Shown: positions 1 to 64,000 of the stretch, piece by piece | Layout: every line of letters starts with the position of its first letter | Position numbering within the stretch: the stretch's first letter is position 1 | Assembly (NCBI GenBank): GCA_002269645.1 | Contig: NIVC01003414.1 | Location: 35,110 to 99,109, forward strand | Origin: Macrostomum lignano | Taxonomy: Eukaryota | DNA: 64,000 nt | Reading direction: 5' to 3' | Program-made: the position numbers and the translations under genes | The notes under the pieces: generated by a model | What the model saw: the letters and a program-made list of their open reading frames with translations, nothing else | What the model was told of the DNA's origin: nothing | The model's database searches: none

Positions 1-361
1 CGGTTCTGGCGCCGTTGGCATCGGCGGCGAAGTGTCGGTCGCGCTGCAGCTGTCCAGCCTGCGGCACCTCATGGCCTCGCTGACGCAGAACGCCAGGTCG
101 CTGTTCGTCATGCTGGCCAGGCGGCAGCTGGAGCGGCCCGGTGAGCCCTGGCCGCTGGATGAGGTTTACACGGCCTGCCGGGACGGCATGTTGGTCACCT
201 CCGAGCTCACTCTGCAGGCTCACCTCCGCGAGTTCCGCGACCACGGCCTCGTCAGGCTGAAATTCGACGGCCGCGGCCAGGCCGGCGACTCTGCGCTGGT
301 GCCGCTGCCTGCCGACACCCTGGTGCAGTTCCTGGCTGCGTTCGGCGACGAGTGCGACTGA
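1..361 (+). CDS. ORC2: Origin recognition complex subunit 2, C-terminal winged-helix region (5' partial)
   Basis: Frame open from base 2. LSSLRHLMASLTQNARSLF...CRDGMLVTSELTLQAHLREFRDHGLVR resembles the ORC2 C-terminus (human SSLTHVLRSLTPNARGIF...[27 protein letters not shown], from memory). Stop at 359-361. Confidence 0.9.
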   Translation, partial: GSGAVGIGGEVSVALQLSSLRHLMASLTQNARSLFVMLARRQLERPGEPWPLDEVYTACRDGMLVTSELTLQAHLREFRDHGLVRLKFDGRGQAGDSALVPLPADTLVQFLAAFGDECD

Positions 362-413
362 CACTGCGGCCTGGCGCCCTGAGAGTCAGCTGGAACCTCT
401 GAAACCCTTGAGA

Positions 414-1200
414 ATCGTCCCATCCGCCCCTATGAGAATCGCCTTAATCCGCCCCCTATGAGAATCGCTCCAATCCGCCCCCTATGAGAATCGCCCCAAT
501 CCGCCCCCTATGAGAATCGCCCCAATCCGCCCCCTATGAGAATCGCCCCAATCCGCCCCCTATGAGAATCGCCCCAATCCGCCCCCATGAGAATCGCCCC
601 AATCTGCCCCCTTGAGAATCGCCCCAATCCGCCCCCATGAGAACCGCCCCAATCCGCCCCCTATGAGAATCGCCCCAATCCGCCCCATGAGAATCGCCCC
701 AATCTGCCCCCTTGAGAATCGCCCCAATCTGCCCCCTTGAGAATCGCCCCAATCCGCCCCCCATGAGAATCGCCCCAATCTGCCCCATGAGAATCGCCCC
801 AATCCGCCCCCCATGAGAATCGCTCCAATCCGCCCCCTATGAGAATCGCCCCAATCTGCCCCTTGAGAATCGCCCCAATCCACCCCCATGAGAATCGCCC
901 CAATCCGCCCCCATGAGAATCGCCCCAATCCGCCCCCCTATGATAATCGCCCAATCTGCCCCCATGTGAATCGCCCCAATCCGCCCCCTATGATAATCGC
1001 CCAATCTGCCCCCATGAGAATCGCCCCAATCCGCCCCCCTATGAGAATCGCCCCAATCCGCCCCCTATGATAATCGCCCCAATCCGCCCCTATGAGAATC
1101 GCCCCAATCCGCCCCCTATGAGAATCGCCGCAATCCGCCCCCTATGATAATCGCCCCAATCCGCCCCTATGAGAATCGCCCCAATCCGCCCCTTTCGAAT
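414..1200. repeat. Minisatellite, about 24-27-bp unit GAGAATCGCCCCAATCCGCCCCCTAT, about 30 copies
   Basis: Directly visible tandem array starting about 50 bp after the ORC2 stop. The minus strand is G-tract rich. Confidence 0.95.
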
Positions 1201-1639
1201 CGCCCCTTGAAAATTAGGAAGTCGCCTGTTTGACCCCATAGCCGCATTATATATCACTTTGTATTTAGTATTTTGCAGCTGCTACTATGAGTAGTCTGCT
1301 AACCATTCCTGCAGCTTTTTAATGCTAAAATTGTTGCTGCTCAATAATGTTCTCGAACATAGAATTTTTATTTTCCAACGTAATTTGTATTTTTTCATGT
1401 TGGTGCTATCACGTAAATAGTAATAATATTAATCTATTGTGCAATAGTTGTAAGCATTTTTATTACTAAAACGAGCCGCAGTCATTACTTTTACGCCTGA
1501 ACTTATCAAATTTTCAACATGTCATGTCGTTTTCTTTACGTGTTTACTAATTTTTTACACTTAAAGAGGCTCAGAGGCTGATCTAGGTTAGTATCTTCGG
1601 GTTCTGGACCAAAAATCCCAAAAATAATCCCATATACCA

Positions 1640-2340
1640 AAACCGCAATCTTAATCCCCAAAACCGTAATCCCAGACCCCTAAACCGTAATCCCAGATCC
1701 CAAAACCGTATTCATAAATTCCAAACCGTAATCATAGATCCCAAAACCGTAATCATAAATTCCAAACCGTAATCATAGATCCCAAAACCGTAATCATAGA
1801 TCCCAAACCGTAATCATAGATCCCAAAACCGTAATCATAGATCCCAAAACCGTAATCATAGATCCCAAACCGTAATCATAGATCCCAAACCGTAATCATA
1901 GATCCCAAAACCGTAAGCATAGATCCCAAAACCGTAATCATAGATCCCAAAACCGTAATCATAGATCCCAAACCGTAATCATAGATCCCAAAACCGTAAT
2001 CATAGATCCCAAACCGTAAGCATAGATCCCAAAACCGTAATCATAGATCCCAAAACCGTAATCATAGATCCCAAAACCGTAATCATAGATCCCAAAACCG
2101 TAATCATAGATCCCAAAACCGTAATCATAGATCCCAAAACCGTAATCATAGATCCCAAAACCGTAATCATAGATCCCAAAATCGTAATCATAGATCCCAA
2201 ATCGTAATCATAGATCCCAAAACCGTAATCATAGATCCCAAAACCGTAATCATAGATCCCAAACCGTAATCATAGATCTCAAATCGTAATCATAGATTCC
2301 AAAACCGTAATCATTGATCCCTAATCCCAAACCGTAATCC
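1640..2340. repeat. Minisatellite, 20-21-bp unit AAAACCGTAATCATAGATCCC
   Basis: Direct tandem array. It gives the ITVLGSM periodic pseudo-ORF. Confidence 0.95.
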
Positions 2341-2503
2341 CATAGTCTCTTCTGTAATCTTGAACACTGATCCCAAAACTGAGATGCCACAGGTAATCAA
2401 ATCACATCAGTAAGCAAGCTGCCATATTCTATCCAACATTTCATGCTGTCGCCCTTCGCTGCTAAAGGCTCACTCACTGTTGACTACGCAGCCAATCAGA
2501 GGC

Positions 2504-3835
2504 ATGGCCCAGTACTCCGACACGAACCTAATCGTGAACTACCTGCCGCAGGAGCTTAGAGACGACGAGCTCCATAAGCTGTTCGACTCTCTGGCTCCGG
2601 GCGTGAAGTCGGTGAAGATCTGCCGCAACAACGCCACAGGCTACAGCTACGGCTACGGCTTCTGCGACTACAACTCGCACGAGGCCGCGGCCCGGGCCAT
2701 AGACAACCTGAACGGCCACCAGCTGGGCAGGAAAACTATTAAAGTGGCCTTCGCCCGCCTGCGCAGCGAGGAGACCAGAAATTGCAAGCTGCACATCTCC
2801 TGCCTGCCGTTCGGCATCACAGAGGAGGCTCTGCAACAGGTGCTGGGAAGATTCGGTCCGATTATTAACTGCCGCTTGTTGCAGGGGCAGCAGCAGCAGC
2901 CGGCGGTGGCTCCGCGCGGTCTGCTTGGCTTCTGCTTGTTCGAAACTCACAGCTCGGCCCAGGCTGCTCTGGATGCCCTGCACAACAGGCCCTGGCCTGC
3001 TGCATCTGGCGACTCGGCTGCCAACTCGGAACAGCAGCTTGTGCAGGTGACATTGAGATGTGGGATCTGAACTTGGAATGTTTGGTCTGACACGGATGTG
3101 GGATCTGACACTGGGATGTGGTGGGATCTGACACTGGGATGTGGGATCTGACATTGGGATTCGGGATCTGAAATTGGGATGTGGGATCTGAACTTGGGAT
3201 GTGGGATCTGAAATTGGGATTTAGGATCTGAAATTGGGATTTAGGATCTGAAATTGGGATTTGGGATCTGAAATTGGGATGTGGGATCTGAAATTGGGAT
3301 TTGGGATCTGAAATTGGGATGTGGGATCGGAAATTGGGATTTGGGATCTGAAATTGGGATTTGGGATCTGAAATTATGATTTGGGATCTGACATTGGGAT
3401 ATGGGATTTTACATTGGGATGTGGGATCTGAATGAAATATGGGATATTTGAAATGGGTGTGGAATCTGGCATAGGCATTTAAAAGGATCAACGATTAGAA
3501 CGTGAGATCTGAAATTTAACATGTACATATATATTATACTGTATATATGCTTTCGGCGTTCTCCCGTTGCCGCGCAGATCCGCTTCGCCGACGAGAACGA
3601 AAAAAAGGTCCGGCCTCCGTTTAGCGGCAGCCGGGGTGGCCGCAATTTCTACTTGCCTCGCCAGCCGCATCAGCAGCAGCAGCAGCAGCAGCACAACCAG
3701 CAGCAGTTCCACCGGCCCCATGCAAGGCCGCGCGGGGGCGGCGGCCCCGGTGGCTACGTGAACCAGCAGCAGCTCCAGCAGCAGTCTTACCCGGCTTGGT
3801 ACACAGCTAGCGGAAATGGCAATTATTGCTCGTAA
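2504..3835 (+). CDS. Sex-lethal/ELAV-family RNA-binding protein with two RRMs and a Q/G/N/Y-rich C-terminus; exons 2504-3046 and 3578-3835
   Basis: TNLIVNYLPQ and TGYSYGYGFCDY (RNP1) in RRM1, second RRM follows. Donor GT at 3047 and acceptor AG at 3576-3577 join in phase 0 to give QQLVQ|IRFADENEKK, like the Sxl RRM2 end PLSVRLAEE. Additional 5' exons cannot be excluded. Confidence 0.85.
3058..3470. repeat. Intronic minisatellite, 20-bp unit TGGGATCTGAAATTGGGATT
   Basis: Tandem array filling most of the 531-bp intron of the Sxl-like gene. Confidence 0.92.
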
Positions 3836-3946
3836 GATGTTCTCGCTCGCATCCTAATTCTAATCACTCTTCGACTGTTTGCTTTGCTTGCATTACATTG
3901 TTTTTCTTGAAATGCGCAAGTCAACTGTTTTTTTGTTATTCACTGC

Positions 3947-5130
3947 ATGGATTGCTAATCTATCCCTGCAGTTAGAGAATAGAATGGATTGCTAATCTAT
4001 CCCTGCAGTTAGAGAATAGAATGGATTGCTAATCTATCCCTGGCAGGTATTGAATAGAATGGATTGCTAATCTATCCCTGTGGGCATGGAAAAGAATGGA
4101 TTGCTAATCTATCCCTGCAGGTATGGAAAAGAATGGATTGCTAATCTATTTCTGCAGGTATTGAAAAGAATGGATTGCTAATCTATCCCTGTGGGCATGG
4201 AAAAGAATGGATTGCTAATCTATCCCTGCAGGTATTGAATAGAATGGATTGCTAATCTATCCATGCAGGTATTGAATAGAATGGATTGCTAATCTATCCC
4301 TGCAGGTATTGAATAGAATGGATTGCTAATCTATCCCCGCAGGTATTGAATAGAATGGATTGCTAATCTATCCCTGCGGGTATTGAAAAGAATGGATTGC
4401 TAATCTATCCCTGCAGTTAGGGAATAGAATGGATTGCTAATCTATCCCTGCAGTTAGGGAATAGAATGGATTGCTAATCTATCGCTGCAGTTAGGGAAAA
4501 GAATGGATTGTTAATCTATCCCTGCAGGTATTGAATAGAATGGATTGCTAATCTATCCCTGCAGGTATTGAAAAGAATGGATTGCTAATCCATCCCTGCA
4601 GTTAGGGAAAAGAATGGATTGCTAATCTATCCCTGCAGGTATTGAATAGAATGGATTGCTAATCTATCCCTGCAGGTATTGAATAGAATGTATTGCTAAT
4701 CTATCCCTGCAGGTATTGAAAAGAATGGATTGCTAATCCATCCCTGCAGTTAGGGAAAAGAATGGATTGCTAATCTATCCCTGCAGTTAGGGAAAAGAAT
4801 GGATTGCTAATCTATCCCTGCAGGTATTGAAAAGAATGGATTGCTAATCTATCCCTGCAGGTATTGAATAGAATGGATTGCTAATCTATCCCTGCAGGTA
4901 TTGAATAGAATGGATTGCTAATCTATCCCTGCAGGTATTGAATAGAATGGATTGCTAATCTATCCCTGCAGGTATTGAATAGAATGGATTGCTAATCTAT
5001 CCCTGCAGGTATTGAATAGAATGGATTGCTAATCTATCCCTGCAGGTATTGAAAAGACCCCCATACTGGATTGCCAATCTATCTTTGCAGGTTAATAAGA
5101 ATGGATTGCTAATCTATCTCTGCAGGGGTG
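3947..5130. repeat. Minisatellite, 37-bp unit ATGGATTGCTAATCTATCCCTGCAGGTATTGAATAGA, about 31 copies
   Basis: Head-to-tail copies with no spacers. Each unit has a small internal inverted repeat GATT-GCT-AATC. Confidence 0.95.
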
Positions 5131-5744
5131 GTTTTAAAAGTGCTTCGTAAATCCTGCAGTTTCTGACAATAAAGTGCAGACTGCGCAGCAAGTCCTCATT
5201 AACTCGTATTTCTGTTATTTAACGCTGGCAAGGCCAGTTCCAATGTCTTAATTGTTATGTAAATAAACTATTTAGTTTACGATTCATTGAACCTTCGAGC
5301 AATAAAGACCGCCGTTTCAATTTAACTGATTGCATCATTTTTGACAGGTTTATTGCAAAGCAATACTTCAATGGAACTGTTATTCTCTTTACACTTCTAT
5401 TCTAAATCTTGTTTTGCTTTTCCTCCGTTCCTTTTTTGTTATCTTGAGTTGATATGAACTTTTATCTTTGTTTTCTTTACCACCTATTCTAATGCTGCTG
5501 CTTGACATTGAAATGCTTATTGTTGTAATAATCACGCTAATTGTCTCATAGCTGCTTGAATATACGAGTCCTGTGTAGCCTTGTCCATTGCAGTTGTTAT
5601 TATTGTATAACTTAGTAACGGACTTCTTGAGCCTGATATTGTTGTTTATTGAACGCCTGCCAAGAGTCCGGCTGGTTTCTTGAGCACGCCTTTACTTTTT
5701 TCGGATTGGTTGCTCAATTGTTGCAGGTACAGTCTAGCCCAGAT

Positions 5745-6445
5745 ACCACTTGGCACTCCAGATTCTAAATTGCCTTGGCACTCCAGATTCTAAATTCCCT
5801 TGGCACTCCAGATGCTGAATTGCCTTGGCACCCCAGATTCTAAATAGCCTTGGCACTCCATGTGCTGAATTCCCTTGGCACTCCAGTTGCTGAATTCCCT
5901 TGGCACTCCAGTTGCTGAATTCCCTTGGCACTCCAGATTCTAAATTCCCTTGGCACTCCAGATGCTGAATTGCCTTGGCACCCCAGATTCTAAATAGCCT
6001 TGGCACTCCATGTGCTGAATTCCCTTGGCACTCCAGTTGCTGAATTCCCTTGGCACTCCAGTTGCTAAATTCCCTTGGCACTCCAGTTGCTGAATTGCCT
6101 TGGCACTCCAGTTGCTGAATTCCCTTGGCACTCCATGTGCTGAATTCCCTTGGCACTCCAGTTGCTGAATTGCCTTGGCACTCCAGGTGCTGAATAACCT
6201 TGGCACTCTAGGTGCTGAATCCCTTGGCACTCCAGGTGCTGAATCCCTTGGCACTCCAGGTGCTGAATCCCTTGGCACTCTAGGTGCTGAATTGCCTTGG
6301 TACTCCAAGTGGTGCTGAATTCCCAGATTCTAAATTGCCTTGGCACTCCAGGTGCTGAATTGTCTTGGTACTCCAAGTGGTGCTGAATTCCCAGATTCTA
6401 AATTGCCTTGGCACTCCAGATGCTGAATTGATCCCTTGGCACTCC
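5745..6445. repeat. Minisatellite, 24-25-bp unit CCTTGGCACTCCAGTTGCTGAATTC with a 150-bp higher-order duplication
   Basis: Direct tandem array. The 50-aa period in the pseudo-ORF shows a 6-monomer block repeated. Confidence 0.92.
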
Positions 6446-6924
6446 AGGTTCTGAGTAGCCTTGACAGTTGTTAGGGCAGTGTACATGTACTGAAAATCAG
6501 CAAAGATAGTTTGCAAGCTACTATTGAATTAAATAAAATATTTTCCCGTTTAATGCAGGTATCTGGGATACAGATTTCAAATATATTATATTTAATGGGT
6601 GACAAGCTGATTTAACTTGTACCTGGAATGAAAAGCTAGGAAATGAAATGTTCTAGATAATACTTGATCAAAGCCTTCGGCTCCATCACAGGGTCGTCAT
6701 TTTAAATGATGGGTGAATACTAAATATCATTAGATAAAAACACTTTACAGGTCAAAAATCAAATCGTTTTGATATCTGCATTTATGGAGCACGGTAGCAA
6801 CTGCACAAATTATTACAAATATTTTTTAACTAAAAATTAGCACTGGAATAAAATTGAAATTTTGGCTTCCGCACATCGAATTAATGGATAATCAATTCTC
6901 GGGCTCGTCAAAATTGTCATTATC

Positions 6925-7770
6925 TGTGTGATATGGACGATTATATCTGTGTGTTATGAACGATTCTCAGTGTGTTATGGCCTATGGGCGATTATCTGTG
7001 TGTTATGGGCGATTATATCTGTGTGTTATGAACGATTCTCAGTGTGTTATGGCCTATGGGCGATTATCTGTGTGTTATGGGCGATTATATCTGTGTGTTA
7101 TGAACGATTCTCAGTGTGTTATGGCCTATGGGCGATTATCTGTGTGTTATGGGCGTTTATATCTGTGTGTTATGAACGATTCTGTGTGTTATGGCCTATG
7201 GGCGATTATCTGTGTGTTATGGGCGATTATATCTGTGTGTTATGAACGATTCTCAGTGTGTTATGGCCTATGGGCGATTATCTGTGTGTTATGGGCGATT
7301 ATATCTGTGTGTTATGAACGATTCTCAGTGTGTTATGGCCTATGGGCGATTATCTGTGTGTTATGGGCGATTATATCTGTGTGTTATGAACGATTCTCAG
7401 TGTGTTATGGCCTATGGGCGATTATCTGTGTGTTATGGGCGATTATATCTGTGTGTTATGAACGATTCTCAGTGTGTTATGGCCTATGGGCGATTATCTG
7501 TGTGTTATGGGCGATTATATCTGTGTGTTATGAACGATTCTGTGTGTTATGGCCTATGGGCGATTATCTGTGTGTTATGGGCGATTCTCAGTGTGTTATG
7601 GCCTATGAGCGATTCTCAGTGTGCTATGAACTATTCTCAGTGTGTTATGGCCTATGGGCGATTATCTGTGTGTTATGGGCGATTCTCAGTGTGTTATGGC
7701 CTATGAGCGATTCTCAGTGTGTTATGAACTATTCTCAGTGTGTTATGGGCGATTCTCAGTGCGTTATAGG
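6925..7770. repeat. Composite minisatellite, 72-bp higher-order unit built from three TGTGTTATG-initiated subunits
   Basis: The 24-aa periodicity of the pseudo-ORFs (VCYERFSVCYGLWAIICVLWAIIS) corresponds to 72 bp. Confidence 0.92.
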
Positions 7771-8243
7771 CACAAGTACTAGAATAACTAGATGGGTCAC
7801 TCAGCACATATGCGTGTAAGCTAATTTCAGTTCAGTAGTAAGCTAAACTGTTTTAGCAACAGAAGCTAAAACAGAAGCATTTTTAAAGCCAAGGCTCATT
7901 TATTGGATCTAACCGCCCCCTCCCCAGCTTAAAACACCCTCCAAACGCGCCTTTCCACACTACACCCGCCCCGCCCCAATTTTTATCACCTTTCTCGGAA
8001 TTCCAGCCTAAAGCTGCCATGTACATTTCAGTGGACTGGCTAAATGTACATTATGGCTGGACCAATTAGCAAGTTGTTTACGCCTGTAAGCTTTGGGCTT
8101 CTAAACTTATCAACGTCATTTCAGCTGCCTTTATTTTTATAAAATAGCTTATGTATTCTTCTTTGCTACTGCACTGAAAGTAGAAAGCTGTTTTACTAAG
8201 TATATATGCCCGAGTTGCCCATCTAGTTATTTTAGTATCTGTG
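7771..8243. mobile_element. Small non-autonomous element with CACA termini (possible CMC-type MITE) inserted at the end of the 72-bp array
   Basis: Imperfect 40-bp inverted ends CACAAGTACTAGAATAACTAGATGGG / CACAGATACTAAAATAACTAGATGGG (reverse complement). Array-like sequence resumes after 8243. The flanking dinucleotides GG and GT are only an imperfect TSD. Confidence 0.5.
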
Positions 8244-8412
8244 GTATGGGCGATTATCGGTATCTTAAAGACGATTTTTGGGGTTATGGGCAATTCTCAG
8301 TGGTTAAGGAGCAGTACGCTCGAAATTATGATTTTAATACCGCAGTGCCGCTTTGTCGAGTTCAAGGAAAAACTGATCAGGCCCGATTCAACTCTGAACT
8401 CCCAGTGGGAGA

Positions 8413-9999
8413 TCACTTGACCCGGATGCTCGGCTGCTGGTCACCGCCAGCGACAAGACGGCCGTCCACTGTTTTCTTGGTCACCCGGCCGTCCACAGTC
8501 TCAGTGACCGTCTCCACCCCGTTCTCCACCACCTTGTGCACCACCACCCGCCTGCCATCGCGCGTGTTTGTGAAGGTCTGCGTCACCCGGGTGGAGTGCA
8601 GCGGCGCGAACCGCTGACTGCCGCCTCGGCCGCTGCTGGCTGCGTTCCTAGACGACCGGCCGGCGCCGGCCGTATTGGACGACGAGGCAAAGCCGGCGCC
8701 GGTGTGCTGGTTGAAGTTGGCGAAGTTAAAGAAGTTGCTGCCGGGCCCTCCGATGTTGTTGCTGGCGCGGTGCCGGTCGCCGATGTCGCGCATCGACTCC
8801 TCTAGCGTCTGATGGGTTGGTTGGAAATTTAACCGACAATGCCAATTAAAAAATATGAAGAATATCTGCAACACTCTACTTATATAGAGTTTCTAAGTAG
8901 AAAAATGAGGATTTGTGCAGTATTTTTACGACTAACCCGATATCACGTATCACATTGTTGCTGTTCTTACCTTGAACGGGTCCGGGTTGAAAATGCGCGA
9001 GAACGGGTCGCTCGGCCCAAAAAAGTCGCGAAATACGTCGCGTGGATCGCGGAAATGATACTGATGCTGGTCGTACCAATCTCTGTCGTGGCGCGGCTGA
9101 TAGCTGCGTTGCTGGCGCTGCTGCTGGCGCTGCTGCTGCTGCTGTTGCTGACGGCGGAAGAAATCGTCTGCCTTGGTTTCACCCTCTTCAGCCGCCGCCG
9201 CCTCAGCGAGGCCTTCCTTGCCGTAGAAATCGTAGATTCGCCGCTTCTCCGGGTCGGACAGAACCTGGCAGATGTTTGGTCGGATTATTTCTTATTTCTT
9301 AAAAAATAACTCGAATGCTGGTAGAGTCGCTCGCTTGGCGAGAAGAATAAATAGAAAGCTTAATATCAACATTTGAATACGATTGCAATTTCTAACAACT
9401 TCAACGCGTTTCGCACGCCATGGTGCATCGCCAGGATTTTATTAGAACGATTTGAGAAATTGAGATTGAAAGCGATTGATTAAATATTGGTTTTTGCAAC
9501 GTACACAGGTAAGGAGGGTAAGATTGAAAACAATTGATTACTCAAATCGTTCTAATAAAATCCTGACGATGCACCATGGCGTGCGAAACGCGTTGAAGTT
9601 GTTAGAAATTGCAATCATATTCAAATGTTGATATTAAGCTTTCTATTTAAAAAATAACTGTAGTGTGCTAATTTTTCTACTGACAATAGTAGAGTCAACA
9701 AACTATTATTAGTAATATAACGTATTCTGATAAAAATTCTATCGTGTGCTAATTTTTCTACTGAGAGCAGTAGAGTCAAGCGATGATTAATACCAAAACA
9801 TGCATATATCAACGTGAATTTTCAATACCTCGTAGGCCTCGCTGATGAGTTTGAACCGGCGTTCAGCCTCATCAGGATTTGTCTGATTCTTGTCTGGGTG
9901 CCAGCGAAGTGCCATTTGCCTGTAGGCTTTGCGCACCTCAGCCTCAGAAGCGTCTGGGTTGATCTCAAGGATGGCATAGTAATTGTCTTCAGATGCCAT
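8413..9999 (-). CDS. DNAJB6: DnaJ subfamily B member 6-like co-chaperone; exons 9999-9829, 9264-8971, 8808-8413
   Basis: J-domain with HPD (ALRWHPDKN), EAYE|[25 protein letters not shown] motif, G/F-S region and C-terminal [13 protein letters not shown]. All three exons join in phase 0 at GT-AG sites. Paralog assignment (B6/B2/B8) is uncertain. Confidence 0.88.
9348..9649. mobile_element. Intronic hairpin/MITE: 109-bp inverted arms around an 84-bp spacer
   Basis: 9348-9456 is the reverse complement of 9541-9649 with about 2 mismatches. TA lies at both outer edges. Confidence 0.8.
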
Positions 10000-10449
10000 G
10001 ACTGTTGGCTGAAATAATTGTATTATTTTCAATAGAATCTGTCAGGCCCAATAATGGCTTTGTCTGCTTATAGATGACACATTTTTATACAAAAATAAAA
10101 TCTAAGCATAATGATATAACTCCATAGCTAATTGCAGTTTTAATTTAGAGAACTGATATAGGCCTATTATTCATATTTAAAGAGTATAATTATTTGATAA
10201 TACATTTGACTCTACCATAGCAGCAGGTATGGCTATAGAAAATTGCAAGAAGATATACAGTTCCTGTGTCTAATTGGGATTGGCCACTAAAAGACTATTA
10301 GAGCCTTTGATTTTATGGCTGAAGGGTAAAGCAATACAACAACAACAACAACAATAGAATACGCAGGTTAGCGTCACAGGGCGCGCTCCTGTCCCCGCCG
10401 GTAGGGTGCCTGCAGCGTCAGCAGCAGCACCTCCTGCACCGGCTCTGGG

Positions 10450-10840
10450 GGTGGCACGAGACCAGCATCCACGTCGCGCTCCTGGACACCCCGCCAATGT
10501 GGCAGGAGCTCCGTCCGTCCCTGCCATCGACGGGGTGACGAATTGGTCTCACCTCCGGGTATGCAGCCTGGAGCTGTCCCTCACCATTAGGTTGGCGGTG
10601 GGCGGCGCTTTTTACAGCGTAAGTCGGTCTGCGGAGGAGCCCTGCGCACCGGGACTCGGGTTCCCTTGCTTTCTGGCCACCCGCCGCAGGCCGCAAATTG
10701 GATTTTACCATCTACTGTCCGCCCACGCGGAGTCAGCGCCCCGACTGCATGGTGCTAGGCACCCGGTCCTATTAGCTACATCGTCTAGCTACAATGTCCG
10801 TGACCCGAAGATGAAGAAGAACGAAGAAGAATGAAGAAGA
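10450..10840 (+). mobile_element. 391-bp retroposed insert (3' end of another LINE or a SINE) nested antisense in the RTE element
   Basis: 12-bp TSD ACCGGCTCTGGG at 10438-10449 and 10841-10852. GAAGAA-rich 3' tail at 10808-10840. Removing it restores the host CPEP-VQEVLLLT reading. Confidence 0.85.
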
Positions 10841-10852
10841 ACCGGCTCTGGG

Positions 10853-12640
10853 CAGTTCGACTCGGCACGGATGATGTGGCCTGCCAGCTGGAGTCGCCGA
10901 CGGCGCAGCAGGTCGCTTGGACGGACCAGGCCGGCGCGGCGATACAAAGCCGCGTTGGTCACTCGCTTGTCGCCGATCTTGAAGGCGGCGCGCAGCAGGC
11001 CAGCGTGCGCCGCGTCAACTTGCTGCTCGAGCGACTCCGTCAGCGACTCAGCGTCCAGGTCTCGGCGTTGTACAGCAGGACGGTTTCGATCACCGCCTGG
11101 AACAACGCCGCCCTCTGGCGGTCAGGTAAGGCCTCGGACTGCAGGGCTGCCCTCACAGAACGAAAGGCAGCCCAGGCAAGCCCGCGGCGACGCCGCAAAT
11201 CCTCGCGGACACCGGGAACTAGATTGCCGAGGTAGACGAACTGCTGACAACGCGGAAGCTCTGTCGCCTGTCCATCAGTGCCTCGGCACAAAATCGCTGC
11301 CTCGATGTCGTCTGGCACGCAGAGCACGATGGTCTTCTGCGTGTTGACCACCAGGCCGACACTCGCCGCAACATCATTTAGCTTGTCCAGTTGTCGCTGG
11401 GCGCCCTCGACAGTTGAGGACAGCAAGGCGAGGTCGTCGGCGTAGCCAAGCACGCTGAGCCGCCTCTCCGGTTGACGTCGACCGACGCGTCGCCGCAACA
11501 GAAAGCCGTCATCGTTGGTAGGAAGAGCGGTCCGCAGCACCCAGTCAAGCACCAGAACGAACAGGAACGGCGCAAGCGTTTCTCCCTGAAGCACCCCGGA
11601 AAATGTCTCAAAGAAGTCCGATAGGCCGTCTGGTGTTGAAACAGCAGCTTTCGTATCACGGTACATCGCCATGATGGCGGAATTCAGCTGCTCTGGCACG
11701 TTGTACGCACGGAGCACCTTTGGGAGCACAGACCTGACGACCGAGTCGAATGCCTTCTTGAAATCTATAAAGATAACAATCAGGATCGACTGACGTATCC
11801 GTGCTTTCTCGATGACTCGCCGAAGAGCCAGGATCTGCGTCACAGTGCCGCGATGGGGCCGGAAGCCGTTCTGCTCAGGACGCAGGTACGGATCCAGCAC
11901 GGGCTGCAACCGCGATAACAGCAACCGGTTGAACAGCTACGCAGCACAGGACTGCAGACAGATGCCTTGGTGCTTCTCAAGCCTCGTGGTGCCCGGCTTC
12001 TTTGGAACTGCGACGATGTGCGCCGTGCGGCCGTGGTCCATTCGTTGGGTGCCGCCTCACTGAAAAGTACGCAGTTCATCACTCTAGCGACCCCACTGGC
12101 CACACAGTGGATGCGCAGCGCCTCGATGGGCACCTCGTCCGGACCCAGCGCTTTCCCGCCCGGTGACTGTTGGGCGAACCTCACAACGTCGGCTGTGCTG
12201 ACTGGCGCTAGGCTGAAGCTCTCCTTTGCCGGCAACGACATCTCCGGCGGCAGCGTCAGATTGTCTGGCAGCGGGGGTGGCGGCGCATTGACAACGGCGT
12301 CGAAGAACTCACGCAGCTCGTTCCTGCGCTCGTCCGCAGAGTCGCCTGCCAGGTTTAGCGGAATGCGCCGCTTTCGCCCTGTCAGAGCATTGATAGCCGA
12401 CCAGGCCACGCGGCCTCTGGTATCGGGCCCAGCAGCAGAGCCTCCTCTGCCTCGCGTGTTGGTCGCCTGCTCAAACGGTGTCTCTCCAGCTCTTCCCTCG
12501 CTTGCCAAATTGCGGGGTCGGCTCGCCATACTGGCTGCTCTCTCTAGGCTGGTCGCATTAGCAGGACTGCTTGTTCCGCGGTGGCTCAAACTGCAGTGCA
12601 TACCTCCGCGTACTAAGCACCTCCACGCTTGCCACCAAGT
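10853..12640 (-). pseudogene. Frameshifted reverse transcriptase ORF of the RTE-like element
   Basis: ORFs 11840-12601 and 11040-11924 are in different frames. The C-terminal part continues in another frame (LEQQVDAAHAGLLRAAFKIG...AGHIIRAESNCPEP) and resumes at 10449 (VQEVLLLTLQAPYRRG). Confidence 0.85.
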
Positions 12641-15425
12641 GCAGTGATAAAAGTGCTAGCAAAGTGGCTGTGCATGTTGGCGTCCCTGAACGCGCAGTAG
12701 TAGCACCATGGTGGCCACTTCGGCAGACGGTGGTAAAGCAATAGAAATGAATAAATTTTGCTAGTAGCTTTTAAGAAGGGAACTCTAAAGTCCCTAGGGT
12801 CAGGTGTTCAAGCAATACAAGTTTAGACATTCTTCTTATATATTAAGGTAATTAAATGAGACACTATTAATAAGTAATAAGTTCAATTATTGATATCTAA
12901 GTTCTAGGTTATAGCCTAGGGATATTAACTATGGATATTCATAGTACGAGCGCTCGTAGTTAGACTATTATGAGAAAAATCTAGGTACACCTATGGATTG
13001 GATATAGATTAGGTCAAAGAAAAAAAACTTGTAGTAGTGAAACCCAATGGCAGTTATGCCTTACTGAAACTTTTTATTTTATCTATTATTTCATTTTAAT
13101 ATATTTTATTAAATTACAAAATTGCAACTTATAAATTTATTTTTTCATATTAGACTTTATAGTCTATAAAATGGCAATGGAAATATAGTAAAAGCTTATG
13201 AGATACTAACAAATAATATTGAGTATTAATGCCGAATGGGATGATCACTATATATATAATATAGTATATATGTTAATGAAATTCTAGTTTAAAAATTAAA
13301 ATAGGCTTACTAGATTAGCAATAGCTTTTTCAATAATTTTAAAGTGACTGTTTGAAAATCATTCAGAAGGATAATGCAACAAACAAAAATCATACTCATA
13401 ACTTCTGCTTTAAAGCATTGCCATCAGGCTTCTAAATTTTACTTAAAAAATCAGGCCTACATCATCCATACTTAATGCATTTTCAAGTTTTCAATATAGA
13501 AAGCCTGGATTAAATATAGCTTAATTAGCAAAGTAGCTAACTACTTTGTGCTTGCTTTATGCTTTGGAGCTAGGAGGCTAGAAAATTGGTCTTTACTTTA
13601 GGTAAGGTGATGACAACTGAATAAATTGAATTTAAATAAATCAGTAGACGATTCAGATGAGATGAGGTTGGCATGTAGTGTTATACTATAAGGGTCAAAT
13701 TACTTTGATTTATCGATTCAGCATTTAGACGTTAAAGAATTTATACAGCCTTTGAAATAATTGGCACACGGATATGTAGTTGAACAACAGTTAACAAGGA
13801 TCTAAAAATTGGCATCGTCTCCTTGAATTAAAAATTCCCCATGAATATGAAAATATTAAATTCACATTTTTACCCAAAGCAAAGCAATAAATCGTAACTT
13901 TTACATGATATTTTATGGATTTACGTTGATTTTATCCCTCATATAAATGAGAACTGTGAATTTTTGTTTAAACTGCTGAAAGGCGCATGCGGGCTCACGC
14001 AATGGTCTTTTTAGAGTTCCAGTATCTGGACTTAGTCTCGGACTTTTGAGAGCGCAAAAAATATAATAAAAATGAAGGTCACTTTAGAACAAGAAGCCGA
14101 CCTCTTCCCCAGGAGTTGTGCTGGGTGAAGATGAATCGGTAGCTAAGCTATAGTGCTACATGTAACATAAAAAAATACAATTTGGCTACATAGTACACAT
14201 GTACAAGCATGTGTATAGGTTGGATTGACAGACATTGACAGTCATGGTAGATGTATCATATGTCTACTGCAAATGCGGTGCTGTACAATAGTTAGGAAAA
14301 CTTTGAAGAATTTTTTAGGCTTTGTTGGGTCAAAAATACAATTGTATGATCGACTTGGGAATTAAAAATGTGCACAATTGCATTATATACATGTACCTCA
14401 CATGTACATATGTACATGTAAATGTAGTTGACGTAAACATACAAATGCAATTGTATTTTTAAACACACGTATATTTTTCGGCACAAAATAGCAATACAAC
14501 AACAACATATATAGTCCCTAGAAGACAATTGACTTCCCTAGACTCCTATCATGGATAAATCATCCATGATCCATGCATGAGGCCATCCATGGATCATCCC
14601 TGAACATGTATGGACACATGGCTGTTCATAGATGGAACCATACATGTTTATGGATGGTTCCATAGATGTTCATACGTGGGAGTTTTCATGCATGGTCATC
14701 CATGGACATTAAAAACTAGTAAATGTATCTTACTGCACTACTTTCAGTAGCCCATGACGATTTTTTGATGCATTGCCATTGACACGTTTAGTGTGAACTT
14801 TTTATGAGTAAGAGTAACTTATTCCCACATTTCTTCCAAGCGGATTAGAAGTTTTAATTTCAGGTTGCATTTACATGTAAGACATCTTTGGAGAAAAATC
14901 AGACCTTCCTCTAAACAGCAATTTGCAACCAGGCTTGAGCTAATAAATTTCCAAAAAAATGACATTTTAAGGCAAAAATGCAGCATACATGTAAGTTGTA
15001 CAATTTCTTTTAAAACATTTAAAGTAGATTATTAAAGAACGCACACGACTGCTTTTATTTATTTTAGCATAACAAATTGAAATAAAATAGTAAGACGCTT
15101 TAAACTTTAAACTGCCTTAGTCGTGCACACGCAGGCAAAAAATACAAGAAATAAATTACAAATCAAAGCAAAAAACGAAGAGAAATAAATAGCTCTAAGG
15201 ATGTCTATAAAAGTATTTTTACATTGGAACATTCTAGTCTCTAAACTTTCAGACTTTTAAAGCCACAAAGAGGCCGTGTTCGGGACTTGAGGTTGTCTAT
15301 TTTTAATCTAATATTCAATAGAAAAATTGAAAAAGGTACAGTAAAGTACGTAGCTGCTTTTTTATTCCTATTTTCATTTTGACATCCTATTTGCTCTAAA
15401 GGGTCGACATCCTGAGTGCTTGCAC

Positions 15426-17729
15426 TTAATCATGTTCAAATGCCCGGGCTAATGGGATAGCACAATAGCAGTCTTTTTTAAACAATGGAAGCGGTACCGC
15501 TATGCAAGGACGTTCGATTTCAATTAAATCGACAGTTTTTTCAAAACACTGAGAATTATTTGGCATAGTAATTAAAACAAAATAAAAAGACGAACACTTT
15601 TTATAAACAGAATACAGTGCTTGGCGCCATTCGAGCAAATCTTCTGGACAAGGATCAGATAGAAATGTAAAGTCGAAAAGAGAGCCAATTGGGTTAAATT
15701 CTTTAACTAGAGCTCGGTTAGGCATGACAAAGCGGATAATGGAACAAATTTGGCCAGACGATAAAACACAAAGATGATTGGAAGTAGATACATTTGAATT
15801 AAAAGTTGAAAAAAAGTAGCCATTAACGTAGGCCAATGTGCTTTTTAAAATTCCATTCGACCGGGATGGTTCTAACGCAATTGAGTTATAAGCTTCTAAG
15901 ATACTCGCATCCTGAACTTCTGAAAAAAGATGATGCAGTTCCTTCTGGTATAAAAACTTGCTAACAAGTTGGGAACCAAATGAAACTGTTCCACACAAAA
16001 ACTTTTTGAACATGCCCATTGCACTCTCAAAGGCGAACATCGAGTAACCAAAAACAGGACCAAGCATACTATACTGTTCGCCCATATGTAGAAGTAAATG
16101 AAAGTTGAGGCGAAGAATCTTTGGACCAAAGATATTTTGAGCATTTAAAAGAAAGTACTTTGACAGCATCTCTATATCGACTTTGTCGGATTGGACATTA
16201 TACAGCAAATGGTACAGAAGTACTAAATTTGTTACTAAGAGCTTAGTTGGAAGATGCGACGCTCTCTGCACTAAAGTAGGAAAACAGAAATAAAGTGCAA
16301 AATTTTTATAATGCTTTGCCTTCCAGTCGGAGAGGGTTCGAACTTTTGACTGAATACTAATGCTCGGTGGTATAATCGAATCGCGAATACAAGAGGACAC
16401 AAAGTCCGAACAACTAGAAGAACAGAAATATGGCTCGTGCCGGTTTGAAGGAGAGAAAATCTCTTCGAGCAAAAACTTAATTTGGCCTTCGAATAAACAG
16501 TGTAGACTATCAATTGGGTTACAATTAGGAAAGGAAATAATGTCCAACAGGCAACTGCGACTCTTAACACCAAAAACAGGCTTTTTACGAATTTCTGCTA
16601 GACGGCAGTGCTCAATATGAGTAGTCATAGTCCGTAAAGGAAATATGTGCGCTTCGCTAAAGCGGAATACCCAGTTCTTGCCTTTCTCAGATACTTTAAT
16701 GCTTTCCCCCGGGTGCAGACATTTAGGGCAGCTAAACGCTCCATTAAATTGGTGAATACAAAATAGCTTAGCTAGCGCAGGTAAGTCGCAGACTAACAAA
16801 GTACAATGAACAAAAACATTATATTCCAAAAATACAAATTGCTTTGGTAAGCTTTTCACGATTTCGGGCAAAAAAACCTGAAAATGTGGAATAGCCTTTG
16901 CAGCGACAAGAGCAAGAAGAATGAGATTTGAGAACTTCTGTCGAATGTGCACAGGGAGATTTAATATCTGCGCTTGAAATGGCCAAAAGCTACTTTTAGC
17001 ATTGTCAAAAAAATTAGCTCCATCGGCAGAGACAAGTAGATGCAAGTGAATTGATTTATTAGAACTTCGCTGTAAATTTTGATCCGACACAATTTTTGAA
17101 TTCAGAACGTCAGAATTGCTACTGGTCTGTAATTTCTGTTCATAGTTAAGAATAGTTGTAAGATGTTTAGTCAAGATTGATCGCAGCTGTGGGACGATAT
17201 TTAGCAGTGTTACAATCGACTTTGCCTTTGGTTGATGAATATTACACTGGGCTTTGCATTCACTGCAAAAAAGAAGCTCAGAGACACAACTGTCATCAAG
17301 ACTGCAAGCTTCTTTAAGCCTGGACTTTAACACCTTTACGCTAGGTGGGATATTTTGATTAGATCTTTTAGTAAGGATCAAAATAAGCTTAAGCAGCCTA
17401 TCTAGCGCAGCTTCAGAAACTCCAGACGTAATAGCCCACTGGTAAATTAATGCAGCCTGCACACATGGATCGTCTAAAGCTGAAAAATTCGGCAGATGAC
17501 TCAATTCTTCCTCAAACTCTATATTGCCTGCATCAGGATTAGCAGGACCGGAACTACTAAAGCCCTCTGGTTGGGGTTGAGCTTCCAATACATTAGCGCT
17601 AGGAATTTGATTTAAAGAGCTGCTACTTGATGAGCTGTTGGAATGAGAATCTGAAGACAATATTTGGCAGGAGTAAGCCGAATAGTCAGTTGACAGGGAT
17701 GCTTCAGATTCAGTGGACGTGTCAGACAT
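15426..17729 (-). CDS. EnSpm/CACTA-type DDE transposase, 767 aa, intronless and uninterrupted
   Basis: CxxC at FCSEC. Motifs SADG..F...KSSFWP, VCDLPA, NGAFSCPKC, IDSLHCLFEG, KAKHYKNF and NFHLLLH...LGP...SMFAFES are characteristic of Transposase_21/DUF4218-type proteins. Confidence 0.9.
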   Translation of the reverse strand: MSDTSTESEASLSTDYSAYSCQILSSDSHSNSSSSSSSLNQIPSANVLEAQPQPEGFSSSGPANPDAGNIEFEEELSHLPNFSALDDPCVQAALIYQWAITSGVSEAALDRLLKLILILTKRSNQNIPPSVKVLKSRLKEACSLDDSCVSELLFCSECKAQCNIHQPKAKSIVTLLNIVPQLRSILTKHLTTILNYEQKLQTSSNSDVLNSKIVSDQNLQRSSNKSIHLHLLVSADGANFFDNAKSSFWPFQAQILNLPVHIRQKFSNLILLALVAAKAIPHFQVFLPEIVKSLPKQFVFLEYNVFVHCTLLVCDLPALAKLFCIHQFNGAFSCPKCLHPGESIKVSEKGKNWVFRFSEAHIFPLRTMTTHIEHCRLAEIRKKPVFGVKSRSCLLDIISFPNCNPIDSLHCLFEGQIKFLLEEIFSPSNRHEPYFCSSSCSDFVSSCIRDSIIPPSISIQSKVRTLSDWKAKHYKNFALYFCFPTLVQRASHLPTKLLVTNLVLLYHLLYNVQSDKVDIEMLSKYFLLNAQNIFGPKILRLNFHLLLHMGEQYSMLGPVFGYSMFAFESAMGMFKKFLCGTVSFGSQLVSKFLYQKELHHLFSEVQDASILEAYNSIALEPSRSNGILKSTLAYVNGYFFSTFNSNVSTSNHLCVLSSGQICSIIRFVMPNRALVKEFNPIGSLFDFTFLSDPCPEDLLEWRQALYSVYKKCSSFYFVLITMPNNSQCFEKTVDLIEIERPCIAVPLPLFKKDCYCAIPLARAFEHD

Positions 17730-17923
17730 TGTTATAAGTTATAAATTATAAATTATACATTCAACTTAAATTATTTAGATTAAAATTATGTGAATTAAAT
17801 TAAGTGATAAAATTATAAAAATTCTAAATAAATTTAAATATTAAAATTATGGATTACCTTTAAAAAAACTGACACAGGTATAAAAGTAATTTGCTACAAC
17901 AATATTGACTCTTGATAATATCG

Positions 17924-19902
17924 TCAGGATATCGAGGCTGCCGACGCCGAACGCTTCTGAGCACGCGTTTCTTCTCTAGCCAGTTGATTAAGGTGCTCTC
18001 GTACAGACTTCCAGATTTCAGTGAAGTCAAACCCAGATGTTCTGTAGCACAGGAGGATCAGACCTGGAATGTAAGATAAAGGGAAAATTTAATGTATTTT
18101 ATTGAGCATTAGGTTAAATAAAATACTAGCTTAATGCATTAATGGTTTCTTTCTAAATTATCTGAAATTAATTATTTTTATTGACTATCCATCTTCATCT
18201 GCTACAATGACATTAAACTTAGTGTTCTACTACCCTATGAAAATTTACAGTGACCAAAAGGTTATCCAAATCATTCATTTTAAAGAAATCCTAAGCTTCA
18301 AGATTAGGTAAAATAAAATATGCAAAAAAGCAAATTGGACAGTGGAAATTTACGTTGGAATTCAGCCACATGCTCTGCTGGAGCTGGTCTTCGAGCACTG
18401 CGACGACCAGAGGCTGAGTCAATAATGTGCTCCATCAAATAGCCATCACCAAATCTGAGCCTAATGTAGCGCTTGATAAATTGCTTTGGGTCATTGCACA
18501 GAATTGAGGACAGTGATGCCAAAGATCCGTCAACACATCGGAAGTCCTATAAATTAGGAATTTAGGTGTAAGGACACAATGTTAATCTACCTTGCTAAGA
18601 ATGAAAGTTACATCATCAGATTTGAAAAGAATAACCTCATCTGCATATTCCTTTATTGTTAATGTACCACTAAAGGCAGTATCCTTTTTTAGGAGCCGGC
18701 TTATTCTAGCAGTGAGACGCTTCTCAAGAGCTATCATCTCTGAGTGGATGAATTCCTTGATGCCTATAATTATTCAATAAATAATGTTTTTACTACATCT
18801 TGTACATAATAATTTCAGAAATAACAGAAATTAAAGCTAAAATTTACCTTGCATAGAGGTATCAGGTTGTGTTTCCATGGCATGGCTTTGCTCCTGATCA
18901 ACACCTTAAATCAATTGACAAAAGTATTAACTCAGTAATACTGGATAAAAGATCTCTACATCAGGATACAATTCTGTCAAAATCAATAGTGACATATTTT
19001 CTAATATAAAGGCAATTTTTTTATTTCAAAATTTTGAAATTGGATCAAAAAGAAGACAAGCATATACTAACTTGAGTTCAAATGACCTGTAGCACGTTCT
19101 TGCTCTGCCTGTACAGTGGAAGCTTCCTTTTCAAAGGCAGAAATCACTTTATCTAAAATGTATATAAATTTGTACAAAGTAGCACATTTTCTATAGAAAA
19201 AGCATTATTCATATGCTTATCATATTTAAGATACTTAGGTAAATTATCATCAGTTACCATTTGGATTTGGAACAGCGAAATATTGGGCTTCCTCATCTTC
19301 ATTATCTTCACACTCAATATTGTGATTATAAAGCTCCTGTAGCAAGTCACGGCTATTGCTGCCTTGGCATGAGCTAACTGCTGAACTTGCTAATTGTGGT
19401 TGTTGTTGTTGCCGATCTGTTGCTTTTGCAATGGTACTTTGGCTGTTACTTGCTCCTAGAAGAGCAATGGCTTGGTCAACTAATGAGTCAGTGTTTTCAG
19501 CCTCACTGACCAAAGACGACAATTCTCTCATTGCAGCAGCAATTTGCCGCTCATTTCCTTTAGCAATAAGAGTTGCAGAGTATAACCTAGCATACATACG
19601 AAGAAAGACCTTGTCACCCTAAAAAGTTAAATATATAGACATTTTTTAAATTGTTTCAAACATTAAATTATTTCAATTAGATTTAATATTAATTTTTTAA
19701 TTATAAAAATTACTTGTGCCAATTTAATCTTGTCATCATCAGTCATGTCCCTTGGCCAATATGGTGACCCAAATGCAATAGTAGTATACTTCTCATTACT
19801 TGCAGCTCCATCAAGAATAAAACAAAAAAATGTTGATGAGTAGTCTAGATTGAATCGAGAAGTTGATTTTGAAGACTTACGAAGGCTTCTTTCAATGCTC
19901 AT
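17924..19902 (-). CDS. Transposon accessory protein (392 aa) with a C-terminal BEN-like domain; exons 19902-19714, 19618-19258, 19152-19087, 18904-18848, 18763-18591, 18546-18354, 18063-17924
   Basis: All six introns are GT-AG and the phases (0,1,1,1,0,1) give one open frame of 1179 nt. The C-terminus FIKRYIRLRFGDGYLMEHIIDSASGRRSARRPAPAEHVAEFQRLILLCYRTSGFDFTEIWKSVREHLNQLAREETR follows the BEN pattern by eye. Confidence 0.78.
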
Positions 19903-20428
19903 GATTAAAAATTTGGATTGGCTAGAAAGATTGTATATATCTGTAAATGAGAAAGTAAGATATATTTAAAAATTTATAACTGTTTTAAGTAAACATAGTA
20001 CAGAAACATAAAAAATATTATATCAATCAGTTAAATATTTTCATATAATGTTTTATATTTTATTTGTGTTTTTAACATAGAATAAATAAATAGATCTAAA
20101 AAGTTTTAACTAGAACTTATTTAGTTCTAATATATAACCATTAAATCTTATTAGTCTTATCATTTTAGTTAGTTGAATATAGAAAAATAACAATGCTAGA
20201 AAATTTTAATACTAATTTTTGAACAAATGAAACAAAACAGTTCTTTAAACCATAGCCTAGAAGTCTTAAAAATACTATAGTATTACATAGCTAAGACTAG
20301 TTATAAAAGTAGGCCTAAAGGTACAAGACCAAGACTGCAACAGTAAGCCTGTTATACTTAAACAAAAAGACAGTTTTATTTGTCAAGTCTGATAATTGAA
20401 AGTACAAGTACAAGTAACAAAGCCTAGC

Positions 20429-20975
20429 CAAGGGTGGATCTAGAAGGGGGGCCAAGAAGGCCATGGCCCCCCCTTAGCCGTAGCCAAAGAAATTTTGATC
20501 ATACTTTTTTGGCCTGCTACTATGCCACAGGTTTTTTTTGTGCGCAGAGTGTGCGTATGCACCCTAAATTTTAAAATCGCACCCTTAAATTAAAAAAGTA
20601 GGTGCAGTTTAGGTGCAGTCTTATAACCATTTTTCTTTAAAGGCTTAACCATGCTTAAGCTATTTTTCATGCACTGCCTTAAAATATGAAACAAAATAAC
20701 TCTTTAAATCCTATTAAGTCATATAGGCGATATAGCCTATGGCTATAGCCTTATGTAAGATATTAAAATATACATTCCCAGTTGTCTGAAACAAGACTCA
20801 AGAGAAATTACACTCTGAGCCTTAAAATTGCACCTTGAAATTTGGCACAAGGTGCGATTTTGCACCTTGTCTCTGGCAAAAAAACCCAGTATGCCAGGTC
20901 TACTTTCCAATATGGGGTTGTAGTGCTTGGTATAGCTTGCCCCCCACCCTCAAAAATTTTCTGGATCTGCGCCTG
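20429..20975. mobile_element. hAT-like MITE nested in the CMC element
   Basis: Ends CAAGGGTGGATCTAG / CTGGATCTGCGCCTG. 8-bp TSD AGCCTAGC (20421-20428) / GGCCTAGC (20976-20983) with one mismatch. Confidence 0.7.
20528..20889. mobile_element. Second MITE nested inside the 20429-20975 MITE
   Basis: Ends CAGGTTTTTTT / AAAAAAACCCAG. TATGCCA is duplicated at 20521-20527 and 20890-20896. Internal GCACC/GGTGC repeats. Confidence 0.65.
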
Positions 20976-21634
20976 GGCCTAGCTATTATTTTTTTATACA
21001 TAATTTAGTTGATATTAGATCTATCTATTGAATTTTACTGAAATAAACTATAGATAGTCCTTTTTAAATACATGATACACTAAGAAGGCCTAATACAACT
21101 TGAATTATAATGTGAGAAAAGGTAAGATAAAATAGGCCTAAATTCATTAATGCCTTAATGGTCTAATCTTATATTACTACCAAATTACTAAAAATTGACT
21201 TTTATTATGTATTATCTACTGGTAGTTACAAATAATTATTATCTACTGCATAAAGTATACGAAACTGTAATAGTCTGTCTTAGTTTCCGACTAGCCAAAA
21301 CCTGTAAGGTAGTGACATTAAAAAAATAAAACTTCGATTTACGCTATAGAATGGTTTGAACAATATATGTATTGCAGAAAAAAACAAAAATGTTGTCTAG
21401 AAAATTTAAAAGTCAGTAAAGTACTACCTTTTGTTTTTTCTCCATTGTTTTTTTAGAAGAATAGGGTATAAAGTAGCACATAAAAATTATTTTCAAAAGA
21501 AACATATGAACGTGCTTCCATCCATGATTAAATCATGGAGCAAAAAAAATACATCCATGAAAGTTTCATGGACATGCATGAAAATGACATGGATCATGGA
21601 TCATGGATGATTTATCCATGACTGGAGTCTAGGG

Positions 21635-22490
21635 TTGTTGATTCTCAGCAGATCTTGTCTATCTTCTTGGGTTGCTGCGCAATTAAGTAACTTGCAAGAA
21701 CGTGCAAGATCTTTGCTATAATAATACTTGAGTAAACTTACCAGATCTGGGCGACTTGCTACATCGTATAAGATCTTATCTTTTATGTCCATTTGTAGCT
21801 TCGAATCGCATATTTTCTTAAATTTATTGTCCCATTTTGTCATAAAATAAAATAAGTTCAGCTAGAACACTTAGCCAAATGAATGACAAAACAATTATTT
21901 ACCTCCCATCGTAGAAGATCCTGCAAGAACCGAGCAGATTGAGAAGATCTGCAACATATGACTGTTTTATTGCTCTGCATATGTACATGTATAAATTGTT
22001 CTCGAAGTACCTCAAGATTATAAATGTGTACGTATCATGTACATAAATTTGTAATATAATAATAAGATTTTCGTGAGATTCAATTTTTTGCGTACTACAC
22101 GGACATGTACATGCAAATGCAGATTTCACCTACCAAAAAATTATTGTACATATGTAACACACGTGCAGGCACACTTTCAATTTTTGCATGTCATGTATAT
22201 AGTTATGAGCGATCTTATCTGATCTGAGTATGAGTCTTGAGTCTGATCTGTTAATTGTTTTTTTAACAGGCTGGGTTTTTTAACAAACCTGCAACGGATG
22301 CAGTCAGCTGGTAAAATCTCTATACAGCTGTGCATCACAATTTTACCAGACACACAAATTACACAGTAAAATGCTCGACTTAACGTTGATCTTGTAAAAT
22401 AATGAAATAAAAATTGCTTATCTTTACCATGTGAGCACTTGATAAATGCCAAAAAATGCAGAGGTCGTCTCTACTTTCCTTAGTTGCCAT
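21635..22490 (-). pseudogene. Possible degenerate spliced gene of unknown function, interrupted near its 3' end by the CMC element
   Basis: Open segments 22177-22452 (Cys-rich), about 21900-21970 and 21637-21860, with plausible splice sites. Joining across the TT TSD reads DLLRINKSIVF-stop. No recognisable family. Confidence 0.3.
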
Positions 22491-22754
22491 GCCGACAATC
22501 TGTACTGCTGTTCAGAGCAGAAATCGACCCGTAGATTTTAAAAACCGCGGGCATAAAGGCTCGCGTCGCTCGCGTAATCTAATCTGCTGTAGCTAGCGGG
22601 GTTGCCTTCGAATTGGGACTCATGCTGAGTTGTTTGGGCATAATGTTTATAAATTGCTTAGCAAGATTTAAAACTTCAGCCGTCAACAACTGACTACAGA
22701 TCTTTTAAAGTTGTCTACTATATCTAGCTGAATTACTGTATCTACAAATTGTAA

Positions 22755-22913
22755 ATGTCGAAGTTAACTATTTTGTATCTGGCTGCAGCAGCACTGTTCT
22801 TCATAGCTGGCTGTACTGCTGAACAATACCGTAAGGCATCTATTTGACAGGCAATTTGCCTGTTTTGATTCCTTGTGTTGTCTGTCTGACTGTCTTAGTG
22901 TCTGTCTGTGCGT

Positions 22914-22948
<35 letters not shown>

Positions 22949-23019
22949 ACAGTCTGCCTGCCTGTCTGTCTGTCTTAGTGTCCATCTGTCTGTCTGTCTC
23001 TGTCTGTCCGTCTGTCTGC

Positions 23020-23066
<47 letters not shown>

Positions 23067-23250
23067 TCCTTAGTGTCCATCTGTCTGTCTGTCTCTGTCT
23101 GTCTGCCTGTCTGTCCGTCTGTCTGTCTGTCTGTCTGACAGTCTGCCTGCCGGTCTGTCTGTCTTAGTGTCCATCTGTCTGTCTGTCTCTGTCTGTCCGT
23201 CTGTCTGCTCTGTCTGCTTGCCTGTCTGTCTGTCTTAGTGTCCATCTGTC

Positions 23251-23289
<39 letters not shown>

Positions 23290-24027
23290 GCCTGCCTGTC
23301 TGTCTGTCTGTCTGCTTGACAGTCTGCCTGCCTGCCTGTCTGTCTGTCTTAGTGTCCGTCTGTCTGTCTGTCTGCCTGTCTGTCTGTCTGTCTGTATGTA
23401 TGTCTGTCTGTCTGTCTGTCTGTCTTTCAACTGAACTGGGGTTATTTTTTCCATTCTCCTATCGATCGCAGGGCCGAAGTACTCCTACATTGGTTGCTAT
23501 GGCGACACCAGCCGGCGGGACCTCTCCAACTACGTGGCCCGCAGCCGCATGTCGGTAGAGTTCTGCTACAGGGAGTGCGACAGGCTCCGCTACCGGTACT
23601 TCGGGCTGCAGAACGGGCGCCTGTGCTTCTGCGGCAACACCTACGGGTTGTACGGACAGAAGAGCGAACGGGAGTGCAACCTGCGCTGCAACGGCAACCG
23701 GGACGAGTTCTGCGGCGGCCGGCTGCGCAACTGCATCTACGAAATCCACACGGTGAGCGAAGCTGCAGTTTTCACTAATTGGCAAAGCACATATGTACAA
23801 ATGTACATGTACCTGCACAGTTTGTAATTGAGAGGTCTCAGAAGGTGAGATAAATATTACAAGTACATTTGCATACAGTCGACCATGAAACAAACAATTT
23901 TCATGCGCAGATTGTTCTACTGATGAAACTTCTTAAAGCAGTATAGTGTGTTTATGTTGCTGAATTTAAAACAAATTATTATAGTGTTTTTAATTTTCAC
24001 TTTCAGAGCGGCAGCTGGCGGAAGTAG
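22755..24027 (+). CDS. Small secreted single-WSC-domain protein, 125 aa; exons 22755-22830, 23472-23752, 24007-24027
   Basis: Signal peptide [25 protein letters not shown] pattern YIGCYGD...[10 protein letters not shown]...[14 protein letters not shown]...[19 protein letters not shown] junctions in phases 1 and 0. Confidence 0.88.
22880..23425. repeat. (TCTG)n-based microsatellite filling WSC intron 1
   Basis: Directly visible, with interspersed CTTAGTGTCC units. Confidence 0.95.
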
Positions 24028-24409
24028 CGACGCAGACAGACGGACAGGAAGACAGACGGACAGGCAGACAGACGGACAGGCAGACAGACGGACAGGCAGA
24101 CGGACAGGCAGACGGACGCTATAAAACGATATTTATGCACGCGCTTGTGCAATAGGGAGATTAGATAAAAAACTTTCTGTTGGCAATTGTTGAAGACAAT
24201 TTGTTTTTGTAATAAGATAAACGAAGCAATGCATCTAGCATTACAGTAGTCATCATATCATTTTACTGCGCAAGTAATGAATACCTATATTATAGTAATA
24301 ATAAGATATACTGTATATAGCGCATATATCCAGATGTGCCGGCTCGTCACAGTGAAATATACACCTGAGAAAATTAATTAACAACCTTTGAATCGGGAGT
24401 TTAAGGACA

Positions 24410-27226
24410 CCATTCAATCCAATTGCCGGACCACATTCAATCCAATTGCCTGACCACATTCAATCCAATTGCCTGACCACATTCAATCCAATTGCCTGAC
24501 CACATTCAATCCAATTGCCTGACCACATTCAATCCAATTGCCTGACCACATTCAATCCAATTGCCTGACCACATTCAATCCAATTGCCTGACCACATTCA
24601 ATCCAATTGCCTGACCACATTCAATCCAATTGCCTGACCACATTCAATCCAATTGTCTGACCACATTCAATCCAATTGCCTGACCACATTCAATCCAATT
24701 GTCTGACCACATTCAATCCAATTGCCTGACCACATTCAATCCAATTGCCTGACCACATTCAATCCAATTGCCTGACCACATTCAATCCAATTGCCTGACC
24801 ACATTCAATCCAATTGCCTAACCCCATCCAACCCAATTGCTTGACCCCATCCAATCCAATTGCCTGACCCCATCCAATCCAATTGCCTGACCCCATCGAG
24901 CCAAATTGCCTGACCCCATCCAGCCAAATTGCCTGACCCCATCCAATCCAATTGCCTGACCCCATCCAGCCAAATTGCCTGACCCCATCCAGCCAAATTG
25001 CCTGACCCCATCCAACCCAATTGCCTGACCCCATCTAATCCAATTGCCTGACCACATTCAATCCAATTGCCTGACCCCATCCAACCCAATTGCCTGACCC
25101 CATCCAACCTAATTGCCTGACCACATTCAATCCAATTGCCTGACCCCATCCAACCCAATTGCTTGACCCCATCCAATCCAATTGCCTGACCCCATCCAAT
25201 CCAATTGCCTGACCCCATCGAGCCAAATTGCCTGACCCCATCCAGCCAAATTGCCTGACCCCATCCAACCCAATTGCCTGACCCCATCTAATCCAATTGC
25301 CTGACCACATTCAATCCAATTGCCTGACCCCATCCAACCCAATTGCCTGACCCCATCCAATCCAATTGCCTGACCCCATCCAACCCAATTGCTTGACCCC
25401 ATCCAATCCAATTGCCTGACCCCATCCAATCCAATTGCCTGACCCCATCGAGCCAAATTGCCTGACCCCATCCAGCCAAATTGCCTGACCCCATCCAATC
25501 CAATTGCCTGACCCCATCCAGCCAAATTGCCTGACCCCATCCAGCCAAATTGCCTGACCCCATCCAACCCAATTGCCTGACCCCATCTAATCCAATTGCC
25601 TGACCACATTCAATCCAATTGCCTGACCCCATCCAACCCAATTGCCTGACCCCATCCAATCCAATTGCCTGACCCCATCCAACCCAATTGCCTGACCCCA
25701 TCCAGCCGAATTGCCTGACCCCATCCAGCCAAATTGCCTGACCCCATCCAACCCAATTGCCTGACCCCATCCAATCCAATTGCCTGACCCCATCCAGCCA
25801 AATTGCCTGACCCCATCCAATCCAATTGCCTGACCCCATCCAATCCAATTGCCTGACCCCATCCAATCCAATTGCCTGACCACATCCAATCCAATTGTCT
25901 GACCACATTCAATCCAATTGCCTGACCACATCCAATCCAATTGCCTGACCCCATCCAATCCAATTGCCTGACCCCATCCAACCCAATTGCCTGACCCCAT
26001 CCAATCCAATTGCCTGACCCCATCCAATCCAATTGCCTGACCCCATCGAGCCAAATTGCCTGACCCCATCCAACCCAATTGCCTGACCCCATCTAATCCA
26101 ATTGCCTGACCACATTCAATCCAATTGCCTGACCCCATCCAATCCAATTGCCTGACCCCATCCAATCCAATTGCCTGACCACATTCAATCCAATTGCCTG
26201 ACCACATTCAATCCAATTGCCTGACCACATTCAATCCAATTGCCTGACCACATTCAATCCAATTGCCTGACCCCATCCAGCCAAATTGCCTGACCCCATC
26301 CAACCCAATTGCCTGACCCCATCCAATCCAATTGCCTGACCACATTCAATCCAATTGCCTGACCCCATCGAGCCAAATTGCCTGACCCCATCCAACCCAA
26401 TTGCCTGACCCCATCCAATCCAATTGCCTGACCACATTCAATCCAATTGCCTGACCCCATCCAACCCAATTGCCTGACCCCATCCAATCCAATTGCCTGA
26501 CCCCATCAAACCCAATTGCCTGACCACATTCAATCCAATTGCCTGACCACATCCAATCCAATTGCCTGACCCCATCCAATCCAATTGCCTGACCCCATCC
26601 AACCCAATTGCTTGACCCCATCCAACCCAATTGCCTGACCCATCCAATCCAATTGCCTGACCCCATCCAACCCAATTGCCTGACCCCATCCAATCCAATT
26701 GCCTGACCACATTCAATCCAATTGCCTGACCCCATCCAACCCAATTGCCTGACCCCATCCAATCCAATTGCCTGACCCCATCAAACCCAATTGCCTGACC
26801 ACATTCAATCCAATTGCCTGACCACATCCAATCCAATTGCCTGACCCCATCCAATCCAATTGCCTGACCCCATCCAACCCAATTGCTTGACCCCATCCAA
26901 CCCAATTGCCTGACCCATCCAATCCAATTGCCTGACCCCATCCAACCCAATTGCCTGACCACATTCAATCCAATTGCCTGACCCCATCCAACCCAATTGC
27001 CTGACCCCATCCAATCCAATTGCCTGACCCCATCAAACCCAATTGCCTGACCACATTCAATCCAATTGCCTGACCACATCCAATCCAATTGCCTGACCCC
27101 ATCCAATCCAATTGCCTGACCCCATCCAACCCAATTGCTTGACCCCATCCAACCCAATTGCCTGACCCATCCAATCCAATTGCCTGACCCAATCCAACCC
27201 AATTGCCTGACCCCATCCAATCCAAT
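24410..27226. repeat. 2.8-kb minisatellite, 23-bp unit CCAATTGCCTGACC(A/C)CAT(T/C)CAA(T/C), about 120 copies with higher-order blocks
   Basis: Direct tandem array. Homogeneous 5' domain, then variant blocks. Confidence 0.97.
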
Positions 27227-27425
27227 TTTCAGACTCAAGCGTATCCTCATTCCCTAACTCATTTATTTATTAGAGGTAGAAGAGGCAGGGCCGTTGTGTG
27301 CACCTTGGCGCACTTTAAGCGACATAGGCACACAACCGGCGAGAGGCATTACTGCCCATTCCGCAGACTCCCCTGAGTAGGCTCACAAGCGCAAGCGCAA
27401 GTGCAAGGAGTGGACAGCGGCCCTA

Positions 27426-28263
27426 ACTTTATTTATCGTTAGGCATGTACACTTCACCGTGCCTTGGGGGTTGGCCCTCAAGGGCGTTGATTGCACGAGC
27501 AGAGCCAAGCCGAGAATCCAATTTAGCCCCAAATTAACGTGGGGGGGTTTCACAAACTCGAAATTTCACAACGTCGAAAGCACCTTCTTTCACAAGGTCG
27601 AAACTTCACAAGGTCGAAATTTCACAACATCGAAAACTTTAGCAAAGGACTTCATAAGGTCGAAAATTCACAAGGTCGAAATTTCACAACATCGAAAACT
27701 CGAAAAGCAGCCACTTTCATAAGGTAGAAATTTCACAAGGTCGAAATTTCACAACATCGAAAACTTTAGCAAGAGACTTCATAAGGTCGAAATTTCATAA
27801 GGTCGAAATTTCACAACGTAGAAAACTACTGTATGGTTCTTGATAGATAAAATTTTCGACTTTGTGAAATTTCGAGCTTATGAAGTTTCGACCTTGTGAA
27901 AGTGGCTGCACTTGAGTTTTCGATGTTATGAAATTTCGACCTTGTGAAATTTCGACCTTATGAAATCTCTTGCTAGATTTTTCGATGTTGTGAAATTTCG
28001 ACCTTGTGAAGTTTCGACCTTGTGAAAGTGGCTGCTATTTGAGTTTTCGATGTTGTGAAATTTCGACCTTATGAAATTTCGACCTTATGAAGTCTCTTGC
28101 TAAAGTTTTCGATGTTGTGAAATTTCGACCTTGTGAAGTTTCGACCTTGTGAAATAATTTACTTTTCGACGTTGTGAAAGCACCCCATTAACGTGACTGC
28201 ACTTGGAATCGAGCCTGGACCGCTGGCACACCAGAGCCTGCGCTAGACCACTGGGCTACGGCC
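27426..28263 (-). mobile_element. tRNA-derived SINE-like sequence split by the 27542-28186 foldback element
   Basis: The minus strand from 28263 reads GGCCGTAGCCCAGTGGTCTAGCG (A-box-like) ... GGCTCGATTCC (degenerate B-box). The body continues past the 9-bp TSD to an ATAAATAAA tract near 27430. The cloverleaf is broken. Confidence 0.5.
27542..28186. mobile_element. Foldback element (MULE-like) with modular arms of GTCGAAATTTCACAA(G/C) repeats
   Basis: 9-bp TSD ATTAACGTG at 27533-27541 and 28187-28195. G-rich/C-rich termini. Left-arm repeats are inverted relative to right-arm repeats, with a spacer of about 30 bp. Confidence 0.8.
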
Positions 28264-28497
28264 ACTGTCCGTCACTCATTGAGATAACGTAAAAATACGT
28301 GGTGATTTCGTTCATTTTACGCTCAGTACAGTGATGATACATGTCTGTAAAATACAGCGAGGCATGAATACCTCGCTCCAATGATAAAATTCATAAAATA
28401 TATTTCATGGCACAGGCGTACATAACTACTTGACAAAAGACTTCGCATTTCAACTGCTGGCAACTGGTGCCAAGGAACTAAAGTGTCACCATGCTCA

Positions 28498-29097
28498 GCT
28501 AAGGGATTTGGGATGCTTAGCTAAGGGATTTGGGATGCTTAGCTAAGGGATTTGGGATGCTTTGCTAAGGGATTTGGGATGCTTAGCTAAGGGATTTGGG
28601 ATGCTTAGCTAAGGGATTTGGGATCATTAGCTAAGGGATTTGGGATGCTTTGCTAAGGGATTTGGGATGCTTAGCTAAGGGATTTGGGATGCTTTGCTAA
28701 GGGATATGGGATGCTTAGCTAAGGGATTTGGGATGCTTAGCTAAGGGATTTGGGATGCTTTGCTAAGAGATTTGGGATGTTTTGCTAAGGGATTTGGGAT
28801 GCTTAGCTAAGGGATTTGGGATGCTTAGCTAAGGGATTTGGGATCATTAGCTAAGGGATTTGGGATGCTTAGCTAAGGGATTTGGGATGCTTAGCAAAGG
28901 GATTTGGGATGCTTAGCTAAGGGATTTGGGATCATTAGCTAAGGGATTTGGGATGCTTAGCTAAGGGATTTGGGATCATTAGCTAAGGGATTTGGGATCA
29001 TTAGCTAAGGGATTTGGGATCATTAGCTAAGGGGTTTGGGATCATTAGCTAAGGGGTTTGGGATCATTAGCTAAGGGATTTGGGATCATTAGCTAAG
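28498..29097. repeat. Minisatellite, 22-bp unit GCTAAGGGATTTGGGATGCTTA, about 27 copies
   Basis: Direct tandem array beginning 10 bp past the NR2C2AP stop codon. Confidence 0.95.
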
Positions 29098-29106
29098 GCG
29101 TGTGAG

Positions 29107-29568
29107 TCAGCACGGGAGCACGGTGCCCCCCAGCTGGTAGACTGTCACCCGGCCAAAAGGATCGGCAGTTTCTAAGAAAGTGAGTCGAATCCGGTCGCGC
29201 ACGGGCGGCGCGCCCGGCGCCAAGTTCAGCGACTGCAACTGGCTGGAGTCGGAGAGGCGGGCGTCCGCCAGCAGTTGAGGCTCGCCATCGCCTGGAAGAG
29301 CGGCCACCAGGCAGCGGGTGGCGGAGAAGCCGCCCTGAAACTGCAGCTGCAGGCTGAGCAGCCGGGAGGGCCGGGCCAGGGCCAGCTCAATCCACTGCCC
29401 GGCGCCCTGATCGGAGTTCCAGCAGGTCTCGGGATTGCGATCGGTGAGGTGCCGCTTGCCGAACTCGGAGTTGTTCCTGTTCAGCACCGAGCTCACCCGC
29501 ACGGCGGCAATGGCGGTCAGCAGGTCCGCGGCAGGACTCTCCGATGCGTCTTGCTGAAGCAGCGGCAT
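29107..29568 (-). CDS. NR2C2AP: Nuclear receptor 2C2-associated protein (discoidin-like fold), intronless
   Basis: RVSSVLNRNNSEFGKRHL..RNPETCWNSDQG..QWI, LQFQGGFS and DPFGRVTVY match the conserved NR2C2AP blocks. Confidence 0.92.
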   Translation of the reverse strand: MPLLQQDASESPAADLLTAIAAVRVSSVLNRNNSEFGKRHLTDRNPETCWNSDQGAGQWIELALARPSRLLSLQLQFQGGFSATRCLVAALPGDGEPQLLADARLSDSSQLQSLNLAPGAPPVRDRIRLTFLETADPFGRVTVYQLGGTVLPC

Positions 29569-29659
29569 CAAGTTTGAGCGGCGCGTCGGTAGCGTTCATT
29601 CTTTAAGGCGCAATAGCTCCGCTTATACTACTTACTTAGTAGAGTGCACAGTGTTCTAC

Positions 29660-30921
29660 TTGTAGGTGAATGGGTAGAGAGGGAAGAGGGTAGAGGGTGG
29701 AGGGGTTAAAGAGGTAAGAAGGGGAGAGAAGAGAGGGCAGAGGGGAGGGAGAGAAGAGGATAGAGGGGAGGGAGAGAAGAGAGCAGAGGGGAGGGAGAGA
29801 AGAGGGCAGAAGGTGAGAGGAGAGAGGGCAGAGGGGAGGGAGAGAAGAGGGTAGAGGGGAGGGAGAGAAGAGAGGGGCAGAGGGGAGAGAAGAGGGCAGA
29901 GGGGAGGGAGAGAAGAGGGCAGAGGGGAGGGAGAGAAGAGGGCAGAGTGGAGGGAGAGAAGAGGGTAGAGGGGAGGGAGAGAAGAGGGTAGAGGGGGGGG
30001 AGAGGGCAGCAGAGGGGAGGGAGAGAAGAGGGTAGAGGGGAGGGAGAGAAGAGAGGGGCAGAGGGGAGAGAAGAGGGCAGAAGGAGGGAGAGAAGACGGC
30101 AGAGGGGAGGGAGAGAAGAGAGAGTAGAGGCGAGGGAGAGAAGAGATGGCAGAGGAGAGGAGAGGGTAGAGGGGAGGGAGAGAAGAGGGTAGACGGGAGG
30201 GAGAGAAGAGAGGGGCAGAGGGGAGAGAAGAGGGTAGAGGGGAGGGAGAGAAGACGGCAGAGGGGAGGGAGAGAAGAGAGAGTAGAGACGAGGGAGAGAA
30301 GAGATGGCAGATGAGAGGAGAGGGTAGAGGGGAGGGAGAGAAGAGGGCAGAGGGGAGGGAGAGAAGAGAGGGCAGAGGGGAGAGAAGAGAGGGTAGAGGG
30401 GAGAGAAGAGAGGGGAAGAGGGGAGAGAAGAGAGGGACAGAGGGGAGAGAAGAGGGCAGAAGGTGAGAGGAGAGAGGGCAGAGGGGAGGGAGAGAAGAGG
30501 GTAGAGGGGATGGAGAGAAGAGAGAGTAGAGGGGAGAGAAGAGAGGGCAGAGGAGAGAAGAGGGTAGAGGGGAGGGAGAGAAAAGAGGGCAGAGGGGAGA
30601 GAAGAGAGGGTAGAGGGGAGGGAAAGAAGAGAGGGTAGAGGGGAGGGAGAGAAGAGAGGGCAGAGGGGAGAGAAGAGAGGGTAGAGGGGAGGGAGAGAAG
30701 AGAGGGCAGAGGGGAGAGAAGAGAGGGTAGAGGGGAGGCAGAGAAGAGGGTAGAGGGGAGGGAAAGAAGAGAGGGTAGAGGGGAGGGAAAGAAGAGAGGG
30801 TAGAGGGGAGGGAGAGAAGAGGGTAGAGGGGAGGGAAAGAAGAGAGGGTAGAGGGGAGGGAGAGAAGAGAGGGCAGAGGGGAGAGAAGAGAGGGGAGAGG
30901 GGAGGGAGAGAAGAGGGTAGA
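29660..30921. repeat. 1.25-kb polypurine/polypyrimidine degenerate array (GAGGGGAGGGAGAGAAGAGGG(T/C)A-like)
   Basis: The plus strand is almost exclusively G/A. The P/S/L-rich ORFs are artefacts. Confidence 0.95.
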
Positions 30922-30984
30922 GTAGCACACATGGCATTGAAACCAATCAAAGCATAAACAAAGTGAGATAGTAACAAATTAATA

Positions 30985-33263
30985 CACCATTTTACCCTCA
31001 CCCCCGAACAAATTCCGTTTCACTTTAGACAGCCGGAACTTCAGTTTAGACACTTTTAGACTGGAGCCCCGAATCTACATTCACTATCGACAAACTCCGT
31101 TTCAGTATCGACAGCTAAGCTTTGTGCTGCTACACTTCTATCTATTTACATAGGCAAGTAAGGAAACGCACATCCAGATCAAGGCGAAACTCCCTTTCAC
31201 TTTCGACAAACGCCACTTCTCCTTAAACAGTCTATGGTCTAAGCTGCTGAAACTCCGTTTCCCTTTAGTCAACCAACATTCAAGATAGACAAGATACATT
31301 CACTTTAGACAGATTCTTAGATGCGTAATTTGTTTACGCCTAAGTGTTGGCTGAAAGAGGGGTTTTGACCATAGATACCTTTTAAGACACCTTTTTCGCC
31401 CCTTTGAACAGTGTGGGGTGGCAGGGTCGCCGGCCAGACCTTCCGAACTTCCGAACCAAAGTCTCAGCCTACTCTCCCTTCGCTTCAAACACTGAAGCCT
31501 ATTCGCTAAAGATATTCGCTAAAGCAAGCCCTGAAAAAGATAGAGGACAGTGAAGATTCGTACCTAGAAGAGGAGCCTGGTTACGAAGACGAAAGTGAAA
31601 CCAACTTTGAAGAGCAGGCTCCAGCGCAACAGCGACAGCCAGTGAGCAACCATGACAGGCAGCGACTTCTCTCCGCTTACCAGAAGGGCGAAGATTTTAT
31701 CCTACTGGCCTCTCAACTTGGCATCAAGAGAACGACCGCATATTCCATTGTGAGGAGTGGACGAGTGGAGAAGCTTTCGTGCGGCGGAGCCAAGAACGTG
31801 AAGTGGGATGGTGAGATGCAAGAATATTTGTGCGCAATCGTGGAGCAGAATCCATTGCTGACTCTGAAAGAGATGAACACCATGCTCAGACAAGCTTTTC
31901 CTGAGAAGCAGCATGTCTCAGAAAAGACACTGAGCATAAAACTCGACGGTGCACTGTTCACAACGAAGCTGGCACGAGATCTTCCAGCTGAGCGCAACTC
32001 GCCAAGGGTTGTAGCCGCTCGTGAGCAATTTGCTCAGTGGATGTGCTCGCCCGAAGAATCTGACACAGAGAAGATCTTTATTGACGAGTTTGGCTTCAAC
32101 ACATGGATGCGGCGATCCTATGGACGATCTCTTCGTGGACAGCGCGTGTACCAACAGGTTTCTGGACAGAAGGGACAGCGCATCACCGTCTGCCTGGTAG
32201 TAAGCCCGGCTGCTGGAATCGTGCACTTCCAGTCATACGACAGCGGCATGACAAAGGAGAGATTCGGCGAGTTTCTCACAAACACAATCGCCAACTTCCA
32301 CAGCGTGTTTCCAGACAGTAGCATCAGTGTTGTCATAGACAACGTCAGCAGCCACAATGACACCGAAAGCTACGAGGTCGAAGACGCTGTGGAAGTGAGA
32401 CGACTGCCACCCTACAGCCCATTTCTCACCCCAGTTGAGAACGCGATATCATGCTGGAAGGCGGCTCTGAAGCGTCGACTGTCGGCGATCCAAGATTCCT
32501 TCATCAGGCCGACCGAGCAGCAGCTTGCTGGTCGCAGCCTGGCGGCGTACCGCCGAGACATTCTACTTCGTGAGGTGGACGGCACCGCCGACTGCATCAC
32601 TATAGAGAAGGTGGCACGGTGGCTCAGCCATTGCTTCAGGTATCTGCCACGGTGCTTGGCGTCTCAGCCAATTGATGGCTAATGGAAATCAGAACCCATC
32701 GCTGAACTATCGCTTCGCTTCTGTTGGCTTTGCCGTTTTAATCACGACGCTGTTAAACAAACATTTTTCGGAAGTCCTGAATTCTCAAATGCCTTTTAAA
32801 TTAGGCAGCCAAGCTAACTGTTTATTGATAAAAAATCCTCCATGCACGCCATCTTCTGTTACAATGAAAGTTTTAAACCTTGGAAATTTCCATGAACATG
32901 CTTAATAAACCTTTACACACCTCCCGTGTGAGTTAATGTCTAAAGTGAATGTACCTTGTCTATCTTGAATGTTGGTTGACTAAAGGGAAACGGAGTTTCA
33001 GCAGCTTAGACCATAGACTGTTTAAGGAGAAGTGGCGTTTGTCGAAAGTGAAAGGGAGTTTCGCCTTGATCTGGATGTGCGTTTCCTTACTTGCCTATGT
33101 AAATAGATAGAAGTGTAGCAGCACAAAGCTTAGCTGTCGATACTGAAACGGAGTTTGTCGATAGTGAATGCAGATTCGGGGCTCCAGTCTAAAAGTGTCT
33201 AAACTGAAGTTCCGACTGTCTAAAGTGAAACGGAGTTTGTTCAAAAGTGAGGGTAAAATGGTG
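30985..33263 (+). mobile_element. IS630/Tc1/mariner-superfamily DNA transposon with 327-bp TIRs, 2279 bp
   Basis: TIRs 30985-31311 and 32937-33263 (CACCATTTTACCCTCAC...). TA TSD at 30983-30984 and 33264-33265. Internal direct repeats AAACTCCGTTTCACTTTAGACA-like in each TIR. Confidence 0.93.
31642..32682 (+). CDS. DDE transposase (IS630-like/Gambol-like), DD32E spacing
   Basis: N-terminal HTH (LASQLGIKRTTAYSIV), second HTH (NPLLTLKEM), then IFIDEFGF, VVIDNVSSH and LPPYSPFLTPVE. The frame is open from 31510 but has no ATG ahead of the HTH. Confidence 0.88.
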   Translation: MSNHDRQRLLSAYQKGEDFILLASQLGIKRTTAYSIVRSGRVEKLSCGGAKNVKWDGEMQEYLCAIVEQNPLLTLKEMNTMLRQAFPEKQHVSEKTLSIKLDGALFTTKLARDLPAERNSPRVVAAREQFAQWMCSPEESDTEKIFIDEFGFNTWMRRSYGRSLRGQRVYQQVSGQKGQRITVCLVVSPAAGIVHFQSYDSGMTKERFGEFLTNTIANFHSVFPDSSISVVIDNVSSHNDTESYEVEDAVEVRRLPPYSPFLTPVENAISCWKAALKRRLSAIQDSFIRPTEQQLAGRSLAAYRRDILLREVDGTADCITIEKVARWLSHCFRYLPRCLASQPIDG

Positions 33264-33678
33264 TATAACAAACATTCTGCACGCCAAAGAATTTATTTAA
33301 TTTTGGTGCAAAAGCTTCACAAATATCTGATGTAAAACGAAACAGGACATTGTATAGACAGACAGATAAGCGCCGATAGTTTACATATGCCGCAACTGAT
33401 CAAATCGCTTACTAACAGTAGTATTAAAAAAGAAACCAAACAATCAAATAAGATTAAAAAGTTTAATTAATTTTCTCGTAAAAAATTTCGAAAATCCATT
33501 TGCGCCAAGAAAAAAATAAATAGAATATGATGCAACAGAATTCTGACAGGCGTTTAGCAGACAGGTCAAAAACACAAAACAGTAACGAGAAGTCAAATTT
33601 GGGAAATTTTAGCAAACCGGCAATCCAGCTTGACACGAGGAACTTTTATGGCAGCTCTGGTCAGTGGCTTGCGAATGG

Positions 33679-34434
33679 CGACAAGGGAGGGACAGACAAG
33701 GGAGGGACAGACAAGGGAGGGACAGACAAGGGAGGGACAGACAAGGGAGGGACAGACAAGGGGGAGACAGACAAGGGGGAGACAGACAAGGGAGGGACAG
33801 ACAAGGGAGGGACAGACAAGGGGGAGACAGATAAGGGAGGGACAGACAAGGGAGGGACAGACAAGGGAGGGACAGACAAGGGAGGGACAGACAAGGGAGG
33901 GGCAGACAAGGGGGAGACAGACAAGGGGGAGACAGACAAGGGAGGGACAGACAAGGGAGGGACAGACGACAAGGGGGAGACAGACAAGGGAGGGACAGAC
34001 AAGGGGGAGACAGACAAGGGAGGGACAGACAAGGGGGAGACAGACAAGGGAGGGACAGACAAGGGGGAGACAGACAAGGGAGGGACAGACAAGGGGGAGA
34101 CAGACAAGGGAGGGACAGACAAGGGGGAGACAGACAAGGGAAGGACAGACGACAAGGGAGAGACAGACAAGGGAGGGACAGACAAGGGGGAGACAGACAA
34201 GGGAGGGACAGACAAGGGGGAGACAGACAAGGGGGAGACAGACAAGGGAGGGACAGACAAGGGGGAGACAGACAAGGGAGGGACAGACAAGGGGGAGACA
34301 GACAAGGGAGGGACAGACAAGGGAGGGACAGACAAGGGGGAGACAGACAAGGGAGGGACAGACAAGGGGGAGACAGACAAGGGAGGGACAGACAAGGGAA
34401 GGACAGACGACAAGGGAGAGACAGAAAAGATAGG
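33679..34434. repeat. 15-bp minisatellite GACAGACAAGGG(AGG/GGA), continuing at 37085-37190 after the inserted element
   Basis: Direct tandem array. The same unit resumes in the same orientation after 37084. Confidence 0.95.
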
Positions 34435-37084
34435 CCCGACCGGAAATAATTGTTCTTTAAATGCGTCAAATAGCACATAAAAAATGAACTGGGGGGAATC
34501 CCAAAATAACTGTCGAAACGACACGAAATTTGTGAGAATCGACAATTGGTGGCACAGCTTGGCACAAATATAACTGTGCCAAGCTGTGCCAATTGGCACA
34601 TGTGACACAGTTAAGAATCAAATTTTTAATTGTGCACTGCTGTGCCACAACTGTGCCACAACTGTGCCAGTTGTCTCAGCTATTTTTGAGTGCTTATAAT
34701 TGTGCACAACTGTGCCATAAATGTACCATTTGGCACCATACGAGTAAATGTGCAGCTAGAAGCAGTTAAACTAGCGCGTACTGTGCCATTTGGCGTAAAT
34801 TCTCCAGACGAGTGAATTTGCAGTTTAAAGCAGTTGAACTAAGCGCATAATATGCTATCTGATGCTGTTATAGTTGACCCGTTAGTCAACTACGAGTTAT
34901 GAAGTGTATGTATGAAGTAGCTAAGATTTTGCGAGAAGTCCTTCTCATGTTTAAATGAGGGAAGACAAATTGAAAAGAGTTGTCAATGTAAATTAAACTT
35001 TAAAATAATGTTGAGCGCGAACATAAACAGATTAAAACAGTTGGAAAAAGGGATGTTGCATAAATACGTATATATTTAATGGGAAGTAGCAAATAGGACA
35101 AAAAAACATGTATAAAACAGGAAAAAGGGGAGGCTGCGGAATTAAAAAATGCATACTAGAAGTTAACGGAAAGAAACATAACAGACAGCGGACATTGGAC
35201 AGGAAACAAAACAACGTAATTAAAAAGCGCGGTGCATGAAAATTGTGGTGCCAGTCAAAGAGTTTACACTTCTAATACATTTGAAATTAAAACATGCAAT
35301 GTAACAAATTAACTACTGAGTCGACTACACGTGGCACAGGATTTTAATGTAACAACATGTATACATCTAATGTATACACTAATTTAAAAAGCACAAACAA
35401 ACAACTAGATAAAAAACAAGCAATTAGTGAAACCAACTCCAATACCTCTGTTCCCCTATACTTTTCTAGTTAGACAACAAGTCTGATTCCTGGTGCTATT
35501 GTAATTTACGAGTCTGGCACTAACTATAGTAATGTAGTTGGTTACTTTATGTGGGAAAGAGCATATTTCCAGGGGAAAACAAAACCAGAAACATGAGGGA
35601 GACAGACCAAGCTAGACGGGTCCCGCATCTGCCAAACAAGTTTAGTTTTGCTAGATGCAACAGCAGATATCCCGCGCTCAGTCCTCGCGAGTGCATTAGC
35701 CGCCTCCGACTGCACAGTGTCAGTGACATTGGCAGCCGCACCTTGACGAAGTTTCTTTACAGGCAAACGTCCGGATTGCTTTTCACGCCGACTGACGGTG
35801 ATGGAGCATCGGACGTAGGCCTTTTCAATCGCTTTCATTGGTTGGGATGTCGATTCCAGCCAGGTAGCAGGCGTGGCCGACCAGGCTCAGTAGCGCGACC
35901 GCTCAACGACGTTACCAAAATCTCGTCGTCGCTGAAGCACCCCCGCACCATCTTGCGGAGAAGTGCATTGAGGTTGGCCGGAGTCGTTGGTTCTTGATAT
36001 ATCCTTACTGGCCGTGACCCTGGTCCAAGCGACGTTGGACGTAAAGGCGAAACCGATTGGCTGCAGAGGTGTTTTTTAAGGATTGAAGAGCGTTTGAGAG
36101 TAACAATAGGATATTTGCGCGATCATAAATGAAGGACTATTAATTTCTTACTGTAGTATAATTTCTTTCCATTGTCGTCGACCAGCATGTTGTCAACTGT
36201 GACGGCTGGGTCCACGAGCTGATCTAGATGGACGGCGAGATGCTGCGTGATCTGCTGCTTTAGTTCTTTTGTAATGGCGTCAATCAAACGCGGTTGCGCC
36301 ATTTTCGAGCGTCTGAGCAGATCATGCCGCAAGTTGGGAGTGAAAACCTGCCGGTCATCTGCCAAAATCGAAGCTACTGACGTCGCAGCCTCAGTGCAAG
36401 TTGCACCGGGTGTGCGTCGAACAGTTTTGTTAGGTAATTAGCAATAAAAAAGGTTATTTGAGCCAAGTGTGCCAAGAAGGACAAAGACATATAACTGTGC
36501 CAAATGTCATAGCTGTGGCACAACTGGTACAATTGTAGCAAGTGTGCCAAGTGTGCCAGTCTGTTTTAATAACCAATTAGCTATAAAAAGGATATTCGTG
36601 CCAAGTGTGCCAAGAAGGACAGTCCAAGACAGTTATATAACTGTGTCAAATAGTATAGCTGTGGCACAACTGGTACACTTGTAGTAAGTGCGCCAAGTGT
36701 GCCAAATGGTTTCCAAGGGGAATTAGCTATAAAAAGGTTATTTGTGCCAGGTGTGCCAAATAGAACATACAAAGACATTTATAACTGTGCTAAACGGTAT
36801 AGCTGTGGCACAACTGGAACAATTGTAGCAAGTGTGCCAAGTGTGCCAATTGGTTTCATTGGCCAATTAGCAGTAAAAATACTATTTGTGTCAAGTGTGC
36901 CAAATAGGACATACATCGACATTTACAAACTGTGCCAAATGGCATAGCTACGGCACAATTGGTACAATTGTATCAAGTGTGCCAAATATGACATACAAAG
37001 ACATTTATAACTCTGTCAAAGGGCATATTTGTGGCACAACTGGCACACTTACTGTTTTTGAAAGGACAAATATTTTCGGTCGGG
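34435..37084 (-). mobile_element. Non-autonomous CMC/EnSpm-like element, 2650 bp, with TGTGCCA/TGGCACA subterminal repeats
   Basis: About 25-bp TIRs CCCGACCG(G/A)AAATA.TT.GT.CTTT. 2-bp TSD GG (34433-34434; 37085-37086). Dense subterminal repeats at 34548-34790 and 36465-37046. No transposase ORF. The termini CCCGA deviate from CMCWR at one position. Confidence 0.78.
35560..36420 (-). pseudogene. Frameshifted accessory gene with a BEN-like segment
   Basis: Coiled segment RLIDAITKELKQQITQHLAVHLDQL, then from the acceptor at 36060 ...ANLNALLRKMVRGCFSDDEILVTSLSGRATEPGRPRLLP, frameshift, MKAIEKAYVRC... Splice phases do not join cleanly. Confidence 0.6.
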
Positions 37085-38049
37085 GGGACAGACAAGGGAA
37101 GGACAGACAAGGGGGAGACAGACAAGGGAAGGACAGACAAGGGAAGGACAGACAAGGGAGGGAGAGACAAGAGAGGGACAGGCAGGATACCCAGCCAATC
37201 AGCAAGACCGCAGTTTCAGAATACGCGAGAGCGCACCAAAAATAGAAAAATCAAAAACAGATTTGGTACAAGGCTACACAGAGACACGCAGAACAGCGTG
37301 AGCATCAATAAAAACTGAGTCAAAAGTAGAAACTCTCTCAGACGAAGCACACACTCGCTATGGCCAAGAAACTCGCAGTAGTTCGATAGTTTTCTTAATT
37401 TTTTTCTCGTAATTTCTGAAACTCTTTCCAACAAAATCTACAAAATCTCTAATTCGACTGAACAACTCTACTAGAAGTAGTGCAGATAAAATATTACGCT
37501 CGTATTAAATGAGCGGAACAAATTGTGCAAAATAGTGTTAGTTATTAAAAATAGTGGCAAGAGATGAGAATTTGAAAATATTTTTATTCAACAAACAAAC
37601 AAATAGTGAAAATATGAAGCCATTAATAAACAATAAATTGTTCATCTGTGTCCTACAAATGGCACATCGCTAAGAATGCTAATGAAACGAATAAAAAGAA
37701 CGCCAACACAGCCACACAGGTACAAACACGAAATGATTAGCAAGCATTTACAAGGTTACCCACAAGCCAACAGCGACGAACAAAAACAAAGAAAAAACAG
37801 CAACACAGAATTCAAAGCGTGTAAAGGATTGACGTCTATAAAAAATTTGCTGTGCACGCGTTCAGTGTCAAAACTGTATATGACACAACAAAATGTCAGC
37901 AACATCTACATCTGTCATTTCCCGCACTCAAAACACAAATCAATTGCCCACCTGCCGTCTGTCCGACTGTAGACCTGCTGCCTGCCTGTCGTCTGCGTCT
38001 GTCTGTCTGTCTGTCTGTTTGTCTGCTTCTTTCTATCTGTCTGTGCGTG

Positions 38050-38610
38050 TGTGCGTCTGCCTGTCTGTCTACGTGTACATGTACCAGTCTGACTGTCTGT
38101 CTGTCTACGTGTACATGTACCAGTCTGTCTGTCTACGTGTACATGTACCAGTCTGACTGTCTGTCTGTCTACGTGTACATGTACCAGTCTGTCTGTCTAC
38201 GTGTACATGTACCAGTCTGACTGTCTGTCTGTCTACGTGTACATGTACCAGTCTGTCTGTCTACGTGTACATGTACCAGTCTGACTGTCTGTCTGTCTAC
38301 GTGTACATGTACCAGTCTGTCTGTCTACGTGTACATGTACCAGTCTGACTGTCTGTCTGTCTACGTGTACATGTACCAGTCTGACTGTCTGTCTGTCTAC
38401 GTGTACACGTACCAGTCTGTCTGTCTGTCTACGTGTACATGTACCAGTCTGTCTGTCTGTCTACGTGTACATGTACCAGTCTGTCTGTCTGTCTACGTGT
38501 ACATGTACCAGTCTGTCTGTCTGTCTACGTGTACATGTATCTGTCTGCCTGTCTACGTGTACATGTACCAGTCTGTCTGCCTGTCTACGTGTACATGTAC
38601 CTGCCTGGCT
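38050..38610. repeat. 24-32-bp minisatellite (GTCT)nACGTGTACATGTACCA
   Basis: Direct tandem array just 3' of the nuclear receptor stop. Each unit holds the palindrome GTACATGTAC. Confidence 0.93.
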
Positions 38611-38647
38611 GCCTGAAGTCCGGCAACAACAATGTCCCCGCCAAGCG

Positions 38648-41600
38648 TCAGTCAAAGCTGGCGTCATCCGCCGGATACTGCTCCATGAGCCGGTGCTGGT
38701 CAAAGTCCTCCTGAAATTGCTGCTGCTGCTGCTGCTGCTGCTGAGACGGCTGCTGTACAAACCAGGCCGTGGGCCCCTGGCCAGGCGTGGGCGGGCCGGC
38801 CCCCAGCCGCATAGCTTTATAATAGACCCGGCTGCGGAACTGGTCGGGACACGAGTCTGTGCTGGTGGCGTCGTCCTCGGGACTGAGCTGCGGCTGCGGC
38901 TGCGGCACTGGCGGCACCGGCGGCGGGCAGTCGATGCCGAGCCCGGCCGCGATCAGCTCGGAGCAGCGGTTAGGCGTAGGCGGCTCCAGCGATCGCCAGG
39001 ACTCCAGGCCCATCTTGAGGTTAACGCAGAAGCCCTGCCGGAGCAGCAGTTTGCTGACGTACAGGTCGCACGCGTCCGAGTCGTCCGGCTCGCGAATCTT
39101 GGCCGAGCAGACCCGATAGAGCGAGCGCAGTGTTGAGCTGCGCAGCGGCTCCGACCGGCAGATGACCTCCATATCGTCCACGATGCTGTGATCCAGCAGG
39201 GTCATGAGCTTCAGCATGGACAGCTCACTGCGCTCCAACTGCAGCTGGTCAAGCGACTCGAACATGCCGTGGATGGTGCTGAAGAAGTCGGCAGGCAGCT
39301 GGGCGAGGGCAGCGTCGGCAGGGCGGAGGCTCAGGTTGGTGGCGAAGTGAATTCCGCCGTCGAATGGCAGCGACCTGGAGAGGGTGTCCATGAGCAGCAC
39401 GGCGAACCAGTTCTTGGTGAGTAGTGCGATGCGGTCCTGCAGCAGCAGCACGTCAAGGCAGCTCAGCGAGTTGCTCCAGGCCACCACCGACTCCAGGCCG
39501 CGCTCGAACCACTGACTGCAGATTGGTAGGTACGGATGGGGGCGCGCATGCACCTGTAGAATTTCACCTGCGCTCGTCTCCATGACTACGCGACTTAAAT
39601 GGGATTTGTAGTATCGGATTGGAATAACCAGAACTGCCACAGTGTCCGGTTGGGGATCAGTAGATTCAGAACTGGCTGGGATCTGGCAAGTGTCCGGTTG
39701 GGGATCAGTAGATTCAGAACTGGATCTGGGAAGTGTCCGGTTGGGGATCAGTAGATTCAGAACTGGATTTGGGAAGTGTCCGGTTGGGGATCACTAGATT
39801 CGGAATTGGCTGGGATCTGGGAAGTGTCCGGTTGGGGATCAGTAGATTCAGAACTGGATTTGGGAAGTGTCCGTTTGGGGTTGGAGATCAGTAGATTCGG
39901 AACTGGCTAGGATCTGGCAAGTGTCCGTTTGGGATCAGTAGATTCAGATCTGGCTGGGATCTGGGAAGTGTCCGGTTGCGGATCAGTAGATTCAGAACTG
40001 GATTTGGGAAGTGTCCGGTTGGGGATCAGTAGATTCAGAACTGGATTTGGGAAGTGTCCGGTTGGGGATCACTAGATTCGGAATTGGCTGGGATCTGGCA
40101 AGTGTCCGTTTGGGATCAGTAGATTCAGAACTGGATTTGGGAAGTGTCCGGTTGGGGATCACTAGATTCGGAATTGGCTGGGATCTGGCAAGTGTCCGTT
40201 TGGGATCAGTAGATTCAGAACTGGATTTGGGAAGTGTCCGGTTGGGGATCACTAGATTCGGAATTGGCTGGGATCTGGCAAGTGTCCGGTTGGGGATCAG
40301 TAGATTCAGAACTGGGATCTGGGAAGTGTCCGGTTGGGGATCAGTAGATTCAGAACTGGGATCTGGGAAGATTTCAGTCAAGAACCGGCGGATTAAAAGC
40401 AAATTTTAAGCTCACTTCAGCGCAGAATGCATGTCAGCGTGCGACAATGGAGTGGGGTGGATTTGCAGCGGCCTGCTAATCCAGTCGCTGGCCAGGGCCT
40501 CTCGAATGAAGCTCTCCAACGGATCGCCCGATGGCTTCTCGGTGCCCGAGGAGGCCCCTCGCGGCGAAGGAGTCGGCACCGAGACAGCCGGGGACAGCTG
40601 GGCCTGCTGAGGCTGGCGCCGAAGGGGTGGCGAGGACTCTTCGGCCACGACTGCGGGCCCGCCGGCCACGGCAATTCGCTCCACAAGCTGGTCGAACTGC
40701 TCGCGAGAAGTTCGCTTGCACTTTTTGCGACCGCCCCGGGTGCGATCCATGCGGACGTCTGGAAGAGAGAATAACAGATCCCAATGCTACACTGATCCCA
40801 GATCCCAATGCTACACTGCTCCCAGATCCCAATGCTACACTGATCCCAGATCCCAATGCTACACTGCTCCCAGATCCCAATGCTACACTGCTCCCAGATC
40901 CCAATGCTACACCGATCATAGATCCCAAGGCACTGATCCCAAATCCCAATGCTACACTGATCCCAGATCCCAATGCTACACTGCTCCCAGATCCCAATGC
41001 TACACCGATCATAGATCCCAAGGCACTGATCCCAAATCCCAATGCTACACTGATCCCAGATCCCAATGCTACACTGCTCCCAGATCCCAATGCTACACTG
41101 ATCCCAGTTCCCAATGCTACACTGCTCCCAGATCCCAATGCTACACTGATACCAGATCCCAATGCTACACCGATCCCAGATCCCAATGCTACACCGATCC
41201 CAGATCCCAATGCTACACCGATCCCAGATCCCAATGCTACACCGATCCCAGATCCCAATGCTACACCGATCATAGATCCCAAGGCACTGATCCCAAATCC
41301 CAATGCTACACTGATCCCAGATCCCAATGCTACACTGCTCCCAGATCCCAATGCTACACTGCTCCCAGATCCCGGGAGTCCCAGCCGGCTCACCCTGCGG
41401 CAGCATGCCGTTACGCAGGCACTTTTGAAAGCGGCAGTACTGGCAGGACTTGCGCATCGACTTGCTGACGGCGCAGTCAAAGTTCCCAGAGCAGGTGTAC
41501 TCGTGCTTGTCTGCAAAGGGGATTTGTGGCTATTAAGAAGAAAATCCCAGAAAAAGCATTGTAGACTGTAGACGGGGGTCAGGAATGAGATTGCAACTGT

Positions 41601-42880
41601 TGGGACAAAGAAAAGACTTCAATTACCATGCAGAGCAGAAGACCTTAGACTAGAGAAAAGAGAGAGGAGACAGCAGGGATGAGACAAAGGAGACAGCAGG
41701 GACCAGACAGAGGAGACAGCAGGGATGAGACAAAGGAGACAGCAGGGACCAGACAGAGGAGACAGCAGGGACCAGACAGAGGAGACAGCAGGGATCAAAC
41801 AGGAGACAGCAGGGACCAGACAGAGGAGACAGCAGGGATCAAACAGGAGACAGCAGGGATCAGACAGAGGAGACAGCAGGGATCAAACAGGAGACAGCAG
41901 GGATTAGACAGAGGAGACAGCAGGGATCAGACAGAGGAGACAGCAGGGATCAGACAGAAGAGACAGCAGGGATCAGACAGAGGAGACAGCAGGGATCAGA
42001 CAGAAGAGACAGCAGGGATCAGACAGAGGAGACAGCAGGGATCAGACAGAGGAGACAGCAGGGATCAAACAGGAGACAGGAGGGATCAGACAGAAGAGAC
42101 AGCAGGGATCAGACAGAGGAGACAACAGGGATCAGACAGAGACAGCAGGGACCAGACAGAGGAGACAGCAGGGACCAGACAGAGACAACAGGGACCAGAC
42201 AGAGACAGCAGGGACCAGACAGAGGAGACAACAGGGACCAGACAGAGACAGCAGGGACCAGAGACAGCAGGGACCAGACAGAGACAGCAGGGACCAGAGA
42301 CAACAGGGACCAGACATAGGAGACAACAGGGACCAGACAGAGACAGCAGGGACCAGACAGAGACAGCAGGGACCAGAGACAACAGGGACCAGACATAGGA
42401 GACAACAGGGACCAGACAGAGACAGCAGGGACCAGACAGAGACAGCAGGGACCAGACAGAGACAGCAGGGACCAGACAGCGGAGACAGCAAGGATCAGAC
42501 AGAGGAGACAGCAGGGATCAGACAGTCAAACCTTGCACAGTCCGCTTGAAGAAGCTCTTGCAGGCCTCGCACGTGAGCGCCGAGTAGTGAAAGCCGGAGG
42601 CGAAGTCGCCACAGACGGAGCATATCTGGGCTTCCCCGCTGTGCGCCGCCGCAGCCGCGGATTCAGCCGGCGTCATCTTGGATTTTTTCTTTCTCACCGT
42701 TGTCGGCTTGTCGCCGTCGCAGCCGGCGCGCCGACGACGTCGATCTGGATTGGTGTCCACGGCATTGGCGGAGTCGATGACGGCGTCGTCATCTGCGGTC
42801 TCGAGCTTGATCTCGGACTCAGGCAAGGCGAAGATGGCGCCAGCACCGTAGGGCTGCGGCATGCTGGGAACTGAACTCAT
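38648..42880 (-). CDS. Nuclear receptor, estrogen-related receptor-like (NR3B), 584 aa; exons 42880-42532, 41510-41394, 40758-40416, 39593-38648
   Basis: C4 [33 protein letters not shown]|[54 protein letters not shown] (ERR: VRLDRVRGGRQKYKR), LBD signature VVAWSNSL...[12 protein letters not shown]. Intron phases 1, 1, 2 are consistent. The exon-4 acceptor is inferred from phase. Confidence 0.85.
39645..40375. repeat. Intron-3 composite minisatellite, 90-bp dimer of about 43 and 47-bp subunits (GTGTCCGGTTGGGGATCA...)
   Basis: 30-aa periodic pseudo-ORFs. Confidence 0.9.
40775..41372. repeat. Intron-2 minisatellite, 24-bp unit CCCAGATCCCAATGCTACACTG(A/C)T
   Basis: 8-aa periodic pseudo-ORF PDPNATLI. 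Confidence 0.93.
41660..42525. repeat. Intron-1 minisatellite, 20-23-bp unit GAGACAGCAGGGA(C/T)CAGACA(GAG)
   Basis: Direct tandem array reaching within 7 bp of the splice donor. Confidence 0.93.
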
Positions 42881-44485
42881 GTGTGCAAGAGAGATCCTGG
42901 GGTCCGGGATTTACGAGTCGCTAGAGGGGACTTTTTACAAGCTGAAATTGGGATAACATTAAAGTGACTGGCAAAGAGAGGCCTTGGATCGGTTGATAGA
43001 CATGCGAGTCCCGTTTCCAATAAAATGGGTAGAAAAATCAATTCGATATTAAATTACAGCAGTAGTCAATCATTTGTAATTCCTCAATGAGCCTTTTATG
43101 TGTAGGATTTTGTTTTTAGCTTTAATAAATGAAGAAGTGAGAACAGTACCAACTTAATGAGTGAAAATAAAATGGGTTTTAGGCATAATGGCAGCTATTT
43201 GGCTCTAAATGAAGGGATTGGCATAGAGAAATTGGGACCTGATGCTTTAGACTCTTTTCTGGCACCTTAACCTTTTCGCGCTGGAGCTAGAAATACAAAA
43301 GCTCCATTCCTGTCGACATGGTCAGCTGGGCTGACTGATCATAGACCATAGCTAGAATCTTATTGCGCCCCTGTACAAAGCCTTTCTAGCTGAGAAGGGA
43401 GCATTTTGGACTCAGCTTAGACAAATCTAGGGTAGAAAAAAGCAGTTTTAAGTGCAGTTTACTTAATGCTCTCTAAATAGATTATGCAGTGTGTACACTT
43501 GATGTCTAGCTATAAACACTACGGTTCACTTTAAAATCTGCAATCAGGCCTTTTTGAAAGAGAAAGCACTGCACCTACTTAATAAGCACTTCATTTGAGT
43601 AGTGTGTCATTTTATTGAAAAGTAAATCAGCTACAACCATGGTCATTTTTCATACATTGGATTCTGAGACTGATGATATCATCATAGAGAATGCTGAAAC
43701 CGAGTTGCTACATTCCATTGCAGATAAGTAGGACTTATTTCACCCATTTTTTGTAAATGGTCAGCATTGCTGACCATGCTCGGCAGGAATGGCTACTATG
43801 CAGCACTCACAGATCTTGTTTAGATTTTTGCAACTACTCTTTGGTTAGTAGTGTGAATGAACATGGATGCCTCAAACAGCAGTGCCTTATGTCAAAATTC
43901 ATTTTTGGAGTAACCATATATGCGCAACCTTGGGAATCACTCAGCCATTTCTATTGGCAACACACACATAAGTCGCTATTGGCTGAGAGCAGTCACATGA
44001 CTACTATTCTGTCTAATAGCAACTTACATGTGTGTTATCAATAGAAATGGCCAGGTAAATCCCTAGGTTGCGCCCAAGCATGGGAGCAACTAGCAGTTTT
44101 TTTTGCCATATGCACACTGATGCTCACCCAAAGAATAGCACTACGACACCTTAGACACTTTTTGAGCCATAGACTATTAAAAAAATTGCTTAACTCAATG
44201 CAGAGTAAAATATATATTGTTTTATTATCTGTGGCAGCACTTAACTTTCTTTAACCATAGACTCCAAAAAACTACTAGCAGTCAGTAAAGGCTTTGCTGA
44301 CCATCTGGCAGCTTAAAGTTACGTTCACATGAAATCCCCATTTCTCCTTATAGATATCTTAAATTCTAAAGTGGTTGGTTTTAGACAAGGAATTCTAAGT
44401 CTAGATTTAGAATTCCTTGGTTTTAGGCATAACAGGAACTATTTGGCTCCAAATGAAGAGATTGACATAAAGAAATTGGGACCTA

Positions 44486-44748
44486 GAGGCTCTTCATATT
44501 GCTTGTTCTGGTTCTAGAACCAAAACCATTTTGTAAAGTATAACTTTTTGTCTCCTAAACTAAAGGGATATTAGTGCTTTAAAATTGTGATTATTGAATG
44601 GCAAAAGCCAAGAAGAAAGTGAAAAATTGTATAAAGTGAGGCTATTAAGACAGTCAAACATTCAACAAAGTTAAATAGGTATATTGCTTTTTTTCTTGGA
44701 AATCCAAACTGATTCTGGTTCTGGAATTGATTGTAATGAAGAGGCTCC
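44486..44748. mobile_element. About 260-bp MITE-like repeat (TIR GGCTCTTCATATT-like); diverged inverted second copy at about 47035-47295
   Basis: The two segments align in opposite orientation over their length by eye, and both contain the GGTTCTAGAACC palindrome. No clear TSD. Confidence 0.6.
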
Positions 44749-44765
44749 TGATGCTTTGGGCTCCA

Positions 44766-45225
44766 CCATAGTCCGGATCATGGCAGGCGTACACCGGAGT
44801 GAAAATTCGTGTCTTTTCAATTTTACGCCGACGTAAAGTTCAAAAATTTTTTACGCCAAGTCAAAAGTTGTTTATACGCCAACTTTTTAAAGAATTTGTA
44901 TTTTTTAAAACTTAAAAATAATTATTTACTTGAAAACGGCAGATTTTTTCCAAAAACTAATATTCTTTGTTTTAATTTTGTTTTTCTTGTAAATTTCGTT
45001 AATATTTTCTGTTTTGTTAACCGTTTATATTCAGAAGAGCTTTGGTTAATTGATATTTAACTACACAATTGCATCAGCCCTGAACTTTTCTATTTCTTGT
45101 ACGCCGGTTGTTTACACTTCATGTTGAACCTGAATATTCTATACGCCAAATGTACGCCAAGATTGTCAGCGAGTGCAAAATTACGCCGGAAAATTCCGGC
45201 GTAAAGGCCACCTTCTGGACTATGG
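44766..45225. mobile_element. 460-bp MITE with an 8-bp TSD
   Basis: TIR CCATAGTCC(G/A)GA. TSD GGGCTCCA at 44758-44765 and 45226-45233. Internal TACGCC repeats. Confidence 0.8.
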
Positions 45226-45670
45226 GGGCTCCATTTTGACTTTTAAGTTCATATCTGACATCTTAAATTAGAAATTTAGAAGTTTCAAAATCTCACTGGA
45301 GCCCTTAGCTGCTTAGCATAGGCCAATTGCAGTTTTTTAAAAACTAATTTTTATGAAAAATATATAATATAGATATAATTTGTTATTAATATTACCTCAA
45401 ATCAATCAAAAAACATTTTTAAAAGGTTTCTTATCTTTGCCAAAATACTTTTCTTCTTCTTAATTTTGAGCATTCATTTTTTATTCTATGCATGTAAAGT
45501 GAATTGAATAGAATAAGCATTGCATTTGAAAAGAGCAAAGACAGGCCTTTTCAATAGTAAAAAAATTTTACTAAAATTTTGTCTTCCATATTAGCAATTA
45601 GGGCTATCCTTCAGTTTTGTTTGTTTAATTATTTTCAAAGTCGTATATTATTTTTTACCCCTTTTTCAGC

Positions 45671-46091
45671 ATGGCGGGTCACCCATCTGCTTTGACAACG
45701 ATTGTCCCACCAGCTGAGGTCAGGCCAACAACTGACCTATGCAATCTTCCATTCATGAAGATGCATGACCTCGCTATCCTGACTGCTGACATGCAATCTG
45801 TGATGCGCTGGCTGGCAAAGTACTGGCTGCTGCCCAACAAGTGCCAGTGCTACACTGACAACTGCCCTACCTATGACACCCTAAATGCGGGCCATGCGGC
45901 TTCAATGTTATCAAGGTGATTGTTACGTTAATGGCTGGGCCTAGGCCTGCAAGGACTGCCGCACTTAGGAGTCTATCAGGAAGGGCTTGTTCTTTGAGCA
46001 TAGGCCTAGCCACTTGCAGCTAACCCAACTAGTGGACTTCCTGTACTGGTGGGCCCTCAAGACACTGATGAAGGACACCATGCGGCAATGA
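45671..46091 (+). pseudogene. Merlin/ISXO2-like (IS1595 family) transposase N-terminal relic
   Basis: WLAKYWLLPNKCQC...C, then after stops CKDCRT*ESIRKGLFFEH..SHLQLTQLVDFLYWWA, the usual zinc-ribbon/SIRxGSFFE block. The DDE domain is missing. Confidence 0.65.
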
Positions 46092-46240
46092 TAGTCTTAT
46101 TTTGTGCTATGAAAATTGTTGTTGGAGCAGATGGGTGACCTGCCATGCTGAAAAAGGGGTAAAAAATAATATAAGACTGAAAATAATTAAACAAACGAAC
46201 TGAAGGATAGCCAGCATTTCTTTTAGGTCTAGCATTAATA

Positions 46241-47702
46241 ACGTGAATAACTTATGCCGCATGTTATTCCGTACGTTATTCCGCACGTAATTCCGCATGT
46301 TATTCCGTAAGTTATTCCGCACGTTATTCCGCACGTTATTCCGCACATTATTCCTCATGTTATTCCGTACGTTATTCCGCACGTTTTTCCGTACGTTATT
46401 CCGCACGTTATTCCGCACATTATTCCGCACGTTATTCAGCACTTTATTCCGCACATTTTTCGCATGTTATTAGGCATTTTTCCACGATGTCCTGTATAAG
46501 ATTTACAAGTAATTTTTCCATTTGATACATTTTAAATGTAAAGCAAAAGCCTAATGTACATGAGCTTGTCGTTATATTTTCCTGGATTACGCGAGTTGAG
46601 TGCATGTACATGGCATTCGTAAAATTATAATTGACTGCAACAGAGTACTGTAGTTGCAGAGTTGTAAGTTGAGTTACAGAGTTGCATGCACAGAGCTGGG
46701 GTCGCGGAGAGGTTGAGAAAAGAAGATAAAAGTGACTACTTATCAACATATATTAAATTAATGAAAGAATCACATCATACATGTACAAGGTCACTACAGG
46801 ACGCAAAATGAAGTGTTCTTTGATACTGAAAGAAGTTTACGCTTTAACAAATATTATAAGTGCTAACACCAAATAAAAAACTAATGTGTAGTAAGTAAAC
46901 CGTATTACTGCATTTAGCTAATTTAGCTTTTTTTACAATTATATTTTATGCAGATCGTCATACTTATTAAAAACTATCTATATCTTCACGTTTTTGACGT
47001 GGAAATCATGTATGGAACGCGTAAGTTAGACTAGGGGCCTTTTCATATTACCAATTCCAGAACCAGAATCGGTTCGGAATTCCAAGAAAAACAGCAGTAT
47101 AACTTAAACTCTGTTAATATTTGACTGCCTTAACAAACCTCACTTAGCACAATTTTTCACTTTCTTCTTGGCGATTGTCATTTAATAATAAAAACTTTAT
47201 AGCACGTATCTCCCTAGCTCTAGTTATGGAGACTAAAAGTTATACTTCACAAATTGGTTCTGGTTCTAGAACCAGAACAAGCAATATGAAAAAACCCTTT
47301 GGTGGGAAATATGTTAAAAAAGTAGATGTGCGGACTATTGTGCGGAATAAAAATTCGGAATAGCGTGCGGAATAATATTCGGAATAATGTGCGGAATAAC
47401 GTGCGGAATAAAATGCGGAATAACGTGCGGAATAACATGCGGAATAAAATTCGGAATAGTGCGGAATAATATTCGGAATAATGTGCGGAATAACGTGCGG
47501 AATAACGTGCGGAATAACGTGCGGAATAACATGCGGAATAATATGCGTAATAACGTGCGGAATAAAATGCGGAATAACGTGCGGAATACCGTGCGGAACA
47601 ACATGCGGACCATGCGGAATAACTAGCGGAACGTGCGGAATAACGTGCGGAATAACATGCGGAATAACATGCGTAATAACGTGCGGTGTATGTTACACTC
47701 AT
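46241..47702. mobile_element. Foldback (MULE-like) element with inverted 12-bp subterminal arrays
   Basis: (TTATTCCGCACG)n at about 46250-46470 and (CGTGCGGAATAA)n at about 47330-47690. 9-bp TSD GCATTAATA at 46232-46240 and 47703-47711. Confidence 0.78.
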
Positions 47703-48583
47703 GCATTAATAATTTAGCATATTAAGTTTTTTTACTATAGGCCTAGTCATGGTCAACAACTCTAGGCCTAAACTATTGAGTATTGAAAAAAGAAAAAAGA
47801 ATTTTATTCAAAATTTGAATTTTATTCAATACAAAATAATTATTAATATTAGGGGCCTACAATATTATAAATAATTAGGCCTACTTGTAAATTTAAAAAT
47901 ACAACCAACAGGATTAAAAAATCACTATAAGGGTCTACTAAATCCATGAGGAACAAACCACATCATTGATCATTATTTCATTGGTTATGAAATGACGATT
48001 GACCAATACCAAGCCACGTAACTTTAATTTTACTATATACACTGCACTGCATTGATGACTGCAGATTCTGCATTTTACTACTCTTACTTCTTCAAGTCAA
48101 GTTATGCGGTTAGCAGTATGGAGCAATTCAAAAATGTATTGAATACCCAGTCAATAGACAACCAGTTTTTCCTACACACTACATGATGATGTATAGCGAT
48201 AGAACAATGCGATTTTAGACAGCGCGACTAACCGCGTCCAAAACACCGCATTAAAATGTAGCTAAACACAGATTCAGCGTAGATTTCAATGCGAAATTAA
48301 CTGGAAAATTTCCTGCAATTTAATTATTTTTTTATAAACCTATTCAGTAATTGCTTAAAGTGAAACTTCCAGCGGTAAATTATTTTGATATAAAACATGC
48401 ATGCTTATAACGACCTTAAAAGACTGATTCCATTTTCAGGGATTCTTTGCATACACATGTATACTATATTATCCTGCAAAGTTGTCATTTGTCAAGTGTA
48501 TGCTTTATATGGAGTTTAAAAGTAGGATTACCAAGCCATTTTTGCGCCCGTCGGTCGAACTACAAAGAGGGTAGTTCCTGACA

Positions 48584-50888
48584 ATTTTTTTGCTGCGCCG
48601 TATTAGAGCAATGCAGTCACACGAAATTCATGAACACAGGCTAACTTTTTGTTCCTCACCTTCTCAAACAAGAATCAAGTCGCCAGCCCTCCAGACCGTC
48701 GAGATATTTGACGATTCTGCCAGAAGGTCGGATTTTTCCCATAAGCGCTAGTGTATTCAGTACACCCCTGTGCGCCAAATAGCACTGCGCCTCAGTGCAG
48801 CCTTGCCAAGTCTCCAAATTTCATCAGCACGTCGACCAAATGTGTCTGCATCAGCTCTGACTTCGTTGGTTACTGGCCTTCACCGAGACGGAGCTTCTAG
48901 ACCTTCAACAGGTGGCACCAGGTGACTATGAACACCTTGATGCGAATTTCTCGAGTTTCACCGATCAAGCCTCGACAGTAGGCAAGCCTCAACTACCAGA
49001 CACCCTCAGCTAGTCTCCTGAGCATTCCTTCATCATCCCGACACCGTCGGCACCTTCAACAGGTGGCACCAGGTGACTATGGACACCCTGATGCGAATTT
49101 CTCTATAGTTTCGCCCATCAAGCCTCGACAGTGTGGGCAAGCCCCAACTGCTGGAAATCCTCAGCTATAGTCTCTCAAGCATTTCGTCATCACAAATCCA
49201 CTGAAGATCATGCACTTTTTCAGTATCTTAGGCGCCAAAAGTGGCAGGTAGGTGATCGTAAATCAAAGTTCGGCAAGATAACTTGCTACGCAAAATATCC
49301 CTAAACAGTAATTGTCCTTAAATCAGGAAATTCAGAACCCCAGGCATTAAAAATAAAGCCCACTGCTCACTAGCCTACTATTAGTAAAAGAAAAGAGATA
49401 GGCACTCAATCGCCGGTTCAAAGATCGAAAAAGTGCGTCTTCATTAATAAATAACCCGGCACTGAAATCCCTATAGCTGAGGATTGGAAGAAACTCGAGA
49501 AAGTAGAGAAGGGAGCTGAGAAAAGACACAAACCTTGAGCGGGCCGGATTGCTATTGTGAATTAGTTTCAAAGGACCCGCGGGCCAGAGTTTGCCAACCC
49601 CTGGTGAAGAACGTGATCTTTGAAGCCAACTGTAACTTGACTGGACTTTGCGTCAAACTTTTTATACATGTTTTCTTTCTTGGTGTGTTTCCTCAAAACT
49701 TTATGGACTCAAACGCATACCTTTTATTCGTAAAGACTGTTTTTTCACCGTTAATACTGATGTCTGCAATCTGCTGGATATGCGTTTGGCATAAATCCCG
49801 AAATTTATGCCATCAAACAGGTCGTGTTAACAAAAGAATCAAAGAATGTTTGATTTTTCGTACGTAAAATAATAAATTAACATAAGAATCCTATTTTTCT
49901 GAACGAAAATCTTTATAAATATCGATAGAGCAAGAAGAAAGGCACAACATATCAAAAGATGAACACTGGATCTGCCTCCAATCAAAAGCAATAACAATTT
50001 TTGTGCTGAAAAAATGAAAAATCCCTATCTCCCTAGTGTATTTTTTCGGGAAAACCTGCTTTCTAAAATTTTTCTAAGAAACGAGGTTTCCCGTCCTACT
50101 ACTTATGTCGTCCTTGAGTGGAAGTCGTCGATTTTGGGTTATATTTTATATTTTTCGGAAGTTGACTGCTCTAAAAAATCTGCAGTGGTTTACTTACTGT
50201 CTTTGAAGCGTTGTAAATATAAATGGAGTTTATCCCACATTGGCCTTTTTCGATACTTGTGCATTGAATGTTGCGCTTTATAAATACGAGTAAGTGCGGA
50301 GTAAGTGTTAAATGCGGCAGATTTTGGCCCACTTTATCAAGGCTTTTACCGGAGAAGCCTTAACTCAACTGTTGGGTCTCGTCGATAACTAATTCCGCTC
50401 ACGCCCTTTGAAATCATGTGTCTGCATCAGCTCTGACTTCGTTTGTCACTGACTTTCACCCAGGCGGAGCTTCTGGACCTTCAACAGGTAGCACCAGGTG
50501 ACTATGGACCCGCTGTTGCAAATTTCTCGAGGTTCGCTGATCAAGCCTCGACAGAAGGAAAATCACACAACTGCTGGACATCTTCAGTTAGTCTCTCTAG
50601 CATGGAGATCCTGTTGCAACTACATGCATGTCAGGCTTTTGTTATCAAGCTTCAATAATGGGTAAGCCTCAGCTGCTTGGTATCCTCAACTAGCTTCTCA
50701 AGCATTCGGTCGTTATTCCGTGGGAAAAATGGAAAAAAATCCTAACTTCTGGCAGAATCGTCGAATATTTCGACGTTCCCATGGGCTGTCGACTTGATTC
50801 TTGTTTGAGAAGGTGTACAACAAAAAGTCAGCCCGTGTTCTTGAATTTCGTGAGCTGCAGCGTTGCTCCGTTCCGGTGCAGCAAAAAA
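48584..50888. mobile_element. Old element bounded by about 165-bp imperfect inverted repeats, with internal direct duplications and a hAT/Charlie-like end near 49540-49604
   Basis: 48584-48750 versus 50722-50888 share CACCTTCTCAAACAAGAATCAAGTCG and GACGATTCTGCCAGAAG in inverted orientation. No TSD found. Confidence 0.55.
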
Positions 50889-51549
50889 CAGACTGGCTCA
50901 GCTGGGTCCTAATCACCTGTTTCATGCTCCCTGCACCCCCCATGCATGGTTTAGCTACATATTTTGAGCGGCTTTCGGGTGTTCACATGTGCAGATAGCT
51001 GGCCAAATGCTATAGGCTATGGTAGCTGTGCGCACAAACGCAGAGTTAGATTCTCACCCCAAGGCAGTAAACTGCGCTTTTGATCAATCTAGCCTAAATT
51101 ACAGCTATGGATTAATATACGCAAACATCTGCGACCACAGAACTGCACACCACAGCACTGCAAAAGCGTACTTCAAGGAACAGCCAGACATAATCGCTGA
51201 ACTATAAACAGGAAGCCAAGAAGATTCGGGCTTGGGGTAATTATAATGAATTTGAAATCAATAGGCACTTTTTGGCATTATATTGCCATATTGAATTAAT
51301 AAAGTTGGCGTCGATACATAAATATTGAAAATAACAGTTTTGACAGACGGACAGTTACAGAAATCAGTTAAAAGATATTTATGTTTGGCAAAACAGGTCA
51401 CAGAAAACTGAAGCTGTAAAGCAAAAATAAAATATGATCAAAATAAATCGATGCACATCAGTTCGTCCGCAGCGCGGCAGTTAACTCCAGCTGTGACTAT
51501 AATTGCTTGGTTTATAAAGACATTCGTTCTACTTTCAAGCTGTGCTAGA

Positions 51550-54230
51550 TTAGCAATTCATCTTCACACATTGCTCTTCAGTCTTTATTGAGATGCCGGC
51601 CCCGGCCAGCCACACCTGGGTGTGGTACTGCAGTACGTAGCTCGAGTTCCTGAACGCCGCCTTGCAGAGCTCCTCCTCGGCTCGTGTGAAGCCGCCCTTG
51701 TCCTTGCAGGCCGGCTCGGTCCTGCCCAGCCAGGTGAACGGATTGAAATACCTCGGCGGAAAGATCGTCAGGTATTTCAGGCCGCGAAATGTGGCAGGCA
51801 TTCCGTCAGGTGATTTTCGCTTCCGATTGATGCCCCGCATCAGCAGGTAGGGTCCGGTGGTGTCCTCGGGCGACCCGAACGGTCGCTTCTCCACCTGTTT
51901 GATCAGCTCCATCACGAATGGATGCCCCGGCACGCTGTACATGAAGCTGTTCTCAACCTGGCCTTCGGTCATGTACCTGCAAGATGAGAGGCGTTGATTT
52001 GATGTAATGAGGAATCTAATCGAATCTTTATCAAAAATCAGACCAACTTCAAATTCATCAGTATAGATCATCAAATTGGATCAGGTCATTCCGGAACACA
52101 CCATCAAACTGCATCAGCTCATTCCGGAACACACCATCAAACTGCATCAGCTCATTCCAAAACACACCATCAAACTCCATCAGGTTATCCCGGGACATAC
52201 CATCAAACTGCATCAGCTCAGTCTGGAACACACCATCAAACTGAATCAGCTCATTCCGGAACACACCATCAGACTGCATCAGCATAGCTCATTCATTATA
52301 AGCATCATTTCTCAATGGAGCGTAGACATTGAAGTGGGGCATGGCTCATCTCATTAAACTGCCATTTGCAAAAGGATAATATTTTAATTTTTAAGCTGAC
52401 CCCAAATCTGTCTCACGGTGTACTCGCAAGGTCGCAGCTCAATAACCTAGGCCTCTGTAGTTATTTTTGTCAGCCTCAATTTGAAGTCTCATGCCAAAAA
52501 ATTACAAGTCCCGGGGCTACAGCCTTGGCTGGAAAGATGCTGGCGTATTTTTAGCGATCTCGCATCGCAGTGGTTAGTTGCTATATGCTGTTATACATGT
52601 GATCATACGCTTGGCAAGCCTTTTTTCCAAAACAGATTATGTCAAAACTCCTAAAAGCATTATTTAACATTATAATTTACATGTAGCTACAGATTGCTAT
52701 ATTAGACCATCAAGTAATTCAAGTTCACACGTTTGCTTCACGAGTTACGGGAGGTATCCGTCACGTGGAACGGGAGGTATCCATCATAAGGTACGGGAGG
52801 TATCCGTCACGTGGAACGGGAGGTATCCATCATAAGGTACGGGAGGTATCCATCATAAGGTACGGGAGGTATCCATCACGAGATACGGGAGGTATCCATC
52901 ATGAGGTACGAGAGGTATCCATCATGAGGTATGGGAGGTATCAATCACGAGGTATGGGAGGTATCCATCATGAGGTACGGGAGGTATCCATCATGAGGCA
53001 CGGGAGGTATCCATCATGAGGTACGGTAGGTATCCATCATGAGGTACGGTAGGTATCCATCATGAGGTATGGGAGGTATCCATCATAAGGTACGGGAGGT
53101 ATCCATCATGAGGTACGGGAGGTATCCATCACGAGGTACGGGAGGTATCCATCATGAGGTACGGGAGGTATCCATCATGAGGTACGGGAGGTATCCATCA
53201 TGAGGTACGGTAGGTATCCATCATGAGGTACGGGAGGTATCCATCATGAAGTACGGGAGGTATCAATCACGAGGTATGGGAGGTATCCATCACGAGGTAC
53301 GGGAGGTATCCATCATGAGGTACGGGAGGTATCCATCATGAGGTACGGGAGGTATCCATCATGAGGTACGGGAGGTATCCATCATGAGGTACGGGAGGTA
53401 TCAATCATGAGGTACGCGAGGTATCCATCACGAGCACGCAACACCGTAGGACAGGTTGAGACAGGTCAATCTGGAGATCAGCGCGCATGTCTAACTACAA
53501 TATTAAACTACATGAAAGCGATCCAAAGACTCTTTAGCCCCTATTAAGTCGGCGAATGCAAACTTCCGCCAATCAAAGGGTTAGTTTACCTGTCGTCTTC
53601 TGGCCCTGTCGAGTGGCCTGCCATTGCGCCGAACGCCAGACTCACGTTGACGAACAGGTGACCGAACGGGTTCAGACACTCGCAGTCCAGGTCACAGTAA
53701 GCTCCGCCATACTTGTACATGTACAGCAAGCGGGACACATCCGCCTTCTGCACTGGCTGATGAAGCTTCTTGTAGGTTGGCAGAAACCACGCAAAGTGCT
53801 TGGCAACGAGTTTCTCGTTGTCCTCATCTGTCCACAGCCGCCGCTGCCAGTCGGGCAAGCACTGGGAGAAGCTCTCCGACCAGCGCTGAAATCGCGGCGG
53901 CAGCTTTGACGTCTTCCACGACTGATGAAAAATTCGCACAACACCGTCTGCGCCGACCTTTGCTTCAAGGTCGACTGCGGAACGGCTGACTGCCGTCACG
54001 GAGGCGGCTGCTGCTGCCTCCGTCGGCTGTTGCGTGGCCGCTCTGAGAGCCTGAGAGCCAGCAACTACGACGCCAGCGGCAGGCGCATCAGCGGCTGCAG
54101 ATTTTGAACGCGCAGGCGAAGACAAATAGCGCCCGTCGACGAAGCTTACAAACCCAGAGCGGTGCCGTGTGCGGAGCAGCAGCAGAAGCAGGCAGCAGCT
54201 GAACAAGCTGAATGCTGCCGCTTGGAGCAT
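51550..54230 (-). CDS. GT32-type DXD glycosyltransferase (SUR1/CSH1/OCH1-like), type II membrane, 355 aa; exons 54230-53590 and 51976-51550
   Basis: N-terminal hydrophobic anchor. IFHQSWKT, LWTDED, QKADVSRLLYMYKYGGAYCDLD (DXD) and ENSFMYSVPGHPF. Phase-2 GT-AG intron. The start codon is inferred from the anchor position. Confidence 0.85.
52076..52285. repeat. Intronic 33-bp minisatellite CATCAGCTCATTCCGGAACACACCATCAAACTG
   Basis: About 6 copies, 11-aa period. Confidence 0.9.
52750..53432. repeat. Intronic 23-bp minisatellite GGGAGGTATCCATCATGAGGTAC, about 29 copies
   Basis: Direct tandem array. Confidence 0.93.
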
Positions 54231-56171
54231 GCACAACTTCGCTGATCTCGTGCCTGCCAGAGCTGAGCTATTGTCAAGAAAGTACGCCGAAGACAGAAAG
54301 AAAGTCCAGCAACAGCTTTCGCCACGGGCATGTTGGAATCCAGAGCCTCCGTCCGTCTGCTTTTGTAGGGTAAAATTCCAAGCCGAGAAAGAATGACTCT
54401 CATTGGCTGGCCCGGGAGTGCTATGCAAACCTAGGATACAAATGAGGTTTCCTGATGGCGATATGCAAACTAAGTACATGTTAGGGCTGAACGCGCGTCT
54501 TTTGTTCATGCGCGAGCTCAGTATGATATTAGGTGTAACAGAAAATGCCCCTGTAGTGTGATCATGCTACAGAAAATTTGGTTGTTTGTTTGTTAACTAA
54601 AACGTAAAGTACATCAAGTAAATAAATTGATTGATTTTAGAACTTTTCAGCAAACAACAGAAGGGGTTTGACGTCACCGGCATCTCGCGATCTGCCCCGG
54701 CTTGGAACGGCGGACCAATCAGAAAGCGGCGCGAGCCAGGGCAGAGTGAGCCACAAGTCCAATGTTTGCAGCTTAGAGACCCGGGGCAGGCCAGCCACCC
54801 GACTAACCGGCTTAAGGGGGTCAAGAGTGACTATATAAAACTGGATTTTTTCTTGCTGCCTGACAATTACCCTCCCACCTTCTTTTCCTCGCCTCTGATA
54901 CTCCATCGTTACCGCTGGCTGGCGGACCCTGCCCCGGTCCAAAAATTGCATGCTCGCCCGACCGCAATAGTCTTGCTAGCGAAACGTTTCTCGGTGGGAT
55001 TGATAGCGTGGTCTAGATAAAAGCTTGTGGTTCAACGTAGTACGCGATTTCTCAATTGAGAATCTCGACGTTTCGCCAGAGGAAAGGTTGTGATAGGATT
55101 TGGTCGGAAAACTTTAAAACTTTGTGCAAATCGAACGATGTGCGTTGTCACACACATTGATGAATTACAAGCTTTAGAGTGTGTCGAGGTGTATAGTTGC
55201 TTATGAGCCACTCGGCTATATTTCTTAATGTACAAACATGGGTAATTACATATTCCGGAACAATATTTGCATAGAGTGGGAAAACTAGAGACATAAGCCA
55301 TAAGCCATAAGCAAGCATTTGCTCCCTGGTTGTTCTTGGTAGCGTGTCCATCTCTGACTTGTCCATTCTGTCCGTCGACATAGTCTCTTCTTGTCCACCG
55401 TCTGCTTCCAACAAAGCAACGCCAAGACGATGATCTTCATATTTGCGAGGGTCGGTAGAAAAGTGAAAAATTTACTCCAGATAGACATCATTTCGGTGAT
55501 CATTAGTGTAACTACGTCGAGGACTATCAACGGGCACGACCCGTATAAGTTAATAAGATGCATTTTACACATTTGAAGCTTCGTCCAGAATAGTGTTTTT
55601 AGAATTTGTTGTCTAAACTTCTGAGACCACTCTGGTCCATCCGTTCCATTTTTCTGTTTAGATTAGAAACAACTCGCACAGTTCCTGACACGAATATAGA
55701 CAGGCATTATCAAACGTATGATGCGATGATTGACTGTACCACAGTAAATAATGTGAAAGTGATAGTCTATATAAACAACCACACTTTATAACAAAGAAAC
55801 ATAATCCTTAACCTGCGAGCGGAAAAGCAGAATTACAAAATTGTGCAAGCTGCTCCAAGTATCGACCCTGGCACCAGGTTTTTACACGTTAAAAAAATTC
55901 CGGAGTTTTGATTCAACGTGCTAGTGGTTAACTCTCAATTATTTCAAAGATCTGCACGCTGCAGTCTAGCTACGTTGATTTTGGTTTCGTGTCGGCTATT
56001 TTCAAACTCAGTCTTTGCTATTTGTTATGCGTTTATGACAGGATTAAAGTTTATAATTAATAATAACAGGCAACATGCCACAAGCTTTAAGTCGTTTGTT
56101 TGATTAGTCCCACAGGAAAGAGACTCCAATCGATTCATATATGAGTACTCGACTCAACCTGCCCCTCGAGT

Positions 56172-57382
56172 ACTCGCCAACCATCTACATTTTGGTTTAA
56201 ATTGTTTTGTGGATATTTACTATACGACAAAATATTTCAATGGCACCAAAATTTTTGCACACCATTTTGATACAGTATAATGCAGGGACTACTCAATACT
56301 CAGGACGGGAAACGACAAAATTCGGAGGCTGATCTATTAATAAGTTAGTCCTCAAAAAGCATTAATTCGATAGGTTCTACCTTGTAGTCAGTGAGTTTGT
56401 GTCTGTGGCAAAAACCTATCCAATTAATAGGCCTCCAGGTTTTTTCGTTTCCCGTCCCGAGTATTGAGTAGTCCGTGGTACAATGGATAAATAATCAGCG
56501 GTCCCAGTGCGTAAACAACGATTGTCTGGCGAGCGCCGGTAGACGCGAGCCATAGACAAATCGTTGTCACGTGCTGCGACCGCTGATTCTTTGCATTGTT
56601 TTTCTGTTTGACGATCCTACAGACAATGCATTGTTTGTAGTAATTTATTGTTCTGCATTAAAAATGTGAATAATGATTGTCAAATTGCTAAACAATGTAA
56701 AGTGGAATTACACTTCAGTTCAGCAACTAGAGCGCGCCGTATATATAATGTAAATTTGAATGCACTTTTGACCAGCAACTACGACTAACTGAAAATCAAG
56801 CTAACATGGAAAACTGGCTGAAGTAGTCCTGCAAAAGTATCTCGTACCGTTTCCTTCATTGTTTAGCAATTTGACGATCATTATTCACATTTTTAATGCA
56901 GAACAATCCATTACTACAAACAATGCATTGTCTGTAGGATCGTCAAACAGAAAAACAATGCAAAGAATCAGCGGTCGCAGCACGTGACAACGATTTGTCT
57001 ATGGCTCGCGTCTACCGGCGCTCGCCAGACAATCGTTGTTTACGCACTGGGACCGCTGATTATTTATCCATTGTACCACGGACTACTCAATACTCGGGAC
57101 GGGAAACGAAAAAACCTGGAGGCCTATTAATTGGATAGGTTTTTGCCACAGACACAAACTCACTGACTACAAGGTAGAACCTATCGAATTAATGCTTTTT
57201 GAGGACTAACTTATTAATAGATCAGCCTCCGAATTTTGTAGTTTCCCGTCCTGAGTATTGAGTAGTCCCTGCATTATGCTGTATCAAAATGGTGTGCAAA
57301 AATTTTGGTGCCATTGAAATATTTTGTCGTATAGTAAATATCCACAAAACAATTTAAACCAAAATGTAGATGGTTGGCGAGT
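56172..57382. repeat. Near-perfect palindrome: 526-bp arms (56172-56697 / 56857-57382) around a 159-bp loop
   Basis: The arms are reverse complements with about 5 mismatches seen. Each arm contains a nested short element of about 190 bp with GGACTACTCAATACTC.GGACGGGAAAC ends. Confidence 0.93.
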
Positions 57383-57384
57383 TT

Positions 57385-57756
57385 TTATCGTTTCCCGTCC
57401 CGAGTATTGAGAAGTCCGTGGTGTAATGGATAAATAATCAGCGGTCCAGAGCGTGACAACGATTGTCTGGCGAGCGCCGGTAGAGCGCCGCCGGTATTGT
57501 TTGACGATCCTAAAAACAATGCATTGTTTGTAGAAATGTATTGTTCTGCATAAAAAATGCGAATAACGATCGCCAAATTGCTAAACAATGAAGGAAACGG
57601 TACGAGATACGTTTTTGCAGGACTACTTCAGCCAGTTTTCCATGTCAGTTTGATTTTCAGTTAGTCGTAGTTGCTGGTCAAAAGTGCATTCAAATTTACA
57701 TTATATATACGGCGCGCTCTAGTTGCTGAACTGAAGTGTAATTCCACTTTACATTG
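57385..57756. repeat. Diverged partial copy of the left arm followed by the loop in inverted orientation
   Basis: 57385-57590 resembles 56445-56697 with deletions. 57591-57751 is the reverse complement of 56698-56856. Confidence 0.88.
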
Positions 57757-59857
57757 TCCTCGTAATACCGTTCTGAATGCAAAAGTTGAATGATCCTAAT
57801 TGCATAGTCAGTCATTTTCATTTCTGTAAATCTAAGAGTGCACCGTCGATAGCATTCCACTGAGAGCAAATTTACATTTTGCTGTCAAGAGGTACATTGC
57901 GTTTGAGGTTGCAAAAGCTAACAGAAGCCCTTGATGGCGTCCCGGCAAGCGTACACCGGTTCAATCTTTACAGATCTAAATTCTAAGCCGTTTGCTGTGG
58001 TTCAATATCCAGTATATCAACTTTCCGAAGCACTTACGGAACAGGACTCCAATCAGCAAGAAACAGTTTGTTTTTGTGAAGCAATATAGTAGGGTAAACT
58101 TCTCTTCAAATCGATCAATTTTTCCTGGACGTGTCGGGTAGAGCTACATGTATTTGAAAGGCCATTTCTCGAATACTCGATTAGAATTACATGTACATGT
58201 ACCAATTAAGCAGTGTTAAAAACGAGAGAATTACTGCATCCATGGCCAGAAAGTGTTTAACAATGGAATGAAACAACTCAGAAACTGCTTGAATACTTTA
58301 GAACAAGTGTAAGCCGCAGCTCATTGCTACATACTTTTTAGTTTCCATCACATTTTATTAAAGTCGCTTAAAAACAACGCAAATCTCTCCACGTGAAATC
58401 TTATTTAAACAGTAATTTCATTTGAGAACTGTACACCCTCATCCTATTTCAACAAAACTTTGCGATCCCACTGGCGTGTGTGAGCACCTCCTAAACTTCT
58501 GCTCAACTCCACTCCTCCTGCTCAGCTCTATCTGCTTCCCAGGCGATCAATACCTGCCACACTGCAGGTGCTGCATCTCTTGTGGAACAGAAGGTCCGGC
58601 GACCCTGCTACGAGAGCCGAGACTCTCTTCCCCTTCCTCTTCTTCCCCACCTCTCACTGTACACTTGGTGAGGAATAGGCGAGACAAAGGCGACCTCCCC
58701 CTCATTTCTCAGAGTCCCAATCCACTCGACCTGTACCGGCTCTGCAGCTGTGCACCCAGGTGAGAGGCTTTGAGTACAGTACGCTTTTCTTCTGGGAGCC
58801 CGGGCCTGGCAGCAGCAGCGCAGCGGTGGTGCGGCAGGTAGCAGCCAGGTGATTTTCTTGGTCGGACGGTAATTTTTGGGGGCACAGAATTCCGCTTTAG
58901 CTCAGCCACTCTTTGCATCGGAGGGGCCGCGATGAAGAACAATGGAGCCTGGTAGAGAGGAAACAGAATGAGTTGGGAGTGGGATGGTGATGGAGGCTGG
59001 ATGCCTGCATCTATGCAGTTGCTCTTCCAGTTCAATTCAGGTGCACTGGCTTTGGCATACTCTTCAGCAGAGAAAGCTCCCGCTTAATAAAAGATGAGTA
59101 CAAATGAGGGAAAATTTGGATATTTATCCATGCCTCTCACATTGTGTTGATTTAGGCTAACTGACGAGCTCCCATTGTTGCTTTTTTCCATCATCAGATT
59201 TCCATGAAAGCTGGATCTGCTGGCTTCTGCAATTAATAAACATTCGATTCGATTAGTAAATAATGGCAAAGCATGCAGGCCCGAACTTGACTGGATGAAG
59301 GCACTGGGGCTTTGAAATTGCACAGAGAATTAGGAAGCATCATTCGCTAGTGCAACAGCTTCTGTATTTTTTATCGCAGCTCCATACTTCTCAACAAGTT
59401 CGAAACAATGCTCCCAACTGTTCTACTGTTCCATTTTGCAGTAGTATGTAGCGAGGAAAAACATGGACTTCAAATCATCATTGATATTTTAATACACAGC
59501 CAGATCATTTTGAAGGTGCTTTGATTCGTATTTGCTGTTCAGAATGCAATAGATGAGAATTAAAGTTTACAACTGAGCAGGAAAACTCATAAGAAAGAAA
59601 GTCTACTAAAAATTTTACATCGAAACTAAGTCTATTGAAAAAATTAATACGAGTATATATGTATTAATATGCGCTTATAGCAATTTTAAGACCTAATTCG
59701 TAAATATTTTTACCGTCGAAAATAACATTGGAAAGCCGTTCAATGATTTTTAAAAGTCATAACATCTGTACTACTACACTGTATGTACCTGCAATTTTAA
59801 AAGCATCCCTACAAATATTCAAGCTGGCAAGGACAAACTTCTTGAATCATCACTGAG

Positions 59858-62800
59858 TCACAGTTCTGTGGAGATAACCTTCTTATTGCCACAATTTTCC
59901 GTTTTCACATCCGAGCGACTGTCAAACTGCGGACAGGCAGACACTTGCGGATGGTCTCCCAACAGGTGCTCGCTGGCCCACCAGTCTCCGTCCTCGGCTG
60001 AGGGCACAGCGATGCTGCAGGCAAACGATTGACCGCTGACGGCGTCCACTGGTCGAATTGTCACCGGCGCAAAAGCCTCGCCGGTGTCGGCATAGGCGTC
60101 TAGCAGGTCGTGCAGCTCCGGGTAGTGATGACGCAGGCTGACGCCTCGGTCTCGAAGTGAGCGCCGCAGGCTGGCAACAAACATCTGCCTGCGCTCTCTA
60201 GGCGGCGGTTGCGGAGTTTGCGCTCGCTGCGGCTCAGCCGCGAGACGGGCGCAGAGACGAGCCGCGCCGATGGCTAAAGACACAACAAATTCGTTTTCAG
60301 GATTGTAGGCGGCGCAAGCTTCCCTAAGATCCACGGATTCTCCGATTGAAGCAGACTCGAGCAGCTCTTCAACTGGCGTGTAGATTGGCGGTTTTTGAAG
60401 ATGGCTGACCCTGGAATCGCTGCCGACGTTGAATAGCAGGAGCACGCAACCGCGGCCCAGACATCGATGAGAAGCTTGAGCCAGTCGAGCCAATCGACGA
60501 TGCGTTTCCGGACGCCGCAAGAGCCAGTCAACGAGGAGACGACGGCAGGCTGCTCCAGGAGACACTGGGTTATCTCCAAACAGGCTGGACAAAGAAGCGC
60601 CGTTGATGAGGGCGCTGTCATCTCTGGCTGCCACCAGGGCTGAAATCATCTCCCCGTACTTGCCGACGCGATTGGAGCCGCCCTTCTCAAGTTCAGCGAG
60701 CGATTCTCCGAACTGTTCCAGCTGGCTGTCTACCAATGCCAGAAGCTCACGCTGCTCTTCTTCATTACCAATGTCCGGTTCGGTCTGGCAATAAATAACG
60801 CCAGCCAAAGCATTTGGTGCCGCTTCTGCGCTGCCTGAGTTTACATTCTCGTGCTCAGACTTGTCTCGAGAAAACTCAACCGTTTGCCGAACAATGCGTC
60901 TATACACGACTGAAGTTTGCACCACCGTGCTCTCCTCGACAGCTCTGTCGCTACCGGATGGATGACTGACGCGTGAAAAGTCTGAAGGCACTGGGCTGTT
61001 AATTCTTAATTCTTGAATCGGCGAAGACTTTGCTGACGGGCTGTTTTGGGCCTCAAAGTAAAATGAATGAGAAGAGTTGCTGGAGTTACTGTCAAAGTTA
61101 TTGACTGGCCCATTAAACTCTGTTTGACTGCCGTCATTACCATTCTGCTCGATCATGGATGGTAATTTCTCATGTCGGTTGCCCATCTGCGGTGACACTG
61201 AATGCGTTGGAAGCCCGTTAAGCTGATCGGTTCTGCTTGACACAGGTTCACTTTGAATGTGAATACTTGGTGGTGCTTGATTAAAACCCTGCACGGCCGG
61301 AGCATGCTGCAAATCGTCCTGTTTCTGTGTCTGGCGATTCAACTGAACCTGGGTGAGGATGGTTTAATTTGCTGTCGGTCTCTGCTCGTCTGTGGCGTTT
61401 CATTTAAAACTTCTGCTCTGCCATAATCGGATTGTTTCATGTGCGATCTTGATGTCCCCTCAAAAACGGTAGAATTGTTTTCCTGACAGTTTGGAGAAAG
61501 AAACTGTGCTAATGTTTGTCTAGGAGGAGGCAGGGGCACGTCACCTGCTTCGCTGGATGGTTGCCCCACCATCGACTTTATAGCAGCAGAAGCGATTGCC
61601 AATGCCCTATCTCTGTCTGACATTCTTTGTGCCACCGGACTTCTTGGCGGTGGTGGCGGTGGTGCTGGTGGAAAGTGGTTTGTTTCGTTTGTTTGCGTCG
61701 TTGTCGAAGCAGCTATCGCGGCTGAGGCAATTGCGATTGCCTCTGCACGACCGGACAATCGTGAAGGTGGTGGGGGAGGAGATTCAAATACGAAGTTACC
61801 TAGAGGTTGGTGAGGGGTCTTATCACGCGAGTCTCCAGTTGATGTACTGACAATAGAAGCGCTATCACGAGCAGTTGCGCCTGGCTCAAGTTTCATTCTG
61901 GCGGCAATGGTGGTGGAGCGCGCGTTCCAAAGCTTAGAGAAGCTCCTTGTGTCGATGGAGCAATGGACGCTGCAGCAATAGCCAGTTCATTGGCACGAGC
62001 TGACGATTGCTGCTCCTGCTGGCTTCTCGCTTCTGTTCTGGAGTATGTGTCTGATTCTTTAGGCACAAAATCTTTTGGGGTCAGAGTCACTGGCTCCAAC
62101 GATGGTCGGTGCATCCGGGATTGAATTTCGACTAGACGTTGTCGCCTGACTTCCTGGCCTTCGCGAAGTAGCTCACTGCGTGTCTTGGCTATCCCCTTCG
62201 TTTCAGGCTTGCTGATAACTGGCTGATTCTGAGAGCCAGGAGTTAAGTCTTTGTTCAGTTGTTCCGGTCGCACCGCAAGCAGACAGGGCAAACTCACGCT
62301 CGTCGGAAGAATAATCGGTCTCAAGTAGCTCTCTTCCACTTCGACTGGAGAGTCTATGATGGTTTCCGTTGGCTCCGTCTCGACCGATGTCTGAATCGGT
62401 TTCAAAGATGCTGAGATAGCAAGGTCATTGGTGCTCATGCTGGCATGAGAAGTCCCATCTTTTTGCCTAGAGTATCTACTACTAGTTTCCGGTGTAGCAC
62501 TACTGCATCCATTGAGTGGCACTTTGTCCATCCATGGAGGAATTCGGAGTCGAGACAAAGATCGGCAAATTTCCTTTTCTGTATCGGTTGTTGCCCGTTC
62601 TTCTAGTCGCTCAATGAAGCTCTTTCTTTCTTTCTTCTTTTTCTGGCTTTTGCGCTTGGAATTTGACCGACTAATTGCGTTACCTACGCCAGTCTCAGCT
62701 GCCGACTCGCGGTCTTGGCTATCTACTATGCCAGTGAGGTTTAGCAGACTCCGAGAACGTCTTTTTATGGCTCCTGGAGACTGAATCATTGTAGGCTGCA

Positions 62801-64000
62801 GCAGTGTATCTACATCCGTCTCCTTGACAACACTATGATAAGTCTCTTCACCCGTATCAATATTTGTTTCCATTAGTGATGGACTAAAACTACTTACCGA
62901 GCCAATATTATCCATTGCTGATCTAGAAAGATCGAAGAGTGAAACGGAATTAAATTGGCCTGGTTGGGCTTCAAGAAGACTCACGATAGTATGAGGGTGT
63001 GATGCTTGCTCGCAGTCTAAGTCATCGAGCTTGTCAAGATCTGTAGATCGACAACCTTGCAGTCTGCGTTTCTGCTGCTGCGAATTTCGAACTAAATTAT
63101 CATCCAGTATTTCTTTTAAAGAATGTGCAAAAGTAGACACGTCATATCCTTGGTTACCGTCGCTGTTCCTTCTGGATTTCGGTCTTTCGACGGGCTCTTG
63201 TCTGGTACACGTAGATAAGCTTGCTTGTGTATGTCCCTCTGTCCAACAATTGCTCCCAGAGTGAGTCGCGACCTCTGAGGAACACATCCTTAGCTCGTCG
63301 CATCCTCTCTTGGTCCGACTGCAGTTGATTAGAACTGCTGAAATGGTTGAGGTTTGACGCTGACTCGGCCTCACTAAGCTGTTGCTGCAGAACTGAGCGA
63401 TAAGTGGTAGTTTGCGCTCGAATTTTCGTTGGTTGAACCGCACCAGAGTCGCTTTCCGATGTTTGAAAATTTTCGCTCTCAGTAGTGTCAGTCTCTGACG
63501 CTGATTCTTCATCGCCTGAAGATTCTATGTAGGCGCTCTCGACAGACATCTCAGGCTTTGGGATGTCAACTGCCGAGGATGTGACAAGCAGCTGCTCCTC
63601 CGTCACTACTGTATGCGTTTGAGGATTAGGAGCGGTCAGCGAGTTTTGGGCCGAGCCTGGAAGAAGCTTGAGTATGTGCTCTCCAGATGCACTCTGGTTA
63701 GACGAGTGGCCTTTACCCTGCGAATTTTCTATAGCTTGGCACCAACCGTCATTGATGTCACCTCTAGCAAGGGGTAGTTGCGGCTGGGGCTCAACATCGC
63801 ACTGGGTGGAGATCAGAATTCGGTAGCGACTAACGCCACCGCCGTTTCTCATCACAGTTGATGTGGCAATGCTGGCCGCTCGAGCTGCCGCTCTGGCGAC
63901 CGCTATATTGACAGTGGCGCCTGTTGCCTCTGTGACGGCACTCGCCTCGTCCCCAGTTGGTTGATCATTGGTGTCGCGAACCTCAGCCTTGGATGAAGCA
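59858..64000 (-). CDS. AJM1: Apical junction molecule AJM1-like protein, 3' part (5' end outside the window), with three frame changes
   Basis: The C-terminal block GRGCVLLLF...DLREACAAYNPENEFVVSLAI...LRDRGVSLRHHYPEL...FAPVTIRPVDAVSGQSFACSI resembles the conserved AJM1/ajm-1 C-terminus (recognised from memory). Long low-complexity N-terminal region. The frame is open to the window edge. Confidence 0.7.

What the first reader, a model, noticed from the sequence alone, without database searches (positions are those of the whole stretch)
14536..21634. Intact CMC/EnSpm transposon carrying a hidden 7-exon BEN-domain accessory gene
Seen: TIRs, a TT TSD, an uninterrupted 767-aa transposase, and upstream on the same strand seven exons whose GT-AG junctions and phases assemble into one 392-aa ORF that the ORF track shows only as fragments. 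Its last about 85 aa follow the BEN pattern (amphipathic helix ending in F, a SGR loop, P-rich turn, W-containing final helix). Established: maize En/Spm encodes TnpD (transposase) plus TnpA, which binds subterminal repeats, and BEN domains (BANP, BEND3, Insensitive) are sequence-specific DNA binders. Inference: this element uses a BEN protein as its TnpA-equivalent and may still be mobile. BEN-transposon links have been noted for some CMC relatives, so novelty needs checking.
Basis: partly seen in the sequence, partly recalled or inferred. Interest (0 to 1): 0.85.

Follow-up and report, generated by a model that had tools for sequence, protein, structure and literature searches.

The report
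Flatworm transposon with BEN-like helper gene
This is an intact, recently mobile cut-and-paste transposon of the flatworm Macrostomum lignano that carries, besides its transposase, a conserved unannotated seven-exon gene whose C-terminus folds like a BEN DNA-binding domain, probably the protein that recognises the element's repeated ends.

Summary
Window 14536-21634 is a 7,099-bp DNA transposon. It has 40-nt terminal inverted repeats (38/40 matching), a TT target-site duplication and an open 767-aa DDE transposase.

The organism is Macrostomum lignano. The transposase belongs to the Mirage group (Pfam DUF1258) of the CMC superfamily, not to En/Spm proper.

A second copy, 99.8% identical, sits at another locus with a different 2-bp duplication. 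Similarity between the two copies stops exactly at the predicted ends.

The accessory gene is not a passenger:
- Two sister families, whose transposases are about 62-63% identical to this one, carry it with all six intron positions conserved (dN/dS 0.14-0.19).
- Distant homologues sit next to related transposases in three other lineages from environmental or unidentified samples.

Pfam BEN does not detect the C-terminus. However, a profile of the family has human BEND6 BEN as its best PDB hit (E=0.024). The AlphaFold model's ten best PDB matches are all BEN domains.

Both ends are packed with CATGGA/TCCATG motifs. Binding of these motifs, a TnpA-like role, is inferred and untested.

Verdict: a new variant of a known kind, of moderate to high interest.

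The parts
14536..21634 (-). Whole element (7,099 bp). Both genes are on the minus strand.
   Evidence: TIR pair. Similarity to the second copy L010 starts and stops exactly at these bases.
14534..14535 (.). Target-site duplication TT, left copy
   Evidence: Read directly. A 2-bp TSD is present at all 10 insertions examined.
21635..21636 (.). Target-site duplication TT, right copy
   Evidence: Read directly.
14536..14575 (+). Terminal inverted repeat at the transposase-side end: CCCTAGACTCCTATCATGGATAAATCATCCATGATCCATG
21595..21634 (-). Terminal inverted repeat at the accessory-gene-side end, 38/40 identical to the other arm
14536..14710 (.). Subterminal repeat zone with CATGGA/TCCATG motifs, including the palindrome ATCCATGGAT
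   Evidence: 15 motif copies in the two terminal 260-bp stretches against 0.35 expected; only 2 copies in the ~6.5-kb interior. The same motif class is dense at the ends of sister families B and C.
21520..21634 (.). Subterminal repeat zone with CATGGA/TCCATG motifs
15426..17729 (-). Transposase, 767 aa, intronless. Residues D236, D315, C334-x2-C337, H544-x3-H548 and E568 are invariant among 10 homologues.
   Evidence: ORF. Pfam DUF1258 8.9e-15 (55.3 bits, cutoff 33.1), Transposase_21 2.8e-4, DUF4218 5.7e-3. Invariant residues. Identical to P0016; one residue differs from BOX15_Mlig024626g3.
19714..19902 (-). Accessory gene exon 1 (ATG at 19902; ends in phase 0)
   Evidence: Homologous exon in families B and C.
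19258..19618 (-). Accessory gene exon 2. With exon 1 it encodes the N-terminal ~100-aa alpha/beta domain, followed by a low-complexity linker.
   Evidence: AlphaFold block pLDDT 65-88 for residues 21-120.
19072..19152 (-). Accessory gene exon 3 (81 nt in all three families)
18848..18904 (-). Accessory gene exon 4 (57 nt, phase 1 to 1). This is the least certain exon.
   Evidence: GT-AG and frame. Counterparts of 72 and 54 nt in families B and C, but no DNA or tblastx conservation.
18636..18763 (-). Accessory gene exon 5 (long helix, possible coiled coil). The end given is the conserved donor GAG|GT; alternative donors lie at 18609/18608 and 18591/18590.
   Evidence: Helix 226-256 in the model.
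18354..18546 (-). Accessory gene exon 6: first half of the BEN-like domain, including the SGRRSARRPAP loop
   Evidence: 77-81% aa identity to families B and C. Foldseek and profile hits to BEN.
17924..18063 (-). Accessory gene exon 7: last helix of the BEN-like domain (W..V...LNQ..R, invariant across six sequences) and the stop codon TGA

Best explanation
The feature is an autonomous, recently active two-gene DNA transposon of Macrostomum lignano, belonging to the Mirage group of the CMC superfamily.

Shown:
- It is bounded by 40-nt TIRs (5'-CCCTAG...) and makes 2-bp target-site duplications.
- It encodes an intronless DDE transposase carrying the CMC C(2)C and H(3)H motifs.
- 194 bp upstream on the same strand it has a seven-exon gene for a ~380-400-aa protein. 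That protein has an N-terminal ~100-aa alpha/beta domain, a variable acidic/Q-rich linker, a long helix and a C-terminal domain with a BEN-like fold.
- This accessory gene has co-diverged with the transposase under purifying selection.
- It is linked to related transposases in distant lineages.

Inferred:
- The BEN-like domain, perhaps as a dimer through the preceding helix, binds the CATGGA/TCCATG motifs (including the palindrome ATCCATGGAT) that crowd the ~150-200 bp inside each end.
- It thereby marks and pairs the ends and recruits the transposase, which has no recognisable DNA-binding domain of its own. This would be the role that TnpA plays for TnpD in maize En/Spm, and that the Myb-like protein plays in PIF/Harbinger.
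For: Anatomy: TIR, TSD and ORF. Exon model with GT-AG at all six introns.

Identity of the host and the transposase: Macrostomum lignano protein BOX15_Mlig024626g3. DUF1258 is above the gathering score, and DUF1258 is the Mirage group (PMC3985635). [quoted passage not shown]

Recent mobility: a second copy at 99.8% identity at another locus with TSD TC. Its accessory coding sequence differs by 2 nt. Sister family B has at least 7 full-length copies, 99.7-99.9% identical, with 2-bp TSDs.

The accessory gene is a core part of the element:
- It is present upstream of the transposase in families B and C (transposases 62-63% identical to this one) with all six intron positions and phases conserved.
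- dN/dS is 0.14-0.19, and its dN (~0.33) is close to the transposase dN (~0.28).
- Between families only the termini, the accessory exons and the transposase are alignable.
- Distant homologues (20-26% identity over the full length; P0011, P0013, P0015) lie beside related transposases. On L017/L018 the homologue is 2 kb downstream of an 855-aa transposase. On L011-13 it is downstream of a transposase that is 32% identical. On L020/21 it starts 10 bp after a transposase C-terminus (hhalign 91.7%).

BEN-like fold:
- The domain model has pLDDT 76.8 and pTM 0.70.
- Its top 10 of 350,542 PDB chains are all BEN domains (BANP, BEND6, Insv, BEND3), with TM 0.43-0.65 and probability up to 0.97. NACC1 BEN follows at ranks 16 and 19.
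- The full-length model also ranks BEND6 and BANP first.
- An 8-sequence profile of the domain has BEND6 BEN as its best hit among 177,635 PDB sequences (E=0.024, 76 columns).
- That score is comparable to BEND6 against Insv BEN, E=0.01.
- hhalign gives 66-71% probability.
- The invariant residues lie in the middle loop (S322, R324) and the last helix (W354, V357, L361, N362, Q363, R366).

End motifs: 15 observed against 0.35 expected in the terminal 2x260 bp. The motif class is shared by three families.

No DNA-binding domain was found in the transposase by Pfam or hhalign.
Against: - Pfam BEN (PF10523) gives no hit at E<=10 for the window protein or for any homologue, while a BEND6 control scores 4.3e-16.
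- Individual Foldseek E-values are weak (0.26-1.3), and the models rest on alignments of only 6-7 sequences.
- There is no RNA evidence for any junction. Exon 4 and the exon-5 donor are uncertain.
- There is no evidence that the protein binds DNA at all, nor that it binds the CATGGA motifs. The motif could instead be the transposase's own site.
- UniRef names the transposase entry 'DUF4806 domain-containing', and DUF4806 is reported to be a BEN subtype (PMC11075544). If the transposase has its own BEN-type domain, the division of labour proposed here would be wrong. I could not find such a domain.
- Element boundaries were not established for the distant loci, so co-mobility there is inferred from adjacency only.
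Confidence: 0.6

Rival explanations
1. The accessory protein is a regulator rather than a transposition cofactor. In this reading a BEN-type repressor or anti-silencing factor binds the element's ends or promoter to tune transcription or to limit copy number. The transposase recognises the ends by itself.
For: All characterised BEN proteins recalled here (Insv, BEND3, BEND5/6, BANP) are transcriptional regulators (own knowledge; PMC11601247, for BEN as a sequence-specific DNA-binding domain). The motif-rich end at 21520-21634 lies upstream of the accessory gene, where a promoter would be. Conservation and purifying selection fit a regulator equally well.
Against: The motifs are equally dense at the far end, downstream of the transposase, where no promoter is expected. 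No DNA-binding domain was found in the transposase. Linkage persists across very distant lineages and in both gene orders, as expected for an essential partner. TnpA of En/Spm is both regulator and cofactor, so the two readings do not exclude each other.
Confidence: 0.2
2. The two reading frames are one transcription unit. Alternative splicing, or processing of a bicistronic transcript, would yield a BEN-transposase fusion or two products from one pre-mRNA, as happens for tnpA/tnpD in En/Spm.
For: Both frames are on the same strand, only 194 bp apart, and no canonical AATAAA lies between them. From my own knowledge, M. lignano uses spliced-leader trans-splicing and has operons. In L020/L021 the two ORFs are 10 bp apart.
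Against: Exon 7 ends in a stop codon that is conserved in position in all three families. The gene order is reversed in the distant lineages, so an N-terminal BEN fusion is not a conserved feature. The transposase ORF starts with its own ATG in all homologues.
Confidence: 0.1
3. The C-terminal domain is a small helical bundle that only resembles BEN and is not homologous to it. The protein would then do something other than bind DNA, for example bridge transposase subunits or host factors.
For: Pfam BEN is negative. Foldseek E-values are all above 0.1. hhalign probability is only 66-71%. A search of predicted viral structures gave nothing significant.
Against: The ten best structural matches in the whole PDB are BEN domains of four different proteins, and non-BEN matches begin only at rank 11 with TM 0.1-0.3. 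An independent sequence-only profile search also puts a BEN domain first, aligned over the whole domain. Recognised BEN domains are no more similar to one another than this.
Confidence: 0.15
4. The accessory gene is a captured host gene, or a chance assembly of ORF fragments, with no role for the element.
For: It is not annotated at any of the ten M. lignano loci fetched. No homologue was found by the word-indexed protein search.
Against: It shows exon-by-exon conservation with identical intron positions in three families whose synonymous sites are saturated, with dN/dS 0.14-0.19. Full-length homologues lie next to related transposases elsewhere.
Confidence: 0.03

Closest known systems
Mirage group of CMC transposons (Pfam DUF1258, first described in Caenorhabditis elegans)
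   Same: The transposase scores above the DUF1258 gathering threshold. [quoted passage not shown] It makes a 2-bp TSD.
   Different: From my own knowledge, Mirage elements are described as encoding a transposase only. Here a second, multi-exon gene is a conserved part of the element. The termini are CCC..GGG rather than the CA..TG usual in the clade (PMC12730594).
Maize En/Spm (CACTA) with TnpD transposase and TnpA subterminal-repeat-binding protein
   Same: Same superfamily. Two proteins are encoded on one strand. Short motifs are reiterated in both orientations in the subterminal ~200 bp of both ends. The proposed division of labour is the same.
   Different: There is no sequence relation between the accessory protein and TnpA, and no Pfam hit at all. 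The termini are not CACTA and the TSD is 2 bp rather than 3 bp. The transposase is intronless and sits downstream of the accessory gene rather than inside its intron. Transposase_21 scores below threshold.
PIF/Harbinger two-gene transposons (DDE transposase plus Myb/SANT-like DNA-binding protein)
   Same: A separate DNA-binding accessory protein is encoded beside the transposase and co-evolves with it (PMC12730594, for the Nuwa lineage of Harbinger).
   Different: It is an unrelated transposase superfamily, and the DNA-binding fold is unrelated (Myb against BEN-like).
BEN DNA-binding domains (Insv, BEND6, BANP, BEND3, NACC1; DUF4806 reported as a subtype)
   Same: The C-terminal domain is the best structural and profile match to these. 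It has helices, a long middle loop and a long last helix that carry the family's invariant residues.
   Different: It falls below detection by Pfam PF10523. It is encoded by a mobile element rather than being a host transcription factor. It is combined with an N-terminal domain that has no known relatives.
Chapaev transposons
   Same: CMC superfamily, found in animals.
   Different: The Chapaev hallmarks are 3-4-bp TSDs and invariable CAC..GTG termini (PMC4079192). Neither is present here. The Pfam family for Chapaev is DUF1280 (PMC3985635), which is not hit.

Membership tests
CMC (CACTA/EnSpm-Mirage-Chapaev) transposase superfamily | [quoted passage not shown] | tested here: met
   D236, D315, C334-x2-C337, H544-x3-H548 and E568 are invariant in 10 homologues of 19-63% identity.
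CMC (CACTA/EnSpm-Mirage-Chapaev) transposase superfamily | Short target-site duplication (2-5 bp) | tested here: met
   A 2-bp TSD at 10 of 10 insertions in three families.
CMC (CACTA/EnSpm-Mirage-Chapaev) transposase superfamily | Termini 5'-CA..TG-3' ('in most cases', PMC12730594) | tested here: not met
   The termini are 5'-CCCTAG..CTAGGG-3' in families A and C and CCCTAC.. in family B. The source calls this feature usual, not universal.
Mirage group | Transposase matches Pfam DUF1258 (PF06869), equated with Mirage in PMC3985635 | tested here: met
   55.3 bits against a cutoff of 33.1, E=8.9e-15. The same holds for sister copies.
En/Spm (CACTA) proper | CACTA termini and 3-bp TSD | tested here: not met
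   CCC termini and 2-bp TSD.
En/Spm (CACTA) proper | Transposase matches Transposase_21 (tnp2) above threshold | tested here: inconclusive
   20.6 bits against a cutoff of 28.6, E=2.8e-4. It is related but below the curated score.
En/Spm (CACTA) proper | Accessory protein homologous to TnpA | tested here: not met
   The accessory protein hits no Pfam family at a meaningful score.
Chapaev | 3-4-bp TSD and CAC..GTG termini (PMC4079192) | tested here: not met
BEN domain | Match to Pfam PF10523 | tested here: not met
   No hit at E<=10 for the window protein, its isolated C-domain or six homologues. The BEND6 control scores 4.3e-16.
BEN domain | Profile-level sequence similarity to solved BEN domains | tested here: inconclusive
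   The best PDB hit of the 8-sequence profile is BEND6 BEN, E=0.024 over 76 columns. hhalign gives 66-71% probability. This is the same order as BEND6 against Insv, E=0.01.
BEN domain | Fold: globular helical domain with a middle loop and a central last helix, and a reverse PDB search that returns BEN domains (criteria of PMC10789644) | tested here: met
   The model has pLDDT 76.8, helices at 36-48, 52-55, 73-90 and 94-125, and a loop at 56-72. Foldseek ranks 1-10 are all BEN, with TM 0.43-0.65. The first of the five helices is not clearly formed in the model.
BEN domain | Sequence-specific DNA binding | not testable with these tools
   This needs EMSA, SELEX or DAP-seq with the terminal 200 bp.
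Two-gene autonomous DNA transposon (transposase plus DNA-binding accessory protein) | Both genes lie inside the TIRs and are retained together in diverged relatives | tested here: met
   Both genes lie within 14536-21634. They are retained in families B and C and in the second family-A copy. Adjacency is seen in three distant lineages.
Two-gene autonomous DNA transposon (transposase plus DNA-binding accessory protein) | The accessory protein is required for transposition | not testable with these tools
   This needs an excision or integration assay with and without the accessory gene.

The most novel reading that the evidence does not exclude
A deep clade of Mirage-like CMC transposons, found in flatworms and in at least three other lineages sampled in metagenomes and read archives, uses a BEN-type protein as its dedicated end-binding partner. 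Transposon-borne genes of this kind would then be a source of, or a vehicle for, the patchy spread of BEN and DUF4806-type DNA-binding domains among animal transcription factors and large DNA viruses. This would parallel the way THAP, BED and CGGBP1 domains derive from transposases.
Probability: 0.2. Interest if true: 0.8.

Novelty: new variant of a known kind. Interest (0 to 1): 0.6.

Why it matters
Two-component DNA transposons (En/Spm, PIF/Harbinger) are the classical systems for asking how a transposase finds its ends. To my knowledge, an animal CMC element with a separate, conserved accessory protein has not been described, and I found no such description in the open literature searched.

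If the BEN-like domain binds the CATGGA repeats, three things follow:
- It adds a new DNA-binding fold to the repertoire of transposon accessory proteins.
- It gives a candidate mobile origin for BEN-domain transcription factors.
- It offers, in a transgenic-friendly flatworm, an apparently active two-gene element that can be tested directly.

It also shows that standard annotation misses this gene. It is uncalled at all ten loci fetched, and the only database trace is a 78-aa mis-spliced fragment labelled 'Transposase'.

Tried and rejected
- Pfam on the full accessory protein, its C-terminal 165 and 102 aa, and six homologues: no BEN, no DUF4806, only sub-threshold noise such as Peptidase_C7 and NEW1_HB.
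- phmmer of the single sequence against the PDB: nothing. The full-length 6-sequence profile against the PDB gave only a designed coiled coil.
- Word-indexed protein searches with the single protein and with the alignment: nothing new.
- Foldseek against predicted viral structures: nothing significant; a bracovirus BEN protein appears only at rank 10.
- N-terminal domain: no Pfam or PDB sequence relative. The only structural lead is a weak Tudor-like match, KDM4A at rank 4, probability 0.63. I do not assign it to any family.
- Search for a BEN or DUF4806 region inside the transposase, prompted by its UniRef name: negative by Pfam on fragments and by hhalign.
- TIRs enclosing both genes on the distant contig L017: not found among the reported inverted repeats.
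- An early assumption that the window is the locus of contig NIVC01000758.1 was wrong. That contig holds a different copy, so its neighbouring DUF4476 gene is not in the window.
- The host-gene-capture and chance-ORF readings were rejected on conservation.
Full report
**What is at the coordinates**

The window is Macrostomum lignano DNA. The 767-aa ORF at 15426-17729 (minus strand) differs by one residue from BOX15_Mlig024626g3 and is identical to its cluster mate P0016.

It has 2 mismatches, and none is expected by chance in 100 shuffles. The repeat is flanked by TT on both sides (14534-5 and 21635-6).

**Independent proof of the boundaries, and of mobility**

Contig NIVC01000758.1 (L010) holds a second copy of the same family at a different locus. 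Its similarity to the window (99.8%; 7 mismatches and 6 gap openings in 6,783 bp) begins at 21634 and ends at 14536, and the flanks are unrelated. Its own duplication is TC. It is interrupted in its 5' non-coding part by a nested 5.9-kb element.

Two sister families were recovered through the transposase. Family B (L001-L008) comprises seven full-length copies plus one truncated one (L004), 99.7-99.9% identical to each other, with TIR CCCTACTCTC. Family C is L009, element 6132-13388. Every insertion has a 2-bp duplication: TG, TA, TA, TC, TA, GA, TG and CA. Ten of ten insertions with matching dinucleotides cannot be chance. The near-identity of copies shows transposition in the recent past.

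**The transposase**

Pfam gives three matches:
- DUF1258 above its curated threshold (55.3 bits against 33.1; E=8.9e-15)
- Transposase_21, below threshold
- DUF4218, below threshold

DUF1258 is the Mirage group, and it clusters with the En/Spm family Transposase_21 (PMC3985635).

In an alignment of ten homologues of 19-63% identity, D236, D315 and E568 are invariant. [quoted passage not shown] This is the CMC hallmark as described in PMC12730594.

The element is therefore CMC and Mirage-type. It is not En/Spm proper (no CACTA termini, TSD of 2 bp rather than 3 bp). It is not Chapaev either, which has 3-4-bp TSDs and CAC..GTG termini (PMC4079192).

**The accessory gene**

Reading the minus strand from 19902 gives seven exons, all bounded by GT-AG, whose phases join into one open frame:

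| Exon | Coordinates |
|---|---|
| 1 | 19902-19714 |
| 2 | 19618-19258 |
| 3 | 19152-19072 |
| 4 | 18904-18848 |
| 5 | 18763-18636 (or -18609, or -18591) |
| 6 | 18546-18354 |
| 7 | 18063-17924 |

The three possible exon-5 donors are all in phase 0 and give 382, 391 or 397 aa. The donor at GAG|GT is the one conserved in the sister families. I could not reproduce exactly 392 aa.

The decisive evidence that this is a gene is comparative:
- tblastn finds the same exons in the same order upstream of the transposase in families B and C.
- Explicit models there (400 and 364 aa) have GT-AG at all six introns, at the same positions and phases.
- Pairwise amino-acid identity is ~60%, like that of the transposase (~63%).
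- dN/dS is 0.14-0.19, with synonymous sites saturated.
- At the DNA level the families align only at the termini, at accessory exons 1-3 and 5-7, and at the transposase. Introns and spacers do not align, and tblastx finds no further conserved coding segment.

Exon 4 is the weak point. It is short, unconserved and frame-neutral if skipped.

The gene is not called at any of the ten M. lignano loci. The only database trace is a 78-aa mis-joined fragment that UniRef calls 'Transposase' (P0010).

**Distant relatives and linkage**

An exhaustive HMMER search of 1.84 billion representatives found three full-length relatives at 20-26% identity: P0011, P0013 and P0015. These are intronless ORFs of 364-437 aa. 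It also found some fragments.

- P0015 lies 2 kb downstream of an 855-aa transposase of the same clade (DUF1258/Plavaka/DUF4218; 29% identical to the window's) on two independent contigs.
- On L011-13, downstream of a transposase that is 32% identical, both the N-terminal and the C-terminal domains of the accessory are recognisable.
- P0011 starts 10 bp after an ORF that aligns to the last 130 columns of the transposase profile (hhalign 91.7%, E=7.6e-7).

The pair is thus kept together across deep divergence, although the gene order is reversed relative to M. lignano. Element ends were not established on those contigs.

**Is the C-terminus a BEN domain?**

By Pfam it is not. PF10523 gives no hit at E<=10 for any member, although the BEND6 BEN domain scores 4.3e-16 in the same library.

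Three other tests point to BEN:
1. AlphaFold2 on the isolated domain, with a 6-sequence alignment, gives pLDDT 76.8 and pTM 0.70. The model has helices at 36-48, 52-55, 73-90 and 94-125 around a long loop. Foldseek against 350,542 PDB chains returns BEN domains at ranks 1-10 (BANP, BEND6, Insv, BEND3) and NACC1 BEN at ranks 16 and 19. TM-scores are 0.43-0.65 and probability reaches 0.97. Non-BEN matches start at rank 11 with TM 0.1-0.3. The full-length model also puts BEND6 and BANP first.
2. A sequence-only profile of the domain (8 sequences), searched against 177,635 distinct PDB sequences, has BEND6 BEN as its top hit, co-linear over 76 columns, E=0.024. For scale, BEND6 finds the bona fide Insv BEN only at E=0.01.
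3. hhalign against BEND6, or against BEND6 plus Insv, gives 66-71% probability.

No single number is significant on its own. The concordance of independent structural and sequence rankings makes a divergent BEN-like domain the best reading, which I put at about 0.8.

The family's invariant residues lie in the middle loop (S322, R324) and in the last helix (W354, V357, L361-N362-Q363, R366). From my own recollection of the BEN-DNA structures, these are the DNA-contacting elements.

Upstream of this domain are a long helix (226-256), a variable linker and an N-terminal ~100-aa alpha/beta domain (block pLDDT 65-88). The N-terminal domain has no relatives in Pfam or in PDB sequences, and only a weak Tudor-like structural match.

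**Ends and mechanism**

The hexamer CATGGA/TCCATG occurs 15 times in the two terminal 260-bp stretches (0.35 expected) and twice in the ~6.5-kb interior. It includes the 10-bp palindrome ATCCATGGAT, twice. The same motif class (ATCCATG, TCATGGA, ATGCATG) fills the ends of families B and C.

The transposase shows no recognisable DNA-binding domain.

The most economical model is that the BEN-like protein binds these reiterated motifs, marks and pairs the ends, and recruits the DDE transposase. This is what TnpA does for TnpD in En/Spm (established knowledge), achieved here with an unrelated fold. This step is inference.

The alternatives are a pure regulator, a shared transcription unit, or a non-BEN helical bundle. 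They are listed with their tests among the rival explanations.

**Novelty**

Searches of the open literature found nothing that describes a BEN-type accessory gene in a transposon. The term combinations tried were:
- BEN domain with transposon and transposase
- BEN domain with DNA transposon
- BEN domain with Chapaev, Mirage, EnSpm and CMC
- BEN domain with transposable element and domesticated
.

Two leads temper the claim:
- DUF4806 has been reported as a BEN subtype (Pan et al. 2023, as cited in PMC11075544 and PMC10789644). It is expanded in Hydra alongside transposon domains (PMC7642931).
- UniRef names this very transposase entry 'DUF4806 domain-containing'. I could not reproduce that annotation.

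The primary paper and Repbase were not available to me, so prior description in those sources cannot be excluded.

I rate it a new variant of a known kind: a two-gene DNA transposon whose accessory protein has a new fold for that role.

**Limits**

There is no RNA, binding or transposition data. The alignments behind the structure models are shallow. The genome-wide copy number and empty sites were not searchable with the collections at hand.

Noticed in passing
L010:523-6415 (contig NIVC01000758.1), nested in the second family-A copy at the position equivalent to window ~21302-21316: A 5.9-kb nested insertion with 18-nt TIRs (TAGGGACTTCAGTGAGAT) and an apparent 7-bp duplication, CTTACAG. It carries ORFs of 438, 221, 210, 184 and 169 aa, none identified.
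   Followed up: partly
L001:12631-13106 and the equivalent region in L002-L008 (family B, between the transposase stop and the 3' end): A ~73-bp tandem repeat whose copy number differs between otherwise 99.7-99.9% identical copies. As a result, element length varies from copy to copy.
   Followed up: no
UniRef100_A0A1I8IQY4 (= P0001, transposase of the L010 copy): UniRef names this 767-aa transposase 'DUF4806 domain-containing protein', and DUF4806 is reported to be a BEN subtype. The Pfam copy at hand finds no DUF4806 or BEN in it, either whole or in fragments. hhalign against BEN profiles is also negative. This is unexplained.
   Followed up: partly
P0010 (UniRef100_A0A1I8G9A9, 78 aa, named 'Transposase'): This database protein is a mis-spliced fragment of the family-C accessory gene. 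Exon 5 is joined into the middle of exon 6 and read on into intron 6. It is the only public trace of the accessory gene that I found.
   Followed up: yes
window 46252-46471 and 47328-47686: Two arrays of a 12-bp unit, TTATTCCGCACG x18 and its reverse complement GTGCGGAATAAC x30, sit in inverted orientation ~850 bp apart. They look like the subterminal repeat zones of another small or non-autonomous transposon.
   Followed up: no
window 27587-27827 and 27848-28155: Adjacent inverted arrays of a 16-bp unit (period 62/127), TTCACAAGGTCGAAA and its complement. Together they form a large palindromic structure.
   Followed up: no
window 405-7767, 22879-30922, 33680-34429, 38032-42525, 52069-53434: The window is unusually rich in minisatellites with 15-72-bp units, for example 23 bp x 123 copies at 24406-27227. 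These produce the strong GC-skew blocks seen in the composition profile.
   Followed up: no
window 21601-21843 (minus strand): An 80-aa ORF runs from the right flank across the TSD into the TIR. With the element removed, the flank ORF would continue for 10 more codons into the left flank before a stop. The insertion may therefore sit near the 3' end of an unannotated host or repeat ORF.
   Followed up: no
window 14524-14535 and 21635-21646: The inverted-repeat match extends 12 nt beyond the TIRs into the flanks at 7/12 complementarity. This may reflect a weakly palindromic target site, or chance.
   Followed up: no
L007 (family B copy) and L004: The accessory coding sequence is identical, or differs by 1 aa, in five family-B copies. 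It carries a frameshift in L007, and in L004 it is truncated upstream of exon 4. The family therefore contains both intact and decaying copies.
   Followed up: partly
L017:19-200 and 516-652: Arrays of a ~16-bp unit, CCCATTAGATCGAAA, in inverted orientation lie near one end of the environmental contig that carries the distant transposase and accessory pair. They could be a subterminal zone of that element or of a neighbouring one.
   Followed up: no
P0012/P0017 (ENA and Logan contigs, organism unknown): A 133-136-aa ORF homologous to accessory exon 6 reads on past the position of the M. lignano exon-6 donor (EMKR versus EFQR). This suggests the same intron position in another species.
   Followed up: no
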